Shown here piece by piece: positions 1 to 64,000 of a DNA stretch of 64,000 nt. Within the stretch, counting starts at the first letter, position 1, and each line of letters opens with the position of its first letter. The translations under genes were made by a program, and so were the position numbers. A model generated the notes under the pieces. It was not told where the DNA came from and made no database searches. It saw nothing but the letters and a program-made list of their open reading frames with translations. Source of the DNA: a bacterium. Its GTDB lineage: Bacteria; Bacillota_I; Bacilli_A; RF39; UBA660. The stretch lies in the NCBI GenBank assembly GCA_030525085.1, contig JAUNFK010000001.1, positions 13,516 to 77,515 on the forward strand, written 5' to 3'.

Positions 1-527
1 CAGAATTGGAAAACAAAATAAAAAATGCTGTAGGTAGTGGTTGTACAGGAAACTCTGTTGCTGCGGCAGCAATAGCACTAATTGATGGCTTGCATGCTAA
101 GGGATTCCACTTACCATACTATTATGGTGGTGGACACGTACAAAAGAATCCTATAGTAAACCCTAACTGGGGAGCAAATATTGGTGCTAGCATTCAAAAG
201 CCTAATGGCAGCTATGACTACTATAGTGGCTTAGATTGTTCAGGATTTGTAATGTGGGCAATGCACGCTGCAAACATCGGCGTTTGGTCTGGTGCATCTG
301 GCTTCCTAAATCTAGGCGATCATGTATCATTTAGCAAATTAGTACCAGGAGATGTAATCGCTAACTCTGGTCACGTCATCCTTGTATTAGAAAACACTGG
401 TTCATCATTAATTACAGCTGAATCTACTGGTGGAGGAGTTCAGTATGGCAATTATTCATACTCAAGTGCAAGTAGCTACACTGGTATCTCAATGAGTGGA
501 TATTTTGCTAATCACTGCGGAGGTTAA
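1..527 (+). CDS. NlpC/P60-family cell-wall peptidase, C-terminal part (ORF open at window start)
   Basis: The frame stays open to base 3, and the listed start at 6 is TTG. The catalytic Cys context 'LDCSGFVMWA' and His context 'NSGHVILV' are typical of NlpC/P60 hydrolases. It lies just upstream of a T4SS coupling protein, as CwlT/Orf14-type conjugation hydrolases do. Confidence 0.75.
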   Translation, partial: ELENKIKNAVGSGCTGNSVAAAAIALIDGLHAKGFHLPYYYGGGHVQKNPIVNPNWGANIGASIQKPNGSYDYYSGLDCSGFVMWAMHAANIGVWSGASGFLNLGDHVSFSKLVPGDVIANSGHVILVLENTGSSLITAESTGGGVQYGNYSYSSASSYTGISMSGYFANHCGG

Positions 528-528
528 T

Positions 529-1212
529 ATGAAAAAAGCAATACTTTTAATAACACTAATATTTATGTTAACAGGGTGTGAAGCAGTATATAATTTAAAT
601 ATAGATGGCGATTCCTTTAAAGAAGAAATGATATTAACAACTAATGATATTACTACAAAAAACAAAAAATCTGTAGACGTTGCATTAAAATCAAATATTC
701 CCATTATATTTGAAAACTACAAGCCAGAAGTGAACTTTAAACAAAATGACTTTAAATACTATACAATTACCAAAGTTGAAACTAACAATGAAATAGGTGT
801 AAAATACGAAGCAGAATTTACCAAAGATAATTATGCCGATTCTACAATAGTTAAGACACACGTGCCAACATTTAAACTTACAGAATCAGGTAATATTATG
901 AGATTAACAGTAAGTAAAAAAAGAAGCATATTTGAAAATTACCCTGATTTAGATAAAGTTACCATTAACATTACAACTAATCATAAAGTAACAAAGCAAA
1001 ATGCAGATGGCGTTAGTGGTAACACTTATACATGGACCTTAACAAAAGAAAATTATAAAACTAAAGAAATATACCTAAACTATAGTAAAGAATTAAATAC
1101 ACCACAAAAAGAGGAAACAAAAAACTATAACATAATATTTTATATATTTGGCCTTGGAATTCTTGCTGCAATAATATATATTGTCATAAAGGCAAAAAAT
1201 ACAGGTAAATAA
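529..1212 (+). CDS. Lipoprotein with C-terminal transmembrane tail, unknown function
   Basis: ATG at 529 follows the upstream stop. The signal peptide plus lipobox reads 'MKKAILLITLIFMLTGC'. The C-terminal hydrophobic segment 'IIFYIFGLGILAAIIYIVI' is followed by basic residues. Confidence 0.6.
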   Translation: MKKAILLITLIFMLTGCEAVYNLNIDGDSFKEEMILTTNDITTKNKKSVDVALKSNIPIIFENYKPEVNFKQNDFKYYTITKVETNNEIGVKYEAEFTKDNYADSTIVKTHVPTFKLTESGNIMRLTVSKKRSIFENYPDLDKVTINITTNHKVTKQNADGVSGNTYTWTLTKENYKTKEIYLNYSKELNTPQKEETKNYNIIFYIFGLGILAAIIYIVIKAKNTGK

Positions 1213-1264
1213 TCTAGAAAATAATATAAAATTAAGATATAATAAACTATGAGGAGTGACTAAT

Positions 1265-3601
1265 ATGAGATTCAGAGTATCTGCAAAAGATTTAATAATA
1301 TTCATTATATTTTGTATAGCATTACTAATTCTATCATCTTTAGCAGTGCTTAATGTTACAAGTCTTCTAAATACCACAGAGTTTTACGGACTTAACTTTT
1401 TCATGGGATTTACAAAAGACTATATAGCACCAACTTTAGTAGTATTTACAGCAGTCTTAGTATCAATCTTTTTTAGTGTTTCTTCATATATTTTCGAAAA
1501 AGAAAAAGGCAAAGGATTTGGCTTGCAAATCGGTGAAAAAGACGAAAAAGGATATAGTAGATGGGCTAAAGCTAGCGAAGTAAAAAAAGATGCTGGCGTT
1601 GAAAAAATAATTATTAAAGAACAAGAAGCGAAAGCCGCTGGTATTCCATTAATAAACGATGGTAAAAATATGTGGGTAGATAATGGAGATTATCACAACC
1701 TAGTAATCGGAGCAACTGGTTCAGGTAAAACAAAATGTCTAGTTGACCCACAAGTACAAAGCTTAGCTCGTAAGGGCGAAAGTATGATTCTAACAGACCC
1801 AAAAGGAGAACTTTACAGGGATCACTCAGAAATGTTAAGACAAAGAGGATACAAAATAATTGTTCTTAACTTCCGTAATCCAAACATGGGTAATGCATGG
1901 AATCCACTAACACTACCATATAAACTATATAAAGAAGGAAATACAGATAAAGCTACAGAGTTACTAGACGATGTAGCATTAAATATCCTATATGACCCAG
2001 AAAATAAAAATGACCCATTCTGGGAAAAAAGTGCTGCCGACTTCTTCTCAGGTTTAGCACTAGGTTTATTCGAAGATGCTAAGGAATCACAAATAAACTT
2101 AAACTCAATTAACTACATGTCAACAGTAGGAGAAGAAAATTTTGCAACAAGCAACTATACAAAAGAATACTTCTTACTAAAAGGTGAAGACTCAAGTGCA
2201 TACGTATTTGCTTCAAATACAATTAATGCTCCAACAGAAACCAAAGGAAGTATCCTATCAGTATTTAGACAAAAAATCAGACTATTTGCTTCACGTGAAC
2301 AGTTAAGCGAAATGCTTTCATATAGTGATTTCAATATGGAAGATATTGGTAAACAAAAAACAGCTGTATTTATGATTATTCACGATGAAAAAACAACATA
2401 CCATGCTTTAGCAACAATCTTCCTAAAACAAGCATACGAAACCTTAATTGATGTTGCTCAAAACAGTCCTAAAGGTAAATTACCTCATCGTACTAACTTT
2501 ATTCTAGATGAGTTTGCAAACATGCCTCCACTAAAAGATGTTACAACAATGGTTACTGCAGCACGTAGTAGAGCAATTCGTTTCACATTCATTATTCAAA
2601 ACTTTGCACAATTAAACGATGTATACGGTAAAGAGCAAGCTGAAACAATAAGAAGTAACTGTGGAAACATCATCTATCTTATTACAACTGAACTTGCAGC
2701 CCTAGAAGAAATAAGTAAATTATGTGGTGAAGTAAAATCAAAAGATAAAGACAAAACAGCATCAACGCCACTGATCACTGTTAGCGACCTTCAAAAACTT
2801 AAACTATTCGAAGTAATAATATTAAGATCAAGACTAAACCCATTTAGAACTAAACTTACACCAAGTTTCGAAATAGATTGGGGCTCAGCTAACTATGGTA
2901 ATGGAGTTCTTGTTGAAAGAGAAAAACGTCCAATCGACTTATTTGATATTAAAGAATTTGTAAAAGTAAAAAAACGTAGTAAACTATTTGACGCGTTAGA
3001 TAAAAAACTTCCATCAACCCCAACACCAGTGCCTGAACTTGAAAAAGAAAAGGAAGAAGAAAAAGAACCTATAAGTATGTCAAAAGGATTTAATCCATTC
3101 AACTCAGTTCAAGAAACTCCTAAAGATATCAAAACAACTAATTCAAAATTTGAAAAATCATTTATGGAGTCACCTCTTAACAATTCGGTGCAGCATCAAG
3201 AAACATTCAGTATGCCAAATGATTTTACTGAAAATAAAATTAGTGAAACACCAAAAATTGAAGAGACACCAAACTTCGGTGAACTAATGGGTTCACAAGT
3301 ACAAACACCTTCTGAATCAGAACCTAAAGTACCAAAATTTGATGTAGATGATTTAGTTAAAAGAATTGATGCCAAAATAGCTGAATTAGAAAAAGAAGAA
3401 GCACAGCAAAAAGCAAATCAAAATGTAAATGTAACAGAACCTAAAAAAGAAGAACCAGAAATAGAACGCTTCGACTTAGGAGACACTTACGAAACAAAAG
3501 AAAAAGAAGAACCAATAATTAACATTGATAATGATAGTATTGTTGTTGGTGATGATAATACAACAGATGATCAATACTATGATGACTTCTTTAACGATTA
3601 G
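1265..3601 (+). CDS. Type IV secretion coupling protein (VirD4/TraG/TraD family)
   Basis: GAGGAG at 1251-1256 sits 8 nt before ATG 1265. There are two N-terminal TM segments. Walker A is 'VIGATGSGKTK' (nt 1709-1732), followed by 'DPKGELY', a Walker B-like 'FILDEFANMPPL' and 'IIQNFAQLNDVYG'. The C-terminal tail is a long low-complexity stretch rich in E, K and P. Confidence 0.8.
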   Translation: MRFRVSAKDLIIFIIFCIALLILSSLAVLNVTSLLNTTEFYGLNFFMGFTKDYIAPTLVVFTAVLVSIFFSVSSYIFEKEKGKGFGLQIGEKDEKGYSRWAKASEVKKDAGVEKIIIKEQEAKAAGIPLINDGKNMWVDNGDYHNLVIGATGSGKTKCLVDPQVQSLARKGESMILTDPKGELYRDHSEMLRQRGYKIIVLNFRNPNMGNAWNPLTLPYKLYKEGNTDKATELLDDVALNILYDPENKNDPFWEKSAADFFSGLALGLFEDAKESQINLNSINYMSTVGEENFATSNYTKEYFLLKGEDSSAYVFASNTINAPTETKGSILSVFRQKIRLFASREQLSEMLSYSDFNMEDIGKQKTAVFMIIHDEKTTYHALATIFLKQAYETLIDVAQNSPKGKLPHRTNFILDEFANMPPLKDVTTMVTAARSRAIRFTFIIQNFAQLNDVYGKEQAETIRSNCGNIIYLITTELAALEEISKLCGEVKSKDKDKTASTPLITVSDLQKLKLFEVIILRSRLNPFRTKLTPSFEIDWGSANYGNGVLVEREKRPIDLFDIKEFVKVKKRSKLFDALDKKLPSTPTPVPELEKEKEEEKEPISMSKGFNPFNSVQETPKDIKTTNSKFEKSFMESPLNNSVQHQETFSMPNDFTENKISETPKIEETPNFGELMGSQVQTPSESEPKVPKFDVDDLVKRIDAKIAELEKEEAQQKANQNVNVTEPKKEEPEIERFDLGDTYETKEKEEPIINIDNDSIVVGDDNTTDDQYYDDFFND

Positions 3602-3620
3602 AGCTTAGGCTCTTTTTTTA
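3600..3620 (+). terminator. Intrinsic terminator after the coupling-protein gene
   Basis: AGAGC-ttag-GCTCT hairpin followed by TTTTTT. Confidence 0.6.
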
Positions 3621-3652
3621 TTCACAAAAAAATAATAAACATATAATACAAT

Positions 3653-3868
3653 ATGAAAACAATAAATATAAAAGACTACCACAAAGATGGTACATTTATT
3701 AACCTCGAAAAATATCAAGGAGCATACGAAAATTTAATATTAAATCATCAAAAATACTTTGATAAAAAAAAGAAATATTATATATATTGTTCTAAAGGAG
3801 TAAAGAGTAAAAGAGTTACCTCAATTCTTGAAGCATATGGATACAATGTTACAAGGGTTACAGATTAA
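3653..3868 (+). CDS. Small single-domain rhodanese-like protein
   Basis: Active-site loop-like 'YCSKGVKSKRV' followed by 'LEAYGYNVTRV'. Length is 71 aa. Confidence 0.5.
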   Translation: MKTINIKDYHKDGTFINLEKYQGAYENLILNHQKYFDKKKKYYIYCSKGVKSKRVTSILEAYGYNVTRVTD

Positions 3869-3944
3869 CTCTTTTTCCACGTGTGGAAAAGAAGAAAGAA
3901 ATTTATAAGTGAAAAGCCGTATAATTAAATACGGAGGGCATATT

Positions 3945-5330
3945 ATGTTAAAAATTAAAACAAATTCAAAAGAAGTAAAAGAGGGGGATACTTTTGTAGC
4001 TATCAAAGGATATACTGTTGATGGACATAAATATATAGATGAAGCGATAAAAAAAGGTGCCAAATTTATAGTAGCAGAGCATGGCTCATATAGCGTTCCA
4101 ACTCTAATCGTACCAGATACAACAGAGTACCTAAAAAATCATTTGAAAGAAGAATACTCAAAAGATTTTGCAGACTTAAAGTTTATTGGTATAACTGGAA
4201 CAAATGGAAAAACAACAACTGCACTTTTAACAAGTGAAACACTAAATGAACTAGGTGAGTCATCTGCCTATATTGGAACTGTAGGCTTCTATATAAATGG
4301 TAAACTAGTAAGAGAACTTCCAAACACAACACCAGATATCTTAACTCTTTATAATCTTATTTATGAAGCTAAAGAAAAAGGCGCAAAATACATTGTAATG
4401 GAAGTAAGTAGTCATGCCTTAGCACTAGGAAGAATAGAAGGAATTAGCTTTGACAGTGCAGCCTTTACTAACCTTACAGAAGACCATCTAGATTATCATA
4501 AAACAATGGAAGAATACCTAAAAGCTAAAAAGAAGATCTTAACTCATCTTAAACCAGATGCTACAATGATTGTAAATGGGGACGATGAGCACGCTAAAAA
4601 TTTTGAAACAGACAAAACAATAAAAATTGGTAACAAAAAAGGAGATATAGCTTTTCTAGATTATGAACCAGACACAACTGGCACTAAAATATGGTTTAAA
4701 TACTTCGATAGACAATTTGGTGTAAGAACAAATATGTTATGTGAATTTAATGTATATAACTACCTAACATCACTTGGATTAGTTACATCACTAGGATTCG
4801 ACCCTAAAAAAGTTGTATCATGCGCAGCTAAACTTAATCCACCAAAAGGAAGAAATGAAGTAATAAACGTAAATGGTAATAGAGCAATAGTAGACTATGC
4901 ACATACACCAGACGCTGTTCAAAAAATAATTGAATCAAATAGAGAAGTTACAACAGGAAGAATAATCACTGTAGTTGGTTGTGGCGGAAACAGAGACCCA
5001 CTAAAAAGACCAATAATGGGTAACATTGCAACTGAACTTTCAGACATAGTTATCTTTACTGATGATAACCCAAGAGAAGAAGACGATATAGCTATTTTAA
5101 AAGACATTGTAGAAGGAGTATCTAAAGATAACTACATAGTGGAACCGGATAGAAGGAAAGCCATAATAAGTGGATTAAATATGTTAAAACCAGGTGATAC
5201 ACTTTTAATTTTAGGAAAAGGTCATGAGGACTACCAAATAATAGGCAAAGAAAAACATCACTTCAGTGATAGAGAAGAAGTGGAAAACTATATAAAATCT
5301 AATGATAAAGATAAAAACAAAACAATATAG
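3945..5330 (+). CDS. murE: UDP-N-acetylmuramoyl-L-alanyl-D-glutamate--2,6-diaminopimelate ligase
   Basis: GGAGGG RBS before ATG 3945. The Mur ligase P-loop is 'GITGTNGKTTT'. The 'DDNPREED' (DNPR) motif is associated with meso-DAP specificity. Confidence 0.9.
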   Translation: MLKIKTNSKEVKEGDTFVAIKGYTVDGHKYIDEAIKKGAKFIVAEHGSYSVPTLIVPDTTEYLKNHLKEEYSKDFADLKFIGITGTNGKTTTALLTSETLNELGESSAYIGTVGFYINGKLVRELPNTTPDILTLYNLIYEAKEKGAKYIVMEVSSHALALGRIEGISFDSAAFTNLTEDHLDYHKTMEEYLKAKKKILTHLKPDATMIVNGDDEHAKNFETDKTIKIGNKKGDIAFLDYEPDTTGTKIWFKYFDRQFGVRTNMLCEFNVYNYLTSLGLVTSLGFDPKKVVSCAAKLNPPKGRNEVINVNGNRAIVDYAHTPDAVQKIIESNREVTTGRIITVVGCGGNRDPLKRPIMGNIATELSDIVIFTDDNPREEDDIAILKDIVEGVSKDNYIVEPDRRKAIISGLNMLKPGDTLLILGKGHEDYQIIGKEKHHFSDREEVENYIKSNDKDKNKTI

Positions 5331-5344
5331 GAATCCCATAATTA

Positions 5345-5377
5345 CAAAAAAAAGAACTTTATTAAAGTTCTTTTTTC
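5345..5377. terminator. Bidirectional terminator between convergent murE and a transporter gene
   Basis: AAAGAAC / GTTCTTT inverted repeat flanked by an A-run upstream and a T-run downstream. Confidence 0.55.
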
Positions 5378-6591
5378 AATGAATCTTTTCCATCAACTAT
5401 TCTTGAAACAAGCATAGAACTTGCTGAGTCGCCAGTAACATTTAAAAGTGTAGCCGGTGCATCAATTATTGTAGCAATAATAGTAAGTATTGGAAGTGCT
5501 GATACTGGAAATCCCATAAGTTTTAAAATAAGCATTTCTGAAATTGTTCCACCACCAATAGGTACAGCCGTAACTAAAATAGTCGCAAGTAATGATACCC
5601 CTAAAACCTTAATACCACTTACTGGCATATCAAATAAGTAAACTAAGAACATTATCTTAAATACACTACCAATAATAGAACCATCTTTATGAAATGATGT
5701 TCCAAGTGTAATAGTTGGACTAGCAATATCTTCGCTAACACCAATTTTTTTAGCACATTCAGTGTTTACTGGAATAGATGCCGCAGAGCTGCATGTAGAT
5801 AAAGCAGTAACACTAGCTGGGATAATATTTGCCCAGTATTTCTTAACACCAATCTTACCACCAGCCATATAAGCATATAAAGTATAAATAACAAAATATA
5901 CAAATAAAACTAAGATAGTATAAATAACAAGCATTTTAACAAATCCTTGAGTTACACTTGCTCCAAACGTTCCCGTAAATGAAGCAAAATAACATCCAAG
6001 TCCAATTGGTGCATAATACATAAGTATCTTTATAAGATTTTGTAATACTTCATAAGCACTATCTAACACCTTAAGAAAACTCTTTCCTTTCTCACCACTT
6101 TTATTAATAGCAAGACCACTTAATATAGAAATAACAATAAGAGCTAAAATATTATTTTTACTTAATAAATTTACAAAATCGTTAGTGCTGACTGAATTAA
6201 CTAACTTCTCAAGTACAGAAGCATCATCACTAATCTCACTAGTTTCATCAAGTAAAGCTGTAATCTTTTTAGCATCTCCACTATCAACTAATCTAATCTT
6301 AAGTGATGTTAGCCCGATAACAACACTAACAAGTGAAGTAAATATAAATACTAAAATAATACTTCTTAATATTTTACCAACTCTTTTAGGTTTATCAATC
6401 TTACCAATAGATGTTGTAATAGATAAAAATATAAGCGGTACTACAACCACAAGTAACATATTAATAAATAAAGTACCAAGTGGTTCAAGTACAGTAGCTT
6501 TTTCCTTAAATATTAATCCAACTATTGTACCTATAATAAGTGAACCTATTAATATAATAGATTGTTTATAATTTTTAATTATCTTTTTCAT
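5362..6591 (-). CDS. Dicarboxylate/amino acid:cation symporter (DAACS/SLC1 family)
   Basis: Polytopic membrane protein carrying the family motifs 'CSSAASIPV', 'GTSFHKDGS' and 'NVTGDSASS'. Confidence 0.8.
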   Translation of the reverse strand: MKKIIKNYKQSIILIGSLIIGTIVGLIFKEKATVLEPLGTLFINMLLVVVVPLIFLSITTSIGKIDKPKRVGKILRSIILVFIFTSLVSVVIGLTSLKIRLVDSGDAKKITALLDETSEISDDASVLEKLVNSVSTNDFVNLLSKNNILALIVISILSGLAINKSGEKGKSFLKVLDSAYEVLQNLIKILMYYAPIGLGCYFASFTGTFGASVTQGFVKMLVIYTILVLFVYFVIYTLYAYMAGGKIGVKKYWANIIPASVTALSTCSSAASIPVNTECAKKIGVSEDIASPTITLGTSFHKDGSIIGSVFKIMFLVYLFDMPVSGIKVLGVSLLATILVTAVPIGGGTISEMLILKLMGFPVSALPILTIIATIIDAPATLLNVTGDSASSMLVSRIVDGKDSLKKEL

Positions 6592-6720
6592 AATCTTTCC
6601 TTTCCATTAAAATTATATTAAAAATAAATCGTTAATATAAACAATCAAACTCCACATAAATTCCACACCACTAACAAATATAAGGAAAATATGGTAAAAT
6701 ATATGTGCAAAGGAGGAAGT

Positions 6721-8046
6721 ATGAAAAAAGCATTTATTAAAATGAATGAAGGCAAAGACTATTTATCATTAGGTAATCTATTTAATTCCATTAAGAAAAA
6801 CTCTACTAATAAACTAACCAGTATTCAAACCGAAATATTTTGCACACTTTTTAATGTAAATGATATTAGCTCCAAAACCGTTAACAATTATTGTATAGGT
6901 TATAGAGCAATCAGCATGGATTACAAAAAGATATACTATGACTATCAAAAACTATATAATGACAATGAAAACATTCTTCTTCCCGTCGTAACCAATATTG
7001 TAAGCATCCTAGACGAAGTCATTTACACAGAAGATGATAATGCTATTAAAATAGTAAACTCAAGTAAAAGACTCTCAAAGGTAATTGACAATTTAATAAA
7101 TATTGCCAAGACAGATGCTTCAATAAAAGAAGAATACTTAAACAAAATTATTAACTATTATGAAAATAAAGACCTTTATAATGCATTTGTTCTAATCCTT
7201 TTCTATACTATTTTAGAAAATGAACAACCACTTGCTAACTATGAAACTAATATAGATATTAAAAGCAAAGAGCTTGCCGAATACCTTCAAATAAATCTTC
7301 AAGAAGGAGTAAGCTACATTAACTCACTTAAAATACTAGCTAAAAGGAACAATATGTATGCCTTAGCTGAATTAGGTTCTCTAGAATATTCTGGACTAAT
7401 TACAGGTAAAGTTGATTATGATACTTGCTTTAATTATTATTTAAAAGCTGCCAAAAAAAATCACCCAAAAGCATCTTGGATGGTCGCAAATCTAATTTAT
7501 TATAAAAAAATATCAGGTTATTCTACCGAATTTGCTTATGAATATATTGAAAAAGCAATCAAACTAGGAAGCATTGCTGCCATAAATACCTTAGGTAATT
7601 TTTACTATAATGGCTTTACTCCAGATAATAAAAAAGATATTGAAAAAGCATTAGAGTGCTATACAAAAGCAGCAGATTTAGGCTATGTTTATGCCTACAA
7701 TAATCTAGGAAGATACTACGAAAAAATAGACGAAGAAAAAGCCTTAAACTATTTTAAACTATCAGCAGATAATAACGAAAGCTGGGCCCTAAATAAATTA
7801 GGTGAAATCTATAGAAGTAAAAACGATAATCAAAAAGCATTTTTCTACTATCAAAAATCAATCGAAGCGCCAGTACTAGAAAAGTATTATTACGGCTACT
7901 ATAATTTAGCAAAATACTTTTATCTAACTAAAAATGATATTGTTGATATCGATAAAGAAAAAGCTATAAAATATTTAAACATTGCTCTTGATAATGGAGT
8001 CACTAAAGCCAAAGAGGAATTAGAAAGGATTGACCATGAATTTTAG
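6721..8046 (+). CDS. Sel1/TPR-like repeat protein with a possible N-terminal HTH-like region
   Basis: AGGAGG at 6711-6716 precedes ATG 6721. Sel1-like units recur: 'ALAELGSLEYSG', 'INTLGNFYYNG', 'YNNLGRYYEK' and 'LNKLGEIYRS'. Confidence 0.65.
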   Translation: MKKAFIKMNEGKDYLSLGNLFNSIKKNSTNKLTSIQTEIFCTLFNVNDISSKTVNNYCIGYRAISMDYKKIYYDYQKLYNDNENILLPVVTNIVSILDEVIYTEDDNAIKIVNSSKRLSKVIDNLINIAKTDASIKEEYLNKIINYYENKDLYNAFVLILFYTILENEQPLANYETNIDIKSKELAEYLQINLQEGVSYINSLKILAKRNNMYALAELGSLEYSGLITGKVDYDTCFNYYLKAAKKNHPKASWMVANLIYYKKISGYSTEFAYEYIEKAIKLGSIAAINTLGNFYYNGFTPDNKKDIEKALECYTKAADLGYVYAYNNLGRYYEKIDEEKALNYFKLSADNNESWALNKLGEIYRSKNDNQKAFFYYQKSIEAPVLEKYYYGYYNLAKYFYLTKNDIVDIDKEKAIKYLNIALDNGVTKAKEELERIDHEF

Positions 8047-8794
8047 AAATAATACAAATGAACTTGATCAGCATTTCTTAGTAAGTGATGTAGTTATAAA
8101 TAAATTTATTGAAGCCTCTAACCTAACAAAAGATGATATCTGTCTTGAAATAGGCCCAGGCAAAGGAACTCTAACAAGGATTATTGCCACAAGAGTAAAA
8201 AAACTAACCGTCATCGAAAAAGATAACCGTCTAGAAGAATACTTAAAAGAAATTCCTAACATAAATATAATTATTGATGATGCTATCAAGACTCCTTGGC
8301 CCAAAGTAAATAAAATCATTACAAGCATTCCATACAGTATCATTGAGCCATTTATAAAAAAACTAACCAAAGAAGATTTTGATGAACTAATTATGATGAT
8401 GGGTAAAAACTACTGCATGAACGCACTTGACAAAAAGATAACCTACCTAAGCTTAATGACAAACGTTTTCTTTAATATTGAAAAAATAATCGATGTTCCT
8501 AAAGAAGCATTTAATCCGGCACCAAGAGTAACATCTTGTTTAGTTAGATTAACTCCTAAAAAAGAACTTACAAAAATAGAAGAGTTATTTCAAAATATAT
8601 ATAATTTAGATCATAAAAAGTGCAAAAACGCAATTATTGAAAGTTTAATAATTAGAGATAATTTAACCCAAAAAGAAGCAAAAGAAATCGTAAATAATCT
8701 TAATATCGATGAAAATATTCTAAATAAACCATTTTCACTTATCAAAAATGAAGAATTAGAGACTCTTTACAATAAACTCTTACAAAATAATTAA
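8036..8794 (+). CDS. rRNA adenine-N6 (di)methyltransferase family protein (RsmA/KsgA/Erm family)
   Basis: 'QHFLVSDVVINKFI', the SAM motif 'LEIGPGKGTLT', and motif IV present as 'ITSIPYSI' (the family usually has N-L/I-P-Y). Length is 252 aa. It overlaps the end of the upstream Sel1 gene. Confidence 0.7.
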   Translation: MNFRNNTNELDQHFLVSDVVINKFIEASNLTKDDICLEIGPGKGTLTRIIATRVKKLTVIEKDNRLEEYLKEIPNINIIIDDAIKTPWPKVNKIITSIPYSIIEPFIKKLTKEDFDELIMMMGKNYCMNALDKKITYLSLMTNVFFNIEKIIDVPKEAFNPAPRVTSCLVRLTPKKELTKIEELFQNIYNLDHKKCKNAIIESLIIRDNLTQKEAKEIVNNLNIDENILNKPFSLIKNEELETLYNKLLQNN

Positions 8795-8835
8795 AAAAAT
8801 GAGGTATTTATTATATAATAGAAGTAGGTGATTAC

Positions 8836-9909
8836 ATGAAAGTAATAATTAGCGCTGGTGGTACCGGTGGTCATATTTATCCGGCACTTGCAATTGTTAA
8901 AAAAATAAAAGAAAAAGAACCAAACAGTGAAATACTTTATATTGGTACTCATAACCGTATGGAAAAAGATATCGTACCAAAAGAAAATATTAAATATGAA
9001 AGTATTGAAATCTATGGCTTTAGTAAAACAATGATTAAAAGAGACATTCAAAATATAGGCCTAATTATTAAAGCTGAAAAAAAATGCTTAAAAATAATGA
9101 AAGAATTTAAACCAGATATCGTTATTGGTGTCGGTGGATACGTAACATTTCCTGTTTTAAGAGCAGCTAGAAAATTAAAAATTAAAACATTCATTCATGA
9201 GCAAAATAGCATTCCAGGAAAAAGCAATAAAGTACTAAGCAAAAAAGTAGACCTTATTGGAGTATCATTTAAAGATACCTTAAAATACTTTGGAGATAAT
9301 GCTTTTCTATCTGGCAATCCATGTGGTGAAATGGCAATTGATAGAAAACCAATGAGTAAAAAAGAGTTTGGGGTACCGCTAAACCATAAATGCGTCCTAA
9401 TCGTACAAGGTAGTTTAGGTAGTGGTATCATTAACAAAAAAATGGAAGAATATCTAAGAACCATTAAAGAAGAAAACTATGACGTAATATATGTTACTGG
9501 TAAAAGTTACTTTGACGCATTCCCTAAAGACTTTTCTAAAAACGTTCACGTAGTACCATACATCGATAATATGAGTGCTTTAATTAAAGACATAGACGTA
9601 TTAGTAACAAGAGCAGGAGCAAGCGTTATAAGCGAAATAATGGCTTTAGGTAAGCCAAGCATTCTTATTCCAAGCCCATACGTCGCAAATAATCATCAGT
9701 ACTACAACGCTAAAAGCTTAAGTGATGCCAAAGCTGGAATAATGGTCGAAGAAAAAGATTTAACTAAAGACAAATTAAAAGAAGAAATAAATAAACTTCT
9801 AACAAACGAAAAACTATATAAAGAAATAAGTGCAAACGTCAAAAAAATGAGTATTGATAATAGTAGTACTCTAATATATGAAAAAATCAAAGAATTAATT
9901 AAAGAATAA
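8836..9909 (+). CDS. murG: Undecaprenyldiphospho-muramoylpentapeptide beta-N-acetylglucosaminyltransferase
   Basis: N-terminal 'GGTGGHIYPALA', with 'TRAGAS' in the C-terminal domain. Confidence 0.9.
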   Translation: MKVIISAGGTGGHIYPALAIVKKIKEKEPNSEILYIGTHNRMEKDIVPKENIKYESIEIYGFSKTMIKRDIQNIGLIIKAEKKCLKIMKEFKPDIVIGVGGYVTFPVLRAARKLKIKTFIHEQNSIPGKSNKVLSKKVDLIGVSFKDTLKYFGDNAFLSGNPCGEMAIDRKPMSKKEFGVPLNHKCVLIVQGSLGSGIINKKMEEYLRTIKEENYDVIYVTGKSYFDAFPKDFSKNVHVVPYIDNMSALIKDIDVLVTRAGASVISEIMALGKPSILIPSPYVANNHQYYNAKSLSDAKAGIMVEEKDLTKDKLKEEINKLLTNEKLYKEISANVKKMSIDNSSTLIYEKIKELIKE

Positions 9910-9920
9910 AAGGAGCAAAC

Positions 9921-10634
9921 ATGAAAACTAAAAAGGTAGTAAAAAGAAAATTTAATTTTAAAAAATTTCTCATTCTTATTTTACTAGTTTATCTAGTCAT
10001 AAATGGAACATACTACCTTTTAAAAAGACCTGTTAAAAACATCATCATAACTGGAAATAAAGAAGTAAAAGACTACGAAATAATCGAAGCTGCAAACCTT
10101 AAAAACTATCCATCATTTATAAGTATCAACAAATCCAAAATAATTAAGACATTAAAACAAAATCCCCTTATAAAGGATGTACAAATTAAGAAAAACTTCA
10201 AATTTCAAATAACAATAAGTGTTACCGAAGAAAAAGTAGTTGCTTACAATTTAACCAATCAAAGCTATCTTTTATCAAATGGAACGTATATAAATGATAA
10301 AACTTTTTTAGGTGTTCCGCAGTTAAATAATTACACTCCAGAAGAAACACTTAAAAATTTTGCTGAAGAACTAGGGAAGTTAAATGAAGACATCATAGGC
10401 GACATTAGTGAAATCGAATACTCACCAAGCAAAAACGAAGCAGGCGAAACGATAGATAGTACCAGATTTAAACTAAAGATGAAAGATGGCAACACTGTCT
10501 ACACTAATGTAAAAAAATGTAATGTCTTATCATACTATAATCAAATATATGCAAGTCTTAAAGACAAAAAGGGTGTTCTAAATTTAGATAGTGGTAACTA
10601 CGAAAGATACGTACTAACACTTTACGAGGGATAA
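9921..10634 (+). CDS. divIB: Cell division protein FtsQ/DivIB
   Basis: AAGGAG RBS and a single N-terminal TM, followed by a POTRA-like region 'VKNIIITGNKEVKDYEIIEAANL'. It follows murG, as in dcw clusters. Confidence 0.75.
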   Translation: MKTKKVVKRKFNFKKFLILILLVYLVINGTYYLLKRPVKNIIITGNKEVKDYEIIEAANLKNYPSFISINKSKIIKTLKQNPLIKDVQIKKNFKFQITISVTEEKVVAYNLTNQSYLLSNGTYINDKTFLGVPQLNNYTPEETLKNFAEELGKLNEDIIGDISEIEYSPSKNEAGETIDSTRFKLKMKDGNTVYTNVKKCNVLSYYNQIYASLKDKKGVLNLDSGNYERYVLTLYEG

Positions 10635-10636
10635 AT

Positions 10637-11218
10637 ATGAACTACAATGAAGAAATGAAAAAAATAATTAAAACATTTGATGGCAAAAAAACAATCCTCT
10701 TACACAGCTGCTGTGGACCTTGTTCATCAAGTGTTATTGAAAGATTGAAACCTAACTTCGATATAACTGTTATATACTATAATCCAAATATCGAACCCAA
10801 AGAAGAATATGAAAAAAGAAAATCTGAACAAATTAGACTTCTTAAAGAATTAGATATTAAATATATGGACTGTGATTATGACAATGAAACCTATCACGAA
10901 AAAATAAAAGGAACTGAAGAAGAAAAAGAGGGCGGAGCAAGATGTACTTTATGCTTCGTGCTAAGACTATCTAAAACTGCCAAATTAGCTAAAGAAAATT
11001 GCTTTGACTACTTCGGTACAACACTAACCGTAAGCCCGCATAAAAATAGTGAACTTATTAACAAAATAGGTTTCAAAGAAGCCGAAAAAGAAGGCATTAA
11101 CTTTTTGCCAGCAGACTTCAAAAAAGAAGAAGGATACAAAAGAAGTATTGAACTATCTAAAAAATTTAATCTATATAGACAAGACTACTGTGGTTGTTTA
11201 TATAGCAAGGAGGCTCGT
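10637..11218 (+). CDS. queH: Epoxyqueuosine reductase QueH (DUF208); reading frame has no stop and runs on into the next gene
   Basis: Motifs 'HSCCGPCSS', 'ARCTLCFVLRL', 'TLTVSPHKN' and 'YRQDYCGC' are present. QueH proteins normally end shortly after CGC, but here the frame stays open until 11641. Confidence 0.8.
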
Positions 11219-11641
11219 ATGAATCAAAAAGGTTTTACACTAGTTGAAGTAATATCTGTTATAACTGTTCTAGCAATAATAATGATTGTTGTAGTTCCAG
11301 CAGTAACTAAACAATTAACTAGTTCAAAAGATGCTCTAACTAAACTAAATATTAAAAATGCTGAAGAAAGTGCTTTAATGTTTATTACAGATTTAAATAC
11401 CTGTGATAGTGAAGCACTAAACATTCTAAAAACTGAAAACGTTTTAGCAGAAATTACTGGAGAATCTTATTGTTTAAGTACACGAAACGCTTTAAACGGT
11501 GACGGCATAGAAGTTTCTCTTGACATCCTAAAAAAATATAACTATCTAACAGATTATGATGAAAAATGTTCTGGTACAGTAACTCTAAAATTAAATAATG
11601 CAAATCCCAAAGCAGATGGAAGTAATATAGAATGTAGGTGA
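11219..11641 (+). CDS. Type IV prepilin/pseudopilin (ComGC/PilA-like)
   Basis: AAGGAGG at 11207-11213 lies 5 nt before ATG 11219. The class III signal is 'MNQKG|FTLVEVISVITVLAIIMIVVVP', with Glu at +5. The mature part is small and contains Cys residues. Confidence 0.8.
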   Translation: MNQKGFTLVEVISVITVLAIIMIVVVPAVTKQLTSSKDALTKLNIKNAEESALMFITDLNTCDSEALNILKTENVLAEITGESYCLSTRNALNGDGIEVSLDILKKYNYLTDYDEKCSGTVTLKLNNANPKADGSNIECR

Positions 11642-11645
11642 TAAA

Positions 11646-12620
11646 ATGGGATTATTTAACAAATTCAAAGAAATCTTTAAAGGAAAAGAGACTAACGAAA
11701 ATCGTGAAACTTACGATAAAGGTCTAGAAAAAAGTAGAACCGAATTCATAAGTAGTCTATCTATCTTAGGCCATAAATACACTAAAGTAACTGACGAATA
11801 CTTTGACGAATTAGAAAATATTTTAATCAAAGCTGACATCGGTATTAAAACAGTTATGGACTTTACTGACAAATTAAAAAAACGTGTTAAAAGTGAAAAT
11901 ATTACAAGCACTGAAGAACTAAAAGAAGTCATCGTTGATGAACTATTCATGATTTACGTTAAAGAAGACTTTCTTACAGATAAAATAAATATTCAAACTG
12001 ATGGTCCAACTGTAATTTTAATGGTTGGTGTTAATGGCGTAGGTAAGACAACTACTATTGGTAAACTTGCAAATCTCTTTAACAAACAAAATAAAAAAGT
12101 CTTACTAGTTGCAGCAGACACCTTTAGAGCAGGTGCCGTAGAGCAATTAAAAGAGTGGGCAGATAGAACAAACTCACTATTTGTTGGTAAAGAAAATGCT
12201 GATCCAGCAAGCGTTATCTATGATGGCTTAGAAAAAGCTAAAGAAGAAAATGCTGACATTATCCTTATAGATACAGCTGGTAGACTTCAAAATAAAATAG
12301 GTCTAATGAAAGAACTAGAAAAAATAAATAAAGTAATTGGTAAGCTTATTCCAGGAGCTCCTCATGAAACATTATTAATTATCGACGCTACAACTGGACA
12401 AAATGGCATAAGTCAAGCCAAAAGCTTTAAAGAAATCACTAACATAACTGGTATTGTCTTAACTAAAATGGATGGCACTGCCAAAGGTGGAATTGTTCTT
12501 GCAATCAAAGAAGAAACATCTCTTCCAGTAAAATATATTGGCCTTGGTGAGCAAATAAATGATTTAAAACCATTTGATATAGAAGAATATATCTATGGAC
12601 TATTTAAGGATATGATGTAA
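11646..12620 (+). CDS. ftsY: Signal recognition particle receptor FtsY
   Basis: SRP GTPase motifs 'GVNGVGKTTTIGKLA', 'DTAGRL' and 'TKMDGTAKGG'. Confidence 0.9.
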   Translation: MGLFNKFKEIFKGKETNENRETYDKGLEKSRTEFISSLSILGHKYTKVTDEYFDELENILIKADIGIKTVMDFTDKLKKRVKSENITSTEELKEVIVDELFMIYVKEDFLTDKINIQTDGPTVILMVGVNGVGKTTTIGKLANLFNKQNKKVLLVAADTFRAGAVEQLKEWADRTNSLFVGKENADPASVIYDGLEKAKEENADIILIDTAGRLQNKIGLMKELEKINKVIGKLIPGAPHETLLIIDATTGQNGISQAKSFKEITNITGIVLTKMDGTAKGGIVLAIKEETSLPVKYIGLGEQINDLKPFDIEEYIYGLFKDMM

Positions 12621-12901
12621 TGGAAGATTTATTATACTATACATGTCTATTTGACTACTACAAAGATTTATTTACTAAAACAAAACAAGACTACTTTATT
12701 GATTACTATTTTAACAACTTAACTCAAGAAGAAATCGCTGAAAACTATAAAGTATCTAAAAATGCCGTAAGTAAAACTCTAAAAGAAGTCAAAGAAAAAC
12801 TAGACTACTATGAAGAAAAACTAAAACTTTATCACAATAAAGCTAAAATAAAAACACTACTATCAAGTAGTGAATTTACTAAAATAGAAGAATACATTTA
12901 A
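12620..12901 (+). CDS. ylxM: YlxM/p13-like putative DNA-binding protein (UPF0122)
   Basis: The sequence 'LTQEEIAENYKVSKNAVSKTLKEVKEKLDYYEEKL' is present. It has the conserved position directly after ftsY, with an ATGA-type overlap. Confidence 0.75.
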   Translation: MEDLLYYTCLFDYYKDLFTKTKQDYFIDYYFNNLTQEEIAENYKVSKNAVSKTLKEVKEKLDYYEEKLKLYHNKAKIKTLLSSSEFTKIEEYI

Positions 12902-13317
12902 GCTGTAAGGCTTATTTTTTTCTGCTTAAAATATGCTACTACATTAACTGCTACAAGAGGTACAAAAATTAAGAAATTACTAAAATTATTCATAAACGTA
13001 TCCTCGAAATTAAGAGATAACATAAATAAAATAACATATAAACAAATACTTAAAAACTGAAATTTTAAATCTCTATAAATAAAAGCAGTTAAACTAAATA
13101 TACATATCAAAACAAAAGTTAAAATAATAAGACCCCACCAAGTACTCGTAAACATATTCTGAACTAGTAATGCTAAAGATGCAGTATCAGTTCCTGATTG
13201 CTGATATGTTAAATGATCTAAATGATTAAAATAAATAAGTACCCAGAAACAAAAAGCAATCTCTACTAAACATATAACAAAGAGTAATATGCTTCTATCT
13301 TTAAATATCTTGCTCAT
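12898..13317 (-). CDS. Small polytopic membrane protein, unknown function
   Basis: Four hydrophobic segments. The start overlaps the upstream DHH gene, suggesting they form an operon. Confidence 0.5.
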   Translation of the reverse strand: MSKIFKDRSILLFVICLVEIAFCFWVLIYFNHLDHLTYQQSGTDTASLALLVQNMFTSTWWGLIILTFVLICIFSLTAFIYRDLKFQFLSICLYVILFMLSLNFEDTFMNNFSNFLIFVPLVAVNVVAYFKQKKISLTA

Positions 13318-14194
13318 AAACGCTCCTTAAATAACTAAGTGTATTATTAAGTACAATTGTTGATCTAGGTGCAATAAAATCATAACTTCTTTCTAAATAA
13401 TGTTCATTATATCTTAAGAAAGTATATGTCTTCAAATTCTTCATATCTATATATAAACCAAGAATATTTTCAGAGCTCTCATGAATAAACTTTCTATAAT
13501 CATCTAAATAATCTAAATTAAGAAGCTTAAGATAAGTACTAACAAACTTAATCCCATTAAAATCATAAGCCTTAAATCCATTTTCTTTAAATGCTTTAAT
13601 TTTATCACTCATATCAGTAGGTATAAAATATTTTTCAAGCATCCCATCAAATGTCTCATCAAAACCCATTTTTTTAATAAGTGCTTTATCACTATCTTTA
13701 TATCTAGCATTAAGCCCATAACTACTATCATCCATCGAAGCAATATAAACTAAGTTTTTCTCATAATCACTAAACTCATAAAAACTAGAGCACATATCAT
13801 AAATCGCAAGGCATGTACTAACATAATCTGTAACAATAACTTTTACCATACCTGCATCAGGATGATGATCAATAGCTCCTAGTACCAAAGAAGCATCTCC
13901 AATGCTTTGATTAACATCATTATGATCCGTTAAAAAATAATTATATTTAGAAATATCTTCCTTATCTAATATAAAAGGAGAGTAATCAAGATTGTCCATA
14001 ACTTGTTTTGCGCAGTCATCACTAACTTTTTCACCATCAAGAACTGCATACTCAGCATCATACCCCAAAGACTTTAATATATTACTCATTAAATAAGAAG
14101 AAAAGATTGTATCAGTATCAGGCTTCTTATGTCCAATAACTAAAATCTTTTTACTTCTATCTAAATTATTAATTAAATCTAAAATACTACTCAT
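13301..14194 (-). CDS. DHH-family phosphoesterase, family II inorganic pyrophosphatase (PpaC)-like
   Basis: 'ILVIGHKKPDTDTIFSS', 'LTDHNDVNQS' and 'IDHHPD' follow the DHH motif order seen in PpaC-type enzymes. Confidence 0.6.
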   Translation of the reverse strand: MSSILDLINNLDRSKKILVIGHKKPDTDTIFSSYLMSNILKSLGYDAEYAVLDGEKVSDDCAKQVMDNLDYSPFILDKEDISKYNYFLTDHNDVNQSIGDASLVLGAIDHHPDAGMVKVIVTDYVSTCLAIYDMCSSFYEFSDYEKNLVYIASMDDSSYGLNARYKDSDKALIKKMGFDETFDGMLEKYFIPTDMSDKIKAFKENGFKAYDFNGIKFVSTYLKLLNLDYLDDYRKFIHESSENILGLYIDMKNLKTYTFLRYNEHYLERSYDFIAPRSTIVLNNTLSYLRSVYEQDI

Positions 14195-15371
14195 CAGCTA
14201 AATTATCAAAATATCCTTGAACAAGTACAACTGGCGTACCTTTATCACCAGAACCACTAGTTAAATCGCATAATGATCCAACTAAATCAGTAATTCTTCT
14301 AGGCGTTGTACCTAAACTAACATTTTGTCCTTTCAAATCATTATCTTTCTTTTTAATTTCTTCCTTAATCGCATCCTTAAGTTCATCACCTCTTAAATCA
14401 GCAAACATATTATCAGAAACATACTTTAATTTAATTTCATTAGGTGTTCCTTTAAGACCGTCAGTATAAAATGGACTAACTACTGGATCAGCAAGCTCCC
14501 AAATTCCACCAACTGGATCTTTAAATGCACCATCACCATAAACCATAACCTCAAAGTTTTTACCAGTTCTCTTAAACATTTCATCTTTAATCTTTAAAAC
14601 CAAACTAGCTCCATCTTTTGGAAATAGCTTTAGTCTTTCATCAGTTGATTTATTACTTCCAAGAAGACCATAATCTGGATTAAAACCAGAGCCATCAACA
14701 CTTTCATTTAAAATATCGCTTAAACTAAGAACAAAAGCACCTTGTTCACTTAATGTTTTTTTAGTCTTAAATCTACTATGAATATCACAATTTAATACAT
14801 AATTAGTATATTTTAAAATATCACTTGGATTATTTGAGAAAACAAACTCTACATCACAATTTTCACTTTTAACTAGGTCTCTATAATAGTTAACCATATT
14901 AATACCTGTAAACGGATGAATAAATGTTCCGAAATACTTCTCATAATCTTCTTCAGTAATTAAACTACCTAAATTAAAGCTAGAAGCACTAAGTAAGTTT
15001 TCATCCATTATACCATTACCAACTTCATCACTTGGAAAAGATAGAAGTATTGTAACCTTATCCATAGCTCTAGCTATTGCTTTTAAAATCATTGAAAATC
15101 TATTCCTAGATAAAATAGGGTAGACAATACCAATTTCCTTACTAGGAAACTTAGCATTTAAATCACTAACTATATTATCAACAGTAACATAATTTCCTTC
15201 ACTAATGCCAACTACAGCTTCCGTAATTGCAATAATATCCTTATCCTTAAAATTAAATCCTTCACTTTCACTAGCATTAATAACACTATCTACTACAATA
15301 CTAGCTAAATCATCATTTTCTTTTATAATTGGGGTTCTTATCCCACGAACTGTTGTACCAACAAGTCTCAT
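14187..15371 (-). CDS. F420-0:gamma-glutamyl ligase (CofE)-like family protein
   Basis: N-terminal pattern 'IRTPIIKENDDLASIV...KDKDIIAITEAVVGISEGN' resembles the CofE 'lPlIkeGDDLaelI...GDvlvv.s.viSKAEG' pattern. This is recognition by eye only. Confidence 0.45.
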   Translation of the reverse strand: MRLVGTTVRGIRTPIIKENDDLASIVVDSVINASESEGFNFKDKDIIAITEAVVGISEGNYVTVDNIVSDLNAKFPSKEIGIVYPILSRNRFSMILKAIARAMDKVTILLSFPSDEVGNGIMDENLLSASSFNLGSLITEEDYEKYFGTFIHPFTGINMVNYYRDLVKSENCDVEFVFSNNPSDILKYTNYVLNCDIHSRFKTKKTLSEQGAFVLSLSDILNESVDGSGFNPDYGLLGSNKSTDERLKLFPKDGASLVLKIKDEMFKRTGKNFEVMVYGDGAFKDPVGGIWELADPVVSPFYTDGLKGTPNEIKLKYVSDNMFADLRGDELKDAIKEEIKKKDNDLKGQNVSLGTTPRRITDLVGSLCDLTSGSGDKGTPVVLVQGYFDNLADE

Positions 15372-15428
15372 ATTTTCACATCCTTACTCTAAAATTTTAC
15401 TATAAAACAAAAGAAGAAGTCAACTTAA

Positions 15429-16028
15429 TTACCTAAGCAAATCAGTAATTAACTTAATAACTTCTTCTTTCATTACATTATAATCGATTTCTGCATGTTT
15501 ATGATAAACAACTTCATGACAGAAATACTCACCAGCAGATATTGCTATATGGACGCGCTCTTTTAAATGTTCTGGATTATGTCCATTAGCTTCCAAAATC
15601 TCTGCAATCTTAAGAGTGCTTTCAATTTCTCTTTTATGAAACATCTCTGCAATATCAGCATCCGCATGCGACATACTTATTAATTCTTCATGAGCCTTCT
15701 TCGTTAGTATATGTCTATCAATAAATAAATCAAGTAACTTAGAAACAACATCCTCAAAATTTTCTGAATGAACCTCATTATTACTCAAAATATCCAAAAT
15801 AGGGAAGAGTATATTATCAGAATACATCTTTATTCCCTCTATAAAAATTTCTTTCTTATCCTTAAAATACTGATAAACAATTCCTGTTGATACTCCAGCA
15901 TCCTTCGCTATTAATGCTGTATTAGTATTATAATAACCGTTTTCACAAATAAGTTTAAAACCGGACTCTATAATATGTTCCCTTTTTAAAAGAGCACGCT
16001 TCTGTTTTGGCATTCTTACTGCATCCAT
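15429..16028 (-). CDS. TetR/AcrR-family transcriptional regulator
   Basis: N-terminal HTH 'GYYNTNTALIAKDAGVSTGIVYQYFKDKKEIF'. It is divergent from an ABC exporter operon. Confidence 0.85.
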   Translation of the reverse strand: MDAVRMPKQKRALLKREHIIESGFKLICENGYYNTNTALIAKDAGVSTGIVYQYFKDKKEIFIEGIKMYSDNILFPILDILSNNEVHSENFEDVVSKLLDLFIDRHILTKKAHEELISMSHADADIAEMFHKREIESTLKIAEILEANGHNPEHLKERVHIAISAGEYFCHEVVYHKHAEIDYNVMKEEVIKLITDLLR

Positions 16029-16062
16029 AATATCACCTACAAATTAATTATAACACAAACTA

Positions 16063-16091
16063 TTGACGCTTACCAAATAACGTAATATAAT
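16063..16091 (+). promoter_or_regulatory. Sigma-A-type promoter for the ABC exporter operon
   Basis: TTGACG (16063-16068), 17-nt spacer, TATAAT (16086-16091). Confidence 0.6.
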
Positions 16092-16117
16092 TTTATATGA
16101 AATAAGTTTCATATAAA
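16092..16117. promoter_or_regulatory. Perfect 11-bp inverted repeat, candidate TetR operator
   Basis: TTTATATGAAA-taag-TTTCATATAAA lies immediately downstream of the -10 box, between the divergent tetR and the ABC genes. Confidence 0.55.
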
Positions 16118-16130
16118 TGAAGGAGGAAAT

Positions 16131-16835
16131 ATGAAAGAAAATTATATCGAAATCGAAAACTTAACAAAAACATATAAAATAGGTGAAGAATCATTTAATG
16201 CATTAAGTGGTATCAACTTACAAATCAAACAAGGCGAGTTTGTGGTAATCTTAGGTCCATCTGGCGCAGGTAAATCAACCCTTCTAAACATTCTCGGTGG
16301 AATGGATAGTGCAACAAGTGGAAAAATAATTGTTGGCGGAGAAGAAATAACAAGTTACAATGATAAAGAACTAACTAAATATCGTGCATCATCAGTCGGT
16401 TTCATCTTCCAGTTCTATAACATCCTGCCAAGTCTAACAGTTTTAGAAAACGTTAATCTAATTAAAGATGTAACTAAAACAGTCAAAGATGCACCAGAAG
16501 CAATTAAAAAAGTTGGCTTAGAAAAACACATGAATAAATTTCCAAGTGAACTTTCTGGTGGAGAACAACAAAGAGTATCAATTGCTCGTGCTATCATGAA
16601 AAATCCTAAAATACTTCTTTGCGACGAACCAACCGGTGCTCTTGACTCAAAAACTGGTGCTGAAATTCTAAAAATCCTAAAGAAAGAAGCAGATGAAGAC
16701 ACAACTGTAATTATCGTTACTCATAACTCTCTAATCGCTGATGTTGCTGACCGCGTGATCCGTATCAAAAACGGTAAAGTAGAATCCAATGTTCTAAATG
16801 AAAAGCCTAAAAAGATTGACGAGGTAAGTTGGTAA
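16131..16835 (+). CDS. ABC transporter ATP-binding protein (MacB/LolD-like subfamily)
   Basis: Walker A 'GPSGAGKST', signature 'LSGGEQQR' and Walker B 'ILLCDEPT'. Confidence 0.9.
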   Translation: MKENYIEIENLTKTYKIGEESFNALSGINLQIKQGEFVVILGPSGAGKSTLLNILGGMDSATSGKIIVGGEEITSYNDKELTKYRASSVGFIFQFYNILPSLTVLENVNLIKDVTKTVKDAPEAIKKVGLEKHMNKFPSELSGGEQQRVSIARAIMKNPKILLCDEPTGALDSKTGAEILKILKKEADEDTTVIIVTHNSLIADVADRVIRIKNGKVESNVLNEKPKKIDEVSW

Positions 16836-16836
16836 T

Positions 16837-19062
16837 ATGCTAAAGCAAAAAATGAAAAGAGATATCAAAAATAATTTATCTCAGTTTATAACAATCTTTC
16901 TAATGGTCGCAATCGGCATCATGGCATACTCTGGAATCGAAGCATACATGGACGGTATGACTGAAACTGCTAAAGTATTTTACGAAGAAAACAACCTTCA
17001 AGATATGAACGTCTATGGCATAAACTTTACTGAAAATGACCTAGAAAAAATCAAATCAATCAAAAATGTTAAAAATGCCGAAAGAAAAAGCAGCATAAAT
17101 GCTACCACAGATAATGACAATACACTTTTATTAAATATTATTGAAACAAACGAAATTTCAAAATTCTACGTAATTGATGGTGAAGGCTTCAGTAACAAAG
17201 ACGGTGTTTGGCTAGATAATTTCTATGCTATAGAAAACAACATCAAAGTAGGGGACACTATCAAAGTAAACAATGATACTAAAAAAGTTTTGGGCCTAAT
17301 CAATGTGCCAGATCATCTTTATGACACAAAAGATGAAAGTGAGCTATTCCCAAACCGTAAAACATTCGGTTTTGCCTACGTAAATAAAATGGATAATGTC
17401 TCATACAACTACATCATGGTTGACTTAGAAGACACATCTAAATATAACGAAACCAAAGAAGAAATTGAGGACTCTCTATCAAACGTTCTTGCTGTAATTG
17501 ATATTAAAGACACTGCATCATACAAAACATATCAGGGTGAAATTGACGAAGGAAAAACTTACGTTGGCGTATTCTCTGGATTATTCTTACTTATCGCTCT
17601 ACTATCAACTTTAACTACAATGACTAGAGTAGTTCAAAATCAAAGAACTCAAATTGGTACCCTTAAAGCCTTAGGTTTCTCAAATAAGCAAATCCTAATG
17701 CACTACATAGGTTATGGCTTTTATATATCACTAATAGGTGCAATTGCTGGTCTCCTTCTAGGATACTTCTTCATAGGTAACGTATTCATTAACCTTGAAA
17801 TGAGCTTCTTTGAAGTCCCTAATGGAAAACCACTAATGAATAGTGTAAGTTATCTAGTTGCAGCTCTAACAGTTCTAGCAATCATCATTGTAACGATCAT
17901 CTCTGTAAAAAACATCTTAAAAGAAACTCCAGCATCTTGCCTTCAGAAAAAAGCTCCAACTCAAAAATCAAAAAACATCAAAATTAAAAATGACAAAATT
18001 AGCTTTAGTACTAGATGGAATCTAAGAGATGTTCTAAGAAACAAAACAAGAACCATCCTCGGAATCATCGGTATAACATGTAGTGCTATGCTTATCGTCT
18101 GTGCTCTAGGTATGCTTAATAGTATGAACTACTTTATTGATTTACAATTTAATAAACTATACAACTTCGATTATAAACTATCTCTAAAAAATAACTTAAC
18201 TGAAGAAGAACTAAACTCTTTAAAAGAAAAATATGGAAGTGCGACATCTAAAACCTATGGCATCGAAATCAAGGGCTTAGATGACAATAACTTATTTGTA
18301 ACAGACGCTAGTGACAAAGTAAGATTCGTTGACAAAAAAGACAAATATATGACTTTAACTAATAATGAAGGCATATACATCACAAACAAGCTAGGTATCA
18401 ATGAAAATCTAAAAGTAGGGGACACTATCACTTGGAGATTATATGGTACAGACAAATACTACACATCAACAATCGTTGGTATGAATAAAGACCCTCAAAA
18501 TCAAAATGTAACTATCACAAGAGAATATCTAGAAAGTCTAGGAATTAAATATTCACCAGACACAATCTACACAAATAAAACACCAGAAGATGATGCAAAC
18601 ATTGAGCTTTCAGCAAGTGTTGAAGAACTAAAAAAAGGCATGGACAACATGTTAAATACTATGAAAACCATGCTAGTACTTATAATTGGAATTGCCATCA
18701 TTTTAGGAACCATAATTATCTATAACATCGGCATTCTATCTCTAACCGAAAAAACATATCAATTTGCAACCCTTAAAGTACTAGGTTTCAAAGATAAACA
18801 AATTAGAAAAATCTTTATTAAACAAAACAGCTGGATAGCAATTATCTCAATTATCTTAGGTTTACCTTTAGGTTACGCTTTAACAAGTTATTTATTTAAA
18901 GTTGCTATTGAAGAACATTACGACTTTGGTGCTCACATTAACATCATATCTTACATCATCGCAGCTATCGGTACATATCTAATAACATACATTGTATCAA
19001 ATATCTTATCTAAAAAAATTGAAAAAATAGATATGGTAACCTCACTAAAAGGTAACGAATAG
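16837..19062 (+). CDS. ABC transporter permease with two FtsX/MacB-type domains
   Basis: 741 aa. The architecture TM, large extracytoplasmic domain, three TM occurs twice. 'TLKALGFSNKQI' and 'TLKVLGFKDKQI' are duplicated FtsX-domain motifs. Confidence 0.8.
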   Translation: MLKQKMKRDIKNNLSQFITIFLMVAIGIMAYSGIEAYMDGMTETAKVFYEENNLQDMNVYGINFTENDLEKIKSIKNVKNAERKSSINATTDNDNTLLLNIIETNEISKFYVIDGEGFSNKDGVWLDNFYAIENNIKVGDTIKVNNDTKKVLGLINVPDHLYDTKDESELFPNRKTFGFAYVNKMDNVSYNYIMVDLEDTSKYNETKEEIEDSLSNVLAVIDIKDTASYKTYQGEIDEGKTYVGVFSGLFLLIALLSTLTTMTRVVQNQRTQIGTLKALGFSNKQILMHYIGYGFYISLIGAIAGLLLGYFFIGNVFINLEMSFFEVPNGKPLMNSVSYLVAALTVLAIIIVTIISVKNILKETPASCLQKKAPTQKSKNIKIKNDKISFSTRWNLRDVLRNKTRTILGIIGITCSAMLIVCALGMLNSMNYFIDLQFNKLYNFDYKLSLKNNLTEEELNSLKEKYGSATSKTYGIEIKGLDDNNLFVTDASDKVRFVDKKDKYMTLTNNEGIYITNKLGINENLKVGDTITWRLYGTDKYYTSTIVGMNKDPQNQNVTITREYLESLGIKYSPDTIYTNKTPEDDANIELSASVEELKKGMDNMLNTMKTMLVLIIGIAIILGTIIIYNIGILSLTEKTYQFATLKVLGFKDKQIRKIFIKQNSWIAIISIILGLPLGYALTSYLFKVAIEEHYDFGAHINIISYIIAAIGTYLITYIVSNILSKKIEKIDMVTSLKGNE

Positions 19063-19115
19063 GCAAAGAACATAACCAAAAACCTAAAATTACATAAAAT
19101 ACACTAGAAAGGATA

Positions 19116-19388
19116 GTGTATTTTTTTATGTATAGATCTAATCGCTGCGTAGAAGAGGGCCCAGCTATGACTGCAACATTCCCAAAAGAAGCATGTGAAC
19201 CAATCTATGAATGCCCATGTGAAAGAGTTTGTCATAGAGAAATTAATCATGTAGTACCTCATATGCAACCAGTAAACACTAGAATAATCAACCATCATGT
19301 ATATCATCACACATACACTCCATGCTATACATGCTGTGAAGAAAACGAAATCACTCACGTATACGACTGCAATCCATGTGGTAAATAA
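19116..19388 (+). CDS. CotD-like Cys/His-rich spore coat protein candidate (start may be ATG 19128)
   Basis: 'HVVPHMQPVNTRIINHHVYHHTYTP' resembles the His-rich repeats of Bacillus CotD. A hairpin with a T-tract lies at about 19388-19412 on the plus strand. Confidence 0.5.
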   Translation: MYFFMYRSNRCVEEGPAMTATFPKEACEPIYECPCERVCHREINHVVPHMQPVNTRIINHHVYHHTYTPCYTCCEENEITHVYDCNPCGK

Positions 19389-19453
19389 AGCCTCTAAAGA
19401 GGTTTTTATTTTGCCTTACATCTGCTATAATAATCGTAGAAAAGAGTGAGTTT

Positions 19454-20503
19454 ATGAATATCAAAATGATATTTAATGAATTTATTAACGAAGCATCAAA
19501 AGGTGAGGTTAGTGCATACTTCACCTACAACATAATATTTGAAACCATAATTAATAATCAAAAAGTTACCTCTTCACAAACTAAAGAAGGGACAATTATT
19601 CCTTGCCTTAATATTAGAAATTTAGATGAATTTACTAAATTACTGGAAATATATATTAAAAAAGCCCTAGATTTTTATGACTTATCATCATTTGAAGGAA
19701 CTGAAAAAGAAAAGATAAAAATGATTATTGCATCTTTATTTGCAAACGCTACATTCGATGACTTTGCAAACCCAATAGAGTTCCTAAATAGAAGAATTAA
19801 CTTTTTTGAAAACAGTCAAGAAGAAAATCTAAAAAGCGCATTTATTCCATCTTTAAGTAGCACATTAAATGCATCTATAACTAAGGATAAAATTTATAAT
19901 GAAACACCATACTCATTTCAAGCAGCTTTAAGAAGTGACGATGGAGTATTTAAATTACCGGAAGTAAAATTTGGTATAGCAGATAATACACTTTATATCT
20001 ATGCAATCCAAAACATCCCTCAAGAAAAAAGTCAGTTTACAAAGAAAATAAACAGAGCTCTTTACAAAGTAAATGATGGCTTTCAAGATGACAGTACTGC
20101 AAATCTAGGTGATACAACAGCAAGTTTTCTTATCGTTAGTGCAATTATTCTTTCATACATGCAAACTAAAAATATTACCAAAATAAAAATATCAAATATT
20201 CTTATCGAAAGATGGAATGCTAAAAGAATAGCAATTTCCAAAAAAACAAAATTTAAAAATTTGCCAAAAGAAGAAGAGGAAGCACTAATTAAAGATCAAG
20301 AAAGAATTCAATCAAATTTAACTGAAAAATTTATAAGAACATTTTTAAGATTATCAGGACAATATAAAAATCTAGAAATCTCTGCATATCCTTATGAAAT
20401 AGATTCTTATTTATCACTAAATGTAACCGGTAAACTAATAAGTGAAAACACACTATTAAATGATATTAGCAGTGGCATCACAAATAATGTCAAGCACTTA
20501 TAA
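19454..20503 (+). CDS. Hypothetical protein
   Basis: 349-aa ORF with coding-like composition. No motif recognised. Confidence 0.5.
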   Translation: MNIKMIFNEFINEASKGEVSAYFTYNIIFETIINNQKVTSSQTKEGTIIPCLNIRNLDEFTKLLEIYIKKALDFYDLSSFEGTEKEKIKMIIASLFANATFDDFANPIEFLNRRINFFENSQEENLKSAFIPSLSSTLNASITKDKIYNETPYSFQAALRSDDGVFKLPEVKFGIADNTLYIYAIQNIPQEKSQFTKKINRALYKVNDGFQDDSTANLGDTTASFLIVSAIILSYMQTKNITKIKISNILIERWNAKRIAISKKTKFKNLPKEEEEALIKDQERIQSNLTEKFIRTFLRLSGQYKNLEISAYPYEIDSYLSLNVTGKLISENTLLNDISSGITNNVKHL

Positions 20504-20578
20504 ATTACCTTTACATCATTTATACTTTAGATTTTACATTAATATTCTTTCATGATATACTTTTAAAGTGAGGTAAAA

Positions 20579-21451
20579 ATGAAAAGCAAGAAGTTTATTA
20601 TAATAGCAATTATAATTATCATTATAGGAAGTATTTATCCAATTTATTATATAATCAAAAAAAATCAAAAAACAGAAAATAAATATTATTATTACGAATT
20701 AAAAAACAATTCAATAACACTATTATCAAATGGCAAAATTGTAAATTTTTATAATTGTGATAATGAATGTAGTGTTTATGAAAATTACTTTGAAAATGGT
20801 AAAATCCTTTTAAAAGAAAACGATAAAATATATTTATATGACCTCGTTAAAGGAGCAAAACTATCATCAGATTATGAAAATGTTTATTTCATAAAAGACG
20901 AAGAAAATGTAGTAAAATATTTACTAGTAAAAAACGGACAATATTACGGAATAATTAATATGTCAGGTTCTGTAACTGTAAACCTAAACTACAAAGAATT
21001 AGGCAAAATAGATGGCACTAATGTTATAAATTTAAGTGTTAAAGACGATTACATTACTGCATTAAGTGATAACCTATATGGATTAATATCCCTTACAAAT
21101 GGTAAAGGAGTAATCGACTTCCAATACGAAAATATTACTATAGAAAATAATAAAATTATTGCTAAAGAATCAGGCAAATGGTATTTAATTGGTAAAGATA
21201 ATCGTAAAATAATTAAAACAGGATACGATGAATTAATTCCTCTAACTGAAAATAACATTGTAAGAGAAAATAACAGTATTTATTTAATTGACGAACAAGG
21301 AAATATTATAAGTGAAAAACTAGTTTTAAATAAAAACGAAATTATTGAAAAATACGAAGATGAAATTTTACAAATCGTAAACGAAGAAACAGCAAAAAGA
21401 GCAAAGTATATTTATGATAAAGAGTCAAACAAATTCACAAAAACAAAGTAG
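20579..21451 (+). CDS. Membrane-anchored WG (KWG)-repeat protein
   Basis: N-terminal TM, with repeated 'YGIINMSG' and 'YGLISLTNGKGVIDFQYENI' units. Confidence 0.5.
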   Translation: MKSKKFIIIAIIIIIIGSIYPIYYIIKKNQKTENKYYYYELKNNSITLLSNGKIVNFYNCDNECSVYENYFENGKILLKENDKIYLYDLVKGAKLSSDYENVYFIKDEENVVKYLLVKNGQYYGIINMSGSVTVNLNYKELGKIDGTNVINLSVKDDYITALSDNLYGLISLTNGKGVIDFQYENITIENNKIIAKESGKWYLIGKDNRKIIKTGYDELIPLTENNIVRENNSIYLIDEQGNIISEKLVLNKNEIIEKYEDEILQIVNEETAKRAKYIYDKESNKFTKTK

Positions 21452-21459
21452 GAGAGAGT

Positions 21460-22323
21460 ATGAAGTATGTATTTATAATAAATCCTGCAAGTGGAAAAAC
21501 TGATTACAATAAAATTAAAGAAAACATCATGAAAAATCTAGAAAATGAAAACTACGAAATCTATGAAACTAAAGCTCCGAAAGAAGCAACTAAAATTGCC
21601 AGTCGTTTTAAAAATGAAGAAGGAACAGTTGTTTACTCAGTAGGTGGAGATGGAACTTTAAATGAAGTCATTAATGGAATTGCTGAAGGAAAATGTAAGC
21701 TAGGAATAATTCCAACCGGCTCGGGGAACGACTTCTATCGTAGTTTAAAAGAATCTCCTAATGAAGAAATAAGAGTAGATTTAGGTAAAGTAAATGATAG
21801 ATATTTTATTAATATAGCAAGTGTTGGAATGGACGCTGAAACATGCAACAACGCAAATAAAATAAAAAGTAAACTTAAAATAGGTATAGCATATTACCTA
21901 GGCCTAATCCACACGTTTATAACATTCAAAAGTAAAAGACTAAAACTAAAAATTGACAAAAATATCTATGCTGGTGACTATATAATTGCTGCTATTTGCA
22001 ACGGAAAATATTATGGTGGAGGATTTAAAATAGCTCCAGTAGCATCATTCGATGATAATAAATTTGATATTTATTTAGTAAGCAAAGCAAATAAACTTAA
22101 ACTAATCAAAATTTTATTAGCTCTTCTAAAAAGTGAACATGAAAATTACAATGAGGTTAGAAAATATACAGGTAAAAATATCACAATATCTTCAGAAAAC
22201 AACCTTATCGTAAATATAGATGGCGAAATAACTATCTCTAAAAATATTGAAATTCAAATGATTGAAGATGCAATTTATATTCATAATGATAATGCATTAG
22301 TTCAAAAAATAATGTCATTATAA
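21460..22323 (+). CDS. Diacylglycerol kinase-family lipid kinase (YegS/DagK type)
   Basis: 'VYSVGGDGTLNEVINGI', 'IIPTGSGNDF' and a C-terminal 'NIDGE'. Confidence 0.8.
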   Translation: MKYVFIINPASGKTDYNKIKENIMKNLENENYEIYETKAPKEATKIASRFKNEEGTVVYSVGGDGTLNEVINGIAEGKCKLGIIPTGSGNDFYRSLKESPNEEIRVDLGKVNDRYFINIASVGMDAETCNNANKIKSKLKIGIAYYLGLIHTFITFKSKRLKLKIDKNIYAGDYIIAAICNGKYYGGGFKIAPVASFDDNKFDIYLVSKANKLKLIKILLALLKSEHENYNEVRKYTGKNITISSENNLIVNIDGEITISKNIEIQMIEDAIYIHNDNALVQKIMSL

Positions 22324-22328
22324 CAAAA

Positions 22329-22354
22329 TAAAAACCACAATATAGTGGTTTTTA
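22329..22354. terminator. Bidirectional terminator between convergent genes
   Basis: AAAACCAC-aatata-GTGGTTTT, flanked by A- and T-runs. Confidence 0.6.
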
Positions 22355-22357
22355 TTA

Positions 22358-23107
22358 TTACTTCTTATCTTTCCCTTTAATAGCTTCTAGTATTTCAATA
22401 GGTAGCGCAATAACAATTGTATTTGCTTTATCTGCTGAAATATCACTTAAAGTTGATAATGTTCTTAAGTGTAGTGCACCAGGTGTAGAAGTCATAGTTT
22501 CTGCAGCTTTTGCTAAATTCTCAGCAGCCATAGCTTCACCTTCAGCCTTAGTAATAACAGCAGCTTTTTCTCTTTCAGCTTCAGCAGCGATTGCTAAAAC
22601 TCTCTTCATTTCCTCAGGAAGTGAAATATCCTTAAGTTCAACATTTTCAACTTTAATTCCCCAAGGATCAGTAGCTTCATCAATTATCTTACAAATTTCT
22701 TCAGAAATCTTATCTCTTTGAACAAGTAATTCATCTAAAGTTACAGCACCGACTGCATTTCTCATAGTAGTTTGAGCAAGTTGTCCAACAGCAAACTTAT
22801 AATTCTCAACTGAAATTATAACTTTAGAAGCATCAAAAATACTATAATATAAAACTGCATTTATTCTAATTGAAACGTTATCTTTAGTAATAGCATCTTG
22901 TTCTGGAACATCAACTGCCTTAGTACGAATATCAATTTTCTTCATACTTTCAATGATTGGAAGTACTAATCTCCAACCAGGTCCAACAATTTTTGAATAT
23001 TTACCAAACTTAAACTTAACGCCTCTTTCATATTCATCAACTTGTCTAATAGAGCGTAGTAAAATAATTACAACAACTACTAAAACAATAATCATAAAAG
23101 TATCCAT
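22358..23107 (-). CDS. SPFH/band 7 (stomatin/slipin-like) membrane protein
   Basis: N-terminal TM followed by 'YERGVKFKFGKY', 'DVPEQDAITKDNV' and an Ala/Glu-rich C-terminal coil. Confidence 0.85.
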   Translation of the reverse strand: MDTFMIIVLVVVVIILLRSIRQVDEYERGVKFKFGKYSKIVGPGWRLVLPIIESMKKIDIRTKAVDVPEQDAITKDNVSIRINAVLYYSIFDASKVIISVENYKFAVGQLAQTTMRNAVGAVTLDELLVQRDKISEEICKIIDEATDPWGIKVENVELKDISLPEEMKRVLAIAAEAEREKAAVITKAEGEAMAAENLAKAAETMTSTPGALHLRTLSTLSDISADKANTIVIALPIEILEAIKGKDKK

Positions 23108-23206
23108 AAATTCTCCCTTCTAAAATAATTATATTATAATAATTTAAAGATTGCAAAAAAACTGAATTTAAATTATAATTTACTTAAGATAGAAAAGAGG
23201 TAGATT

Positions 23207-23776
23207 ATGTTTAAATCTAAAGAAAGACGTTTTAAAAATAAAGTAAATCTAATAACATCAGGAGTTATTTTAACTCTCGGTGTATTATTATTTATATTTC
23301 CTTGGTTTGGAATAGAAGAGCCAAATAATCTATTATATTTATTATTTGCTATCTATGCAGGAATAAAATTAATAGAGTATATCTTAACAAGAAATGGTAC
23401 AGACAGAGAAAACTTATATACAGCAATCGCTTGTGCATTAGCATCAGTTAGTGGCTTTAAATTTAGTGAATATTCTTCACCAATGGTTCTTAGTTTAACA
23501 TTAGTATCATGGGTAGGAATAATGTCAGTAATAAAATTAATTAAATTAGATTATTATCATGACCGCAAAAATGGCATGTTCTATGTTAATTTAATATCTT
23601 TCTCACTATTTTTATTACTAGGACTACTAACAAGTATTAATTTATATTTTAATGCAACTGTTGAAACTCTAATGCTAGCATTCTTCTTTGTATGTAATGG
23701 AATATTATCTCTTGCTGAAAATGGTATCAGAATACTAGTAACAAGCAAAGACTTAAAAATCAAAGATATTCATTAG
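23207..23776 (+). CDS. Polytopic membrane protein (HdeD/DUF308-like?)
   Basis: Six hydrophobic segments. The family assignment is tentative. Confidence 0.4.
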   Translation: MFKSKERRFKNKVNLITSGVILTLGVLLFIFPWFGIEEPNNLLYLLFAIYAGIKLIEYILTRNGTDRENLYTAIACALASVSGFKFSEYSSPMVLSLTLVSWVGIMSVIKLIKLDYYHDRKNGMFYVNLISFSLFLLLGLLTSINLYFNATVETLMLAFFFVCNGILSLAENGIRILVTSKDLKIKDIH

Positions 23777-23881
23777 ACATCACTAATTGTGATGTTTTTC
23801 TTTTACTTTACACTTTGTAACTATTCAAATATTTGGTAAATTGTCCACTTTGTGCTACAATAAACCTTGAAAGAGGCTTCT

Positions 23882-24463
23882 ATGAAAGAGAAAGTAGTAA
23901 CTAAAAATCAATTAAATAAACATTTATTCTTATATAAAAGCATCTTTTACAAAAATATAAAATTTAAAACAAATGATAACGATGAAGAAACTCAGAATCT
24001 CATTAACGGACTAAACATTAAAAACCGCAAAAACCGCATTAAATATGTATTTGATAAATGCTGTGAAATATTGGATAATGACTTTCCTTCAAACGCTTGC
24101 CAGTTTGTTAATGGACAGTGCATAGTGCAAAGGCAAAATAAAAGTACCCAAAAATGTGGTTGCTGTAGATATTGTGAATATGTTACTAAAAATGGTTGCC
24201 CATCCAAAAATGTCGCTTGCAAAATATTTAACTGTAGTGAAGTAACTAAAAAGTACAAACTAAAAACTAAAAAAGACTTATATTTATTAAAGTTACTAAG
24301 TATGAAAAATCGCGAAGTAATAACTCATAACTACTTTACTATAGAAGAAGAATCACTAAAAGACTTATACACATTAACATACACATATGCGTTTTTAAGG
24401 ATGGTATATAGACAAATAAGAAGACTATTTAGAAAGGATAAGTATTTATACTTAAACAAATAA
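23882..24463 (+). CDS. Cys-rich protein, possible metal-cluster-binding, unknown function
   Basis: GAAAGAGG precedes ATG 23882. The cysteine cluster reads 'CQFVNGQC...CGCCRYCEY...GCPSKNVACKIFNC'. Confidence 0.45.
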   Translation: MKEKVVTKNQLNKHLFLYKSIFYKNIKFKTNDNDEETQNLINGLNIKNRKNRIKYVFDKCCEILDNDFPSNACQFVNGQCIVQRQNKSTQKCGCCRYCEYVTKNGCPSKNVACKIFNCSEVTKKYKLKTKKDLYLLKLLSMKNREVITHNYFTIEEESLKDLYTLTYTYAFLRMVYRQIRRLFRKDKYLYLNK

Positions 24464-24464
24464 A

Positions 24465-25316
24465 ATGGAAACAGTAAATGATTTTAAAAATTATGAAATA
24501 ATCAGTATGAGTAATGGCTATAAATATGAAAAGTGGGGAAAATACTATCTTAAAAGACCAGACCCAGAAATAATATGGCCAGGAAATGAAAATATTAAAG
24601 TAGATGCCCAGTACACTAGAAGTAACACTGGTGGAGGTTCATGGAACATTTTAACTAACATGAAAGATAGCTGGCAAATCAGATATCAAGATTTAGTATT
24701 TAACCTAAAACTAATGGGCTTTAAACATACTGGATTATTTCCAGAACAAGCATACAACTGGAATATTATAAGAGAAACTATAAAACGCGCAAATCGTAAA
24801 GTGAAAGTACTTAATCTATTTGCATACACAGGTGCAGCCAGTATTGCAGCTCTAAAAGAACATGCAGAAGTAGTACATGTAGATGCATCAAAAGGCATGA
24901 TCGACTGGGCCAAAGAAAATGTTATCTCAAATAACTTACAAAATGAAAATATCAAATTCTATGTTGACGATGTAAAAAAATTAGTAAAAAGAGAAATTCG
25001 CCGAGGCAATAAATATGACATCATCATAATGGACCCTCCATCATTTGGTAGAGGAGCTAAAAACGAAGTATGGCAAGTTGAAAAAGATTTATATAATTTA
25101 ATTAAAGACGCAAGCACACTTCTATCGGACGATGCTCTCTTATTCATCGTAAACACATACACAACAGGGCTATCAATGACTGTAATTGAAAATATTTTAA
25201 AACTAACAATAAATAAAAAAGGAAACTTTATTAGCACAGAGCTTGGAATAGAAGCAAGTAATGGCTTAAAACTTCCTTGTGGAATAACAGTAAGGTGGGA
25301 GAAAAATGGAAGATAA
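24465..25316 (+). CDS. Class I SAM-dependent methyltransferase (RlmI/RlmK-like PF10672 type)
   Basis: 'LNLFAYTGAASIAA', 'HVDASK' and 'IIMDPPSFG'. Confidence 0.7.
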   Translation: METVNDFKNYEIISMSNGYKYEKWGKYYLKRPDPEIIWPGNENIKVDAQYTRSNTGGGSWNILTNMKDSWQIRYQDLVFNLKLMGFKHTGLFPEQAYNWNIIRETIKRANRKVKVLNLFAYTGAASIAALKEHAEVVHVDASKGMIDWAKENVISNNLQNENIKFYVDDVKKLVKREIRRGNKYDIIIMDPPSFGRGAKNEVWQVEKDLYNLIKDASTLLSDDALLFIVNTYTTGLSMTVIENILKLTINKKGNFISTELGIEASNGLKLPCGITVRWEKNGR

Positions 25317-25887
25317 ATATATTAGTAAAAGATATACAGGAGATATACCTGGAATTAAAATATACATGAATCATAATGGAGTATTTAAAGAATGCATACC
25401 ATTATTACTTCGTATGAGAAGCCTTGATATGAATACATTATTTTATAGACTTAGTGACCTGTCACCAGAATTACAAGAAGAATATAGTGACATGGCAATA
25501 TCGCCTAAAGAACTACTAGACAAAAGAGTTAAAATAGGCAAAAATGGTCAATATGTAGTTGATAATGATGGCACTAAAGTACGCGTAACCGAAAATACAT
25601 ATCTACTACCAATAGTAGGAAACTTCTTACCATCCGATGGTGTAAATGCTTTCACTGTAAAAAATGTTAATGGTAAACTTGAACTAGTTCCAATCATTGT
25701 CTGCGTAAACTGTCACTGGGCTGAATTATTTACTGGACAAACAAAATACAAAAACAATGTTTTCTGCCTAGCATCTGACTTAGAACCAGAATCATTAAGC
25801 AATTTTGTTGATAAAATAATTACCTTAAAACAAGTGCCAGAATATCTTGCTAACGCTGAAGAATACAAATATGGTATCATAAAATAA
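25306..25887 (+). CDS. Hypothetical protein
   Basis: 193-aa ORF that overlaps the upstream methyltransferase gene by 11 nt, suggesting they form an operon. Confidence 0.5.
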   Translation: MEDKYISKRYTGDIPGIKIYMNHNGVFKECIPLLLRMRSLDMNTLFYRLSDLSPELQEEYSDMAISPKELLDKRVKIGKNGQYVVDNDGTKVRVTENTYLLPIVGNFLPSDGVNAFTVKNVNGKLELVPIIVCVNCHWAELFTGQTKYKNNVFCLASDLEPESLSNFVDKIITLKQVPEYLANAEEYKYGIIK

Positions 25888-25919
25888 AATTAGCCTCATA
25901 AATTTTATTGGAGGCATAA

Positions 25920-26180
25920 ATGGAAATTTTAAAAGTATCAAGTAAAAGTAATCCTAGCAAAGTAGCAGGAGCTATCGCCAACGTATTTAGAGAACAAGGC
26001 ATAGCAGAAATTCAAACAATTGGAGCTGGAAGCTTAAACCAAGCAATCAAAGCTGTCGCAATTGCTAGAGGATTTGTTGCTCCAAGTGGTAAAAATCTAG
26101 TAATTATTCCTGCATTCTCGGATATAATGATAGACGGTTCAGAAAAAACTGCTATCAAACTTATAATAGAAGCCAAATAG
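25920..26180 (+). CDS. spoVS: Stage V sporulation protein S
   Basis: 86 aa. 'LKVSSKSNPSKVAGAIA' and 'IQTIGAGSLNQAIKAVAIARGF' match SpoVS closely. Confidence 0.9.
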   Translation: MEILKVSSKSNPSKVAGAIANVFREQGIAEIQTIGAGSLNQAIKAVAIARGFVAPSGKNLVIIPAFSDIMIDGSEKTAIKLIIEAK

Positions 26181-26237
26181 GTTTCTTTTTTGATGCAAAA
26201 ATATTAAGAATTTGATATAATATCACTGGCGATTTAT

Positions 26238-27524
26238 ATGGAATTAACAAAAGAATATATTAAAAAAGTATCTAAGCTAAAAAATGAGCCAGAATGGATG
26301 TTAGACTTTAGATTAAAATCTTTTGAAAAATTTAAAGAACTAGACAATCCAACATTTGGCCCTAAAATTGAATTAGATTTAAATAAAATAAATTATTACA
26401 AAAAAATAGGTAACTTAACAAACAACTGGGACAACGTTGAAGAAAAAGTAAAACAAACATTTAAAACTCTTGGAGTAATAGATGCTGAAAACAAGTACTT
26501 ATGTGGCGTATCAAACCAGATTGAAAGCGAAGTAATCTATCACAACATGAAAGAAGAAAATGGTGTAATCTTTTTAAGTACAGATGAGGCCTTAAAAGAA
26601 TACCCAGAACTATTTAAAGAATATTTTAATAACCTAGTAAAATATGACGAAAATAAATATACAGCTCTTAACGGAGCAATCTGGAGTGGTGGTTCATTCA
26701 TTTACATTCCTAAAGGAGTTAAACTAGATAGACCCCTACAAAGCTACTTCAGAATAGACACCGTAACTATGGGGCAGTTTGAAAGAACTATCATTATTGT
26801 AGATGAAGGAGCAGAGCTTTCATATATCGAAGGATGCACAGCAGCATCATACTCAGAAAACTCACTTCATGCAGGCGTAGTTGAAATCTACGTTAAAAAG
26901 AATGCAAAATGTAAATACAGCACAATTCAAAACTGGAGTACCGATGTCTACAACCTAGTTACAAAAAGATGTATTGTTGACGAAGGTGGCTTCATGCAGT
27001 GGATAGATGGAAACATCGGAAGCAAAGTAACCATGAAATATCCATCATGTATTTTAAGAGGAGACTATGCAAGTGCTTCATCAATAAGCATCGCTTACGC
27101 CAAAGAAAATCAAAAATTAGATGCTGGAGCTAAAATGATCCATCTAGGCAAAAATACTAAGAGCACAATAATCTCAAAAAGTATTGCAGCAAGTGGTGGA
27201 GAAAGCAATTATAGAGGACTAGTTAAAATAAGTGCCAATGCTACTAACTCTGACAGTTTTGTTAAATGTGATACGATAATATTAGATGATGAAAGTAAAA
27301 GTGATACATTCCCTAAAAACATCGTATTAAATGATTCAAGCACTATTGAACATGAAGCAACCGTATCAAAAGTAAGTGCTGAAAAACTATTCTATCTTAT
27401 GAGTAAAGGATTATCCGAAAACGAAGCTAAAGAACTCATCATAATGGGCTTTGTATCAGACTTTAAAAAAGAATTACCTTTAGAATATGCCATCGAACTT
27501 AATAGACTTTTAAAAACTGTTTAA
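26238..27524 (+). CDS. sufB: Fe-S cluster assembly protein SufB
   Basis: 'GGSFIYIPKGVKLDRPLQSYFRI', 'YIEGCTA', 'STIQNWS', 'HEATVSKVSAEKLFYLMSKGLSE' and 'LPLEYAIELNRLL'. Confidence 0.8.
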   Translation: MELTKEYIKKVSKLKNEPEWMLDFRLKSFEKFKELDNPTFGPKIELDLNKINYYKKIGNLTNNWDNVEEKVKQTFKTLGVIDAENKYLCGVSNQIESEVIYHNMKEENGVIFLSTDEALKEYPELFKEYFNNLVKYDENKYTALNGAIWSGGSFIYIPKGVKLDRPLQSYFRIDTVTMGQFERTIIIVDEGAELSYIEGCTAASYSENSLHAGVVEIYVKKNAKCKYSTIQNWSTDVYNLVTKRCIVDEGGFMQWIDGNIGSKVTMKYPSCILRGDYASASSISIAYAKENQKLDAGAKMIHLGKNTKSTIISKSIAASGGESNYRGLVKISANATNSDSFVKCDTIILDDESKSDTFPKNIVLNDSSTIEHEATVSKVSAEKLFYLMSKGLSENEAKELIIMGFVSDFKKELPLEYAIELNRLLKTV

Positions 27525-27542
27525 AAAGATATATAAAATAAT

Positions 27543-27580
27543 AAATCTGTACTAAAAAAAGTACAGATTTTTTTTATTTT
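27543..27580 (+). terminator. Intrinsic terminator after sufB
   Basis: AAATCTGTAC-taaaaaaa-GTACAGATTT followed by a T-run. Confidence 0.7.
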
Positions 27581-27677
27581 CATCTGCAAGTTTAAAAATC
27601 TGTCAGCAAAAATCAAAAAAGTACTCTTTGCTCAAGATATTTATCTTGTGCTATAACACTTTCGAAAGGAGGATAAC

Positions 27678-28016
27678 ATGCACAATTTAGTAATGCTAAT
27701 AGGTAGACTTGCCAACGAACCAGAACTAACAAAAACAGAAACTGGTAAAAAAGTTTTAACAATTCGTTTGGCCGTTCAAAGAACATATAAAAATCCTGAC
27801 GGAATTTACGAAGCTGATTTCATAAGATGCAAACTCTGGGATGGAATAGCAGAAAGAGCAAGTGAATACTGCCACAAAGGAGACCTAATCGCAGTTCGTG
27901 GACAAATAAGAAATGAAACATACGAAGATAAAGATAGTGAAAAGAAATATCTAACTGAAATAATTGTAGATAAACTTAATTTTCTTGTAACCAACAAAGA
28001 AAAAAAACAGCAATAA
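27678..28016 (+). CDS. ssb: Single-stranded DNA-binding protein, short form without the acidic C-terminal tail (SsbB-like)
   Basis: OB-fold pattern 'MLIGRLANEPELTKTETGKKVLTIRLAVQR...FIRCKLWDGIAE...KGDLIAVRGQIRNETYEDKD'. At 112 aa it ends without a DDD(I/L)PF tail. Confidence 0.8.
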   Translation: MHNLVMLIGRLANEPELTKTETGKKVLTIRLAVQRTYKNPDGIYEADFIRCKLWDGIAERASEYCHKGDLIAVRGQIRNETYEDKDSEKKYLTEIIVDKLNFLVTNKEKKQQ

Positions 28017-28051
28017 AGAAGAATAAAAAACATATACTTTATTGGTGACAT

Positions 28052-28822
28052 ATGAAAAAAACAAAGTATATATTTCTCTTAACTCTATCAGCTTTAACAT
28101 TTTATATTACAGATAAAGTGCTAATATTTATTGACGATCAAAAACCACTTATGAAAGAAATTAAACTTAATGCAGCAAAATATGAAACACTCCCAGTAAA
28201 CTCCATCATCAAAGATAACACAATTATTCCAGGACTATCTGGTAAAGAAATAAACTACAAAAAGTCATTAATAAAAATGGAAGATTTCAATGCCTTTAAC
28301 GAAAACTTTCTTGAGTACGACACAGTAATGCCAGAAATATCCCTAGAAAATAATAAAGACAAAATAATTATTAAAGGCAACTTAAAAAAAAGAATGGTAT
28401 CACTTATTTTAGAAGAAGATGCTGAAAAAGAAGAATATCTAGAAAACTCTAAAATAAACTATGACATTATTTCAAACCTAAACACAGATTTTTCTAAAGA
28501 AAGAGAATATTTAAATGGTTACTCAAATAAAGAAGACTTTGACTCGCTAGAAACCATCTTAAAAAAACATAAACTAAATAAAGGAATATGTCTAACATCT
28601 CATAATAATTATGATTACTGTATCAAGAAACAAAAATATATCGTATTGCTATCAAAAGAAAACAATAAAGTAAATGATATTATTAATGAAATAACTAGTG
28701 GAAGTATCATTTATATACCTAAAGCAATGAAACTTTCAACCCTTAAATTAATAATATCTGAAATTCAAAGACAAGATTTAAAAATAGTTTATCTATCAAA
28801 CCTCATAAGTGAAAAAATTTGA
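28052..28822 (+). CDS. Membrane-anchored hypothetical protein
   Basis: N-terminal TM 'YIFLLTLSALTFYI'. No motif recognised. Confidence 0.45.
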   Translation: MKKTKYIFLLTLSALTFYITDKVLIFIDDQKPLMKEIKLNAAKYETLPVNSIIKDNTIIPGLSGKEINYKKSLIKMEDFNAFNENFLEYDTVMPEISLENNKDKIIIKGNLKKRMVSLILEEDAEKEEYLENSKINYDIISNLNTDFSKEREYLNGYSNKEDFDSLETILKKHKLNKGICLTSHNNYDYCIKKQKYIVLLSKENNKVNDIINEITSGSIIYIPKAMKLSTLKLIISEIQRQDLKIVYLSNLISEKI

Positions 28823-28900
28823 TAAATATTAAAAACTCTGCTATAATATATAAGCAATTAGAAAACTTGTAATTTTTTATAGAAAAGAGTGAAATTTTAT

Positions 28901-30538
28901 ATGAGTAAAATAAAAATTTTTGGTATGGGTGGACTTAACGAAAATGGTAAAAACACTTATATCATAGAAGTAGATAATAAAATATTTGTATTTGACGCTG
29001 GTTTAAAATTTGCAAACGACAGTATGTACGGAGTAGATTATATTTTGCCAGACTATTCATATCTAGAAAAAAATAGTAAAAAAATAGTTGGAGTCTTTAT
29101 CACTCATGCGCATCCAGAAAGTTATGGCGGAGTATCAGACTTAATTAAAGACATTCCTGACATTAAAATTTATGCAACTAAATACACTATCAATCAAATG
29201 AAACTAGAAGGAATTAATGATAAAAACTTAAATCTAATAGAAGCCCACAAAAAGATTGTTTTTGATAAAGACTTAAGCGTATTTCCAATAAATGTTAATC
29301 ATTCAGTACCAGATGCTGTTATGTACGTTCTAAATACGAAAGATGGTGCTATCGCCTATACTGGTGACTTTATTATAGATCCATCAATGATGGGAGCATA
29401 TAATATGGACTTAGGGAAAATCGCTTATGTTGGTAAACAAGGAGTTCTAGCACTATTATGTGAATCATCTTTTTCGGAAAATATAGGTCACACAAGTCCG
29501 AGTCATCATATGAGTTCTTTCTTTAAAAATATCATAAGTAAATCAAAAGGAAGAATTATCTTTAGTGTATTACATATTCATTTATATACAATTGAAGGAA
29601 TATTTACCGCAGCTAAAAACTCACATAGAAAAATAGTTATAATGGGTAAAAAACTTCAAAATATTATAAACATGGCAATCAAAGAAAAATACATGAACAT
29701 TGATGAAAGCTTAATTGGCGATTTATCAAACCTGGATGACAGTAATGCAATTCTACTAGTATGTGATGACCGTGCTCATCCATATAACTCAATTGAAAAA
29801 ATTGTAAGTGGCAATGATAAATACATTAAACTAAAATCAACTGACACTTTCTGTTTTGCTGAACCAAAATACGACGAAAATGAAAAAATAATCGTAAAAA
29901 TCGAAAACGAATTAGCTTATAAAGGAATAGATACCATAAGCATCCCTAAGGATAAAGGAATATCACTACATGCTTCATCTGAAGATCTTATGCTTATGAT
30001 TAATCTATTAAAACCTAAATATTTTATACCAGTAAAAGGCGAATATCGTTATATGGTTGGTGGTGCAAATCTAGCAAGTGACTTAGGATACAAAAAAGAA
30101 AATATCCTACTAAAACAAAATGGTGACATTATTACAATTAATAATAAAAAGTTAGAAGACACAGGAGAACATATTTTTATTGATGACGTTTTAATCGACG
30201 GAACAAGCCCTGATGACGTTGGAGACTTAGTAATTAAAGATAGAGAAATGTTGTCAGAAAATGGTATTGTCCTAGTAAGTGCAACACTATCTAAAAAAGA
30301 TAAAAAACTTCTAGTCGGACCAGAAGTTACAACAAGAGGGTTTATCTACGTAAAAGACTCTAAAGAAATGATTGAAGAAATAAAAAGAATATCTTTAGAA
30401 GTAATTAATAACAATATCACAAATGGTTATGTAGATTATAATAATATTAAAACAGAAATAAGAGAAAAACTAAGTAAATACTTCTATGTAGAAACAGAAT
30501 GTAAACCAATGATAATTGCCGTAATTCAAGAAGTTTAA
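28901..30538 (+). CDS. RNase J-family (metallo-beta-lactamase/beta-CASP) protein with degenerate metal-binding motifs
   Basis: The N-terminus is co-linear with RNase J1 ('GGLNENGKNTYIIEV...FDAGLKF...GVDYILPDYSYL'). The HxHxDH motif reads 'THAHPESYGG', and the 'HxSGH' motif reads 'LHASSED'. Confidence 0.75.
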   Translation: MSKIKIFGMGGLNENGKNTYIIEVDNKIFVFDAGLKFANDSMYGVDYILPDYSYLEKNSKKIVGVFITHAHPESYGGVSDLIKDIPDIKIYATKYTINQMKLEGINDKNLNLIEAHKKIVFDKDLSVFPINVNHSVPDAVMYVLNTKDGAIAYTGDFIIDPSMMGAYNMDLGKIAYVGKQGVLALLCESSFSENIGHTSPSHHMSSFFKNIISKSKGRIIFSVLHIHLYTIEGIFTAAKNSHRKIVIMGKKLQNIINMAIKEKYMNIDESLIGDLSNLDDSNAILLVCDDRAHPYNSIEKIVSGNDKYIKLKSTDTFCFAEPKYDENEKIIVKIENELAYKGIDTISIPKDKGISLHASSEDLMLMINLLKPKYFIPVKGEYRYMVGGANLASDLGYKKENILLKQNGDIITINNKKLEDTGEHIFIDDVLIDGTSPDDVGDLVIKDREMLSENGIVLVSATLSKKDKKLLVGPEVTTRGFIYVKDSKEMIEEIKRISLEVINNNITNGYVDYNNIKTEIREKLSKYFYVETECKPMIIAVIQEV

Positions 30539-30618
30539 AGAGTGTGAACGCACTCTTTTTTCTTGACTATAATTTACTCATAGTATAAAATAATTATAGA
30601 AAATAGAGGTGCAGCTGT

Positions 30619-32511
30619 ATGCAAAAAAGTATGCAAAAATACAAAAAGAGACTAATTACTCTAAATGTTATGTTGCTTGCTATTGTACTTCTAGCTGGAG
30701 TAAGTTATGCAGTATTTACTGGTTATAGTAGTCAGACTGATACAAATACTTTAGCTGGAACATGTATCGACTTAGAGTTTAGTGGTACTAATGAGATTAA
30801 TTTAACAAATAGTTATCCTATTATTGAAGCAAAAGGTTTAGAACAAACTCCTTATACATTTACTATAAAAAATAACTGTGATAACTATATAGAATATTAC
30901 GTTATCGCATCTGTAATAAACTCATCAACAAGCGTTGATTCTAAATATATAAAGGTGTCTTTACTTGGAGATAATGATATGACACCATCTGTAATAACTT
31001 CCTTAAAACAAATTTCTACACCTCAAAGTTTATCTAGCTATAATATAAAAGAAAATTATGTTCTTAAAGAAGGAGATGGAATTACTAAAGATGAGTCTCG
31101 AAGCTTTGATTTTAGAATGTGGCTAGATGGTGAAAATGAAACAAGCTGGACCAGTGAGGATTTAGAAAATAAAACATATCAAGTTAAAATATCAGTAGTA
31201 GGTACTGTTAAAACACAGCCTAAAGATGATTTATTTATAGCTACTACGATAGAAGGAACTGCAAGTAGCACATTTCCAACAACAAAAACTTATTCGGCTT
31301 CAGTATCATGTACTCAAAATGATAAAACAGTAGACATTGGAGCAACTATAAAATGGACTGGGTCTAAGTGGAGTTTAGGCGTAACTAATTTAACAAGTGG
31401 TAATACAAAGTGTAATGTTAAATTTGAAGCTCCAACACTTAGAAGTACAATCTTAACTGATAATGAGGAAAAAACTACAATAACAACGCCAGGGGAAGAA
31501 ATATCATCATCATCTGAGGCACTTTTAGCGTCAACTACTGACAATTATGGAACCTCCTATTATTTTAGAGGTAATGTTCAAAATAATTACGTACAGTTTG
31601 CAAATAAATGTTGGAGAATAGTCAGAATAACAGGAGATGGTTCAGTCAAACTTGTTTTGCATAATGATAATACTAGTTACGTTGCAAATCCTTGTAATAG
31701 TTCCAACAACTCATCAACCGCTGCATTTGCAAAATATTCTGGGACAACTTATACAAGCAAATTTAATGCTAGTAATGGATACAATGCCCATGTAGGATTT
31801 ATGTACAACAAAACCGGATCACTTAATCCTGATGACTCTAGTGAAATGCTTGCACTAAATAAAAATACATATAAAAGTGTGATCATGACAAACCTTGAAA
31901 CATGGTACGAAAATAATTTAAATTCTTATACTAGCAAACTTGCTGATGTTGTCTGGTGCAATGACAGAAGTACAATCTCAGGCAGAACGTATGATCCTGT
32001 GGGCTTATTTGCTTATGATGTTGGAGCTGGCACGTCATCTTCAAATGGCAAAATTGCTGTATATTATAGTGCTTATAAAAGAATTATGAATGCAGGCAGC
32101 AGTTCAAGTAGTCTACAACCTAGTTTACTTTGCGATGAGCTTCTTTCAAGAATGACTGTTAGTGACACAACAAATGGAAATGGAGCATTAACATACAAAA
32201 TAGGATTACTTACTGCAGATGAAGTGGCATTTGCTGGGCTTTCTGGTAAAAGTGAAAACAGTAATTCTTACATAACAGAAAATACCGGAAGTAATTTATG
32301 GTGGACAATGACGCCGGCATATTTTTCAAAGGCTACTGATTATTCACCATCAACAGTAAAAACAGAAGCACATGTTTTAAATGTTAGTGGAAAAATTTCA
32401 AATGCAACACCTGCTACTGCATACGGTCTTAGACCAGCAATTGCTCTTTTATCATCAACAAAAATTTCGAGTGGAACAGGTACATCAGAAGACCCCTATA
32501 TAATAAACTAA
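30619..32511 (+). CDS. Secreted/membrane-anchored protein with a TasA/camelysin-like N-terminal region
   Basis: N-terminal TM followed by 'SYAVFTGYSSQTDTNTLAGTCIDLEFSG..INLTNSYPI', which resembles SipW-type signals and the TasA N-terminus. The C-terminal part contains 'LWWTMTP' and 'GLRPAIAL'. Confidence 0.45.
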   Translation: MQKSMQKYKKRLITLNVMLLAIVLLAGVSYAVFTGYSSQTDTNTLAGTCIDLEFSGTNEINLTNSYPIIEAKGLEQTPYTFTIKNNCDNYIEYYVIASVINSSTSVDSKYIKVSLLGDNDMTPSVITSLKQISTPQSLSSYNIKENYVLKEGDGITKDESRSFDFRMWLDGENETSWTSEDLENKTYQVKISVVGTVKTQPKDDLFIATTIEGTASSTFPTTKTYSASVSCTQNDKTVDIGATIKWTGSKWSLGVTNLTSGNTKCNVKFEAPTLRSTILTDNEEKTTITTPGEEISSSSEALLASTTDNYGTSYYFRGNVQNNYVQFANKCWRIVRITGDGSVKLVLHNDNTSYVANPCNSSNNSSTAAFAKYSGTTYTSKFNASNGYNAHVGFMYNKTGSLNPDDSSEMLALNKNTYKSVIMTNLETWYENNLNSYTSKLADVVWCNDRSTISGRTYDPVGLFAYDVGAGTSSSNGKIAVYYSAYKRIMNAGSSSSSLQPSLLCDELLSRMTVSDTTNGNGALTYKIGLLTADEVAFAGLSGKSENSNSYITENTGSNLWWTMTPAYFSKATDYSPSTVKTEAHVLNVSGKISNATPATAYGLRPAIALLSSTKISSGTGTSEDPYIIN

Positions 32512-32514
32512 ATT

Positions 32515-32538
32515 GATGTGAAAATTCACATCTTTTTT
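32515..32538 (+). terminator. Intrinsic terminator
   Basis: GATGTG-aaaatt-CACATC followed by TTTTTT. Confidence 0.65.
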
Positions 32539-32598
32539 CATGCTTTTTTGTTGCTATTTTTAATGGTTATGCTAAACTTATGGTAGAGGAGGAAATGT

Positions 32599-33261
32599 AT
32601 GAAGAATTGTAAAAATATTATTTTAGGTATTATCTTAATACTTATAGGTGTATGGTTTGGCTTATACACTACCGGAGTAGTTAAAGTAAATCTATTATTC
32701 GATGGTTGGTGGACTCTATTTATCATTATTCCAAGCTTTTTTGGTCTATTTAATGAAGAAGGAAAAACCGGACCACTAATTGGTTTAGCAGTAGGTGTAC
32801 TTCTATTATTATCTTGCCAAGACATCATAAACTTCGATATTGTCCTAAAACTAATTGTACCATGTGTTTTAGTTGCTACTGGCTTATCAATTATCTTTAA
32901 AGGAAAAATCAAAAATAAAAACATTGAAAATGTTAAAGCCGTAGGCGGAACAAATTACAGTGCTACATTTAGTGGACAAAATCTAGACTTTTCTAAAGAA
33001 GAATTTACTGGAACAAAATTAGATGCCGTATTTGGCGGAATCAAGTGTGATTTAAGAAATGCCATAATTAATGACGATGTAGTAATCGAAGCAAGTGCTA
33101 TCTTTGGTGGTATAACTATTTTAGTACCTAAAGAAGTAAACGTTAAAATCACATCAACAAGTATCTTTGGCGGAGTCGAAGGAAAAAGCAAAATGGATAA
33201 ACCAGGTAAAACTATTTACATCAACGCTACATGCCTATTTGGTGGAGTTGAAGTTAAATGA
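32599..33261 (+). CDS. LiaF-like cell wall-active antibiotic response protein (DUF2154)
   Basis: N-terminal TMs plus a C-terminal domain with repeated 'FGG' strands ('AVFGGIKCDL', 'AIFGGITILVP', 'SIFGGVEG', 'CLFGGVEVK'). Confidence 0.7.
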   Translation: MKNCKNIILGIILILIGVWFGLYTTGVVKVNLLFDGWWTLFIIIPSFFGLFNEEGKTGPLIGLAVGVLLLLSCQDIINFDIVLKLIVPCVLVATGLSIIFKGKIKNKNIENVKAVGGTNYSATFSGQNLDFSKEEFTGTKLDAVFGGIKCDLRNAIINDDVVIEASAIFGGITILVPKEVNVKITSTSIFGGVEGKSKMDKPGKTIYINATCLFGGVEVK

Positions 33262-34043
33262 ATAAAGCACAAACAATAATTAAATATGCTGCCATTGCTT
33301 TTGCTATTTACCTAATATGTGAAATATTTCTAATACTAATAAACATCGTTGGAGTTGTTGATAAAGGATTTGAATCTAAAAATAAAAAAATAGATGTGCC
33401 AGCAAGTGAAGCATATCTAGTAGTAGATTTAGCAACAAGCAGTCTAACAATTAAAGAAGGAGATACATTCAATTACACAATTGATAACAATGAAATCTCT
33501 GCTGAAAAAGATAACAATAAAATTATTATCAAAGAAAAAGGCCACTTTAGAAATAAAAAAAGTGAAGTAATAATTACCATCCCTAGAGACATGATTTTAA
33601 ATGATGCCATAATTAATACTGGTGCCGGCAAAATAAATATTGAAAATCTTAAAACAGAAAATCTTATTTTAGACATAGGTGCTGGTAGTGTTCAAATCGA
33701 TAATATTACAGTAACTAAAAACTGTGACATTGATGGTGGAGTAGGAAATATGGTTATAAATAAAGGAAGTATCTACAACTTAGATATGGACTTGGGTGTA
33801 GGTAAAACAACCATCACAAGTACTCTTACTGGTGAAAATGAAATAGATACGGGCATCGGTAAATTAGAACTAAACCTTATTGGTACATTAAATGATTATA
33901 CTCTTGATATATCAAAAGGAATTGGCTCAATTACTTTGGATGATAAAAATCTAAAAGATGAAGAAAAAATAGGCACTGGCTCATCACAAGTTAAAATAGA
34001 TGGTGGAATAGGTGCGATAGATATTAAAATGAAAGAGGAATAA
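33258..34043 (+). CDS. DUF4097-like beta-repeat protein (LiaG-like putative adhesin)
   Basis: ATGA overlap with the liaF-like gene. Units recur: 'GAGKINIENL', 'GAGSVQIDNI', 'GVGNMVINKG', 'GIGKLELNL' and 'GIGAIDIKM'. Confidence 0.55.
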   Translation: MNKAQTIIKYAAIAFAIYLICEIFLILINIVGVVDKGFESKNKKIDVPASEAYLVVDLATSSLTIKEGDTFNYTIDNNEISAEKDNNKIIIKEKGHFRNKKSEVIITIPRDMILNDAIINTGAGKINIENLKTENLILDIGAGSVQIDNITVTKNCDIDGGVGNMVINKGSIYNLDMDLGVGKTTITSTLTGENEIDTGIGKLELNLIGTLNDYTLDISKGIGSITLDDKNLKDEEKIGTGSSQVKIDGGIGAIDIKMKEE

Positions 34044-34045
34044 AA

Positions 34046-34531
34046 ATGAAGAAAAAAGTATTATATTTATTAATATTATTAATTTTAGGGGTAACAGGTT
34101 GTGCTTTATTAGAACCAGAAGAAAAAACATTTAAAGACAATGGAATGTCTATTACCTTAACAGACGAATTTACAGAAAAAGATTTAGTGTCTACAACTGT
34201 ATATTTTGAAAGTATGGATGCTATAGTTACTGGTTTAAAGGAAGAGTTTAGTACATTAGAAGCTGCTGGCTTAACAAAGGACAGTACTGTAGAAGACTAT
34301 GCTAAAGCAGTAACTACTAATAATCAAAAAGATAGTGAAATTAAAACAGAAGATGGTTTAACATATTTTACATATACAAGTGATGTTAATGGTAAAACAT
34401 ATTTCTATATTGCTACAGTTTATAAAAGTAATGATGCTTTCTGGTTATTTAACTTTGCTTGCGATAGTAGTGATCAAGAAAAATTTGAAAACACATTCAA
34501 AACTTGGGCAAAATCAGTATCATTTGAATAA
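34046..34531 (+). CDS. Lipoprotein, unknown function
   Basis: Signal peptide plus lipobox '[12 protein letters not shown]'. Confidence 0.6.
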
Positions 34532-34555
34532 GAACAAAATTGTTCTTATTTTTTA
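34530..34555 (+). terminator. Intrinsic terminator
   Basis: AAGAACAA-aa-TTGTTCTT followed by a T-rich tract. Confidence 0.6.
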
Positions 34556-34590
34556 TTTATGATATAATACGAACGAAAGAAGGAATTAAC

Positions 34591-35034
34591 ATGGCAAGAA
34601 AAAGTAATAAAGAACTAACAAAAGAATTAAAAGATAAAGGAAATAAAACATTTAAAGAATTCAAAGAATTCATCTCAAAAGGAAACGTAATTGACCTAGC
34701 TGTTGGTGTTATCATCGGTGGTGCTTTTAGTAAAATTGTCTCATCACTAGTTAACGATATCATAATGCCATTAATAGGAATTATAATTGGTGGAATTGAT
34801 TTTACAAACCTAACATTTAAAATCAAAGATGCTACAGTAAGTTATGGAGTATTTATTCAAAATATTTTAGATTTCTTAATCGTCGCTGCTTGTATCTTTA
34901 CATTCGTTAAACTAATTAATAAACTAAACCGTAAAAAAGAAGAACCAAAAGAAGAAGTTAAAGAAGAACCTAAAAAAAGTGACGAAGTATTATTACTAGA
35001 AGAAATTAGAGATTTATTAAAAAAGAATAAATAA
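34591..35034 (+). CDS. mscL: Large-conductance mechanosensitive channel
   Basis: '[40 protein letters not shown]'. An extended -10 (TGaTATAAT) lies at 34560-34568, upstream of the gene. Confidence 0.9.
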
Positions 35035-35123
35035 CCATAGTTTTTAAACACTATATAGTTATATAGTTGCTTTTTTTTTGTAATAAGATATGTTAAAATA
35101 TAATTTGGAAAGATGGTAAAAAT

Positions 35124-35699
35124 ATGTTAGACACACTGTTATATAGAATTTGTGCTCCAATTGTCGGCGTATACATTAAATTAGTTTATAAGCCACAAAT
35201 AATTAATAAAGAAAATATCCCTAAGAGTGGAAAAATTATCATAGCTGGAACACATACCAATATGCAAGATTGCTGCTTACTAGCTGGATGCTGCACTAGA
35301 AGAGATATCAGATTTGTTGCTAAAAAAGAACTATTAAATCCACCACTTGGTTTCTTATTTAGAATGTCTGGCATCATCCCAGTTGACCGCAAAATACATG
35401 ATGCAACAGTTATGCCAGCTGTAAATAAAGTATTAAGTGAAGGTGGACTAGTTGGCATATTTCCAGAAGGCACAATCAATAGAACAGACGATATCATAAT
35501 GCCATTTAAAAAGGGTGCTATAAAAATGGCTCTAGAAAATAACTGCGAAATTTTACCATTTGCAATTAACGGCAAATACAAACGTGGCAAACTTAAAGTT
35601 AAATTTGGAACAAAATACTTTCCAGAAACTACAGACGTAGAAAAAGAAACAAAAATCTTAGAACAAAAAGTAATTGAATTATTAAAGGAATGTGAATAA
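35124..35699 (+). CDS. 1-acyl-sn-glycerol-3-phosphate acyltransferase-family protein (LPLAT)
   Basis: H(X)4D block 'GTHTNMQD', plus 'FVAKKEL' and 'IFPEGT'. Confidence 0.8.
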   Translation: MLDTLLYRICAPIVGVYIKLVYKPQIINKENIPKSGKIIIAGTHTNMQDCCLLAGCCTRRDIRFVAKKELLNPPLGFLFRMSGIIPVDRKIHDATVMPAVNKVLSEGGLVGIFPEGTINRTDDIIMPFKKGAIKMALENNCEILPFAINGKYKRGKLKVKFGTKYFPETTDVEKETKILEQKVIELLKECE

Positions 35700-35700
35700 A

Positions 35701-37458
35701 ATGAATTTTATAAAAAGACTACTCAATACAAAAGAACTAGAAAAACCATACTACGATTTATATGGAGAAATGCCGGCTCATTTAGACTATCCAGATAAAA
35801 TGATGTATGAAATGGTTTATGAAACAGTAAAAAAATACCCTCATAATGGCGCATTACAATACTATGGCAAAACTCTTTCATACAAAAAATTCTATGAAAA
35901 AATTGAAACATGTGCTAAAGCCTTAAAAGCAAACGGAATAGAAGAGGGCGACAGAGTAACCATCTGTATGCCAAACACTCCAGAAGCAATTATTATGTTT
36001 TATGCAATAAATATGGTTGGTGCTGTTGCTAGTATGATTCACCCATTATCAAGTGAAAATGAAATCGAGTTTTACATGGATGCTGCAAGCAGTAAACACA
36101 TTCTAACAGTAAATCTTTTTGCTGATAAAGTAATAAAAGCTGCAAGTAGGGTAAATGCTAAAAAAATAATTATCGCTGATGTTACAGACGGAATGTTCAA
36201 AGTAATTCAAAAAACCTTAAATGCATATACATTTGTAACAAGTTTCTTTAAAGAAAACAAAACCCCAAAAATAGAATATAATGAAACGATTGTAACGTTC
36301 AAAAGCTTTTTTGATACAGGCTATGGTTATGACGGAGAATATAAAGTAACAAATAGAGCTGCCAAAGAAGCTGTAATTCTTTATAGTGGTGGAACAACGG
36401 GCAAACCAAAAGGCGTGGTTCTATCAAATAAAAACTTTAACGCTGAAGGTATGCAAGCATTTAAAATGACTGGAGCAGCCGTAGGTGAAGCCGTTCTTAC
36501 TATCATGCCAATCTTCCACGGATTTGGTTTAGGAGTAAGCGTTCATACAGAACTTATTTCAGGTATGAAATGTATTTTAATTCCATCATTTAAAGTAAAT
36601 GAATTTGCTAGACTAATCAAACTATACCACCCAGCATTCCTTATTGGCGTGCCAACAATGTACGAAGGCCTAGTTAATAATCAAGATAACTCAAAATATT
36701 TAAAATGTGTAACAAACTGTATATGTGGTGGAGATACTCTAAAACCAGAACTAAGAACAAGAGTAAATGAATACCTATTAGCACACGGATCAAACGCTCA
36801 AATAAGAGTAGGTTATGGTTTAACTGAATCAGTAGCAGCTACTATCCTAACTCCAAAACATTACTTCAAAGAAGGAGCTCTAGGTCTTCCATTTCCTGAC
36901 ATGCAAATAAAAATAATTAAACCAGGAACAACTAAAGAAGTAAGAACTGGTAAAGAAGGTGAAATATGCATCTGCGGTCCAACCGTTATGCTTGGCTACT
37001 TAAATGAACCAGAAGAAACATCAAATACACTAATAGTTCATCCAGATGGAAACACCTACTTACATACTGGAGATGTTGGTTACAAAGATGAAGAAGGGCT
37101 AATCTTCTTTACCTCAAGACTAAAAAGAATGATTATCTCAAGTGGATACAACATCTATCCATCATTCGTTGAAAAAATAGTTGACTCACATCCAGCCGTT
37201 TTATCATGTATTGTTGTTGGTATTCCTCATCCATACAAAAAACAAGTTCCAGTAGCTTGTATCGTTCTAAGAAACAATTTTACTCCAAGTGAAGAACTAA
37301 CAAACGATATCAAAGAATACTGTGCAAAATCAATTGCTAAATACTCAATGCCATATCGATACGAATATATTAAAAGCGTACCAAAAACCTTAATTGGTAA
37401 AGTTAACTACCGTAAATTAGAAGAAGAATGTACTAAAAAATATAGTAAGGTGAAATAA
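35701..37458 (+). CDS. AMP-dependent (adenylate-forming) acyl-CoA/acyl-ACP synthetase
   Basis: AMP-binding motif 'YSGGTTGKPKGV', plus 'GYGLTE', 'HTGDVGYKDEEG' and 'GKVNYRKL'. An alternative GTG start at 35692 overlaps the upstream stop. Confidence 0.85.
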   Translation: MNFIKRLLNTKELEKPYYDLYGEMPAHLDYPDKMMYEMVYETVKKYPHNGALQYYGKTLSYKKFYEKIETCAKALKANGIEEGDRVTICMPNTPEAIIMFYAINMVGAVASMIHPLSSENEIEFYMDAASSKHILTVNLFADKVIKAASRVNAKKIIIADVTDGMFKVIQKTLNAYTFVTSFFKENKTPKIEYNETIVTFKSFFDTGYGYDGEYKVTNRAAKEAVILYSGGTTGKPKGVVLSNKNFNAEGMQAFKMTGAAVGEAVLTIMPIFHGFGLGVSVHTELISGMKCILIPSFKVNEFARLIKLYHPAFLIGVPTMYEGLVNNQDNSKYLKCVTNCICGGDTLKPELRTRVNEYLLAHGSNAQIRVGYGLTESVAATILTPKHYFKEGALGLPFPDMQIKIIKPGTTKEVRTGKEGEICICGPTVMLGYLNEPEETSNTLIVHPDGNTYLHTGDVGYKDEEGLIFFTSRLKRMIISSGYNIYPSFVEKIVDSHPAVLSCIVVGIPHPYKKQVPVACIVLRNNFTPSEELTNDIKEYCAKSIAKYSMPYRYEYIKSVPKTLIGKVNYRKLEEECTKKYSKVK

Positions 37459-38300
37459 TGGAAAAAGAACAACATATTCATGGCTTTAGAATATTTAAAG
37501 GAGTCCTAGGGGCAATCTTTACAGTGCTCCTAAGACCAACATATAAAAATAAAGAAGTAATTCCAGAAGAAGGTCCAATCATAGTCTGTGGAAATCATAT
37601 TCACTTACTAGACCAATGCCTTCCAATCCTTTCAACCAAAAGAATGCTTCACTATATGGCAAAAAAAGAATACTTTGATGGACCATTTGCTTGGTTCTTC
37701 AAAGCATCAGGTTGCATCTCAGTAGATAGAGAGCACCATGGCGGATCATCAAAAGAAATTGCTGTAAGCGTTTTAAATAAAGGCTGGGCACTAGGAATCT
37801 ATCCAGAAGGAACCAGAAACAGCTTAGCTTGTAAAGACGAAAAACTACTTGAAAGCTATGAACTAATCAAAGACCAAATGCCTTTCAAAAAATATAAAAA
37901 ACTAATGAAGAAAAATATGACTTTACTTAGTCAATATGAATTCTTAAAAAAGTTAATTGCTGACAAAAGAATAACTGAAAACGATGCCAAAGAAGCAATC
38001 CTTGACCTAGATAACTATCTAATAAATATGCTTAAAAAAGATGACATATCATACGAAGAATACCGTGACAATCTTTTACTTCCAATCAAATTTGGAACCG
38101 TATCAATTGCTCAAAAAACAAAAAGTACAATCGTTCCTTATGCCATAAGCGGTAAATATAATATCTTAAAAAACAATTTAACTGTTGAATTTGGAACTCC
38201 ATTTAAAGTAGAAGAAAATGATAACCTAGAAGAAGTTAATGAAAAATTATCTTCGAGTATTAAAGACTTAATATTAAAAAGCAAAGGACTGTTAAAATGA
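37458..38300 (+). CDS. Second LPLAT-family acyltransferase, with an insertion after the EGTR block
   Basis: ATGA-type overlap with the upstream gene. Motifs 'CGNHIHLLD', 'YMAKKEYF' and 'IYPEGTRN' are present. About 90 extra residues precede the last conserved block. Confidence 0.7.
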   Translation: MEKEQHIHGFRIFKGVLGAIFTVLLRPTYKNKEVIPEEGPIIVCGNHIHLLDQCLPILSTKRMLHYMAKKEYFDGPFAWFFKASGCISVDREHHGGSSKEIAVSVLNKGWALGIYPEGTRNSLACKDEKLLESYELIKDQMPFKKYKKLMKKNMTLLSQYEFLKKLIADKRITENDAKEAILDLDNYLINMLKKDDISYEEYRDNLLLPIKFGTVSIAQKTKSTIVPYAISGKYNILKNNLTVEFGTPFKVEENDNLEEVNEKLSSSIKDLILKSKGLLK

Positions 38301-39118
38301 TTATAGATGGTAAAAGTATAAGAGATAAATATCTAAATAAAATAAAAGAAGAAGCAACTGGTAAAGACATAACTCTTGCTGTAATTCAAGTTGGTAATGA
38401 CGAAGCAAGTACAGTATACGTTAAACAAAAAGAAAAAATGTGCAATAACATTGGTGCGAACTTTAAACACTACACATTTGCAAGTGACGCTAAAGAAGAA
38501 GATATTATCAGCTTAATAAATAAGTTAAATAATGATAATACAACTGGTATAATTGTTCAGCTACCACTACCAAAAGGCTTTAATAAAGATAGAATAATTA
38601 ATACAATAGACGAATCAAAAGACGTAGATGGTCTAACAAATAAAAATATAATTAAACTAGTTAAAGGCGAAACATCATTAATACCATGTACAGCACTTGG
38701 TGTCATGAAAATTCTAGAAGAAATAAATGCGGATATTGATGGAAAAAATGCCGTAATTATTGGTAGAAGTGACCTCGTAGGTAAACCACTTTATAATCTG
38801 TTACTAAATAAGAATGCTACTGTAACACTTTGCCATTCACACACCAAAAATTTAAAAGAAATGTGTCAAATAGCAGACATCTTAATTGGTGCAACAAACC
38901 AAAAACACATAATTACTAAAGACATGGTAAAAAAAGGTAGCATCCTAATAGATGTTGGTATAATCCGCGAAAATGGTAAACTATATGGAAATGCTGACTT
39001 TGATAACATTAAAGATATTACTTCATATATAACACCAGTTCCTGGAGGAGTAGGCCCACTAACAATCGCAATGCTAGCAAACAACCTACTAGAAGCTTAC
39101 AAACTACAAAACAGATAA
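38297..39118 (+). CDS. folD: Bifunctional methylenetetrahydrofolate dehydrogenase/methenyl-THF cyclohydrolase
   Basis: 'ASTVYVKQKEK', 'GIIVQLPLP', 'VIIGRSDLVGKP' and 'ITPVPGGVGPLTIAML'. Confidence 0.9.
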   Translation: MIIDGKSIRDKYLNKIKEEATGKDITLAVIQVGNDEASTVYVKQKEKMCNNIGANFKHYTFASDAKEEDIISLINKLNNDNTTGIIVQLPLPKGFNKDRIINTIDESKDVDGLTNKNIIKLVKGETSLIPCTALGVMKILEEINADIDGKNAVIIGRSDLVGKPLYNLLLNKNATVTLCHSHTKNLKEMCQIADILIGATNQKHIITKDMVKKGSILIDVGIIRENGKLYGNADFDNIKDITSYITPVPGGVGPLTIAMLANNLLEAYKLQNR

Positions 39119-39176
39119 CGAAAGTTGTCTTTTTTTTATTATATGATATAATACAATTCGCGAAAGGAGGGGACTC

Positions 39177-40301
39177 ATGACAAAACTAAACTTACCACAT
39201 GAAAAAGGCGGCTACTTTGGCATCTCTAAAGATGTATACGCGGCTTTAAAAGAAGAAACAGAAGACTTCCTTAAAGGTGAAGAATTCTTAAACTCACATG
39301 AATTTGCAAGAAAAGTAATGCTGACACATGAAATAAAAGCTAATAATACACTAGAAGGAATAAGAGATGACATCACCCTTATTCAAAGCGTTATAAACGA
39401 TGCAAGTAAAGTTAAAGATGAAAAACAAAGAAGACAAATCATCAATCTTTACGAAGGATATAGATATATTCTAAGCCATGATGACATCACTGAAGAGTCC
39501 CTTGCTGAATTATACAAAATCTTAAGTAATGGCCTACTATGTGAAAGTGACCTTAGAAGAATGGGAAAATATTATAGACAGGACGATGTATATATTTTAT
39601 TTAATGGACGCATCGACGACACAATGGATAAAGGAGTATCACCAGAATTAATTGAAAGCTTTATTCAAAGTTATTTAAATTTTATAAACGAGCCATTTAA
39701 TGAAGAATGTATGACTGACTATTTCATCAAATCTTGCATTATGCATTTCTTCCTAGAGTATATTCATCCATATTTTGATGTTAACAGTAGAGCTACAAGA
39801 ACAGTTGCTTTATGGTATTTAATGAAAAACGCTTGCTATCCATTCATCATCTTTAACAGAGGTATAACAATGGATAAAACAGCCTATGAGAAAATGCTTA
39901 TTGATACCAAAAAATCAAAAGACATTAGTTACTTTATAAGATACATGCTAGCAAGAACTAAAAGAGAACTAGAAAAAGAATATCTAATTCATCAAATTTC
40001 AGAAAGTTCACCTAAATTAAGTGTCTTAGATTACCAAACTTTATCATATTTTCTAGAAATGAAAGGTGAAGCAAATGTTTTATCTTTTACCACACTATTT
40101 AATTACTATAATACCCATAAAAGACCTAAAGAACTATACGAAACAATGCTAGACCCACTAATTCAAAAAGGCGTATTACAAGTTGAAAGAACGACAAGTA
40201 AAACAATGTTTGATGGTAAACGAAATGAAGTAATCTGCATTAATCAAGATAGATACACTCCAAATGAACCAAAAATCAAAAGACTTTACACAGAAAAATA
40301 A
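39177..40301 (+). CDS. Fic/DOC-family protein with a degenerate Fic motif
   Basis: The Fic motif position reads 'HPYFDVNSRATR', against the canonical HPFx(D/E)GNGRxxR. A winged-helix-like C-terminal region follows. Confidence 0.6.
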   Translation: MTKLNLPHEKGGYFGISKDVYAALKEETEDFLKGEEFLNSHEFARKVMLTHEIKANNTLEGIRDDITLIQSVINDASKVKDEKQRRQIINLYEGYRYILSHDDITEESLAELYKILSNGLLCESDLRRMGKYYRQDDVYILFNGRIDDTMDKGVSPELIESFIQSYLNFINEPFNEECMTDYFIKSCIMHFFLEYIHPYFDVNSRATRTVALWYLMKNACYPFIIFNRGITMDKTAYEKMLIDTKKSKDISYFIRYMLARTKRELEKEYLIHQISESSPKLSVLDYQTLSYFLEMKGEANVLSFTTLFNYYNTHKRPKELYETMLDPLIQKGVLQVERTTSKTMFDGKRNEVICINQDRYTPNEPKIKRLYTEK

Positions 40302-40519
40302 TTTCATAAAAATATCTTAAAAAAATCACACGTTTTTCACAATTCTATAATATCATTAAATCATGAAAGGAAAAGGTGATAAATAATAAGATAAAAAACA
40401 ATTATTAAATACGTTTAAAAATTATTAATTTGATATAATACTATTTTACATTTCCAAAAAATATAAGAAGACTGGCACCAACCAGTCTTTTAAAAAGGCT
40501 TTTATTATAGAAAAACATA

Positions 40520-40528
40520 TGATATAAT
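40520..40528 (+). promoter_or_regulatory. Extended -10 promoter element for the tRNA
   Basis: TGaTATAAT ends 8 nt before the tRNA 5' end. Confidence 0.5.
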
Positions 40529-40536
40529 TCAGATAT

Positions 40537-40610
40537 GCTGATTTAGTTTAGTGGTAGAACAGAAGCATGGTAAGCTTCAGAGGACTGTTCAATTCAGTCA
40601 TTCAGCACCA
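40537..40610 (+). tRNA. tRNA-Thr (anticodon GGU), CCA encoded
   Basis: Hand-folded cloverleaf. Acceptor stem GCTGATT/ATTCAGC has one U-U mismatch. D arm is GTTT-AGTGGTA-GAAC. Anticodon stem GAAGC/GCTTC carries the loop AT-GGT-AA. T arm is GACTG-TTCAATT-CAGTC, followed by discriminator A and CCA. Confidence 0.9.
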
Positions 40611-40621
40611 TTTAACAAACG

Positions 40622-40643
40622 AATCCCAACAGGGATTTTTTTA
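40622..40643 (+). terminator. Intrinsic terminator after the tRNA
   Basis: AATCCC-aaca-GGGATT followed by a T-run. Confidence 0.7.
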
Positions 40644-40702
40644 TTTATAAAAAATTTAAAAAGCATGATACAATATTACTAATAGATCTGGAGGAATGTA
40701 AA

Positions 40703-42457
40703 ATGAATGAATTTAAATGGAACTTACAAGAATTATTTACTGATGAAGAATCATTTTATAAAGAAATAGAAAATGTAAAAGTAATGCTAAATGATATCAA
40801 AAAATACGAAAACACTAAACTAAATTCTAAATCCCTACTAAATATGTTAGACGAAAAATGGAATATCAAAGAAAAAACTAATAACATTCTAGTCTATGGC
40901 TCACTAATGTATTATAAAAATATTAATAATGAAAAGTGCATTAATCTAAAAAATATAGCTGAAGCTTTTAACAATGACGTAAATGATGAATTAAAATTCA
41001 TTGACAAAAAAATACTAAGTTTAGGTTCTAAAAAAGTATCTCATTTCATAAAGGAAGAGCCGAAACTAAATTTGTATGAATTACTAATAAACAACCTTTT
41101 TAGAAGTGAAAAGCACGTGCAGTCAGACGAAATAAATAAACAAATCAAAGAAAACAACAATCTTATTAATGAACAATTAAATATATATAATAATTTATTA
41201 AGAGACACTAAATATGGCTCAATTAAAGTTGATGGAGAAGATATAGAAATAAAACAAGCAAATTTTGCTAAATATATTTCTGATGAAAATAGAGAAATTA
41301 GAAAAGAAACATATCTTACCGTTAATAGTTCATTTGAAAAAGAAAAAAATAATTTCGCTAGCATATTAAATAAAATATATGGTTATAGAATTCTAAATTC
41401 CAATCTAGAAAAATATAGTTCAGTTTTAGAAAAAACATTATTTGAAGAAAATATTAATCCTTTAATAATAAATAAACTAATAAAATCAGTAAACGATAAT
41501 TTAAACATTATTCAAAAATATTTAAAAATCAAAACTGATTTACTTAACATTAAAACACCTCACTTATACGATTTTGGAGTTCCAATAAATAGTAATTTAA
41601 AAATCGAATATTCATTAGACGAAGCCAAAGAAATAATTTTAAAAGCCCTAAAACCATTAGGCCAAAAATACATTAATGTTGTAAAAAAATTATTTAATGG
41701 TCATATCGATGCAGAGCTAGACGAAAACAAACATCAATCAATAACTTTCTCTTGGAATACATACTCATTTATGAATTTTAGAGGTGCTTATATTGATTTA
41801 AAAAACATGATTCATGAAATAGGTCACATTGTTAATTATTACTTATCCAAAGAAAAGCAGCCATTCATGTATGAAGATAGTACAATCTTCGTTGGCGAAA
41901 CAGCGTCAATTGTAAATGAAATATTATTAAATAGATACTTATACCAAAATGCTAAAACAAAAGACGAAAAGATATTTTATTTAAGCAAAGAAATAGAAAA
42001 TTATTTTTCATCAGTATTCAAACAAACTATGTATACAGAACTTGAAAATGATTTATATAACATAAAAAAAGATTCAGAATTAACATCAGAGATTCTATGC
42101 CAAAAATATTTATCTATCATTAAAAAATATTATGGATGTAATATCGCATACGACGAAATTGCCGGCGTAGAGTGGACTAGACTAGGCCATTTATATAGAT
42201 GGAGCTATTACCCATATAAATATGCTACTGGACTATTAATAGCAAGTGTAGTAGTAGATTCTCTAATTGATAAAAAGACACTAACTAAAGAAGATTATAT
42301 AAAATTTCTATCGTCTGGAAGCAACAAGTACTCATTAGACTTACTAAAAATGCTTAACATTGACTTATTAAACACTAATATAATAGAGTCAGGATTTAAT
42401 GTAATGTCACAAGATATAAAAGAATTAGAAAAAGTACTATTTCAAAATAATGATTAA
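40703..42457 (+). CDS. pepF: Oligoendopeptidase F-family (M3B) metallopeptidase
   Basis: Zinc motif 'MIHEIGHIV'. Length is 584 aa, and the overall layout resembles PepF. Confidence 0.7.
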   Translation: MNEFKWNLQELFTDEESFYKEIENVKVMLNDIKKYENTKLNSKSLLNMLDEKWNIKEKTNNILVYGSLMYYKNINNEKCINLKNIAEAFNNDVNDELKFIDKKILSLGSKKVSHFIKEEPKLNLYELLINNLFRSEKHVQSDEINKQIKENNNLINEQLNIYNNLLRDTKYGSIKVDGEDIEIKQANFAKYISDENREIRKETYLTVNSSFEKEKNNFASILNKIYGYRILNSNLEKYSSVLEKTLFEENINPLIINKLIKSVNDNLNIIQKYLKIKTDLLNIKTPHLYDFGVPINSNLKIEYSLDEAKEIILKALKPLGQKYINVVKKLFNGHIDAELDENKHQSITFSWNTYSFMNFRGAYIDLKNMIHEIGHIVNYYLSKEKQPFMYEDSTIFVGETASIVNEILLNRYLYQNAKTKDEKIFYLSKEIENYFSSVFKQTMYTELENDLYNIKKDSELTSEILCQKYLSIIKKYYGCNIAYDEIAGVEWTRLGHLYRWSYYPYKYATGLLIASVVVDSLIDKKTLTKEDYIKFLSSGSNKYSLDLLKMLNIDLLNTNIIESGFNVMSQDIKELEKVLFQNND

Positions 42458-42474
42458 AAAGGAGTATATTAAAA

Positions 42475-43272
42475 ATGAAAAATAATTTAATAAAAATATC
42501 TATTACACTCATTGCGTGCTTAATCATTAATCCACTTAGAACATATGCGCACCCAGGCAGAACAGATATATATGGCTGTCATACATGCAGAACCAATTGT
42601 GAAAAATATGGTTTAAGATATAACGAATATCACTGCCATAATGGAGGTGGTTCGTATTACCCAAGCTCTAATGAAACAACAACAAAAAGAAAAAGTACTG
42701 ATAACCGAATTAAAAATATTAAAATAAATAATAAAGAACTTATTGTAACTGATGAAATGGCTTATAAAACGAAAGCTGAAACACTAGATATTGATATCAT
42801 TTTAAATGACGAAAATGCAACTTATGAAATAAATAAAAAAGACCTTCAAATTGGCGAAAATATTATTGAAATAAAAGTTACTGCTGAAAACGGAAGTATA
42901 AAGACTTATAAATTAAATGTCACAAGAGAAGCACTCAGTAATAATACAAATCTTAAAGTATTAATAAATAATTATGAAATAAATTTTAATGACGAAATTA
43001 ATGTACCATTAGAAACTCAGGATTTAGTTTACCGATATGTATTAGAAGACGAAAATGCTAAACTTGAAGTTACTGGAGATAAAGATTTAAAAGACGACAA
43101 GAACATTGTAAAGTTTCTTGTTACAGCTGAAGATGGCACTAAAAAAGAATATCAACTAGTAGTCAATAAAAGTGATGAAATTGTATATAAGAGTGAAGCC
43201 TGGACAAGCATAATCACTACTGCTGTAGTTAGTGGAGGAGTCTATTATTATATTAAAAAACATAAAAACTAA
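42475..43272 (+). CDS. Surface protein: YHYH-type N-terminal motif, two cadherin-like beta-sandwich repeats, C-terminal TM tail
   Basis: Signal peptide, then 'AHPGRTDIYGCHTCRTNCEKYGLRYNEYHCHNGG'. Two repeats end 'VTAENGSIKTYKLNVTRE' and 'VTAEDGTKKEYQLVVNK'. The C-terminal tail is 'WTSIITTAVVSGGVYYYIKKHKN'. Confidence 0.55.
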   Translation: MKNNLIKISITLIACLIINPLRTYAHPGRTDIYGCHTCRTNCEKYGLRYNEYHCHNGGGSYYPSSNETTTKRKSTDNRIKNIKINNKELIVTDEMAYKTKAETLDIDIILNDENATYEINKKDLQIGENIIEIKVTAENGSIKTYKLNVTREALSNNTNLKVLINNYEINFNDEINVPLETQDLVYRYVLEDENAKLEVTGDKDLKDDKNIVKFLVTAEDGTKKEYQLVVNKSDEIVYKSEAWTSIITTAVVSGGVYYYIKKHKN

Positions 43273-43301
43273 AAAGTTATTCTGCACTGAATAACTTTTT
43301 T
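43271..43301. terminator. Bidirectional terminator
   Basis: AAAAGTTATTC-tgcact-GAATAACTTTT lies between convergent genes. Confidence 0.7.
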
Positions 43302-43303
43302 AA

Positions 43304-43531
43304 TCACAAAACATTAAACTTACTTATATCTTTTTTATTAATTACTTCCTTATAACTAGTAACATAATAATTATCAGTCTCACCAATAATAATTTTTTCA
43401 GTATCAAAGTCTTTAATTTTCAAATGAACTCTGCAAGGATAAGAAGCCTTCTTAACACTCCTATTTAAAGAACTCGTCACAACTTGCTCATCTTCATCAA
43501 AAGTATTTTTATATAACTTAGGTAAATCCAT
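43304..43531 (-). CDS. Small hypothetical protein
   Basis: 75-aa ORF with GGAGG upstream of the ATG on the minus strand. No motif recognised. Confidence 0.45.
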   Translation of the reverse strand: MDLPKLYKNTFDEDEQVVTSSLNRSVKKASYPCRVHLKIKDFDTEKIIIGETDNYYVTSYKEVINKKDISKFNVL

Positions 43532-43551
43532 AAAACCTCCTAAATAAATAT

Positions 43552-44637
43552 ATGTCTAAAAACCATTATTATAGCCAAAATAAAAATATGAAGAAAAAAT
43601 ATTTTACTCTAATCTATTTAATTATAATAATGATCTATAGTATTTATAATTTATATAATGCCAAAATAATGCTCCTAAGTTACTCAAACTATTATATTAA
43701 AGAGCTTATCTGGTTTATTCTTGGTTTTATCATAATCTTTCTAAGTACTAAAATAAATATTGATATAATTTTAAAAAATAGTAAGTACTTATACATTCTC
43801 GGTATCATTATGCTTATATGTGTCCATTTCTTTGGTATTAACATTAATGGTAGCACCAGCTGGATAAAAATAGGCAAAATAAGTATTCAGCCAAGTGAGT
43901 TTATGAAAATCCCATTAATATTATCATTAAGAACCATATCACTTAAAAACTACTCGAATATTAAAACATTTATAATCTGTTTTATTTTAACACTTATTCC
44001 TTCAATACTAGTATTTCTAGAACCAGATACAGGTGCAGTACTAATATACATTCTAATATTTTTAGCATTCACTTTTATGAAAAAATATAATAAATGGTTT
44101 TATATAATTAGTATAGTAATAATTATCACTTTAGCTTCATCATTTTTATACCTATATTTTCAAAAAAGAGAGTTATTTATATCCTTATTTGGGTCATCAT
44201 TATTTTACCGTATGGACCGTATTACTAACTTTATTAATAAAGATGGTTACCAAAGAAATCAAGCAATTTCCTCATTAAAATCATCAAAATTATTTGGTAG
44301 GGGAACTCTTATTTATTTTCCAGAAAGTGCCACCGATTTTGCTTTTACTTTTCTAGTATCTCAAATCGGTATCGTTCCAAGCATAATTTATCTTATAATA
44401 TACGCATTATTTATTCTAAACATTAAAGGTAATAAACAAAGTGATAAATATATCAAAATTTCTTTAATTACAATTTTAACATTTCAATTAATAATTAATG
44501 TATTAATGAACCTTGGCTTATTTCCAATAATTGGCATAACCTTACCATTCTTGTCTTATGGAGGAAGCAGCCTTTTATCATATATGATATTAATTAGTTT
44601 AACATTAAAAAAAGTATCAGACGATACTTATCTATAA
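43552..44637 (+). CDS. SEDS-family peptidoglycan glycosyltransferase (FtsW/RodA/SpoVE)
   Basis: 'IQPSEFMKIPLIL', 'ATDFAFTFL' and 'GITLPFLSYGGSSLLS'. Confidence 0.8.
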   Translation: MSKNHYYSQNKNMKKKYFTLIYLIIIMIYSIYNLYNAKIMLLSYSNYYIKELIWFILGFIIIFLSTKINIDIILKNSKYLYILGIIMLICVHFFGININGSTSWIKIGKISIQPSEFMKIPLILSLRTISLKNYSNIKTFIICFILTLIPSILVFLEPDTGAVLIYILIFLAFTFMKKYNKWFYIISIVIIITLASSFLYLYFQKRELFISLFGSSLFYRMDRITNFINKDGYQRNQAISSLKSSKLFGRGTLIYFPESATDFAFTFLVSQIGIVPSIIYLIIYALFILNIKGNKQSDKYIKISLITILTFQLIINVLMNLGLFPIIGITLPFLSYGGSSLLSYMILISLTLKKVSDDTYL

Positions 44638-44858
44638 GGCGGATAATAATTATATCCTCCATAATAATTATAACCAGCAGGCGGATATTGACCATAGCCT
44701 TGATATGGAGCGGACTGATATGGCATATTATTAACTGCATAAACTGGTCTTGGCCTAGCAGCAGACACTACAGCAGCTCCACCTAAACCACCAAGTAAAA
44801 AGGGAAACCAAAACTGTCTTTCACCAGCCCCATTATAACCATAATTATTATAATACAT
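44628..44858 (-). CDS. Small Tyr/Gly/Pro-rich protein with a central hydrophobic segment
   Basis: 76 aa. 'MYYNNYGYNGAG...FWFPFLLGGLGGAAVVSAA...YQGYGQYPPAGYNYYGGYNYYPPYR'. A GGAG-type RBS lies upstream on the minus strand. Confidence 0.5.
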   Translation of the reverse strand: MYYNNYGYNGAGERQFWFPFLLGGLGGAAVVSAARPRPVYAVNNMPYQSAPYQGYGQYPPAGYNYYGGYNYYPPYR

Positions 44859-44894
44859 ATAAAAACTCCTTTCATGGTATTATATGAAAAGAGT

Positions 44895-45740
44895 TTACTT
44901 AGAATATAGGCGATATAAACTTATCGAAGGCCTATCAAATAATCTGACCTTATATTTACTAGTACCAATACCCCCAGATATATATAACTTAGTATCACCT
45001 AACGTATATTCCGGATCATAATACTTTTTAGCTCCAACTGTTTTATAAATTGCTCCAGCAAGTGGGACTCTAACTTGACCATTATGTGAATGCCCAGAAA
45101 GCATTAAATTAGGAGTGTTTGGTAATTTATCAAACACATCTGGCTCATGAGAAAGAAGTATCTTATAAGTACTATCATCATCAAAATTAAATGCACTATC
45201 TAAATCAAGATTTCCTTCAAGATAATCATCTAAACCAATAAGCATCATTTTTTCACTTGTACCATTAAATATATATTCATAATTATTCTTTAACAATTTA
45301 ATCCCAGCACCACTTAAAATACTTTCATAACTATTATTTTGATCATGATTACCAGTAACTGCATAAACATCCAAAGATACATCCAGTGTACTTAATATAT
45401 TAATAATATCATTCTTTTCATCATCTTTTAAATCATAATGATAATCAACTAAGTCTCCAGTAAATACAACAATATCAGGTTTTAAAGAATTAATAGTATC
45501 AACTGCATTTTTAAGTTCATCACTAAAAGTAGTCATTCCATAGTGCACATCACTAAATTGAACAATCTTAAACCCATGAAAGCTATTTGGTATCTTATCA
45601 TTAACTACTGCATACTCTCTAATCACTAAACCAGTAGTTCCAATATATCTTGCATAATAATAGACGCCAGCACATAAAACAATTAAAAACAAAACAAATT
45701 TAATAAAACCATGCCCCTTATTTTTTTCATTCTTTTTCAT
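44895..45740 (-). CDS. Membrane-anchored metallophosphoesterase (YkuE/calcineurin-like)
   Basis: 'QFSDVHYG', 'FTGDLVD', 'VTGNHD' and 'LSGHSHNGQV'. Confidence 0.8.
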   Translation of the reverse strand: MKKNEKNKGHGFIKFVLFLIVLCAGVYYYARYIGTTGLVIREYAVVNDKIPNSFHGFKIVQFSDVHYGMTTFSDELKNAVDTINSLKPDIVVFTGDLVDYHYDLKDDEKNDIINILSTLDVSLDVYAVTGNHDQNNSYESILSGAGIKLLKNNYEYIFNGTSEKMMLIGLDDYLEGNLDLDSAFNFDDDSTYKILLSHEPDVFDKLPNTPNLMLSGHSHNGQVRVPLAGAIYKTVGAKKYYDPEYTLGDTKLYISGGIGTSKYKVRLFDRPSISLYRLYSK

Positions 45741-45749
45741 ATCACACCT

Positions 45750-46322
45750 CTAAAAAATTATTAATAATAAACTAACTAAATTATTGATTATGTGTAAAAT
45801 CATCGGATAAACAATACTATCCGTTTTTTTATATATGTAAGCAAAAAATAAACCTAAAATAAAATAAGGAATAATATAAAGAATTTCACTAAAGCCAGAT
45901 AAATGAAATGAAGCATAAAGTATGGAAGTAAATATCATATATACATATTTATTTTTAATACCATTAAATCCATATCTAAAAGTAAGCTCTTCACTAATTG
46001 GCGAAAGCACGCCAAATACAAACGAATAATGTAATGGACTAACTGTAACTAAACTTCTTAAAAGAGTTTCATTTTGTGGCAAACTAGTCACTTTAGAAAT
46101 CAAAAACAATGATAAATAATTAAGTAATATCATTGGAATTGCCAATAACAAAAATTTTAAATTACTAACCTTAAAGTTTTTAAATTCATCATTAATACTC
46201 TTAAAATTAAGTAAATAAACTAGCACAATAATAAATAAAGAACCATAAAGCGGCATTTTTGCCAAAGTAACACTTCCAATTAAAAAGATAAACAAAATCT
46301 TTATAGATTTAAATTTTTGCAT
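45750..46322 (-). CDS. CPBP-family intramembrane metalloprotease (CAAX protease-like)
   Basis: 'PISEELTFRYGF', 'ASFHL' and 'MILHIINN'. Confidence 0.8.
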   Translation of the reverse strand: MQKFKSIKILFIFLIGSVTLAKMPLYGSLFIIVLVYLLNFKSINDEFKNFKVSNLKFLLLAIPMILLNYLSLFLISKVTSLPQNETLLRSLVTVSPLHYSFVFGVLSPISEELTFRYGFNGIKNKYVYMIFTSILYASFHLSGFSEILYIIPYFILGLFFAYIYKKTDSIVYPMILHIINNLVSLLLIIF

Positions 46323-46419
46323 AAGCTCACCGCCAATATTATTTTAACATAAAAAAGAGGAAAATTGTTTGAAAATGATATTTGTATATGCTATACTAGA
46401 CACAGGATAGGTGATATAT

Positions 46420-47136
46420 GTGAAATATTTAAAATCTTTGTTGGTTTTACCTTTTTTAATTGCCTTAAATGTTAACGCAGCGGAGTGCACATACAAACAA
46501 CAAGCTAATTTAAATAAAGAAGCAGCACTAGTTGAAGCTAACTACGAAGTAACAAGAGAAGAACAACCAATTACATTTGAAGACCCAGACGGATTAGGGT
46601 CAGAAGATACAACGATAATAATTGCAAAATTTAAAATCAAAATTTATAATTTATCAGAGGATTTATCCTTGGATATTACAGAAAGTGTCAAAGATAAAAA
46701 AACAGGATCTAAAACTGTTACATACGCTGATACAGAAAATGGAGTTTATACATTTACTAGTGACAATTTAGGAGATGTAATAACATACACAATTAAAATT
46801 AATGCAGCAACCGAAGGATGTGCAGGAAAAACAATAAGAACCATGACATTTAAAAAGCCAAGAGTAAATCCATATGCAGCACTAGCAATGTGCAAAGAAC
46901 ACACAGATGTTCAGTACTGCGAAGAATACACAACAAAAGATTTTGAATTTACTGAAGCTAAATTACAAGAGCTTTTAAATGAAATAGATAAACCAAATAC
47001 AAATCCAGATAATCCTACGGGAAATGGTTTCCTTAAGTTCTTAAAAAATAACTATTTATACATTATTGGTGGTGTGGTACTTGTTGGAGCCGGAGCCGGT
47101 GCTTACATCATTTATAGAAAGAAGAGAGTATTATGA
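46420..47136 (+). CDS. Secreted protein with C-terminal TM tail, unknown function (first gene of accessory operon)
   Basis: AGGTGA precedes GTG 46420. The signal peptide is 'KYLKSLLVLPFLIALNVNA|AEC'. There are four Cys residues. The C-terminal tail is 'YIIGGVVLVGAGAGAYIIYRKKRVL'. Confidence 0.6.
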   Translation: MKYLKSLLVLPFLIALNVNAAECTYKQQANLNKEAALVEANYEVTREEQPITFEDPDGLGSEDTTIIIAKFKIKIYNLSEDLSLDITESVKDKKTGSKTVTYADTENGVYTFTSDNLGDVITYTIKINAATEGCAGKTIRTMTFKKPRVNPYAALAMCKEHTDVQYCEEYTTKDFEFTEAKLQELLNEIDKPNTNPDNPTGNGFLKFLKNNYLYIIGGVVLVGAGAGAYIIYRKKRVL

Positions 47137-50100
47137 AAAAGGTTTTGGTATTAATATTAAGCATATTTACTCTTACGATAGGAGTAAACGCTGACAGCAA
47201 TTCAGGAATATGTGCTGGAAAAGAAATGACAGGCGAAGGTTATTGTAAACTTGATAGTGGAGTATATATTGGTAGAACTTCATTTGACCCATCATACAAT
47301 AACTTAACCAATGGCGATAAAGCTGTTTATTACAACTATAATGGAACCATAAATGAAAAACAACAAAATTTATATTGTATAGACGCTAACCTAACATCAC
47401 CAACAGGTTCAAGCTACAACTACGCTAGACCACTTAATCCAAGTAATTCTAGTTTTGATAGTATGTTAGCAAGAATGTATGTTTCTCTAGTAAATGCTGC
47501 AGTTTATGATTACAATAATGGAGCATGTTCAAATCTAGATTCATGTTTTACAAAATACTTACAAGCTGCAAACGTTGTTATGAGAGCGTTAGTTACAAGA
47601 CAAGGATATAATATTATTCCAGCATCTGACTGGGGATGTAGTGTAGGATTGCAAGCCGGTTTAGAAGAATATCGAAACATATACAAACAGTTAGAAGGAC
47701 TATCATATTCTGGAGTTGCTTTAAGACAAGACGGCCAATATGATTTAGTAAAAAAATGGTATAAAACAGCAAGTTCAACAACTAAATACGATGGTAGCAA
47801 ATATAAGATTACAGCAGAACTAAGTCATGACGAAGAAATTGTAACAGAATTTAATGGTGATAATTTTACGAAAATTGTTCCAGTTAAATTAGGCGGTTTA
47901 GATGATTTCAGAGAAGGATATGACACATGGAAAGTAACAAATCCTAAAGTTTCAATCACAGGATTCGAATGTACTGAAGGCTTAACATGTACATTAGAAA
48001 CAAGCAAATCAAACTTTAATTTAAATGACAACTTAATTGAAAAGTTCAGTGAAAATGAAATTACATTCTATGTTAAAGTAACTGGAAATATTAAACAATT
48101 AAAAAATAAGAAAAAGGGTTTGTTAACTATAAAAATAGATAAATACCATATTTTAGATACTGATAACCTAGCAATTTTAAGAGATTACGGAACAAAATCA
48201 CAAGGAATAAATGAATACTCAATACTAGGAAGACGTAAGATTTGCTATCAAAGAATGGTAGCTTTAATGCCAACAACTCCACAAAGAGTTGAACTAGAAA
48301 TAGATTTAGAAATACCACCATATTGTAAAACAGACGTAAGCGACTCAGGAGATAGAATTTATAAATTAGGAGATACTGAAGTTAGTATTGGTGATTACAT
48401 CAATGAAGGATGCTGTACTGATATCGATACAAGCAAACTTACAGACGAAGAAATGGAAGTATTCGTAGCAAACTGTGGCGGTGAAGATATAGTTGACTTA
48501 AAACAAGAATGTGGCGCTGGTTCATGTGAAGGGCACCAAGGAAATATACCAGGAATAAATATTGATTCATACGTAAAACAAGTATCTATGGACGCAACAA
48601 TGAGTAAAGTTTATAAATGGGAAAAAGCATATGAAACAGATGCCGATGAGTACGGAAAATTAACTAAAAATAACCTACAATATTGGAGAGACGATGAATT
48701 CGCAAGTGAATTAGAAAACAACAACTATTGTAAAATCTATACAAGTGAAGAAAATCATATGTACTATCCAACAACAACAACAGCAACAAGTGGTAGATTC
48801 TTTGTATTTGCACAAGGATCAGATGGACAATACTTACAACCATACGTTGATGGAAAAATCTATTCAACATTCCACACAGCATATAAATTATGGAAAAAAG
48901 ACTATCAAGAAGCATTAACGGCAGAAAAAGAAGCTTTCACAACGTGGCAAGAAGCAGCTAACCTTCAAGACGCAATAGACGATGCAATAGCTAACAAAGT
49001 AAACACAAAATGTGACTACACTCATGATGTATCAGTAAAGTGTGAAGATGGATCAGATGGATGTACAGAGACAATAACAGAACAAATAGACACCGTATAT
49101 TATAAAGGAAGTACTCAAAAAACTTATTATTACGGAACATATGACGAAAACTCTATAGACCCAGAAGATGTAGAATGGTACAGCAATTCAAATTGTGACG
49201 ACTACGTAGCAAAACCAGAAGACCCTCAAGCAAGTACTAAAAAAGGTCTTTATGAAACCGCAAAGGGAAAGAGAGAAGACCTCGAGGACCAAAAAACACA
49301 ATGTCAAGATGCTTCTAAAAGATATGTCTCTGAATGGAAATATATTTTAGAACCGGATTTAACATTCCACTACAACCAAAAGTATTACGATTCAGTAAGT
49401 GGCCAAACAAAATATCTTACAGAAGATATTACTATGGTTATAAGTGATCAAGCAGAAAAGTATTTTCCAAATGTAAGTACCAGAGTAACTAATCCAACAT
49501 CAACTAGTGGAAGCTGGAAAGGCGTTGACTACGACAAAGGTGAAGGCGACGAGTATGAAGGCCCTATATATGGTGGTGGTGATTTCAAAGTTAATGAGCC
49601 ATTTAAAGATGTTGATGAAACAGACAATGAAAATCACAATTACACAAGAAACTTCGAAGGAATAAAGCTTTACTATAGACCAGAAAAAGCATATTATAGT
49701 TTAGTTCCTACAGGCTTATTTAAAGTAAGTGAAGAAGTTCTTGATGCACAAAATACAATCGAAATTGGTTATGTATTTAATGTTCAGATTACAAATTACC
49801 AAGGTGAATATGAAACATGGTTTACTATTAAAAATAATGGACATCTAGAAATTGAACCATCGGGAAGCAATAAAAATCAAAGTAATGTTCAATATCGTAT
49901 AGATCAATATCTAGAAGAACATAAATCAGATTTCACAGACACATCAAACGGTATAACTTCAAATGCCTTCTCAAGTAAATGTATTTACTGTAATAGAGAA
50001 GTAATCTATGAAAGAGATTGTTTAACATGTGAAGATGACGAAGACTTTAAGCCAAAATATATTTATAGACCAATTAATCTAACAGATATTGACCCAAATA

Positions 50101-50498
50101 ACAGAGATGATTCCGGTGATTTAGGAAATAACTGGTCAAATCCAAAAGGTAAAGCAGCTGAGTCACGAATTAACGAGCTTGGTGCAAAAGATTCAACTTA
50201 CGATGATTACACAAAAGAAAATCTAGAATATAGATTTAAATTATCAACAAGTATGATGCAAGAAATTAAAAAATCAAATAAATCATCAAATTACTACGAT
50301 TTCAACTTACGTTGCAATGATTATGGTAAAGAATGTACAAGTTCATTTGTAACAGAATATGCAACAGATACAAGTGGCCGTAGTAAATATAAATATTATG
50401 TTAATGGACAATTTCAAGTTGGAACAATGGATAGCATTAGTGGACTAAATGGTAAGTATCCAGAACTGGAAGATTGTCCAGATAAGTTGTGTCCATAA
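47133..50498 (+). CDS. Large (1121 aa) secreted cysteine-rich protein, unknown function
   Basis: ATGA overlap with the upstream gene. The signal peptide is 'MKKVLVLILSIFTLTIGVNA'. I count about 29 Cys, many in close pairs ('GCC', 'CIYC', 'CLTC', 'CPDKLCP'). No LPXTG motif or TM anchor is present. Confidence 0.65.
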   Translation: MKKVLVLILSIFTLTIGVNADSNSGICAGKEMTGEGYCKLDSGVYIGRTSFDPSYNNLTNGDKAVYYNYNGTINEKQQNLYCIDANLTSPTGSSYNYARPLNPSNSSFDSMLARMYVSLVNAAVYDYNNGACSNLDSCFTKYLQAANVVMRALVTRQGYNIIPASDWGCSVGLQAGLEEYRNIYKQLEGLSYSGVALRQDGQYDLVKKWYKTASSTTKYDGSKYKITAELSHDEEIVTEFNGDNFTKIVPVKLGGLDDFREGYDTWKVTNPKVSITGFECTEGLTCTLETSKSNFNLNDNLIEKFSENEITFYVKVTGNIKQLKNKKKGLLTIKIDKYHILDTDNLAILRDYGTKSQGINEYSILGRRKICYQRMVALMPTTPQRVELEIDLEIPPYCKTDVSDSGDRIYKLGDTEVSIGDYINEGCCTDIDTSKLTDEEMEVFVANCGGEDIVDLKQECGAGSCEGHQGNIPGINIDSYVKQVSMDATMSKVYKWEKAYETDADEYGKLTKNNLQYWRDDEFASELENNNYCKIYTSEENHMYYPTTTTATSGRFFVFAQGSDGQYLQPYVDGKIYSTFHTAYKLWKKDYQEALTAEKEAFTTWQEAANLQDAIDDAIANKVNTKCDYTHDVSVKCEDGSDGCTETITEQIDTVYYKGSTQKTYYYGTYDENSIDPEDVEWYSNSNCDDYVAKPEDPQASTKKGLYETAKGKREDLEDQKTQCQDASKRYVSEWKYILEPDLTFHYNQKYYDSVSGQTKYLTEDITMVISDQAEKYFPNVSTRVTNPTSTSGSWKGVDYDKGEGDEYEGPIYGGGDFKVNEPFKDVDETDNENHNYTRNFEGIKLYYRPEKAYYSLVPTGLFKVSEEVLDAQNTIEIGYVFNVQITNYQGEYETWFTIKNNGHLEIEPSGSNKNQSNVQYRIDQYLEEHKSDFTDTSNGITSNAFSSKCIYCNREVIYERDCLTCEDDEDFKPKYIYRPINLTDIDPNNRDDSGDLGNNWSNPKGKAAESRINELGAKDSTYDDYTKENLEYRFKLSTSMMQEIKKSNKSSNYYDFNLRCNDYGKECTSSFVTEYATDTSGRSKYKYYVNGQFQVGTMDSISGLNGKYPELEDCPDKLCP

Positions 50499-50512
50499 GG
50501 GAGGTGTAGAAG

Positions 50513-51691
50513 ATGAAAGAAAGTCTTTGGGGTTATTGGTTAATTATACTAGGAATCTTTATTCTAAGTGTTATGCTTCTTTTACAAAACTACACCACAA
50601 CTAATGAACAAGACGTATACTTAATTAAAGAAATAACCGATGCGGCAATGGGTGACTCATTAGATTTAGCTCATTACCGTAAATACGGTGAAATAAGAAT
50701 TATTAAAGAAAAATTCGTTGAAAACTTTATTAGAAGATTTTCAGAGACTATAAATATTAATAAAAATTATGATATTTCATTTTATGATATTTATGAGGCT
50801 CCACCAAAAGTAAGTGTAAAAGTTGCAACTACAACTGGAGATATAACAATCGAAGGAACAACTGACTCTTACGCAGTAGTAAATAAATTAGATGCAATTT
50901 TAGAAGATTTAAGAACTCCAAATACACAGGAAGATAACTCATTCCCTAAAAATTACAAATGTACAAATTGTGAAATAAGTGATGATAATGCCAGAACCAC
51001 TTCACCAACTACAAAGAAAAACAATAGTGGAGAAAAGAAAAGCATAAAGCTAACATTTAATGGAATACAGCAAAATCCAAATCAAACATTTACATATAAC
51101 GGAACACAAATAAAAATGAGTTGTGCTTGTGGACCATTATCATTAGTTTCAATTATATCTTCAAAAGGTAAATCAAGTCAGTTAACAAATTATTTATCAA
51201 ATGGTGGATATAATACAAATAATATAACTGGTAGCGGTTCATCTGACCAAAAACTAGCTGCTGCAACATTCAAAAAAATGAGTGACATGGGACTTAATGG
51301 TCCAACAAATGGTAATGCAACAAGAGGAAGCACATGGTGTGGTTCAAATGGTAACTACACAAGTTCAAGCTTTGCGTCAATTGTTTCTAATTCTGGACTT
51401 TCAGTAACATCAAAAGGTGGCGGACTTAATGGAGGAAGAACAGGATTTGCTGATGATATCTATAATGCCCTAGATAGCGGATCACTAGTTATGGTTGCTT
51501 TGCCTTCAGGATATACAAAACAAGGTACAGGATTCGAAAGCACAAATGGCGGCCATTACATAGTAATATATGGCTATGACAAGGAAAAAAATACATTCTT
51601 ATTCTATGATGGATACAATGGAAGAGGTTTCCGCTCTGAATCTTGGGATGTAGTAAATTCAAGTGTAGTAGAATACATTGCAATTGGTTAA
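50513..51691 (+). CDS. Membrane-anchored protein with a C-terminal C39-like (papain-fold) peptidase domain
   Basis: GGGAGGTG RBS and N-terminal TM 'WGYWLIILGIFILSVMLLL'. The C-terminal domain has the Cys motif 'SCACGPLS' (nt 51121-51140) and 'GGHYIVIYGYD', as in Peptidase_C39_2-type domains. Confidence 0.55.
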   Translation: MKESLWGYWLIILGIFILSVMLLLQNYTTTNEQDVYLIKEITDAAMGDSLDLAHYRKYGEIRIIKEKFVENFIRRFSETININKNYDISFYDIYEAPPKVSVKVATTTGDITIEGTTDSYAVVNKLDAILEDLRTPNTQEDNSFPKNYKCTNCEISDDNARTTSPTTKKNNSGEKKSIKLTFNGIQQNPNQTFTYNGTQIKMSCACGPLSLVSIISSKGKSSQLTNYLSNGGYNTNNITGSGSSDQKLAAATFKKMSDMGLNGPTNGNATRGSTWCGSNGNYTSSSFASIVSNSGLSVTSKGGGLNGGRTGFADDIYNALDSGSLVMVALPSGYTKQGTGFESTNGGHYIVIYGYDKEKNTFLFYDGYNGRGFRSESWDVVNSSVVEYIAIG

Positions 51692-51696
51692 AATTT

Positions 51697-51724
51697 AAAA
51701 CTTGCTTAAATGCAAGTTTTTTTC
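51697..51724 (+). terminator. Intrinsic terminator separating the two accessory operons
   Basis: AAAACTTGC-ttaaat-GCAAGTTTT followed by a T-run. Confidence 0.7.
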
Positions 51725-51735
51725 TTTTGGAGTGC

Positions 51736-51764
51736 TTGAATTAAAAAAAAAATATTGTTATAAT
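51736..51764 (+). promoter_or_regulatory. Promoter of the cpaB/tadABC-like operon
   Basis: TTGAAT, 17-nt spacer, TATAAT, with an extended -10 TG (TGtTATAAT). Confidence 0.6.
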
Positions 51765-51801
51765 TAATTTATCATAGAGAAGAATAAAATGGAGGATTTA
51801 T

Positions 51802-52638
51802 ATGAACAATATTCTAGTTGGAATTAAAAGATTTTTAGGAAATAAAAACACAGTTACTATTATAGGTGTACTTGCTGGTATAGCAGTACTTTATATTGGT
51901 TATAACTGGCGTGTTAAACAAGCAATCGAACCAAAAAGTGTTCCTTATGCTAAACAAGAAATAGCTGCTAACACTCTTATAACAAGTGAAATGATTGGTA
52001 GTGTTAAAGTAAGTAAAAGTATGGTAGATTCAACAACTAACTTAGTTACAGCTAATAACCAAGTTGTTGGAAAATACGTATCATATGATACAACTATTCC
52101 AGAAGGAAGCTTATTTTATAAGAGCCAATTAATGACAGAAGAGCAATTACCAAACTATATTGTACGTAATATTCCAGAAGGATACACAGTATACAGTTTA
52201 GAAGTAAACTCACACTTAACATATGCTAATAGTATCATGCCAAACGATTATATTGACCTATACTTCAAAGCAATCGATGATGATAACAAAGTAATGTTTG
52301 CAAAAATGATTGAAAGTATCAAAGTAATTGCTGTAAAAGATTCAAGCGGTAAAAGCGTATTCTCATCAGAATCAAAAGATTCTCAACCAGCAGAATTAGT
52401 TTTCGCAGTACCAAATGATATGTTCTTACTTTTAAAGAAAGCAGATTATATTCGTAGTAACTCAATAGCTATTGTTCCAGTACCAAGAAATGCAAACTAC
52501 ACAGAAAATCCAAATGCAACTCAAGTAGCTAGTGAAGTTATTACAGACTTTATTCTTTCTAAAACAGCTTATATTCCTGATACTACAACAACTACAGGAG
52601 ACGGCACAAATAGTAATACAAATGAATCTGGAGAATAG
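51802..52638 (+). CDS. CpaB/RcpC-like pilus assembly protein (TM + SAF domain)
   Basis: N-terminal TM 'VTIIGVLAGIAVLYIGY', then a SAF-like stretch 'VPYAKQEIAANTLITSEMIGSVKV...VVGKYVSYDTTIPEGSLF'. Confidence 0.6.
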   Translation: MNNILVGIKRFLGNKNTVTIIGVLAGIAVLYIGYNWRVKQAIEPKSVPYAKQEIAANTLITSEMIGSVKVSKSMVDSTTNLVTANNQVVGKYVSYDTTIPEGSLFYKSQLMTEEQLPNYIVRNIPEGYTVYSLEVNSHLTYANSIMPNDYIDLYFKAIDDDNKVMFAKMIESIKVIAVKDSSGKSVFSSESKDSQPAELVFAVPNDMFLLLKKADYIRSNSIAIVPVPRNANYTENPNATQVASEVITDFILSKTAYIPDTTTTTGDGTNSNTNESGE

Positions 52639-52649
52639 AAGGTGGCAAA

Positions 52650-53777
52650 ATGACAGATGCTATATTTTCAGAGATAGATTTTGGACCCTTAAAAGAATTT
52701 TTAGAAGACGATAATGTAACCGACGTATCATATAGTAATGGTGGCCAGGTTTGGTTAAAAACTTTAGACAAAGGTGTTTATCAAGTAATTAGACCAGAAA
52801 TCAATAATCCGCTAATGGAAAAACTTGCTTTCCAATGTTCTAACGTAATGGGTAAAACATTTAACATGGCTCATCCATTTCTAGATGCTGAAAGTGCAGA
52901 ACTTCGTCTTAACTTTGTTCATGACAGTATTGCCACAAATGGAATTGCTTGCGTTATTCGTAAAACACCAGCAAAAATCCGTTTAAATAAAGACAAACTT
53001 CTAAACGAAAAATATTGTACACTTCAAGTACACGATTTCTTAATGAAATGTGTTGAAGGTCACTGCAATATTATCGTATCAGGAGAAACTGGTTCAGGTA
53101 AAACAGAACTTGTTAAATATTTAGCAAGTCATACTAAAGAAAACGAAAAAATAATAACAATAGAAGATACATTAGAACTTCACTTAGATAGAATTTTCCC
53201 AACAAGAGATATCGTTGCAATGAAAACAAATAACATTGCTTCATACTCAGACGTACTTGTTACTTGTATGCGTCAAAACCCAAAATGGATTTTACTATCA
53301 GAGGTTCGTAGTGCAGAAGCAGTTATGGCCGTACGTAACTCAATTTCATCTGGTCACAACATCTTATCAACAATCCATGCTGATAAAGCTGCAAGTATCC
53401 CAATGCGTATGTACTCACTACTAGAAACAAACCAAGATGTAAGCCAGTTCTTATCTACAATTCATAGATATGTTCAAATTGGTGTCTACGTTAAAGGTTA
53501 CATGAGTAAAGCTCTTGGCAGATTCCAACGTGAAATCATGGAAGTAACTGAGTTCTATGTAGATGAAAGTAATACACCATGCACTAATATCATTTATAAA
53601 AAAAGTATAGATGGAACATTTGCAATGAAAAATCCAACAAAATATCTTCTAGATTACTTATCAATTCAGGGAGTTGAGCTTCCTGCAGATACATTTAGAT
53701 TAGGAAATGTAAATAATGGGGGAGCCAATAATCAAGTCGACTTAAACGACCTTGAACTACCAAAAGCTGCAGCCTAA
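52650..53777 (+). CDS. TadA/CpaF-family secretion ATPase (T2SS/T4P/T4SS 'GspE' superfamily)
   Basis: Walker A 'VSGETGSGKTE' (nt 53082-53108), Walker B region 'PKWILLSEVRSAEA' and His box 'GHNILSTIHA'. Confidence 0.8.
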   Translation: MTDAIFSEIDFGPLKEFLEDDNVTDVSYSNGGQVWLKTLDKGVYQVIRPEINNPLMEKLAFQCSNVMGKTFNMAHPFLDAESAELRLNFVHDSIATNGIACVIRKTPAKIRLNKDKLLNEKYCTLQVHDFLMKCVEGHCNIIVSGETGSGKTELVKYLASHTKENEKIITIEDTLELHLDRIFPTRDIVAMKTNNIASYSDVLVTCMRQNPKWILLSEVRSAEAVMAVRNSISSGHNILSTIHADKAASIPMRMYSLLETNQDVSQFLSTIHRYVQIGVYVKGYMSKALGRFQREIMEVTEFYVDESNTPCTNIIYKKSIDGTFAMKNPTKYLLDYLSIQGVELPADTFRLGNVNNGGANNQVDLNDLELPKAAA

Positions 53778-53788
53778 GGAGGTGAATT

Positions 53789-54682
53789 ATGGAGTTAGTT
53801 CTATTATTATTAATTGCTTTATTCGTCATCTCATATCGTAAAAATGATGGTGAAAGTGTATATCAATTTATAGCAAAAGAAGTCACAGGACTTTATGATA
53901 AATATGCTCCATATAGTTTTAAAACAGTAAGAGAAAAATCAATCGAATTAGGAGAAGAATATACAACAAAGCAATATGTTACTCAAGTTGTTATATTTGG
54001 AGCAGCAGGGGCAGGAATCGCTTATCTATACTTCTATAGTATTATTTGGGCTATAGTATATGGAGTAGCAGCAATTGCATTTATTCCATATCTAGCATTC
54101 CTAAGATGTAAAAGAATTTATAGTGAGTTCTTATTCGAGCAAATTCAAGTATATACAACAAACGTTATCATGGAATTTAATACAACTCAATCCTTCGTTA
54201 AGGCTTTAGAAGGTGTAAGAGATTCCGGCGTATTAGAAAATCCTGTTCTAGATGACGTAAAACTTATGATAGATTTAAGTTACCAAAATGGTACAATTGA
54301 AGAATCAATTAACTATTTCAATCAAAAATATCCATACTATATGGTTAAAAATATGCATCAATTATTCTTACAAATCACAAGAGAAGGTGCAAAAGATTCA
54401 GGAGAATCTCTAGATAACATGTTATTAGATATCGATATGCTAGTTGAAGGTGTTTACCGTGATAAAATGGATAGAGACCAATATCACAAAAAATTCTTAA
54501 CATTCGGTTTTGCACTTTACTTATTAGTTATGCTTACTCAGTTCCTTCTAGGAACAGAAAGCTATATTTCAATGCTTGATAGATGGTATGTAGTGGTATT
54601 ACTCCATGGAATCATTTTAATAAATACTTACTTCTTATTAGATGGTGAAAAATACTATAACGAAAATACAGGAGGTGAGTAG
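53789..54682 (+). CDS. TadB-like (T2SSF-type) inner-membrane platform protein
   Basis: AGGAGGTGA RBS. TM, soluble helical domain and TM pair are laid out as expected for TadB. It lies directly after the ATPase gene. Confidence 0.55.
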   Translation: MELVLLLLIALFVISYRKNDGESVYQFIAKEVTGLYDKYAPYSFKTVREKSIELGEEYTTKQYVTQVVIFGAAGAGIAYLYFYSIIWAIVYGVAAIAFIPYLAFLRCKRIYSEFLFEQIQVYTTNVIMEFNTTQSFVKALEGVRDSGVLENPVLDDVKLMIDLSYQNGTIEESINYFNQKYPYYMVKNMHQLFLQITREGAKDSGESLDNMLLDIDMLVEGVYRDKMDRDQYHKKFLTFGFALYLLVMLTQFLLGTESYISMLDRWYVVVLLHGIILINTYFLLDGEKYYNENTGGE

Positions 54683-54684
54683 CG

Positions 54685-55479
54685 ATGATGATCGAAGTTA
54701 TGATACTTGGTATCATATTATATATAATTTTAGAGTACAATGGCAGCATTAGTACCAATAAATTTATTATGGACAACCAAGATATCTTTAAAAAACTAAA
54801 AGAAAAAGATTATGACTTCTATGCTAAAGCTAAATATGGTGATTCAATTGATGTAGAAGCCCTATTTAATGCAAGATTAAAAAATGGACTTATCGTTATA
54901 TTCCTATTAATATTTGCTTTTATCTCAAAGTTAAGCTACGTAAACTGTATATTTTCAGTAGTAGTTGGTTATGGTGTATATAAACTAAATTACCTTAAAC
55001 TTAAAAGACATTACAAAGCACACTTACATGAAATAGATGTTATGCTTCCATACTACTTAAAAAACTTAGAAATACTTGTACAACACTACACAGTACCAGT
55101 AGCACTAGGTAAATCAATCGATGAAGCACCACAAATATTCAGAAGTGGTCTTAATGAATTAATTGCAAAGATCAATGCTGGAGACTCAACAATCAACCCA
55201 TACATGGAATTTGCAAAAGACTTCCCAGTAAGAGATTCTATGCGTATGATGCGTTTGCTTTACAGACTTAGCTTAGGTAGTCAAGAAAGAAAACAAGAAC
55301 AATTATTAACTTTCTCAAGAAATATTTCTAACCTACAACAAAAAGCTCGTGAAACAAGATACAAAGAACGTTTAGAAAAGATGGAAAGTAAAACAATGGT
55401 AATGCTTATTTCAACCGGAGTAGGTGTAATGGTATTACTTATTATCTCAATCTTAATGCTATTTACAAGTAGCATGTAA
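54685..55479 (+). CDS. TadC-like (T2SSF-type) inner-membrane platform protein
   Basis: AGGAGGTGA RBS. The architecture matches the preceding gene. This is the second platform paralog, as in tadB-tadC pairs. Confidence 0.5.
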   Translation: MMIEVMILGIILYIILEYNGSISTNKFIMDNQDIFKKLKEKDYDFYAKAKYGDSIDVEALFNARLKNGLIVIFLLIFAFISKLSYVNCIFSVVVGYGVYKLNYLKLKRHYKAHLHEIDVMLPYYLKNLEILVQHYTVPVALGKSIDEAPQIFRSGLNELIAKINAGDSTINPYMEFAKDFPVRDSMRMMRLLYRLSLGSQERKQEQLLTFSRNISNLQQKARETRYKERLEKMESKTMVMLISTGVGVMVLLIISILMLFTSSM

Positions 55480-55480
55480 T

Positions 55481-55510
55481 AAATGACTAATTTAAGTCAT
55501 TTTTTATTTT
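55481..55510 (+). terminator. Intrinsic terminator after the tadC-like gene
   Basis: AAATGACT-aattta-AGTCATTT followed by a T-run. Confidence 0.7.
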
Positions 55511-55530
55511 ATAAAATTTTAAAAAAAATA

Positions 55531-55559
55531 TTGACACATTAAATAAAATAATGTACAAT
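55531..55559 (+). promoter_or_regulatory. Near-consensus sigma-A promoter with no ORF behind it
   Basis: TTGACA (55531-55536), 17-nt spacer, TACAAT (55554-55559). An A/T-rich UP-like tract precedes it. Confidence 0.6.
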
Positions 55560-55562
55560 AAA

Positions 55563-55786
55563 ATTGTCTAATAGTAAAGGGTATATATTAGAACAATGAT
55601 TTGTGTGTATTTTAAAGAAATGCATATAAAAAATGTACTTTTATATCAGACAATTAAAAGTAATATTTTTACCAAAATTAAAGTGTTACTTAGTCATTAA
55701 GATATAGGTATAATTGTCTTATATATACAAATAGCATAGAAGCTTTGAAATATAAGTCTTATCTGCGATAGACATAACAATTGTTA
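55563..55786. repeat. Dispersed AATTGTCT / AGACAATT motif copies plus the palindrome TAACAATTGTTA
   Basis: AATTGTCT occurs at 55563-55570 and 55712-55719. The inverted copy AGACAATT lies at 55648-55655. A 12-nt perfect palindrome lies at 55775-55786. Confidence 0.7.
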
Positions 55787-55897
55787 CGGAGAAAGAATAC
55801 TCCAAAAGATAAGTGGTAAATATAATACTGATAATGTTATATTGATCCATTCTTTAAAACTGGAACTAGTTATTTTATCAGAATAACTAGTTTTTTT
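55566..55897 (+). ncRNA. Candidate ~330-nt non-coding RNA of unknown class
   Basis: Bounded by the promoter at 55531-55559 and the terminator at 55864-55897. The track lists no ORF of 60 aa or more on either strand. Internal complementary segments are present. Family is unknown. Confidence 0.4.
55864..55897 (+). terminator. Strong intrinsic terminator of the candidate ncRNA
   Basis: An 11-bp perfect stem, AACTAGTTATT-ttatcag-AATAACTAGTT, runs into TTTTTTT. Confidence 0.8.
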
Positions 55898-55945
55898 ATT
55901 ACCCAAAACTATTTAATTAATATCTCTTTTTTTATTACAATCTTA

Positions 55946-55974
55946 TTGCAAAAAAAAACTAAGTTTGTTATAAT
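55946..55974 (+). promoter_or_regulatory. Promoter of the four-gene McrB-like operon
   Basis: TTGCAA, 17-nt spacer, TATAAT, with an extended -10 (TGtTATAAT). GAGGT RBS precedes ATG 56000. Confidence 0.6.
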
Positions 55975-55999
55975 TTTTAATAGAATAGAGGTAGGTTAG

Positions 56000-57136
56000 A
56001 TGATATGCGATTTATATGGTTCATATTTTAATTATAAAGTAAGAACATTAAACGAATATGCCTTGGCTCTAAGTAAAATAATAGGAATTAAAGATAACAA
56101 ACTATTTAGTAACCAAAGATTACGTAACGACTTCTGGCCATTTGTAATCAAAGACTATTTAAATAGATATACTGAATCTGTTCCACTAAATAAATACTTA
56201 GTAAAAGGTTTTTTAAATGAAAAAGAAATAACAAACTTTGACCTAGAAGAAGAAACAATGAGTATTATAAACTATCTTATTAAAAAGAACATTGTCCTAA
56301 AAATAGCTGAATACAAAGAAAGCATTATCCTAGCAAGTTTTATTTTAAAAATAGCAAATTACATTGATATTCTAACTAGTCCATTTACCAAAAATCAAAA
56401 CAACTATAGCACACTTTGTATAAGTGCTATCAATGAAGCAAACAAAGTAAAATATATTAGTTTAATAGACAATGGTAAAAAAGAAACAAATAACCTTTTA
56501 AATACAGTTAAAGAAAACGTTAAAAGAGAAAGAAAATTCTTTGAATCTTTAACTAATGTTAGCTCATTTAATAAATATATTGATATATCACAAGAAAACA
56601 TCTACTACTTAGCACAATATAACTATCGCATACCTAACTTAAATAAATATGATGAATACGCGGTAAAAGATATCTATGATAACCTAGGTGTAGATGATGC
56701 TTTCGCTCTTATTAGTGCAAATCTTATGGTAGCTAGTCTACTTAAACTATTCTCAATAAGAAAACCATTTAAGACATTATTCTTACCATTAAGAAAAAGC
56801 TTCTTAGATAATGAGAAAAACATTAAAGATTTAAGCCTACTATTTAAAGATAATAAATTACATAAAAATATTAAAATATTAATAAATTATGGCGAAGCAA
56901 CTAAAGAGATTATAAGCACACTTACAAGATACAAATTAGATTTCTACATTTACTGTAGTCGTAGTAGTGCAGCTACATCTGGAAAACTTATAGAAGACGC
57001 TAAGAATTACTTGGTTAGCAAAGAATTCTATGATAACAACAAGAATATTATATCTAAATGGAAAACCTTAGATATTAATATAATAAAAGAAGAGTTTGAT
57101 GGCATCGTAACAGACGCACGTCTGCTCATAGATTAG
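56000..57136 (+). CDS. Hypothetical cytoplasmic protein (gene 1 of operon)
   Basis: 378-aa ORF with no TM segment and no motif recognised. Confidence 0.55.
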   Translation: MICDLYGSYFNYKVRTLNEYALALSKIIGIKDNKLFSNQRLRNDFWPFVIKDYLNRYTESVPLNKYLVKGFLNEKEITNFDLEEETMSIINYLIKKNIVLKIAEYKESIILASFILKIANYIDILTSPFTKNQNNYSTLCISAINEANKVKYISLIDNGKKETNNLLNTVKENVKRERKFFESLTNVSSFNKYIDISQENIYYLAQYNYRIPNLNKYDEYAVKDIYDNLGVDDAFALISANLMVASLLKLFSIRKPFKTLFLPLRKSFLDNEKNIKDLSLLFKDNKLHKNIKILINYGEATKEIISTLTRYKLDFYIYCSRSSAATSGKLIEDAKNYLVSKEFYDNNKNIISKWKTLDINIIKEEFDGIVTDARLLID

Positions 57137-57152
57137 AAGGGAAGAGGAAAAT

Positions 57153-58652
57153 ATGGGAATTAACGGAGAGTTTTTTCTAAAATTTTTAGAGCCATTCTTT
57201 GGCGGACTAGTAGCATTTTTCAAAGCAATAGGTGCTGCACTAGTAAAAATATTTAATATTGCTACATACTTTGACATTATCAAAGAATATAAAGGAAAGG
57301 GAAGTAGCACAATAGTAATTATTCTAGGTGTACTTGCACTTATCATACTATTTGCTGTTATTGCACTATTAATATTCCTACTTGTTAGAAGAATAATTAA
57401 ATGGCGTCATAACGTAGCTCATCATGAAAAACTAGTTGAAGAAATTGAAAGCCTAAATAATGATGTAATTCGCCTAAGAAACGAAAATCAAAAATACATG
57501 GAAATGGCTGATCCTAATGCTGGCGTTGAATATGATGAAGATGGAAACATCACTAATAAACTTAGTGAAGGAGAAAGCAGATTCTTCAAACTTACTCAAA
57601 TTGATGAAAAATATAAAGACTATGTTGCTCCAGTGCTTAATGAAACAATTTCTCTAGAAGGTCTATGTGAAATGTTTAGAAACTACTCAGCTAGTCAAAT
57701 GAAACTATATTACTCAATAGATTTAATTAGATTATATATTGCATCATTTGCATCAAACAGATTAATTATTTTACAAGGTATTTCTGGTACAGGTAAAACA
57801 TCACTAGCATATGCATTTGGTAACTTCATCAAAAATGAAGCAGTTATCGCAAGTGTACAACCATCATGGAGAGATAGTACAGAACTATTTGGTTACTTCA
57901 ACGAATTTACAAAACGTTTCAATGAAACAGAAGTATTAACAAAAATGTATGAAGCAAAATACAATCCAAGCATTTTCATCACTCTATTAGATGAAATGAA
58001 CATCTCACGTGTTGAATACTACTTCGCACAAATGCTATCTATTCTAGAATTGCCTAGTACAGATGAATGGGTATTAGAACTAGTTCCAAACGCTTGGGAT
58101 AATGACCCTAAATTAATTGATAATGGACGTTTACAAATTCCAGATAACATGTGGTATATCGGTACAATCAATAACGATGACTCAACATTCATGATTACTG
58201 ATAAAGTATATGACCGTGCTATGCCAATCAACATTGATACTAAAGGAGTTGCTTTCGATGCCCCTAAAACTGATGCTCTAGACATCACCGCTAAATACTT
58301 CCTATCATTATTTGATAAAGCAAGAGCAGAGCACCCAGTAAGTAAAGAAACAATGGATAAAATAGCAAAAATGGATGACTATGTTATTGAACACTTCCGT
58401 TTAGCATTTGGTAATCGTATCGTAAAACAATTAAAAGACTTCGTCCCAGCATATATTGCTTGTGGTGGAGAAGAAATTGTTGCAGTAGACTACCTAATTG
58501 CAAATAAAATTTTAAGAAAATTTGACCAATTAAACTTAGCTTATATTCGTAATGAAATTGACGGATTTGAAGCTTACTTAGATGAATTATTTGGTGAAAA
58601 TAAAATGGTTGAATGTAAAGCATTCCTAGAAAGACTAAAAAAGACAATATAA
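57153..58652 (+). CDS. Membrane-tethered, coiled-coil McrB-like AAA+ GTPase (gene 2)
   Basis: Hydrophobic N-terminus including 'IVIILGVLALIILFAVIALLIFLLV' followed by 'RRIIKWRH', then the coiled coil 'EKLVEEIESLNNDVIRLRNENQKYMEM'. The rest is co-linear with E. coli McrB: 'LIILQGISGTGKTSLA' (Walker A, nt 57777-57800), 'LLDEMNISRVEYYFAQMLSILE' (Walker B, nt 57984-58001) and 'IPDNMWYIGTINNDDSTFMITDKVYDRA' (NxxD signature, nt 58161-58181). Confidence 0.7.
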   Translation: MGINGEFFLKFLEPFFGGLVAFFKAIGAALVKIFNIATYFDIIKEYKGKGSSTIVIILGVLALIILFAVIALLIFLLVRRIIKWRHNVAHHEKLVEEIESLNNDVIRLRNENQKYMEMADPNAGVEYDEDGNITNKLSEGESRFFKLTQIDEKYKDYVAPVLNETISLEGLCEMFRNYSASQMKLYYSIDLIRLYIASFASNRLIILQGISGTGKTSLAYAFGNFIKNEAVIASVQPSWRDSTELFGYFNEFTKRFNETEVLTKMYEAKYNPSIFITLLDEMNISRVEYYFAQMLSILELPSTDEWVLELVPNAWDNDPKLIDNGRLQIPDNMWYIGTINNDDSTFMITDKVYDRAMPINIDTKGVAFDAPKTDALDITAKYFLSLFDKARAEHPVSKETMDKIAKMDDYVIEHFRLAFGNRIVKQLKDFVPAYIACGGEEIVAVDYLIANKILRKFDQLNLAYIRNEIDGFEAYLDELFGENKMVECKAFLERLKKTI

Positions 58653-58674
58653 TAGAAAGTAAGGAGTTGTTACC

Positions 58675-59778
58675 ATGAATATGGATTTCAGTTTACTAGT
58701 AAAAGATATTCCAAAAGACGATTTAGAACTTTTCTTAAAAAAGACTAATGGTACTTTTACTGCTAAAAAAAATGTTAATAAAGTAGCTGTAGATTATGGA
58801 TGGGTTGATGTTCTTAATGAATCCATCCCTTATCTTGATAATATCATTCGTAATCCAAGAAGATTCATTGCTCAAGAAGAAGATATTATTCCTATTGAAA
58901 AAACTAAAAAAGTATCTGAAGAATCTATTAAACACTTAGCAACTCATACTCAGTTAATTCAAGAAGTAGACGATGATGGCACTGTAAAACCATTAAAACT
59001 ACTTAATATTTTTAAAGAAGAAACAATTGACCTTTATGAAAACAGATTTATCTATTCATTAATTACTAATCTTTATGTTTTCTTAAGAAACCAACTTACA
59101 TATCAAGAAGAAGAACAAGAAAACAAAGAAGAAAAAAGAATCACATATGAAGCAAGTACTAAAATGAATGGAGAAGACGTTAACTTCTCAATGAGCATTT
59201 CTGCTAATAAATTTGATACGACTAAAGAAGATCCTAAACTAGTTGAAGAACGTAATGAAAAAATCAAAAACATTAAAGATATTCTAGAAGGCTTTATGGC
59301 TAGCAAATTCATGAAAACCATGGCAAATGCAACCCCAGTTAGAAGTCCAATTAGAAAGACAAACGTTATCTTAAAAGAACAAAACTTCATTAAAGCTCTA
59401 GCACTTTGGGAATTCCTAGAAAAATATCAAATTGAAAAACCTATAAAAAGAGAAGAAGAAGAAACAGTTCTAAATTATAAAAACCTAGAAAAAAATCTTG
59501 GCGTTACATATTACATGAACTACAATCTTCTAGAAGATACTGTAAAAAGTGGCGGACAAGATAAAATGTCTTACGGAACAGATATTATCTCATCAGTAAG
59601 ACAATATGCAAGAAAGTTTAATGTAAACGAATTAGATTTAAAAAAGGAAATTGAAAAAGAAATAAAATTAGCAACAAAATACAAAGAAGAACAAATTACA
59701 AGTATTAAAGGAATATACAAAACATTCCTTGATAGTAATAAATCAAGATTTGATAAAGCAATCTCTATACTTAAATAG
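58675..59778 (+). CDS. Partner protein in the McrC position; possible DUF2357/McrC-N-like, no nuclease motif seen (gene 3)
   Basis: AAGGAG RBS. 'ETIDLYENRFIYSLITNL' resembles the ENRF-type motif of McrC-like N-terminal domains. The C-terminal half is charged and coiled, and I could not find a PD-(D/E)xK pattern in it. Confidence 0.4.
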   Translation: MNMDFSLLVKDIPKDDLELFLKKTNGTFTAKKNVNKVAVDYGWVDVLNESIPYLDNIIRNPRRFIAQEEDIIPIEKTKKVSEESIKHLATHTQLIQEVDDDGTVKPLKLLNIFKEETIDLYENRFIYSLITNLYVFLRNQLTYQEEEQENKEEKRITYEASTKMNGEDVNFSMSISANKFDTTKEDPKLVEERNEKIKNIKDILEGFMASKFMKTMANATPVRSPIRKTNVILKEQNFIKALALWEFLEKYQIEKPIKREEEETVLNYKNLEKNLGVTYYMNYNLLEDTVKSGGQDKMSYGTDIISSVRQYARKFNVNELDLKKEIEKEIKLATKYKEEQITSIKGIYKTFLDSNKSRFDKAISILK

Positions 59779-59790
59779 AAGGAGGCTCTT

Positions 59791-61074
59791 ATGAGTAAGA
59801 AAAAGAAAACTAATCCAATAATTGGCCAGTCACGAAAAGAAATCGATTTAGTTAAATTTAATGAACAAACTGATAAAGAGCAAAAAGAACAAATTCAACA
59901 AATACTAGAAGAAATATATGGTGAAAATCTTAAAATTGATCGCAAATACGTAATGAAAGTTTTAAGACTTACATGGAATCCTAAAGATGATTTTACATAC
60001 CTACCATATAACTTGAAAGTAACAAAAGATAAATTAACCCTATCTTTTGAAGTTGTAAAAAAGAAACCAGTGCCAATCGGTTTGCTAATATTTCTAATTT
60101 GGTTATTCTTCTTTGCATTAATCGGAGCTACATACTATGGAATTAAATATATTAGTTTAATTAATTTAAATAAAGATATAGATGGTGATGGTATAGCAGA
60201 TATTAACATCGACTTAGACGGAGATGGTAAAGCCGATATCAATATAGATACTAATGGTGATGATAAACCAGACTTAAATGTTGATTATAGACACAATCAA
60301 AAAGCAATCTTTAATATCGATACCGATAATGATGGCTTTGCAGATTATAATATAATTAATGATGCCACTGAAAATCCAAAAGAATGCCGAATAAACTGCG
60401 ACACAGATGGTGATGGATGGCCAGAGATCAATATCGATTTAGATGGTGATGGAGTTCCAGACACTAACATTGATACTGACAAAGATGGCATACCAGACTT
60501 AAACTTAGACTTAGATGGTGACGGGAAATGTGACCTTATGTGTGACACAGATGGCGATAACAAATGTGATGAAAACTGTATTAAACCAGAAGATGGTGTT
60601 ATAGATGATAAAGGTAATATAAATCCAGGAGATGCTACAACAGGGCAAACTGGTAATGGAGATGCTGGAGCAAATACTCCAACACTTATGATTAACTTTG
60701 TTGATGGTGGAAAACTGATTGTTGATAACTTATATCCAGATGATCAACCGGGAATGCCACCTTTATATCCAACTAAAGTATTCTACGTTGAAAATTTAAG
60801 TACAATCTCACTAAAATATACTTTAAAACTTCATATCGACACTAATACATTTACATCAAGTAACCTTAAATATAAAATAGATGGTACAAACGGCGGTGCA
60901 AGTTTAGGATATCAAACTGTTCCACAAGGTACTAGCTATATAGTAAGAGATGTTATTATTGCTCCAAGAGTAACACACAAATATACAATGACAATCAAAC
61001 TTCAAGGAACTGGAACTGCACAAGATGAAGATCAAGGTAAAGAATTTGAAGGAAAAATAGAGATCGAATTATAA
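59791..61074 (+). CDS. Single-pass membrane protein with Asp-rich calcium-binding repeats and a C-terminal beta-sandwich-like domain (gene 4)
   Basis: AAGGAGG RBS. TM 'VPIGLLIFLIWLFFFALIGATYYGI' is preceded by 'KKKP'. DxDxDG repeats occupy aa 129-261. The C-terminal stretch 'TLMINFVDGGKLIVDNLYPDD...KYTLKLHID...FEGKIEIEL' resembles the N-terminal module of the protein encoded at 30619. Confidence 0.6.
   Translation: MSKKKKTNPIIGQSRKEIDLVKFNEQTDKEQKEQIQQILEEIYGENLKIDRKYVMKVLRLTWNPKDDFTYLPYNLKVTKDKLTLSFEVVKKKPVPIGLLIFLIWLFFFALIGATYYGIKYISLINLNKDIDGDGIADINIDLDGDGKADINIDTNGDDKPDLNVDYRHNQKAIFNIDTDNDGFADYNIINDATENPKECRINCDTDGDGWPEINIDLDGDGVPDTNIDTDKDGIPDLNLDLDGDGKCDLMCDTDGDNKCDENCIKPEDGVIDDKGNINPGDATTGQTGNGDAGANTPTLMINFVDGGKLIVDNLYPDDQPGMPPLYPTKVFYVENLSTISLKYTLKLHIDTNTFTSSNLKYKIDGTNGGASLGYQTVPQGTSYIVRDVIIAPRVTHKYTMTIKLQGTGTAQDEDQGKEFEGKIEIEL
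60175..60573 (+). repeat. In-frame coding repeats D-x-D-x-D-G-x-x-D (thrombospondin type 3/dockerin-like Ca-binding loops)
   Basis: Units include 'DIDGDGIAD', 'DLDGDGKAD', 'DTNGDDKPD', 'DTDNDGFAD', 'DTDGDGWPE', 'DLDGDGVPD', 'DTDKDGIPD', 'DLDGDGKCD' and 'DTDGDNKCD'. Confidence 0.8.
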
Positions 61075-61093
61075 AGCACAATAGTGCTTTTTC
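61073..61093 (+). terminator. Intrinsic terminator ending the four-gene operon
   Basis: AAGCAC-aata-GTGCTT followed by a T-rich tract. Confidence 0.6.
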
Positions 61094-61111
61094 TCTTAAG
61101 AAAGGAATTAT

Positions 61112-62044
61112 ATGAATAAAAAAATAGTAATAGCTTTAGGTGGTAATGCATTAGGAGGAACTCCTGAAGAACAAATGGAAAATGCTAAAATAACCGCAAA
61201 AAGCATCGTAAAAATCATTAAAACCGGCTACGATGTAGTAGTAAGCCATGGTAACGGTCCACAAGTTGGTATGATTGCTCTAGCTATGCACGCTGGAAAT
61301 GTAACTGAATCACTTCCGCAAATGCCTTTTGCAGAATGTGGTGCAATGAGTGAAGGTTACATCGGTTACCATCTAGGAAGAGCCATCAGTAAAGAATTAT
61401 ATATTAACAAAATAAAAAAGGACTGTGCATGTATTATCACAGAAGTAGAAGTAGATAAAAACGATGAAGCATTTAATAACCCAACAAAGCCAATCGGCCC
61501 ATTTTATACAAAAGAAGAAGCTGATAAAATAACTAAAGAAAAAGGCTATGTAATGGTAGAAGATGCTAAAAGAGGATATAGAAGAGTAGTACCATCACCA
61601 AATCCAATAAAAATTCTTGAACTAAATGCTATAAAAAAACTGATGAACCAAAATACCGTTGTAATTGCTTGCGGTGGAGGTGGCATTCCTGTAGTTCTTC
61701 AAAAAGGTGGCTACGCTGGAATAGATGCCGTAATTGATAAAGACATGACTTCATCACTTCTAGCAAAAAATCTTGATGCAAGCACGCTTCTAATACTAAC
61801 CACAGTACCAAAAGTATGCATTAACTATAAAACAGAAAACGAAAAAGAAATTACTCAAATGACATTAAAAGAAGCACAAGAGTACATAGATAATGGTGAG
61901 TTTGCTAAAGGTAGCATGCTACCAAAAGTAGAAGCCTGCATGAAATTTGTTGATAGGAAAGACAAAACTGCAATAATAACAAGCCTTGACGAAGCATTAA
62001 ATGCTCTACAAGGAAAAAATGGAACTAGAATCACTTTCGACTAG
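61112..62044 (+). CDS. arcC: Carbamate kinase
   Basis: 'IVIALGGNALG', 'VVSHGNGPQVG' and 'IACGGGGIPV'. Confidence 0.85.
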   Translation: MNKKIVIALGGNALGGTPEEQMENAKITAKSIVKIIKTGYDVVVSHGNGPQVGMIALAMHAGNVTESLPQMPFAECGAMSEGYIGYHLGRAISKELYINKIKKDCACIITEVEVDKNDEAFNNPTKPIGPFYTKEEADKITKEKGYVMVEDAKRGYRRVVPSPNPIKILELNAIKKLMNQNTVVIACGGGGIPVVLQKGGYAGIDAVIDKDMTSSLLAKNLDASTLLILTTVPKVCINYKTENEKEITQMTLKEAQEYIDNGEFAKGSMLPKVEACMKFVDRKDKTAIITSLDEALNALQGKNGTRITFD

Positions 62045-62993
62045 TTCCTTTTAATTTACCTAAAAAATACATTCCCATAGCAGAGCTCAATATAATTAAA
62101 TAATTTCTAACTAAAAAATCTATAACCTTATAACTATCTATCAAATAAAAACTTATCAAAACATAAAGGATCAAAATAACTATATAAAAAAATTTCTTTC
62201 CATATAATTTTACAATATTAAGTGAGCTAGTAACCGATGACTCAAACCCAACTATAATCCAAATCATAAATAAAATATTTTCTACATTATCTATAAAATT
62301 AAGTGCTGATATTCTCTTTAAAACAATATATTCAGGATACCTATAAAGTTCACTCATCTCAGGACCCAAATTCCCAAAAGTACACACTATTACAATAAGA
62401 AGGTTAATAGATGATAACAAATAACACTTAGAAGAATATTGCGCTTTAAAATTAGGCATTAAAAGTATTGGAAAAGCACTAGTAACAGCAAAGCTAATAC
62501 TTCCTAAAATTATCTTGCCAGCGCCATTAATTAAAACTGGTTTAAAAAAATCTAAATCCACACTAGGTGCAAGCATCCCAGCAGAGAAAATCATTAGAAT
62601 CATAAAAAATATAAATAAAACAAAGCTAGCTCTTAAAAAAGAATTTAAACCTTTCTTAACTGTATATAATACAAGTAAAATATTAGGTATCATTATAAAA
62701 TAAATAGGTGTATTAGATAAATAAATCGAAGAAATAAGTTTTGTCGTACTATAAAGTCCAAAAAAGAGAAGTATTATATTAGCTATTAAAGAAGTTATCT
62801 TAAAAGAATTTTCATTTAACTTACTAAATAAAAATAAAATAATATATCCAATAACCGTACCAATAATCCCGCATACCCATACATCTTCCTTAGCAAGATT
62901 AAGTATATTAGATAATCCAGCACCCATAAAAAGTCCAAAGGAAAGCATATACTGTAACACATTAAAATTATTTATCTTTTTCATATTCACCAC
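62031..62993 (-). CDS. Spore germination protein, GerAB/Ger(x)B-type permease-like subunit
   Basis: Polytopic membrane protein. It lies immediately downstream of, and overlaps, a Ger(x)C gene. Confidence 0.55.
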   Translation of the reverse strand: MVNMKKINNFNVLQYMLSFGLFMGAGLSNILNLAKEDVWVCGIIGTVIGYIILFLFSKLNENSFKITSLIANIILLFFGLYSTTKLISSIYLSNTPIYFIMIPNILLVLYTVKKGLNSFLRASFVLFIFFMILMIFSAGMLAPSVDLDFFKPVLINGAGKIILGSISFAVTSAFPILLMPNFKAQYSSKCYLLSSINLLIVIVCTFGNLGPEMSELYRYPEYIVLKRISALNFIDNVENILFMIWIIVGFESSVTSSLNIVKLYGKKFFYIVILILYVLISFYLIDSYKVIDFLVRNYLIILSSAMGMYFLGKLKGTSRK

Positions 62994-64000
62994 CCAATGA
63001 ATAAAATATAAGTCCCTTACGATTCAAACTAACATTAACTTCAATCTTGTATTTAATATCACTAATACTATCAAGTTTACTTCTTTTCTTATTATAATAA
63101 ATCTTTTTAAAACCTAAAACATCACTATCATTACTAACAAGCTTATCTAAAAAAGTTTTAGCCTCATCCGTTATTTTTTCTTCAGTTACTTTAATAATTT
63201 TATTAACCACTGCTTTATCATTTAAATCAATATCTTCCATTTCATCAAGTATCCCATTAACATCAAGCTTAATAATAAAGCCATCATCATAACTAATTTT
63301 AGACTCAACCTTCATCGCTTTAAAAGAATAGGCCTTATCATCCACACTTCCACTAAACAAATAAGACATATTATTATTTTTTAAAATATTATAAATTTGA
63401 ATATCTTTAAAATCTATAAGTTCTGTAACAGACTTTTCCTTAAATATAAGTGCTTTATCAATTAAATAATTATCATCACTAAAATAAGCATAAGGAATAA
63501 TAACATCATAATAAGGACTTAAATACTTCTGCAAAAAGGGAGTATACTTAGTTCTTACCACATTATTATAATCATCTTGTAAAATACCTTTAACATAATC
63601 CCCATATGACTCTTTATTACCTTGCATAAACCTTACACTATCTTTAAAATTATCATCACAAAGTATATAAAAATTTATTCCAACATTATTTTCTCTAGAT
63701 AAATAATCCATAATGCTATCTAACTTTTCTGCAGCGTTAGTACTAATTGCTAAAACATCAAGATCAATAAAATAAAGTGTCTTATCAACGATTAAACTTA
63801 TCTTTTGCAAAGCACTATTAAGACTCTTTCCATTATAACTATACAAAGTAGTTTCATTTTCACCATCCTTCGTATTATCTTTAATGACAACACTAACATC
63901 GTACTCATTATCCTTATAATCAATACCAATAGCAGAAACTACCGCAATATTATTAAGCTCCCTATAATTACTGCACCCACTAATAAATAAACAAAATATA
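62968..64000 (-). CDS. Ger(x)C-family spore germination lipoprotein (5' end beyond window)
   Basis: The listed start at 63846 is an internal TTG. The frame stays open to the window edge and reads 'IFCLFISGCSNYRELNNIAVVSAIGIDY', which is the lipobox plus the conserved Ger(x)C N-terminus. Confidence 0.7.
   Translation of the reverse strand, partial: IFCLFISGCSNYRELNNIAVVSAIGIDYKDNEYDVSVVIKDNTKDGENETTLYSYNGKSLNSALQKISLIVDKTLYFIDLDVLAISTNAAEKLDSIMDYLSRENNVGINFYILCDDNFKDSVRFMQGNKESYGDYVKGILQDDYNNVVRTKYTPFLQKYLSPYYDVIIPYAYFSDDNYLIDKALIFKEKSVTELIDFKDIQIYNILKNNNMSYLFSGSVDDKAYSFKAMKVESKISYDDGFIIKLDVNGILDEMEDIDLNDKAVVNKIIKVTEEKITDEAKTFLDKLVSNDSDVLGFKKIYYNKKRSKLDSISDIKYKIEVNVSLNRKGLIFYSLGGEYEKDK

Follow-up and report, generated by a model that had tools for sequence, protein, structure and literature searches.

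Comparative analysis places the PGK motif in the 3′ core of a larger, probably stand-alone RNA of uncultured gut Bacilli

We consider it likely that the longest intergenic spacer in the window (the whole stretch of 64,000 nucleotides that was analyzed) holds a stand-alone gene for a structured noncoding RNA of about 333 nt (55565–55897, plus strand), which belongs to the PGK family (RF03040) and extends from a σA promoter to an intrinsic terminator. The promoter, the terminator and a conserved loop in the terminator were shown by sequence comparison to recur across about 70 relatives. We read the RNA as abundant, stand-alone and probably dimerizing, and we propose that it would be a trans-acting molecule, either a folded particle or the scaffold of a ribonucleoprotein, rather than the leader of a neighboring gene. 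The annotated PGK motif would then be a fragment of a much larger, independently transcribed and abundant RNA, and the functional class to look for would shift from a riboswitch or leader to a trans-acting RNA particle. The boundaries of constructs for biochemistry and cryo-EM are now exact.

Rfam describes PGK (RF03040; Weinberg et al. 2017, PMC5737381) as an orphan motif of 92 nt, one of many such motifs in that database, and types it as Cis-reg. The motif had been represented only by a short alignment of metagenome sequences; no text on the motif was found in the searchable literature, and the main text of PMC5737381 does not mention PGK. The structural features of the motif are all present at our locus, namely P1 (CUUAUC/GAUAAG) around the GAGAAAG...CUC hairpin and a 3′ hairpin with the loop ACUGAUAAU, and the PGK model scored 58–90 bits against 13 relatives. 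The habitat is also the same, in that the relatives all come from uncultured gut or rumen Firmicutes-type metagenome-assembled genomes (MAGs). The model and the transcription unit differ in extent, however: the unit measures about 333 nt here and 212–520 nt across the family, and some 70% of the transcript, including the terminator, stem P3, the 5′ domain and the long-range helix P0, lies outside any Rfam model. None of these elements, nor the promoter, the palindrome or the conserved terminator loop, has a counterpart in the PGK model. Alignment of the family shows the Rfam model to correspond to the 3′ core only of what appears to be a larger stand-alone RNA. A first-pass annotation, made from the sequence alone, had put forward a novel structured RNA at this site and had named a clear Rfam match as evidence to the contrary. 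The structured noncoding RNA stands but its novelty does not, the 3′ core being the known PGK motif (Table 1), and the clear match is confined to that core. Support for a delimited structured RNA comes from conservation of the promoter across the family, from covariation in helices, among them one at the extreme 5′ end, and from RNA contigs of full length in one relative.

Our comparison set consisted of 70 loci with a PGK core, from MAGs of uncultured gut and rumen Bacilli; further counts rest on 74 family units (for the promoter) and on 39 representatives (for base pairing). Because P1a, the P2 loop and a portion of P1 were specified in the search pattern, these elements carry an ascertainment bias. 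Because a looser, 19-base pattern had yielded eight matches in viral contigs, none of them PGK, the pattern was tightened for the genome scan, in which every genome contributed a single locus, where the element was present once or twice. Phage and plasmid collections contained no match to the RNA; it is not on any sampled mobile element. All 70 loci were from MAGs, and RF39-like gut Bacilli seem to be without cultured representatives.

Promoter, terminator and extent of the transcription unit

The features of the locus are collected in Table 1.

Table 1. Features of the PGK RNA locus (positions in the window)
Feature	Position	Strand	Basis or remark
A/T-rich UP-like tract	55509–55530	+	adjoins −35 hexamer; read off the sequence
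σA-type promoter: TTGACA (55531–55536), 17-nt spacer, TACAAT (55554–55559)	55531–55559	+	11 of 12 consensus positions
Predicted primary transcript, about 333 nt	55565–55897	+	starts about 6–7 nt past the −10 and ends with the T-run; predicted from promoter and terminator
P0 5′ strand UGUCUA, extreme 5′ end of RNA	55565–55570	+	pairs with 55769–55774
Hairpin H1, lineage-specific 5′/middle domain	55600–55630	+	−10.1 kcal/mol
Hairpin H2, 5′/middle domain	55658–55691	+	−7.5 kcal/mol
Core, Rfam PGK RNA motif (RF03040)	55751–55841	+	79.7 bits vs gathering score 50.8; model positions 1–92; E = 5.9e-11
P1 5′ strand CUUAUC	55758–55763	+	pairs with 55808–55813 (Rfam model)
P0 3′ strand UAGACA	55769–55774	+	within P1 internal loop that Rfam treats as unpaired
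Self-complementary 12-mer UAACAAUUGUUA, candidate dimerization site	55775–55786	+	family palindromes 10–16 nt, kept by covariation
P1a hairpin GGAG-AAAGAAUA-CUCC, invariant GAGAAAG	55788–55803	+	Rfam alignment; fixed in search pattern
P1 3′ strand GAUAAG	55808–55813	+	Rfam alignment
P3 5′ strand GUGG	55813–55816	+	pairs with 55847–55850; absent from Rfam model
P2 hairpin, invariant loop ACUGAUAAU (55827–55835)	55819–55843	+	Rfam alignment
P3 3′ strand CCAU	55847–55850	+	covarying pairs
Single-stranded linker AAACUNG	55857–55863	+	near-invariant alignment columns; outside search pattern
Intrinsic terminator: 11-bp stem, loop UUAUCAG (55875–55881), T-run	55864–55897	+	−12.5 kcal/mol; stem covaries

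The spacer measures 520 nt (55480–55999) and contains no open reading frame (ORF) of 60 aa or more on either strand, both as described in the first-pass annotation. It is the largest gap even when the ORF cut-off is set at 100 aa or more; the earlier figure of 235 nt for the next-largest gap was not reproduced at that cut-off, where the other gaps measure 307, 350, 391 and 401 nt.

The promoter had been described as TTGACA-17-TACAAT, one mismatch from the σA consensus, behind an A/T-rich UP-like tract, and both elements were borne out. It is the top promoter-like site within 54500–57000. Hexamer pairs of this kind are not rare in the DNA of the window (12 found, as compared with 16.6 expected from shuffles), so that the pair at 55531–55559 is not significant by itself; we take it to be real because it is conserved among relatives. 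The −35 element is kept in the relatives L045, L048 and L079, and across the 74 family units, whose promoters lie immediately 5′ of the P0 5′ strand, an exact TTGACA is present in 51 and a 17-nt spacer in 61. Similar UP-like tracts (TTTTAAAAAAAGTATTGACA) also lie upstream of the −35 in many family members. Most family copies have a near-consensus promoter about 120–350 nt 5′ of the core and a terminator 40–140 nt 3′ of it.

At the other end of the unit, the perfect 11-bp hairpin and T-run reported earlier were recovered: AACTAGTTATT (55864–55874) is perfectly paired with AATAACTAGTT (55882–55892) around the loop TTATCAG, and the T-run continues to 55897. A terminator scan lists no match here because it demands at least three G-C pairs, and the stem has two. 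In the relative L071, RNA coverage of the unit ends at the hairpin homologous to this terminator. The predicted fold of the segment 55565–55897 has an energy of −73.7 kcal/mol, as compared with −52.6 ± 4.2 kcal/mol for shuffles (z = −5.1).

Helices, pseudoknot and loop contacts

The long-range helix P0 was examined by a partner-swap test, in which cognate strands scored 17.0 and swapped strands 11.8; none of 5000 permutations reached the cognate value, and the family contained 28 distinct helix sequences. Double-sided changes were present in all seven pairs, and P0 was also predicted independently by RNAalifold. The coordinates of P0 and P1 cross, and the two helices thus constitute a pseudoknot. 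These data showed that P0 holds the variable 5′ domain against the core like a clamp, in a pseudoknot with P1. Within the 5′ and middle domain, H1 is kept in L045, L048 and L079 by compensating changes and is predicted by RNAalifold from nine sequences. The H2 block is supported by close relatives only: the nearest three keep it, and A-to-G changes resulting in U-G wobbles account for the differences.

In the core, 98.3% of cells were paired for P1 among the 39 representatives, one pair showing double changes (CUAAUC/GAUUAG), and 98.1% were paired for P1a, whose closing pair covaries (UA 23, GC 8, AU 4). The P2 stem had double changes in five of five pairs, with 96.3% of cells paired. An additional stem, P3, was shown to enclose P2: when partners were swapped across the family, cognate strands scored 13.9 and swapped strands 10.1, with no permutation out of 5000 as high as the cognate value. 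For the structure as a whole, 86.4% of cells were paired, as against 75.6% for shuffles and at most 48% when partners were slid. RNAalifold could also pair the P1 5′ strand with another segment, and parts of the fold may therefore switch. We also considered whether the linker AAACUCG might instead pair with the GAG of P1a; this was rejected, the variable position of the linker showing no covariation with P1a.

A further contact is suggested by the loops. The terminator loop UUAUCAG (55875–55881) is complementary to CUGAUAA (55828–55834) of the invariant P2 loop, and a P2-loop complement of 7–9 nt is found in the terminator loop, which lay outside the search pattern, in 36 of 39 representatives. 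With the two loops invariant, the contact gives no covariation. A search of 241 million metagenome records for P2-loop variants with a base other than G at the loop G (ACTHATAAT) found no true family member, the single match having arisen by chance in G-rich DNA with no relation to the family; the G appears to be invariant. Three short-form relatives keep the P2 loop although the complementary terminator loop is missing, and hence the P2 loop must have another role too. We propose that the P2 loop would dock on the terminator loop in a 7-bp loop–loop contact, either within one molecule or between partners, in which case the terminator hairpin would be part of the fold and both ends of the RNA would be buried. 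The architecture of the PGK RNA would combine a pseudoknot clamp at the 5′ end, a palindromic self-contact and a terminator hairpin within the fold.

A palindrome and the candidate dimer

A palindrome of at least 10 nt (G-U pairs allowed) was present in 31 of 34 distinct family sequences, as compared with 18% of shuffles. Its center takes the form of eight different tetramers, all eight of them self-complementary. The adjacent central pair is UA in 17 cases, AU in 16, CG in three and UG in two, and the next pair is AU in 30, GC in three and GU in three. For the palindrome of the window, the predicted energy of a hairpin is about 0 kcal/mol and that of a homodimer duplex −10.8 kcal/mol; the family averages are about −0.4 and −11.3 kcal/mol, respectively. 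As judged by sequence symmetry and predicted energies only, the PGK RNA probably pairs with itself as a dimer. The palindrome at 55775–55786 would pair with its copy in a second molecule to generate a symmetric homodimer or a higher multimer.

Retroviral RNA offers a parallel in form. The dimerization initiation site of HIV-1 is a short hairpin with a self-complementary hexamer, the palindrome being kept even though its sequence differs between lineages. The PGK RNA likewise keeps its palindrome despite changes of sequence among lineages, the biology of the two being unrelated. Unlike the HIV-1 site, however, the PGK segment of 10–16 nt is self-complementary as a whole and its intramolecular hairpin is predicted to be unstable, and for these reasons an extended duplex is as likely as a loop–loop kiss.

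Covariation of adjacent nucleotides in palindromic loops has served as an argument for symmetric, intermolecular kissing loops in OLE and GOLLD (Kretsch et al., bioRxiv 10.1101/2024.12.08.627333), and the PGK palindrome has the same properties, being self-complementary and covarying at adjacent nucleotides. OLE, ROOL and GOLLD resemble the PGK RNA in being orphans with a high degree of structure and no assigned biochemical function, but the PGK RNA is smaller and its multimerization is putative. The OLE, ROOL and GOLLD models gave no match at this locus at E values up to 10. OLE has a separate gene of its own in at least one genome that also carries the PGK RNA (L041).

A more far-reaching interpretation, which we regard as tentative and somewhat short of an even chance, is that PGK is not a 92-nt cis-regulatory motif but a highly expressed RNA of 0.2–0.5 kb in gut Bacilli that assembles as a symmetric homodimer or a larger RNA-only complex. 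The palindrome would be the contact at the dyad, the P2 and terminator loops would make complementary, possibly domain-swapped, kissing contacts, and the RNA would be a small relative in kind of the quaternary RNAs OLE, ROOL and GOLLD. With the PGK RNA, the very short list of natural RNAs regarded as candidates for multimerization gains an entry.

Expression, neighboring genes and alternative explanations

RNA contigs are strandless and do not give exact ends. In metatranscriptomes of L071, contigs extend from within 1–10 nt of the predicted transcription start site to the terminator (4051–4484 at depth 30, 4042–4447 at depth 31, 4072–4486 and 4170–4491, for a predicted unit at 4030–4494), with single full-length contigs in three runs. 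The depth was 5–31 on the RNA and 0 beyond the terminator in six runs, and flank depth was likewise 0. The unit in L071 was thereby shown to be a discrete RNA, the genes on either side giving no signal. For the organism of the window, the only real matches to apparently RNA-derived contigs across 24001–64000 fell at 55697–55864, in two runs from different studies. The two contigs start at 55697 and 55713 and run to 55864 at a depth of 2–4; they cover the 3′ core only and leave the first 130 nt uncovered, a stretch that was looked for in RNA runs and found in none. We infer full-length transcription in the organism of the window from its relatives because its own contigs cover the 3′ core only.

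These contigs bear on the possibility that the locus comprises two units, the strong promoter giving rise to a 5′ RNA of about 130 nt or to nothing stable, and the core arising from an internal TTACTT-17-TATAAT site (55686–55714) or by processing near 55697. Both contigs of the window's organism are without the 5′ part, the assembly of the L071 unit from run X31 is limited to about 180 nt at the 5′ end (depth 85–359), and the internal site has a perfect −10. But that site is not kept even in the three closest relatives, and we rejected it as a feature of the family; both contigs begin 5′ of the start expected from it; P0 could covary only if the extreme 5′ end shared a molecule or complex with the core; L071 yielded single full-length contigs; and at so low a depth in the window the missing parts may simply reflect low coverage. 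We therefore give two units little credence. Less probable still is a small-protein gene, or a promoter and terminator paired by chance without a product of their own. ATG frames of 34 and 24 codons are present, the former, which had been noticed earlier, at 55596–55700, and promoter-like hexamers are common in the A/T-rich DNA of the window. The first-pass annotation had named a conserved, translated small ORF as a competing explanation; we looked for one across the family and found none, the longest sense-strand ORF varying from 0 to 55 aa and small clusters mixing strands and positions. Moreover, the 34-codon frame differs between the window and its closest relatives by insertions and deletions that are not multiples of three, and the pattern of conservation is that of a base-paired RNA.

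The RNA had also been supposed to regulate or to belong to one of the neighboring operons, a view that found no support when checked across the 70 loci. The tad-like genes lie beside the RNA only in the three closest relatives, and the downstream 378-aa gene accompanies it at six of 70 loci, with its AAA partner at three of those six. Downstream neighbors are unrelated from lineage to lineage (an approximately 120-aa protein, Fic, dUTPase, a methyltransferase, a PrsA-like protein, an LPG-synthase-like protein, DUF2130 and the 378-aa protein), some of them on the opposite strand, and upstream neighbors include Fe-hydrogenase and EF-P.

The strongest rival to a stand-alone RNA, though still an unlikely one, is a cis-regulatory leader (a riboswitch or protein-dependent attenuator) whose terminator would control read-through into the 378-aa/AAA/DUF2357 (McrBC-like, PDC-M26A-like) operon. 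It accords with the Rfam type, with the co-orientation of the RNA and the downstream gene at most loci, and with the order of RNA, 378-aa gene and AAA gene, which is the same in the diverged species L030 (41% and 69% protein identity), where the upstream gene differs. In the largest lineage an ORF of about 120 aa starts 12–46 nt past the T-run, a gap that leaves little room for a promoter of its own and thus fits read-through control; a terminator directly 5′ of an ORF with no promoter between, as expected of a riboswitch or attenuator, may be the arrangement in that lineage. Recurring GAUAA/UUAUC complementarities, together with the alternative partner of the P1 5′ strand, could also reflect a switch. 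At our locus, however, a promoter (TTGCAA-17-(TG)TATAAT, 55946–55974) that is kept in L045, L048 and L079 lies between the terminator and the gene that begins with ATG at 56000. Nor are the downstream genes functionally coherent across species, as those controlled by a riboswitch or attenuator would be, and L071 gave no read-through past the terminator. In addition, the conserved partner of the core is the loop of the terminator and not its stem, no conserved antiterminator was noticed in the alignments, and scanned genomes have a single locus with one or two copies. We read the RNA as not being a leader of the tad-like or the McrBC-like operon.

As a stand-alone RNA, PGK can be set beside the raiA motif RNA (PMC12968392) and 6S RNA, which are examples of abundant, stand-alone housekeeping noncoding RNAs of Firmicutes. 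Like them it is transcribed from a strong promoter to a terminator of its own, occupies a single locus in each genome and is much more abundant than its neighbors, but it has no model similarity to either, and its architecture is not the 6S rod with a central bubble. The PGK RNA outstrips all neighboring genes in metatranscriptomes and is hence a useful marker for, and a clue to the biology of, uncultured RF39-like Bacilli. Its phylogenetic range appears to be much narrower than that of the raiA motif RNA or 6S RNA.

Identity and boundaries of the RNA gene

A scan of the whole window against Rfam returned two matches, one to a tRNA and one to the PGK RNA (RF03040). The latter (55751-55841, + strand) scored 79.7 bits (gathering score, 50.8) and covered the entire 92-nt model, and no other credible match was found in 55400-56050 at E values up to 10. 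With every structural element of the model in place, the locus clearly belongs to the family. The first-pass annotation had proposed an RNA novel to Rfam, which the match refutes for the approximately 27% of the proposed transcript that it spans. PGK, whose type label in Rfam is cis-regulatory, originates from a 2017 survey of 224 candidate RNAs (PMC5737381), the main text of which does not mention it, and beyond that survey we found no paper in the searchable literature that discusses the motif. As far as that literature shows, what is new is the true size and architecture of the family, which is hereby redefined and made experimentally tractable.

The spacer that holds the RNA gene (55480-55999) is 520 nt long, has no ORF of at least 60 aa on either strand and contains an ATG frame of 34 codons (55596-55700), all as first described. 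It is the largest gap; the accompanying statement that the next largest measures 235 nt is not reproduced at an ORF cutoff of at least 100 aa, which yields further gaps of 300-400 nt (3602-3908, 19063-19453, 25888-26237, and 40302-40702). The last of these holds a tRNA (40537-40607), and the other three have no Rfam match at the gathering level.

The promoter and terminator called in that annotation are both present (see the table), the former preceded by an A/T tract just 5' of the -35 element, as read from the sequence. The promoter is the top promoter-like site within 54500-57000. A hexamer pair alone proves nothing, because such pairs are as common as in shuffled sequence (12 found, 16.6 expected). 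The terminator hairpin has a predicted energy of -12.5 kcal/mol, and the terminator scan reports nothing only because it needs three G-C pairs. A second promoter-like site (TTACTT-17-TATAAT, 55686-55714) lies inside the RNA gene just 5' of the core. We rejected it as a family feature: it falls in a diverged stretch that is not kept in the three closest relatives (L045, L048, and L079), and RNA contigs begin 5' of the start site it would give.

Coordinates of features of the RNA gene and of metatranscriptome contigs from the relative L071
Feature	Position	Strand	Remarks
Promoter, TTGACA-17 nt-TACAAT	55531-55536, 55554-55559	+	11/12 consensus positions
P0, UGUCUA / UAGACA	55565-55570 / 55769-55774	+	first nucleotides after predicted start, with segment just 3' of P1 5' strand
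Palindrome, UAACAAUUGUUA	55775-55786	+	self-complementary, between P0 and P1a
P3	55813-55816 / 55847-55850	+	stem around P2 and, for most lineages, an inserted hairpin that varies
Terminator stem, AACTAGTTATT / AATAACTAGTT	55864-55874 / 55882-55892	+	perfect 11 bp, loop TTATCAG, T-run to 55897
L071 contig, run X29	4051-4484		depth 30
L071 contig, run X33	4042-4447		depth 31
L071 contig, run X34	4072-4486		depth 5
L071 contig, run X30	4170-4491		depth 19

Conservation across the family

Relatives were sought in a collection of one genome per species with a pattern built on invariant core positions. Search constraints covered P1a, the P2 loop, and some of P1; the promoter, the terminator and its loop, P0, P3, and the palindrome lay outside the pattern. 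The search found 70 loci, one per genome and five of them with two tandem copies, all from uncultured gut or rumen MAGs labeled Bacilli, Tenericutes/Mycoplasmatota, Erysipelotrichaceae, or "Clostridium sp. CAG." Among the loci rescanned, 13 canonical ones scored above the Rfam threshold (58-90 bits), and five divergent copies (L035, L046, L062, L040, and L073) scored below it, the first three being short forms of about 215 nt.

These relatives show that the promoter and terminator belong to the family and that conservation extends to the ~333-nt unit as a whole. A near-consensus σA promoter lies about 120-350 nt 5' of the core in most loci, with an exact TTGACA in 51 of 74 units and a 17-nt spacer in 61 of 74, and is often preceded by TTTTAAAAAAAGT. 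A hairpin and T-run follow 40-140 nt 3' of the core in all but five of 76 copies. The spacer of the three closest relatives alternates between kept blocks (-35, the first ~22 transcribed nucleotides, the hairpins H1 and H2, core, and terminator) and diverged stretches. The claim of a structured RNA gene bounded by this promoter and terminator is thus upheld by a conserved unit and by covarying helices. The segment folds far better than shuffled sequence (z = -5.1), and the covariation that the first-pass annotation suggested seeking in homologous regions is found for P0, P3, the palindrome, and the terminator stem.

The 5' end of the RNA is clamped onto the core by P0, whose 3' segment is left unpaired in the Rfam model. 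The helix varies in sequence by lineage (UUGCUUAG / CUAAGCAA; ACCUAGA / UCUAGGU; UUGUCC / GGACAA; UUAGUAUAGG / UCUAUACUAA; UAAACUAG / CUAGUUUA), and an alignment of the family (A1) has two-sided changes at all seven pairs. When partners were swapped, the score fell from 17.0 (cognate) to 11.8, and none of 5000 permutations reached the observed mean; 28 distinct helix sequences occur. RNAalifold, given nine full-length sequences, recovers P0 unaided. P0 has its 5' strand upstream of P1 and its 3' strand within it, which makes the two helices a pseudoknot. P1, P1a, P2, P3, and the terminator stem are likewise kept by covariation; for P3, cognate partners scored 13.9 and swapped ones 10.1 (0 of 5000 permutations). 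In the complete proposed fold, pairing is found in 86.4% of cells; shuffles give 75.6%, and shifting the partners by one to three columns gives no more than 48%.

The stem of the terminator shows free covariation, but its loop is conserved and, in 36 of 39 representatives, includes 7-9 nt that exactly complement the P2 loop (in the window, UUAUCAG at 55875-55881 and CUGAUAA at 55828-55834). This complementarity suggests a contact between the two loops, either in a single molecule or from one partner to the other. The two loops show no covariation with each other, and among 241 million metagenome records no true family member turned up with a base other than G at the P2 loop G. The three short forms have a plain terminator loop yet keep the P2 loop, which must therefore have some role in addition to the loop-loop contact.

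Between P0 and P1a, a self-complementary run of 10-16 nt (G-U allowed) is present in 31 of 34 distinct sequences, as against 18% of shuffles. Its central tetramers (AAUU, UAUA, GCGC, AUAU, GUAC, ACGU, UGUA, and UAUG) are each self-complementary. Adjacent nucleotides are unable to pair within one strand, and the two adjacent central columns read UA (17), AU (16), CG (3), or UG (2). The predicted energy of the palindromes averages -0.4 kcal/mol for isolated hairpins, which would be unstable, and -11.3 kcal/mol for homodimer duplexes (-10.8 in the window). Covariation of adjacent nucleotides has been used as support for symmetric intermolecular kissing loops in OLE and GOLLD (Kretsch et al., bioRxiv 10.1101/2024.12.08.627333). 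Good though indirect evidence thus suggests that two RNA molecules pair via the palindrome. The likeness to OLE, ROOL, and GOLLD is in kind only (the RNA is likewise an ornate orphan whose self-complementary contact covaries), without homology.

Several observations concern particular loci. OLE is a separate gene in L041, an uncultured gut "Clostridium sp." MAG (RF01071, 213.9 bits; L041:2096-2578, + strand), 2.7 kb from the PGK-family RNA, so that one genome holds both of these large orphan RNAs. The five divergent copies retain the promoter, P0, the GAGAAAG hairpin, the P2 loop, and the AAACUCG linker; their terminator loop is plain and their palindrome is only 6 nt long. An L10 leader lies about 1-5 kb from the RNA in the three short-form loci. 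Tandem copies (L032, L038, L039, L083, and L086) are 800-1200 nt apart; in the four with both flanks resolved (all but L038), a gene for a ~120-aa signal-anchored protein lies between the two RNAs, and in every locus that reaches far enough, including L038, the second copy is followed by a Fic/wHTH gene. GAUAA and UUAUC, complementary pentamers, occur repeatedly, both in the strands of P1 and in the P2 and terminator loops; (U)AGAUAA stands just after P0 in many lineages of A1; and in RNAalifold predictions the 5' strand of P1 has another possible partner. Together these may reflect conformational switching.

Expression, neighboring genes, and proposed mode of action

In a relative (L071; predicted unit 4030-4494, minus strand), the RNA is discrete and abundant in independent metatranscriptomes. 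Contigs from four runs are listed in the table, and a fifth (X31) reaches 4496. Depth is 0 on both sides, save short partial matches of unrelated contigs, and thus the RNA runs from within a few nucleotides of the predicted start to the terminator. In the window organism, one contig in each of two apparent RNA runs from different studies (55697-55864 and 55713-55863, depth 2-4) are the only real matches across 24001-64000, and the RNA locus therefore outshines every neighboring gene. The expected transcript was accordingly detected at near full length in L071 and in part in the window organism, where the first 130 nt were not seen in the RNA runs.

Two separate or processed RNAs would fit that missing stretch, which could reflect low depth, processing, or assembly breaks; given the L071 contigs, we consider this very unlikely. 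A cis-regulatory attenuator, itself unlikely, draws its main support from one lineage, in which the ~120-aa gene sits directly against the terminator, and also from the GAUAA/UUAUC complementarities and the alternative P1 partner. No read-through past the L071 terminator was detectable in the metatranscriptomes. Neighbors vary by lineage: upstream, Fe-hydrogenase or EF-P; downstream, the ~120-aa protein, Fic/wHTH, dUTPase, a small methyltransferase, PrsA-like, LPG-synthase-like, DUF2130, or a 378-aa protein, a few on the opposite strand. The gene at 56000 has its own conserved promoter (55946-55974), and the suggestion that the RNA regulates or belongs to an adjacent operon is unsupported. To a peptide gene or chance we give almost no credence; the conserved small ORF raised as an alternative in the first-pass annotation was not found in the family. 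Nothing similar to the RNA gene was found in phage and plasmid collections. The RNA is most likely neither a leader nor the product of a peptide gene, and it is not on a sampled mobile element.

We favor an RNA that would act in trans as a folded particle, dimerizing via its palindrome, with the terminator loop docked on P2. Such docking would tuck both RNA ends into the fold and would also explain the stability of the RNA.

Constant association with the McrB-like or tad-like operon does not hold: only the three closest relatives have tad-like genes alongside the RNA, and the 378-aa gene lies 3' of it in six loci, three with the AAA partner. One of these three is the diverged L030 (41% and 69% identity for the 378-aa and AAA proteins), where the 378-aa gene again accompanies the AAA gene behind the RNA gene; this lineage-limited synteny is worth noting. 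Searches of Pfam, NCBIfam, and PADLOC found no match for the first gene of the window operon (56000-57136, 378 aa). For the AAA protein (57153-58652), PADLOC gives its candidate defense family PDC-M26A (E = 2e-40), and 58675-59778 bears DUF2357 (McrC-like). Chance pattern matches in IMG/VR viral contigs (L009, L012, and L016), which bear manA motifs (RF01745, 195.9 bits), are unrelated to this RNA. Finally, in metagenome run X5 one variant skips 36 nt right 3' of the terminator (55890-55927) and another fuses a different PGK-like P2 hairpin (AAATACTGATAATATTT) to the window terminator region (55849), suggesting that the community contains strain variants or another copy.

Follow-up and report, generated by a model that had tools for sequence, protein, structure and literature searches.

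The four-gene operon located between positions 56000 and 61074 (+ strand) of the window, i.e. of the whole 64-kb stretch of DNA that was analyzed, is in our opinion best regarded, with somewhat better than even confidence, as a variant of CoCoPALM, in which an McrB-type GTPase motor situated at the membrane serves as part of a conserved cellular machine rather than in restriction or abortive infection. The module probably works at the cell envelope and not by cutting DNA, as suggested by its architecture and neighbourhood.

Proteins encoded by the operon

All four ORFs are encoded on the same strand and, as described in the initial annotation, are separated by gaps of only 16, 22 and 12 nt and preceded by Shine-Dalgarno sites, which (GAGGTAGG, GGGAAGAGG, AAGGAG and GAAGGAGG) are placed 5-9 nt upstream of the start codons. 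Gene 2 (57153-58652, + strand, 499 aa) is, as judged from its sequence, a McrB-like AAA+ GTPase of the NxD branch, whose N-terminal helix and short coiled coil are predicted to form a membrane tether. Its motifs, invariant in 120 homologues, comprise Walker A (GISGTGKT, residues 209-216), in which K215 is indeed the lysine proposed earlier, Walker B (LLDEMN, with D280 and E281), and the signature N340-N-D-D. The protein can be aligned with the AAA+ domain of McrB (PDB chains 6hz4, 6ut6 and 7vsr, E-values from 5e-4 to 1e-3), and its GTINNDDST segment fits the NxD(+D/E) signature defined by Bell et al. 2024 (PMC11090510). Outside its own family, the nearest relatives of gene 2 are ~800-aa plasmid ATPases followed by DUF2357 genes (36-40% identity, E-values from 1e-44 to 1e-52), and GTINNDDST aligns with GTANHDETT of the plasmid NxD-E CoCoNuT-like ATPases. 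There is also a match to the PADLOC candidate PDC-M26A (2e-40), through the ATPase domain only. A DNA-binding N-domain is absent from gene 2, in which residues 47-85 instead include a strongly hydrophobic helix, with a weaker one at 15-38 and the short coiled coil at ~88-125; homology of this N-terminus to FtsB/DivIC is not detectable with Pfam. The McrB alignment and the strong helix bear out both the McrB-like nature and the membrane anchoring proposed for gene 2.

Gene 3 (58675-59778, + strand, 367 aa) is a homologue of McrC that contains only the N-terminal DUF2357 domain (Pfam E-value 2.2e-8, 34.1 bits vs the cut-off of 23.3), while the C-terminal half is mostly helical in the AlphaFold model. 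No PD-(D/E)xK nuclease was matched by Pfam, also when the C-terminal fragment was searched separately, no D...(D/E)xK pattern was found in the family alignment, and Foldseek returned no match at E below 1e-3 and no nuclease. All these lines of evidence agree with the earlier view that the protein in the McrC position lacks the nuclease. No membrane segment is predicted in gene 3 and there is no match in PADLOC.

Gene 1 (56000-57136, + strand, 378 aa) encodes a soluble protein, with no predicted membrane segments and no PADLOC match, which is composed of an N-terminal helical domain (~1-150) and an EAL-like beta/alpha barrel (~160-378). It had been described as devoid of any recognizable motif, which is correct for the sequence (Pfam and further sequence searches found no EAL signal in the protein itself) but not for the fold, as it models confidently as an EAL-type domain without catalytic residues (AlphaFold pLDDT 87.7, pTM 0.87). 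The top 50 Foldseek matches in the PDB are all EAL domains, including those of FimX, and 47 of them have the probability of 1.00, with target-normalised TM-scores of ~0.45-0.52. Among 57 members of the gene 1 family, three exhibit weak Pfam EAL matches; the family profile also matches a designed TIM barrel (2e-10), and the family alignment reveals no conserved Glu at the position of the EAL motif. A true, albeit degenerate, EAL-domain gene opens the cluster of a more distant relative (locus L017). Since no GGDEF-type cyclase was seen in ~600 kb of sequence examined, c-di-GMP as a ligand of gene 1 is speculative.

Gene 4 (59791-61074, + strand, 427 aa) is predicted from the ORF, its hydrophobicity and the family alignment to be a single-pass membrane protein, with a conserved cytoplasmic N-terminus (1-90), a transmembrane helix (91-119), an ectodomain with nine DxDxDG-type repeats and six invariant Cys residues arranged in three CxxxC pairs, and a beta-rich C-terminal domain of ~125 aa without an assigned fold. 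The previously proposed topology is thereby supported, with the helix at 91-119 and the repeats outside the cell. Searches with gene 4 yielded only sub-threshold chance matches in Pfam, none in PADLOC and none of significance in the PDB.

Transcription signals and the upstream RNA

The claim that the operon has its own promoter and terminator is also upheld. A pattern scan located TTGCAA-17-(TG)TATAAT, with the TG extension, at 55946-55974 (+ strand); matches to the promoter consensus are not commoner here than expected by chance (36 observed vs 45.7 in shuffled sequence). The promoter and the leader GAATAGAGGTAGGT are invariant in seven aligned species, in which the gene 1 protein is only ~40% identical, and the pattern is found immediately 5' of gene 1 in 16 out of 20 loci. 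At the other end, a terminator-like hairpin (61073-61090, + strand; seven pairs, three of them G-C) overlaps the stop codon of gene 4 and is followed by a weak T-tail, TTCTCTT.

Just 5' of the operon, in a syntenic position in most lineages, there is an orphan Rfam PGK RNA (RF03040; 55751-55841, + strand; 79.7 bits vs the gathering score of 50.8). The motif appears to be the 3' part of a ~340-nt RNA spanning about 55566-55897, which would be driven by a promoter-like site at 55531-55559 (+ strand; TTGACA-17-TACAAT, 11/12), whose -35 and -10 elements are conserved in the alignment of related loci together with the following ATTGTCTA(A/G) block. The RNA ends with an intrinsic terminator (55864-55897, + strand; AACTAGTTATT-TTATCAG-AATAACTAGTT plus T7). 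Its loop, TTATCAG (55875-55881), is perfectly reverse-complementary to CTGATAA, the loop of the PGK hairpin (55828-55834), and stays unchanged in seven species, in which the terminator stem exhibits compensatory changes. A covariance model covering the motif and the terminator spans 55752-55897. The PGK motif, or its conserved core with the terminator, precedes gene 1 in loci L001-3, L005-13, L015 and L016, and in all eight assessable metagenome matches found by the RNA pattern alone it is likewise located 5' of gene 1.

Conservation and genomic neighbourhood

Co-occurrence of the four genes elsewhere, suggested as a check in the initial annotation, is extensive: more than 25 loci of other species keep the same order, which is seen in 13 species-representative genomes as well as many metagenome contigs. 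Strong purifying selection acts on each of the four genes (dN/dS of 0.03-0.09 in comparison with three sister species), and among the relatives gene 2 is 88-95% identical vs 67-86% for carbamate kinase and 47-63% for GerAB. The G+C content of the operon matches its flanks, with no compositional island, neither integrases nor transposases nor further defence genes occur among its Pfam-annotated neighbours, and a search of 72,556 plasmids and 50,697 phages yielded no full-length homologue.

The operon resides among dcw and PBP/FtsW/PrsA genes, next to a Tad-like pilus cluster, or among ribosomal and replication genes. In the window it adjoins a Tad-like cluster, with FtsW 11 kb upstream. Elsewhere it directly follows MraZ-RsmH-FtsL-like-PBP (L019, L023), precedes PrsA-PBP-MraY-FtsW (L022), or lies near a PBP gene (L001, L020). 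In L017, whose gene 2 and gene 3 are 48% and 43% identical to those of the window, respectively, the module is flanked by signal-peptidase-like and candidate fibre-subunit genes and the cluster carries an inserted AAA_21-type gene pair. Peptidase_S26 genes are found just downstream in L001/L010 and L019. Neither a signal peptidase nor a fibre-subunit gene is present in the 64-kb window. These neighbourhood links could represent conserved synteny of a narrow lineage rather than function.

Relation to known systems and the possible role of the module

The initial annotation regarded the system as undescribed, which is wrong because membrane/coiled-coil McrB fusions, to which the locus corresponds, have already been named: one paragraph of Bell et al. 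2024 (PMC11090510, section 7) introduces CoCoPALM as McrB-like NxD GTPases fused to transmembrane and coiled-coil segments, with McrC homologues and a link to pilus assembly. The window operon shares with this class an NxD-branch GTPase with an N-terminal transmembrane helix and coiled coil, and an adjoining McrC homologue with DUF2357 and helical or coiled regions; moreover, genes for signal peptidases and candidate fibre subunits adjoin its 48-76%-identical relatives in L017, L001 and L019. However, the signal-peptidase association that defines CoCoPALM is replaced in the window by the Tad-like cluster, which counts against our preferred interpretation. The operon also adds the linked structured RNA and two obligatory genes, EAL-like gene 1 and DxDxDG-repeat gene 4, both absent from the text of Bell et al. 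2024 (PMC11090510).

Could the locus simply encode a soluble type IV restriction enzyme of the usual McrBC kind, next to two genes unrelated to it? It shares with E. coli McrBC (6hz4, 6ut6) the AAA+ GTPase core, Walker A and B, the asparagine signature and the partner with the McrC N-terminal domain. Nonetheless, this possibility is refuted, and is almost certainly wrong, on account of the membrane anchor in place of the DNA-binding N-domain, the nuclease-less gene 3, and the co-conservation of four genes between one promoter and one terminator, in agreement with the earlier claim that this is not an ordinary McrBC; the NxD(+D) context of gene 2 vs NxxD of McrB, and a core chromosomal set instead of a mobile defence island, are further differences. 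The GTPase domains closest to gene 2 (36-40% identity) are those of CoCoNuT (CnuB/CnuC) and PDC-M26, with shared GISGTGKT, VQxxWRD, LDEMN and FGNR...FVP...GG motifs. However, CoCoNuTs are soluble, possess long coiled coils and are always associated with nuclease (HEPN, PD-(D/E)xK or PLD) and helicase genes (PMC11090510), and none of the nuclease, helicase or long-coil features is present in the window operon; as to PDC-M26, PADLOC matches none of genes 1, 3 and 4.

Between the two functional readings offered initially, the GTP-driven envelope machine is favoured, if by inference, over the anti-phage module. As the latter, a membrane derivative of McrBC would sense phage at the envelope or pilus, either through the ectodomain of gene 4 or through nucleic acid entering the cell, and would use GTP-driven action on the membrane to prevent entry or to kill the cell. 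A defence role can be entertained because of the McrBC ancestry of gene 2, its PDC-M26A match and the AAA_21-type pair in L017, to which one may add the predicted defensive function of its CoCoNuT-like plasmid relatives and the location beside a Tad-like cluster, pili being receptors for phages. We nevertheless consider it unlikely, because conservation is extreme (gene 2 exceeds its metabolic neighbours, and gene order, promoter and leader are fixed across species), the flanks are housekeeping genes, neither a nuclease nor another recognizable effector is encoded, the PADLOC match is confined to the ATPase, and full-length plasmid or phage copies are lacking. An accessory machine for cell division or the cell wall, in which the membrane-tethered GTPase works with the divisome or elongasome instead of a pilus or fibre, seems quite doubtful. 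The adjacency to division and PBP genes, and the designation of this type of N-terminal module as FtsB-like by Bell et al. (PMC11090510), point in that direction; however, Pfam detects no FtsB/DivIC in gene 2, whose coiled coil must be cytoplasmic in contrast to that of FtsB, the module elsewhere adjoins pilus, secretion, signal-peptidase or unrelated housekeeping genes, and the adjacency may simply be inherited synteny.

If the locus is a CoCoPALM-type envelope machine, its mode of action can be envisaged by analogy. In McrBC, the N-terminal domain of McrC plugs the McrB hexamer and stimulates GTP hydrolysis. Similarly, gene 2 might form a hexameric ring under the membrane, with the N-domain of gene 3 as its plug and stimulator. 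Degenerate-EAL receptors of c-di-GMP control surface structures in the FimX-PilZ-PilB (type IV pili) and LapD-LapG-LapA pathways. Gene 1, modelled as an EAL barrel without catalytic residues, shares its operon with an NTPase motor and a calcium-type-repeat ectodomain protein beside a pilus cluster, and could likewise gate the motor as a subunit that senses nucleotides or serves as an adaptor. This parallel is an analogy of logic and not homology of systems; gene 1 lacks a sequence-level EAL signal, no GGDEF or PilZ partner was seen, and the motor is an McrB-type GTPase rather than a PilB-type ATPase. The cytoplasmic N-domain of gene 4 may couple the motor to the ectodomain, so that GTP turnover inside the cell would control how a structure on the outside (pilus or fibre, or else wall or septum) is assembled, anchored or remodelled at the surface. 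In uncultured gut Bacilli, a GTPase motor of restriction-enzyme type, with the nuclease lost and a membrane anchor gained, is maintained together with three partners in a strictly conserved operon.

Parts of the four-gene operon

The four ORFs of the forward strand were recovered where the initial annotation had placed them, namely gene 1 (56000-57136, 378 aa), gene 2 (57153-58652, 499 aa), gene 3 (58675-59778, 367 aa) and gene 4 (59791-61074, 427 aa), with intergenic gaps of 16, 22 and 12 nt and a purine-rich Shine-Dalgarno site before each of the four starts. Its promoter and closing hairpin were found again as well: TTGCAA-17-TATAAT with a TG extension at 55946-55974 (+), seen both in a consensus scan and in a cross-species alignment, and a hairpin at 61073-61090 (+), returned by a hairpin scan. 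The consensus scan by itself is nearly uninformative here, because it yields 36 promoter-like sites versus 45.7 expected. In the alignment of the upstream regions of seven species, whose gene 1 proteins are merely ~40% identical, the -35 element, the extended -10 element and the leader GAATAGAGGTAGGT are invariant, and the same pattern directly precedes gene 1 in 16 of the 20 loci compared; the predicted operon promoter thus has good phylogenetic support. Comparison with three sister species gives dN/dS values of 0.03-0.09 for all four genes, which are therefore real and under purifying selection. The G+C content of the operon is that of its flanks.

Gene 2 can be aligned with E. coli McrB structures of the PDB (6hz4, 6ut6, 7vsr; E 5e-4 to 1e-3) across the AAA+ domain, its Walker A, Walker B (LLDEMN) and asparagine signature motifs included, and K215, which the initial annotation had named as the Walker A lysine, occupies that position. 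The PADLOC candidate PDC-M26A is matched at 2e-40, via the ATPase core. The sequence GT(I/A)NNDDSTF is invariant across 120 gene 2 homologues. Outside its own family the nearest relatives of gene 2 are ~800-aa ATPases, whose genes precede a DUF2357 gene on Deinococcus and Polaromonas plasmids; GTANHDETT of such CoCoNuT-like plasmid ATPases (36-40% identical) aligns column for column with GTINNDDST of gene 2, which settles the ambiguous NNDD, so that the signature is NxD (then D/E) rather than NxxD. The N-terminal 190 residues comprise hydrophobic helices, a coiled coil and a linker, and lack a DNA-binding domain of the McrB type. A strong hydrophobic helix within residues 47-85 (Kyte-Doolittle mean 3.6) is followed by RRIIKWRH, a second, weaker hydrophobic segment covers residues 15-38, and a short coiled-coil-like stretch lies at residues 88-120 (Geminin match, E 0.003 on the isolated fragment). 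Therefore, the GTPase is predicted to be cytoplasmic and tethered to the membrane. Homologues of this protein number in the thousands (~500 aa, 60-94% identity), and the few with a named source come from uncultured "Bacilli bacterium" MAGs.

Gene 3 matches DUF2357 above the Pfam threshold (34.1 bits versus a cut-off of 23.3), the domain treated as the N-terminal domain of McrC by Bell et al. (PMC11090510). The claim that this McrC homologue carries no PD-(D/E)xK nuclease was borne out. Pfam reports no nuclease in any part of the protein, the C-terminal half included; an alignment of 38 homologues contains no conserved D...(D/E)xK pattern; the AlphaFold model (pLDDT 75) is mainly helical, again including the C-terminal half, with long helices at 121-147, 187-208 and 319-366; and Foldseek returns no significant match to this model, whether nuclease or McrC (pTM 0.47).

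Gene 1 belongs to no family detectable at the sequence level by Pfam, NCBIfam, PADLOC or phmmer against the PDB. Its very confident AlphaFold model (pLDDT 87.7, pTM 0.87) comprises an N-terminal helical domain and a beta/alpha barrel, for which all 50 top Foldseek matches in the PDB are EAL domains, 47 of them at probability 1.00, with target-normalised TM-scores of 0.45-0.52; these matches include c-di-GMP phosphodiesterases and the degenerate receptor FimX. A profile of the wider gene 1 family matches a designed TIM barrel at 2e-10 (hmmsearch against the PDB). Among 57 family members, EAL is the sole Pfam family with more than two matches, yet it is matched by only three, distant ones (best E 7.8e-4), and by neither gene 1 nor its close relatives (26 family members run). 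Alignment of the family by hhalign to E. coli PdeH and to the EAL protein of the distant locus L017 was not significant, and the sequence-level tests also included hmmsearch against the PDB with two profiles and phmmer of PdeH and PdeK against the family. Since these searches gave just the three weak Pfam matches, our EAL assignment stays at the level of the fold. The 57 members share no conserved Glu in strand beta-2, the EAL catalytic position, so we do not regard the domain as a phosphodiesterase; nor does the family contain an invariant acidic cluster or the EAL catalytic set (E of EAL, DDFG, K, EGVE). The family is small and self-contained: 1.84 billion representatives yield 91 clusters at 50% identity, and its unfragmented members are nearly all ~340-395 aa long.

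Gene 4 starts with a conserved, cytoplasmic region of 90 residues, followed by a single transmembrane helix (91-119), nine repeats of the DxDxDG type with six invariant cysteines in CxxxC pairs, and a conserved, beta-rich C-terminal domain. The cysteine-flanked DxDxDG loops resemble the thrombospondin type-3 calcium-binding repeats; Pfam and a PDB profile search returned no match that confirms this likeness. The PDB profile search was also empty for the C-terminal domain, which we considered as a possible TasA/camelysin-like fibre domain and rejected as such, because its comparison with the 197-aa candidate fibre subunits of loci L001 and L010 gave an hhalign probability of 0.4% and nothing by BLASTP. 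Hydrophobicity and the positive-inside rule predict that the products of both gene 2 and gene 4 are anchored in the membrane.

Conservation of the module and its place in the CoCoPALM class

A scan of species-representative genomes revealed 13 loci, labelled as uncultured Tenericutes, Bacilli or Erysipelotrichaceae. In all 12 loci with four detectable orthologues the order from gene 1 to gene 4 is kept (the thirteenth is L017), and it recurs in further contigs found through distant gene 2 and gene 3 homologues, while identity to the window drops as far as 25-40% (gene 1), 60-67% (gene 2), 42-52% (gene 3) and 37-54% (gene 4). Gene 2 is better conserved than its metabolic neighbours; in the locus L008 it is 88% identical, versus 67% for carbamate kinase and 47% for GerAB. 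One operon of the Bacilli type (L013, CAVIQT010000004.1; gene 2 identity 73%) was found whole on a contig labelled Phocaeicola vulgatus, which has probably been mis-binned in its assembly.

The flanks vary by lineage. In the window and its close relatives they contain a Tad-like pilus cluster (46411-55479, +), which lies directly upstream of the operon region and encodes two unknown proteins of 241 and 1121 aa, a DUF5411+Peptidase_C39_2 protein (392 aa), an RcpC/CpaB-like protein (278 aa), a T2SSE/CpaF-type ATPase (375 aa) and two polytopic TadB/TadC-like proteins. In the locus L004 the leading part of this cluster (Metallophos, Rce1-like and the 241-aa unknown) is located downstream of the four-gene module, so that the cluster and the module are neighbours in two arrangements. 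Other lineages have dcw or cell-wall genes in this position (MraZ-RsmH-FtsL-like-PBP, or PrsA-PBP-MraY-FtsW), secretion ATPases (VirD4-like, DUF87 or EssC-like) or plain housekeeping genes (RNase Y, DnaE, rpsB, tsf). The Pfam-annotated neighbours of the operon loci include no integrase or transposase, and tblastn against 72,556 plasmids and 50,697 phages retrieved no full-length copy, only matches to the ATPase core.

Several further features of these regions deserve mention. A coupling protein of the VirD4/TraG type (T4SS-DNA_transf, 3.9e-54), conserved (65% identity) among chromosomal housekeeping genes, is encoded at 1256-3601 (+) of the window, at 4472-6772 of L004 and at 1787-3964 of the locus L024, in the latter two a few kb upstream of the module. 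Directly past gene 4 of L024 there is a gene for a 1538-aa FtsK_SpoIIIE (EssC-like) protein together with several genes of 84-107 aa, which look like a type VII secretion locus. The region 61112-63846 of the window carries carbamate kinase (+), then the spore-germination genes GerAB/GerAC (-). On this account the organism, which carries the label "uncultured Tenericutes", seems to possess a wall and to form spores; the window further contains FtsW, a Mur ligase and additional wall genes.

Bell et al. (eLife 2024, PMC11090510) devoted one paragraph to a large clade of NxD-motif McrB GTPases, which they named CoCoPALM and deferred to a later paper; our literature search found no such follow-up. 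EAL, c-di-GMP and calcium are all absent from the text of that paper (PMC11090510). The gene 2/gene 3 core agrees with the class in the NxD-branch signature of gene 2, in the transmembrane helix and coiled coil N-terminal to its GTPase, and in the adjacent McrC homologue (DUF2357) with long helices. It differs in one defining trait, the association with proteins of the signal-peptidase family that serve as pilus assembly factors, which the window lacks: tblastn (E above 0.1) found there no homologue of the S26-type, candidate fibre-subunit or DUF5305 proteins encoded near its relatives. The window form adds genes 1 and 4, and in place of these proteins it has the Tad-like pilus cluster directly upstream.

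L017, a locus of an Erysipelotrichaceae MAG (5832-18001), is typical of the class; its McrB-like (525 aa) and McrC-like (540 aa) proteins are 48% and 43% identical to gene 2 and gene 3, respectively. The order of its genes is: EAL protein, unknown protein of 351 aa, candidate fibre subunit, signal-peptidase-like protein, McrB-like protein, McrC-like protein with a long coiled-coil tail (charged and helical), and second signal-peptidase-like protein. Both signal-peptidase-like proteins have transmembrane helices at the C-terminus, together with charged tails. Matches above the Pfam thresholds are limited in this locus to EAL and DUF2357, and the peptidase-like and fibre-subunit labels are based on sequence motifs and a very weak Peptidase_S26 match (E 0.08). 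An AAA_21 (AbiEii-like) gene and a 176-aa gene are inserted in the cluster and may constitute a separate defence pair. In L001 and L010, gene 4 is directly followed by two 197-aa proteins (very weak camelysin-like matches), a 385-aa protein with a sub-threshold Peptidase_S26 match (E 5e-4) and a DUF5305 gene, and in the locus L019 a gene with a precomputed Peptidase_S26 annotation lies two genes downstream. Because of the NxD branch, the L017 relative and the signal peptidases near other relatives, we place gene 2 and gene 3, as a core, within the CoCoPALM clade. The initial annotation was right that the operon is unusual, membrane-linked and devoid of a nuclease; it erred in calling the system undescribed, as the locus is a variant of CoCoPALM, a class already named but barely described.

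The opening gene of the L017 cluster encodes a genuine EAL-domain protein (above the Pfam threshold, 4e-19), which is degenerate relative to YahA (EVL to NIY, DDFG to DQLE, K to R, EGVE to RYVN). A dead-EAL gene in the equivalent first position agrees with the fold-level EAL assignment of gene 1 and suggests an old origin for an EAL-derived subunit within these systems. Degenerate EAL domains can serve as receptors for c-di-GMP, and in that role they gate the machinery of surface structures (FimX with PilB, LapD with LapG). By analogy, the degenerate EAL gene of this distant relative hints at control by a nucleotide second messenger; the ~600 kb of sequence scanned, a small part of these genomes, contained no GGDEF motif.

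The PGK RNA upstream of the operon

The gap of 520 nt before gene 1 harbours a second transcription unit (55531-55897, +), predicted to yield an RNA of ~340 nt, which comprises a strong promoter detected by a promoter scan (55531-55559, +), the full-length Rfam PGK RNA motif RF03040 (55751-55841, +; 79.7 bits, gathering threshold 50.8) and an unusually conserved terminator (55864-55897, +) that precedes the operon promoter. RNA and terminator precede gene 1 in the window and in the loci L001-L003, L005-L013, L015 and L016, regardless of the upstream neighbour; in most lineages they lie close ahead of the operon. Instances outside the window lie at L001 8588-8775, L005 8634-8766, L008 172-304, L011 8601-8788, L012 8570-8756 and L020 5201-5376, as well as in L025-L035. 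A metagenome scan with the RNA pattern alone retrieved 11 loci, and gene 1 is located downstream on the same strand in all eight that could be assessed. Our covariance model (R1, spanning 55752-55897), run by cmsearch with default filters on this very AT-rich DNA, missed several of its own training sequences (L001, L005, L020); we therefore used exact-pattern searches, which recovered them.

The idea that the PGK RNA acts in cis as the leader of gene 1 was rejected, owing to the conserved promoter between the RNA terminator and gene 1. In one sub-lineage (L020 type) the RNA and gene 1 are separated by the insertion of an acyltransferase gene, of a ClpB-like gene or of both, and in L020 gene 1 retains its own promoter despite the insertion. 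Because both the inserted genes and gene 1 have promoters of their own, the RNA is a separate transcription unit rather than a leader. In the locus L028 (1925-1985, +), a CIRCE-like HrcA operator (TTAGCACTC-N9-AAGTGCTAA) overlaps the TTGACA/TATAAT promoter before the ClpB-like gene. The loop of the 3' hairpin of the PGK RNA, CTGATAA (55828-55834), is exactly complementary to the terminator loop TTATCAG (55875-55881), which suggests a loop-loop contact; both loops are invariant, so covariation is uninformative on this pairing. Rfam reportedly places the motif in gut metagenome sequences of unclassified origin, ahead of genes for phosphoglycerate kinase. None of the instances in the loci examined adjoins pgk, and a literature search retrieved no description of this RNA. 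Another RNA, OLE (ornate large extremophilic; 221 bits), is encoded on the gut Bacilli contig L020 (18814-19290, -), a few kb from the module.

Possible functions of the module

What the parts are is established far more firmly than what they do. Nonetheless, we lean towards an envelope machine driven by gene 2, with its output on a surface filament or the wall, which by analogy appears somewhat probable. As in the McrBC structures, gene 2 would form a hexamer beneath the membrane, and the DUF2357 domain of gene 3 would plug the ring and stimulate GTP hydrolysis. Gene 1, in the manner of the degenerate-EAL receptors, may gate or scaffold the motor, and gene 4 could connect it with a domain outside the cell that has calcium-type repeats. 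The result would be the assembly, anchoring or remodelling of a surface filament or of the wall. The composite picture, in which an McrBC motor has become a core transmembrane machine of uncultured gut Bacilli, its membrane-tethered GTPase ring is gated by a dead EAL subunit and acts via a bitopic protein with calcium repeats on a surface filament or the wall, and the PGK RNA is a dedicated component or regulator, is doubtful as a whole.

These parts are not those of an ordinary McrBC. Canonical McrBC carries a PD-(D/E)xK endonuclease on its McrC partner, whereas gene 3 has none, and its McrB is soluble with an N-terminal DNA-binding specificity domain, whereas gene 2 has hydrophobic helices in that place; this reading is refuted. 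CoCoNuT systems differ as well, in their associated nuclease (HEPN or other) and long coiled coils: Pfam, NCBIfam and PADLOC found no nuclease in any of the four proteins. The McrBC ancestry and the PADLOC match of gene 2 speak for an anti-phage system, one of the two options raised in the initial annotation. However, of the PADLOC candidate PDC-M26 only gene 2 is matched (PDC-M26A) and genes 1, 3 and 4 have no PADLOC match, and the PADLOC, plasmid and phage searches indicated neither a named defence system nor a mobile origin, the matches being to the ATPase core alone. With no effector found, strong conservation of the operon and a non-mobile, housekeeping context, the module is probably not defensive, and we consider an anti-phage role unlikely. 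A role linked specifically to the divisome or the wall we hold to be improbable. Some lineages do have dcw or cell-wall flanks; the N-terminal module, which in the description of CoCoPALM is a homologue of FtsB, shows for gene 2 no DivIC/FtsB match in Pfam or NCBIfam (E up to 10 on the isolated fragment), a result limited by the difficulty HMMER has in detecting short transmembrane and coiled-coil modules.

To the one-paragraph description of CoCoPALM our analysis adds a defined four-gene core, a first gene with the EAL fold, a partner outside the cell that bears calcium-type repeats, and a genomic setting for Rfam's orphan PGK RNA. It also offers concrete testable parts, namely the K215A mutant, the gene 2-gene 3 complex and ligand binding by gene 1, which are useful because the hosts are abundant, uncultured Bacilli of the human and animal gut. 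McrBC is the textbook GTP-driven restriction enzyme. If the proposed role in the envelope is true, then this McrBC clade, nuclease-less, membrane-sited and now a strictly conserved housekeeping operon, would clearly exemplify how a defence motor can be recruited into the biology of the cell envelope.

Follow-up and report, generated by a model that had tools for sequence, protein, structure and literature searches.

A predicted membrane-anchored McrB-like NTPase and its nuclease-free McrC-like neighbour in a chromosomal four-gene cassette

McrB-like systems and the A-B-C-D cassette

McrBC is the textbook GTP-driven restriction enzyme. Among its described relatives, Bell et al. 2024 (eLife 13:RP94800; PMC11090510) named the CoCoPALM systems, which combine an NxD McrB containing a transmembrane (TM) segment and a coiled coil with a McrC homolog, which 'usually' has a coiled coil as well, and with signal peptidases. 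CoCoPALM is placed there among the 'CoCoNuT-like systems' and its N-terminal domain is called homologous to FtsB; the description consists of one paragraph without analysis, and a literature search found no follow-up paper. In the CoCoNuT systems of the same paper (CnuB/CnuC, CnuH helicase and HEPN nucleases), long coiled coils are found in soluble proteins of 700-870 aa, and a helicase together with nucleases, HEPN or other, is always encoded alongside. In Staphylococcus aureus the McrB-family protein PcdA was co-opted for division-plane selection (PMC10602043).

The gene studied here, gene B, is located in a 64-kb stretch of DNA (the window, from whose first letter all positions are counted). 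The window is ordinary chromosome with genes for RNase J, SufB, MscL, FtsW and carbamate kinase. Gene B belongs to an A-B-C-D operon layout with intergenic gaps of 16, 22 and 12 nt, a leader and terminators at the ends:

55531..55559, + strand: promoter-like site (TTGACA, 17 nt, TACAAT), 11/12 matches in a consensus scan; a pattern match only, in a region that is overall not enriched for such sites
55751..55841, + strand: cis-regulatory motif RF03040 of Rfam ('PGK RNA') in the gap of 520 nt that precedes gene A, 79.7 bits (gathering score 50.8)
55863..55897, + strand: terminator-like hairpin (14 bp) with a U-run, directly after the PGK RNA; RNA fold of 55740-55905 with MFE -33 kcal/mol, z -2.9
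56000..57136, + strand: gene A, 378 aa, cytoplasmic, N-terminal helical domain and C-terminal EAL-like predicted fold
57153..58652, + strand: gene B, 499 aa, predicted single-pass membrane-anchored McrB-like AAA+ NTPase of the NxD branch; partial match to PADLOC PDC-M26A (2.1e-40)
58675..59778, + strand: gene C, 367 aa, protein with a McrC N-terminal domain (DUF2357) and without a nuclease domain
59791..61074, + strand: gene D, 427 aa, cytoplasmic N-terminal domain, one TM helix (aa ~94-112), Asp-rich repeat array and C-terminal beta-rich domain
61073..61090, + strand: terminator-like hairpin at the close of the A-B-C-D unit (consensus scan)

The PGK RNA motif is also present upstream of the gene A homolog in loci L001, L004, L007, L009, L010 and L011 and is absent upstream of the more distant cassettes. 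Together with the following terminator it gives a riboswitch- or attenuator-like layout before gene A. The name 'PGK RNA' is the Rfam label of RF03040; Weinberg et al. 2017 do not mention 'PGK' in the main text.

The pair B-C resembles CoCoPALM in that a putative GTPase of the McrB-like NxD branch with an N-terminal TM helix and a coil-like segment adjoins a DUF2357 McrC homolog. In addition, 61 of 92 loci with B orthologs (48-57% identity) have SipW-type signal peptidases as flanking genes. It differs in the short coil of B and in the surroundings: the window has no signal peptidase within 64 kb and has instead gene A upstream, gene D downstream and the PGK RNA leader. The A-B-C-D unit of the window is a reduced cassette variant without signal peptidase. 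The association with EAL or EAL-like proteins, the N-out/C-in topology and the high conservation described below are not part of the CoCoPALM paragraph of Bell et al. 2024 (PMC11090510). The first-pass annotation of this DNA had suggested a comparison with the CoCoNuT literature. This was the right lead, but the existing CoCoPALM name and the nuclease-free partner had been missed. The NxD signature seen in B is that of the CoCoNuT/CoCoPALM branch.

With E. coli McrBC (PDB 6HZ4, 6UT6, 7VSR) the pair shares Walker A, Walker B, the sensor Asn, an Arg finger and a DUF2357 partner. In contrast to McrB, B has a TM helix and a coil in place of the DNA-reader domain, NxD instead of NxxD and one Arg instead of RRR. 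Its partner C lacks the PD-(D/E)xK nuclease, and B is chromosomal, highly conserved and located among envelope genes and not among restriction-modification genes. The NxD branch is shared with CoCoNuT, whose McrC homologs are also often without an active nuclease, and the AAA+ core of B is ~35-45% identical to long-coiled-coil CnuB-like proteins; unlike CoCoNuT proteins, B is anchored by a TM helix and its coil spans ~28 aa (~4 heptads), and neither a nuclease nor a helicase was found among the neighbours. PcdA is comparable as a McrB-family NTPase of the Bacillota that moved from restriction to cell biology and lost the nuclease partnership, but it kept its EVE reader domains, its Walker A/B motifs are degraded, the C-terminal helical bundle is lost and it has no McrC-NTD partner (PMC10602043), whereas in B the motifs are intact, a TM helix serves as anchor and the McrC-NTD partner is conserved.

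AAA+ core and membrane anchor of gene B

The open reading frame of gene B has an ATG start, its boundaries are exactly 57153-58652 (+), and a Shine-Dalgarno-like GGAAGAGG is located upstream of the start. The following elements were identified within the gene:

57306..57386, + strand: TM helix (aa 52-78), Kyte-Doolittle 19-residue mean 3.59
57387-57410, + strand: basic patch RRIIKWRH directly after the TM helix
57414..57497, + strand: short heptad (coiled-coil-like) segment, aa 88-115, heptad score z ~2.4, weak Geminin coiled-coil matches
57777..57800, + strand: Walker A GISGTGKT (aa 209-216); G209, G212, G214 and K215 invariant in 50 relatives
57984..58001, + strand: Walker B LLDEMN (aa 278-283); D280 invariant and E281 at least 90% conserved in 50 relatives
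58170..58181, + strand: signature N340-N-D342-D343, family pattern N-x-D-[DE], a mark of the NxD branch; N340 and D342 invariant
58209..58223, + strand: YDRAM at the place of the McrB 'RRRF' arginine-finger block; R355 the sole Arg kept, invariant, aligned with the middle Arg of RRRF by hhalign

A block-for-block alignment of B to E. coli McrB had been proposed before, and it was reproduced by phmmer, by a family profile and by hhalign. The strings quoted for B on that occasion are present (LIILQGISGTGKT, aa 204-216, and IGTINNDDSTFMITDKVYDRA, aa 336-356), but the Walker A motif of E. coli McrB had been quoted incorrectly as GCGKT and reads GPPGVGKT in the phmmer alignment. Using the single sequence of B against the PDB, phmmer placed McrB first (E 4.8e-4, query residues 199-372) and listed no other AAA+ protein; for the B-family profile of 50 sequences McrB was the sole match in the PDB (E 1.4e-5). 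Comparison of the 50-sequence profile with the McrB core by hhalign resulted in a probability of 97.4% and an E value of 1.3e-11 over 166 columns, and the alignment spans the Walker A, Walker B, N-x-D and Arg blocks. Judged by these searches, E. coli McrB is the closest and the only solved relative of the B core.

Pfam searches with the single B sequence yielded AAA_5 with E 0.012 and 16.1 bits, which is not significant at a cut-off of 22 bits, and AAA with 17.7 bits, also under the curated cut-off. The family membership of B is therefore assigned at the profile level, from the hhalign result and from the 40 of 50 B relatives that match AAA_5 at E <= 0.05 (best 1.2e-8). Thus, a match to AAA_5/McrB models as expected in the first-pass annotation is found for the relatives and in the hhalign comparison, but not for the single sequence in Pfam.

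The McrB signature had been reported as a conserved NxxD element in the form N-N-D-D. The motif is present, but as the NxD variant: among 138 B-family representatives with at most 50% mutual identity, position N+2 is Asp in all 138 sequences, while position N+3 is D in 102, E in 30, Q in 3 and K, G and A in 1 each. As the invariant Asp is located at N+2 and N+3 varies, the motif of B belongs to the NxD branch of McrB, and it matches the definition of this branch by Bell et al. 2024 (PMC11090510, section 7). The reading of the 'RRRF' block as YDRAM in B was correct; the block is reduced to one invariant Arg. According to these motifs B is a McrB-like AAA+ protein with an intact P-loop core comprising Walker A, Walker B, sensor Asn and one Arg finger. 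By analogy with McrB, specificity for GTP and formation of a ring are predicted for B.

The N-terminus had been described as hydrophobic segments followed by a positive patch and a coil. This order was found with one strong TM helix, the patch and a short coil, whereas residues 15-37 are weakly hydrophobic (Kyte-Doolittle 1.85 versus 3.59 at aa 52-78). All 90 distinct B homologs have one strong TM helix, and all 90 show a positive-inside asymmetry, with a mean of 5.0 Lys+Arg in the 15 residues after the helix versus 1.3 in the 15 residues before it. According to the positive-inside rule, the N-terminal tail of ~50 aa would be directed outward and the coil and the NTPase would be located at the cytoplasmic face. 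The relative P0128 has a signal peptide and an ectodomain in front of the TM helix, followed by RRRKKK and the AAA+ core, and this layout indicates the same N-out/C-in arrangement, which we infer for B. Hydrophobicity and the Lys+Arg asymmetry thus bear out the proposal that B is anchored in the membrane by its N-terminus and that its ATPase lies on the positive (cytoplasmic) side.

The 3-4-3-4 hydrophobic pattern of aa 88-115 has a score of 0.60 versus 0.31 +/- 0.12 for shuffled sequences (z ~2.4), so the coil is real but short, with ~4 heptads. Residues 1-140 consist of the TM helix, the basic patch, the short coil and an acidic linker; domain searches detected no DNA-reader domain in this part of B, and there is no room for one, in agreement with the earlier claim that B has no DNA-binding domain. 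Of the 'FtsB-like' N-terminus of CoCoPALM, B shows a TM helix followed by a short heptad segment. The homology to FtsB/DivIC itself was not reproduced, as a single protein among the 50 family members matches the Pfam DivIC model (E 0.012). Overall, the earlier observation of a McrB-family core with a membrane N-terminus, a coil and no DNA reader was confirmed. Of its interpretation the core, the anchor, the coil, the missing reader and the reduced RRRF block stand, but the reading of the motif as NxxD does not.

Partner genes, neighbourhoods and distribution

Gene C matches Pfam DUF2357 (PF09823) with E 2.2e-8 and 34.1 bits (cut-off 23.3), and nearly all of the best 120 of 1282 gene C homologs carry PF09823. 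No nuclease family was matched by C in domain-profile searches (Pfam, NCBIfam, PADLOC). In the AF2 model of C the C-terminal half (residues 236-366) is helical with a single strand, so a PD-(D/E)xK core is not predicted; the same model (moderate, pTM 0.46) contains long helices at residues 107-147 and 319-366. A Foldseek search of this model against the PDB yielded nothing at E <= 0.001. As McrC was not recovered, the link of C to McrC is the Pfam DUF2357 match by itself. The C-family profile found generic coiled-coil proteins only in the PDB, and the clostridial C orthologs have long K/E-rich coiled coils. C adjoins B in 88 of the 92 loci. With a partner lacking a nuclease, a restriction function of B-C is unlikely.

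Gene A matched no model in Pfam, NCBIfam and PADLOC. Its AlphaFold2 model (pLDDT 88.4, pTM 0.87) was compared with the PDB using Foldseek, and the best 50 matches were all EAL domains, with a probability of 1.0 for nearly all of them and E values down to 9e-5; EAL domains of FimX (PDB 4FOU, 4F3H and others) were among the best. At the sequence level, hhalign of the A family with canonical EAL proteins from related loci gave a probability of 0.1%, and the A-family profile found nothing in the PDB; the A2-cluster HMM matches gene A at 2.9e-7. From the model we predict with confidence an EAL-like (c-di-GMP phosphodiesterase/receptor) fold for gene A, in which catalytic motifs are not recognisable. 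As A lacks both sequence-level EAL similarity and recognisable catalytic motifs, binding of a nucleotide by A is speculative. FimX is a degenerate EAL receptor which controls type IV pilus assembly (pilus ATPases). The likeness to FimX is that the EAL-like protein A is encoded beside an NTPase linked to surface-fibre genes, but A shows no detectable sequence similarity to FimX and its partner NTPase is McrB-like and not a PilB-type ATPase.

The repeats of D form an expandable Asp-rich array of the DxDxDG type with conserved Cys pairs, as seen in the hydrophobicity profile and the alignment, and they weakly match Asp-rich repeats of MSCRAMM adhesins. The c15 HMM matches D at 2.5e-8. D is present in 28 of the 92 loci, always at position +2.

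All neighbourhood counts refer to 92 distinct loci related to gene B. The SipW-type signal peptidase of 61 of these loci (TIGR02228, 92 bits, cut-off 51.85) is found in 1 of the 28 A-B-C-D loci, and tblastn and HMM searches revealed no SipW-like ORF in the window; for this reason the link of the cassette to 'pilus assembly' is borrowed from relatives. An EAL or EAL-like gene is present in 74 of the 92 loci (A or A2 in 54, canonical EAL with E 1.7e-50 in 20). The secreted neighbours c3 and c7 have an invariant A-W-F motif after the signal anchor. TasA/camelysin was considered as identity for c3, c7 and D, but Pfam, NCBIfam and PDB profiles yielded no match; without detectable similarity to TasA or to a solved structure, these proteins are not called TasA homologs. 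A Tad-like pilus operon (51802-55479) adjoining the cassette was rejected as the 'pilus' partner. It is adjacent in the 4 closest loci only, hence its association with the cassette is not conserved.

Within the cassette, B is conserved best: its identity to the counterpart in locus L007 is 88%, whereas A reaches 63%, C 75% and D 69%, and the neighbouring carbamate kinase 67%. The synteny of B with neighbouring housekeeping genes is kept among close relatives. In at least 592 species genomes of the Bacilli and Clostridia, B retains a full-length identity of at least 50%. A search of 50,697 phage and 72,556 plasmid records yielded no match that extends over 80% or more of B. The B-C pair is kept across both classes near SipW-type peptidases, secreted proteins with the A-W-F motif and EAL or EAL-like proteins.

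Possible functions of the B-C pair

On balance we favour, with some reserve, the view that B is the McrB-like subunit of a nuclease-free CoCoPALM-type module which descends from McrBC and acts at the envelope and not in phage defence. B is likely a nuclease-free NTPase at the inner face of the membrane with a role in the assembly of surface fibres or of the envelope. By homology with McrB, B would form a hexameric ring, and a stalk or hairpin of protein C may enter this ring and stimulate the hydrolysis of NTP. As there is neither a DNA reader nor a nuclease, the motor presumably does not cut DNA. It would more probably remodel or gate a membrane-associated partner when a surface fibre or envelope structure is assembled, anchored or controlled. 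For most lineages this partner may be the SipW-dependent secreted proteins, and in the A-B-C-D unit of the window the membrane protein D with its presumably extracellular Asp-rich repeats. Protein A may provide an input of the cyclic-dinucleotide type, by analogy with FimX, and the expression of A-B-C-D appears to be gated by the 'PGK RNA' leader with its own terminator.

A more specific version of this envelope reading is tentative, and we would put it somewhat below an even chance: B-C would be an exapted restriction motor, a vertically inherited, near-core and nuclease-free McrB6-McrC machine on the inner face of the membrane that is gated by an EAL-like second-messenger sensor (here also by the PGK leader) and drives or licenses the assembly or anchoring of SipW-dependent fibres or D. 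If this is true, B-C would represent a new class of envelope-assembly NTPase. B-C has lost the DNA reader and the nuclease of McrBC but keeps its motor and activator under strong purifying selection. An envelope machine of this type would be the second immunity motor recruited to cell biology after PcdA, and a far more widespread one, and it would point to a new step in the assembly or regulation of SipW-dependent fibres in abundant, mostly uncultured gut Bacillota. The name CoCoPALM has been known since 2024; the new handles are the EAL-like partner, the topology, the SipW-less A-B-C-D unit and the PGK RNA leader.

The alternative that fares best is anti-phage defence, in which B-C would be a membrane-tethered sensor similar to McrBC or CoCoNuT that triggers abortive infection or blocks entry through a non-nuclease effector, for example D or a perturbation of the membrane. 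The descent of the module from McrBC and the inclusion of CoCoPALM in the 'CoCoNuT-like systems' (Bell et al., PMC11090510) are consistent with this, and the closest soluble relatives of B are located in CoCoNuT-type defence-like operons. Long-coil relatives, e.g. in Paenibacillus gallinarum (L124), lie beside an Upf1-like helicase (MkoA-like, 9e-110), a Ser/Thr kinase, a PP2C phosphatase and a weak CARF/HEPN-like protein. The strongest database match of B is also a phage-defence candidate, PDC-M26 of PADLOC (protein A model PDLC04547). However, the best stretch of this match covers ~120 of 724 profile positions (312-431) and is confined to the AAA+ core (aa 182-300 of B), and every architectural variant of the wider B family matches PDC-M26A at a similar level. 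A, C and D match no PADLOC model, the other PDC-M26 components included, and no nuclease, HEPN domain or helicase was found in or near the cassette. The conservation of B, which exceeds that of neighbouring housekeeping genes and extends over two bacterial classes at a full-length identity of at least 50%, the synteny retained in close relatives and the lack of full-length copies on the phage and plasmid records searched all argue against defence, and the conserved partners of B are envelope and secretion genes. We therefore regard a defence function as unlikely. If it applied nevertheless, B-C would amount to a form of McrBC that is tethered to the membrane and works through some effector in place of the nuclease.

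A much less probable alternative is a factor for cell division or septum formation, in which an FtsB/DivIC-like TM helix and coil would be fused to a co-opted McrB NTPase in parallel to PcdA. It draws on the FtsB homology stated for the N-terminal domain by Bell et al. (PMC11090510), on the precedent of a McrB-family protein recruited to division in the Bacillota (PcdA, PMC10602043) and on an FtsW/RodA gene (43552-44637) 13 kb upstream of B. Against it stands the single DivIC/FtsB match among the 50 family members. In FtsB the coiled coil comes after the TM helix and lies in the periplasm. The topology of B would be opposite to this, with the coil on the side of the NTPase, which must be cytoplasmic. 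Furthermore, B differs from PcdA in its intact Walker motifs and in the McrC-like partner encoded next to it, and none of the conserved neighbours in the 92 loci is a divisome gene. It is hardly credible that B is a generic AAA+ (MoxR/dynein-like AAA_5) ATPase with a superficial resemblance to McrB and a coincidental DUF2357 neighbour, because against the Pfam AAA and AAA_5 scores below the curated cut-offs for the single sequence stand McrB as the sole PDB match of the family profile, the hhalign alignment through all four motif blocks and the DUF2357 gene beside B in 88 of 92 loci.

The lineages in the near-core reading of B-C are gut Bacillota, namely Bacilli, Erysipelotrichaceae, Acholeplasmataceae, Oscillospiraceae and Christensenellaceae. 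One of the cultured carriers of the B-C pair is Acholeplasma granularum ATCC 19168 (locus L160).

McrB-type core and membrane anchor of gene B

Gene B, which starts behind a good ribosome-binding site, belongs to a cassette of four consecutive ORFs separated by 16, 22 and 12 nt, with a terminator-like hairpin 3' of gene D.

56000-57136, gene A
57153-58652, + strand, gene B, ORF of 499 aa
58675-59778, gene C, Pfam DUF2357
59791-61074, + strand, gene D

The first-pass annotation had aligned B block for block with E. coli McrB, and the strings it quoted were located at aa 204-216 and aa 336-356. Using phmmer against the PDB, E. coli McrB was the top match of B (E 4.8e-4, query residues 199-372) with no other AAA+ protein listed beside it, and a profile built from 50 B relatives had McrB as its sole PDB match (E 1.4e-5). 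Alignment of this family with the McrB core by hhalign (97.4% probability, E 1.3e-11) covered 166 columns, which span the Walker A, Walker B, sensor Asn and Arg-finger blocks. The block alignment was thus reproduced, and B carries an intact P-loop core of the McrB type. The expected match to McrB/AAA_5 HMMs was obtained at family level only, because B alone stays under the curated Pfam cut-offs (AAA 17.7 bits, AAA_5 16.1 bits), whereas 40 of the 50 relatives have an AAA_5 match (1.2e-8 for the strongest). We consider the identity of B as read here to be highly probable.

A pairwise ungapped alignment with McrB is compatible with the earlier reading of N-N-D-D as a retained NxxD element, but the family counts contradict it. 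All 50 relatives keep N340 and D342, but D343 varies; in 138 representatives of clusters with at most 50% mutual identity, N+2 is Asp throughout (138/138), whereas N+3 is D in 102, E in 30, Q in 3 and K, G or A in one each. Judged from these sequences, the signature motif of B is NxD, not NxxD, in agreement with the NxD branch of McrB proteins as defined by Bell et al. YDRAM does stand in place of the 'RRRF' block, as described before, and leaves one Arg, R355, which is invariant in the family.

Hydrophobic segments, a positive patch and a coil had been assigned to the N-terminus. A very hydrophobic helix is present at aa 52-78 (Kyte-Doolittle mean 3.59), whereas aa 15-37 are marginally hydrophobic and contain lysines; one strong helix was found in all 90 distinct B orthologs from related loci. 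The positive patch is evident in these orthologs, with a mean of 5.0 Lys+Arg (net charge +4.2) in the 15 residues after the helix compared with 1.3 (net -0.5) in the 15 residues before it. According to the positive-inside rule, this asymmetry places the coil and the NTPase in the cytoplasm and an N-terminal tail of ~50 aa outward. B is membrane-anchored with the AAA+ core on the positive side. In relatives of the type of P0128, a B-related protein, the same TM-RRRKKK-AAA+ order comes after a large ectodomain with a signal peptide in front, which is consistent with a tail-out, core-in orientation. At aa 88-115 a 3-4-3-4 hydrophobic pattern with Asn in one core position scores 0.60 for heptads (shuffles 0.31 +/- 0.12), so that a coil is plausible, but with a length of about four heptads only.

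Partner genes and related CoCoPALM loci

Gene C matches DUF2357, the McrC N-terminal domain of Pfam, above the cut-off (E 2.2e-8) and no other family; PF09823 occurs in nearly all of the 120 C homologs listed, out of 1282 found. The AlphaFold2 model of C (pLDDT 74, pTM 0.46) consists of long helices and two long beta-hairpins. Its C-terminal half contains a single strand and therefore no PD-(D/E)xK core; a nuclease is absent from C. Because Foldseek of this model against the PDB returned nothing significant, the link to McrC is based on sequence only, and on this basis C is classified as a McrC N-terminal-domain protein without nuclease, operonic with B.

Gene A evolves fast (113 homologs) and has no family match. 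Its confident AlphaFold2 model (pLDDT 88.4, pTM 0.87) retrieved EAL domains as all of its top 50 Foldseek PDB matches (Bd1971, MorA, RocR, FimX and others), nearly all with probability 1.0, E down to 9e-5 and a target-normalised TM of about 0.5. Since these matches are exclusively EAL domains and sequence-level similarity to EAL proteins was not detected, A is predicted to have an EAL-like fold with degenerate motifs.

Protein D begins with a conserved cytoplasmic domain of ~90 aa and one TM helix, followed by an array of DxDxDG-type Asp-rich tandem repeats of variable length with conserved Cys pairs. Through expansion of this array its relatives range from about 420 to ~700 aa (L021 3597-5621, L022 3857-5950 and L023 12621-14288, all related loci); length-variable repeat arrays are often seen in cell-surface repeat proteins. 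The conserved beta-rich C-terminal domain recurs in cluster c15, a group of secreted proteins, and in the window ORF 30619-32511 (+). This ORF (630 aa) lacks a Pfam match and strongly matches cluster c15 (7e-108); in several related loci a member of this cluster immediately precedes A-B-C-D.

The name CoCoPALM was given by Bell et al. (2024, eLife 13:RP94800; PMC11090510) to systems that combine an NxD-type McrB GTPase carrying a TM helix and coiled coil with an McrC homolog and signal peptidases; they deferred a fuller treatment to a later paper, and our literature search found none. The architecture of B has already been noted and named and is therefore not categorically new, and it is without prior analysis. 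We checked the published description against 92 distinct loci. A DUF2357 gene adjoins B in 88 of them, and archaeal/SipW-type signal peptidases (TIGR02228, 92 and 78 bits, cut-off 51.85) occur in 61, where they usually occupy positions -1 and +2 relative to B-C. The remainder of the SipW loci is made up of secreted proteins (clusters c3, c4, c7, c8 and c11) in which the signal anchor is followed by an invariant A-W-F motif. Canonical EAL-domain proteins are encoded in 20/92 loci (E 1.7e-50). The HMM of A2, a cluster that takes the position of A in a second architecture, matches gene A at 2.9e-7, and on this ground an A-type or canonical EAL gene was counted beside B-C in 74 of the 92 loci, an association absent from the published description (PMC11090510). 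Conserved neighbours of envelope, secretion and EAL type thus accompany B-C, in the following arrangements.

Clostridia: EAL-c4-c3-SipW-B-C-...
Bacilli/Erysipelotrichaceae: SipW-c8-SipW-c11-A2-B-C-SipW-c7
Window: A-B-C-D (28 loci, signal peptidase in 1/28)

Sequence identity of 48-57% to the SipW-flanked CoCoPALM GTPases clearly marks B as their ortholog. The published systems include signal peptidases, whereas no SipW-like ORF is present in the whole 64-kb window; the local system is thus a peptidase-less variant which lacks this one feature.

A different layout occurs in L121 (7785-15838) and some 12 further Lachnospiraceae loci: two TM-anchored B paralogs lie either side of one DUF2357 gene, and downstream of them come genes for a surface-antigen I/II C2-like domain protein and a transglutaminase-core membrane protein. 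Six Acholeplasmataceae / Izemoplasmatales loci (L108, L118, L128, L144, L152, L153) have a canonical EAL-cluster gene and a ~2000-aa protein directly before B-C, with no signal peptidase in view. The cultured type strain Acholeplasma granularum ATCC 19168, a possible experimental host, carries a full EAL-EAL-c4-c3-c3-SipW-B-C-SipW-c3 locus (L160, NZ_JAFR01000011.1 62355-79386). A CoCoNuT-type context was seen in Paenibacillus gallinarum (L124, 274-11907), where long-coiled-coil B relatives occur with a PP2C phosphatase, a Ser/Thr kinase, an Upf1-like SF1 helicase (PADLOC MkoA-like at 9e-110), a 522-aa protein with a weak CARF/HEPN match and a DUF2357 + zinc-ribbon protein.

Surface motor, defence or division

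By analogy with McrBC structures (Nirwan 2019, Niu 2020), B would form a hexamer at the inner membrane face, and a stalk of C would enter the ring and stimulate NTP hydrolysis. We speculate that, in the assembly of surface fibres or the envelope, this motor acts on a partner at the membrane by remodelling or gating it; candidates for this partner are the secreted proteins that depend on SipW for most lineages and D for the lineage of the window, and A might provide a second-messenger-type input, as in FimX. We hold this functional reading of B-C only tentatively, as one real possibility.

A membrane-tethered abortive-infection system appears unlikely. It would agree with the best HMM match of B, the PADLOC candidate PDC-M26A (2.1e-40), and with soluble long-coiled-coil relatives of B in CoCoNuT-like operons. 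However, the best stretch of the PADLOC match covers about 120 of 724 profile positions, A, C and D have no PADLOC match, and no nuclease or helicase lies near the cassette. Genes for RNase J, SufB, MscL, FtsW, oligopeptidase F, carbamate kinase and spore germination mark the window as ordinary chromosome, and within the cassette conservation is highest for B, which also exceeds the neighbouring carbamate kinase (88% versus 67% identity to L007); compared with L001, B is 76% and A, C and D are 45-60% identical. Full-length B orthologs of at least 50% identity were found in at least 592 species genomes of Bacilli and Clostridia, and in the 50,697 phage and 72,556 plasmid records searched no match extended over 80% or more of B. 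With this conservation, chromosomal setting and lack of a full-length copy in these records, a vertically inherited cellular machine fits better than a mobile immune gene.

A division factor of the PcdA or FtsB kind is even less probable: only 1 of 50 B family members has a match to the Pfam DivIC model, the predicted topology of B is opposite to that of FtsB, and the conserved neighbours include no divisome gene. That B is a generic AAA+ protein is hardly credible.

In the phage collection B has just one notable match, on the unannotated 'Bacteriophage sp.' contig MT835511.1 from human gut (40037-41104), whose AAA+ core shares 34% identity with B across 58% of the B length.

Leader RNA and upstream region

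Gene A is preceded by a gap of 520 nt, in which a near-consensus promoter-like site is the first element and is followed by two structured elements.

55751-55841, + strand, Rfam RF03040 'PGK RNA' cis-regulatory motif (79.7 bits, gathering score 50.8)
55863-55897, + strand, intrinsic-terminator-like hairpin of 14 bp, then a U-run, directly after the PGK RNA

The PGK RNA motif has been reported from gut metagenomes, in front of phosphoglycerate kinase genes. RF03040 has a single match in the 64-kb window. The motif occupies the same position upstream of the gene A homolog in six loci (L001, L004, L007, L009, L010, L011), even where genes further upstream differ, and is absent from more distant cassettes. 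The variant in the window dispenses with the signal peptidase and has in addition a protein of predicted EAL-like fold, the Asp-rich membrane protein D and a structured leader RNA.

Upstream of the cassette, 47133-55479 (+) contains a Tad/Flp-like pilus gene set, which adjoins the cassette in the four closest genomes only. A 1121-aa secreted protein without family match and the first gene below precede this set.

50513-51691, + strand, DUF5411 + C39-like peptidase protein
51802-52638, + strand, RcpC/CpaB-like gene
52650-53777, + strand, T2SSE ATPase gene
53789-55479, + strand, two polytopic membrane protein genes

In the related locus L023 a group II intron (domains D1-D4; 5748-6047) precedes the cassette by about 3 kb.
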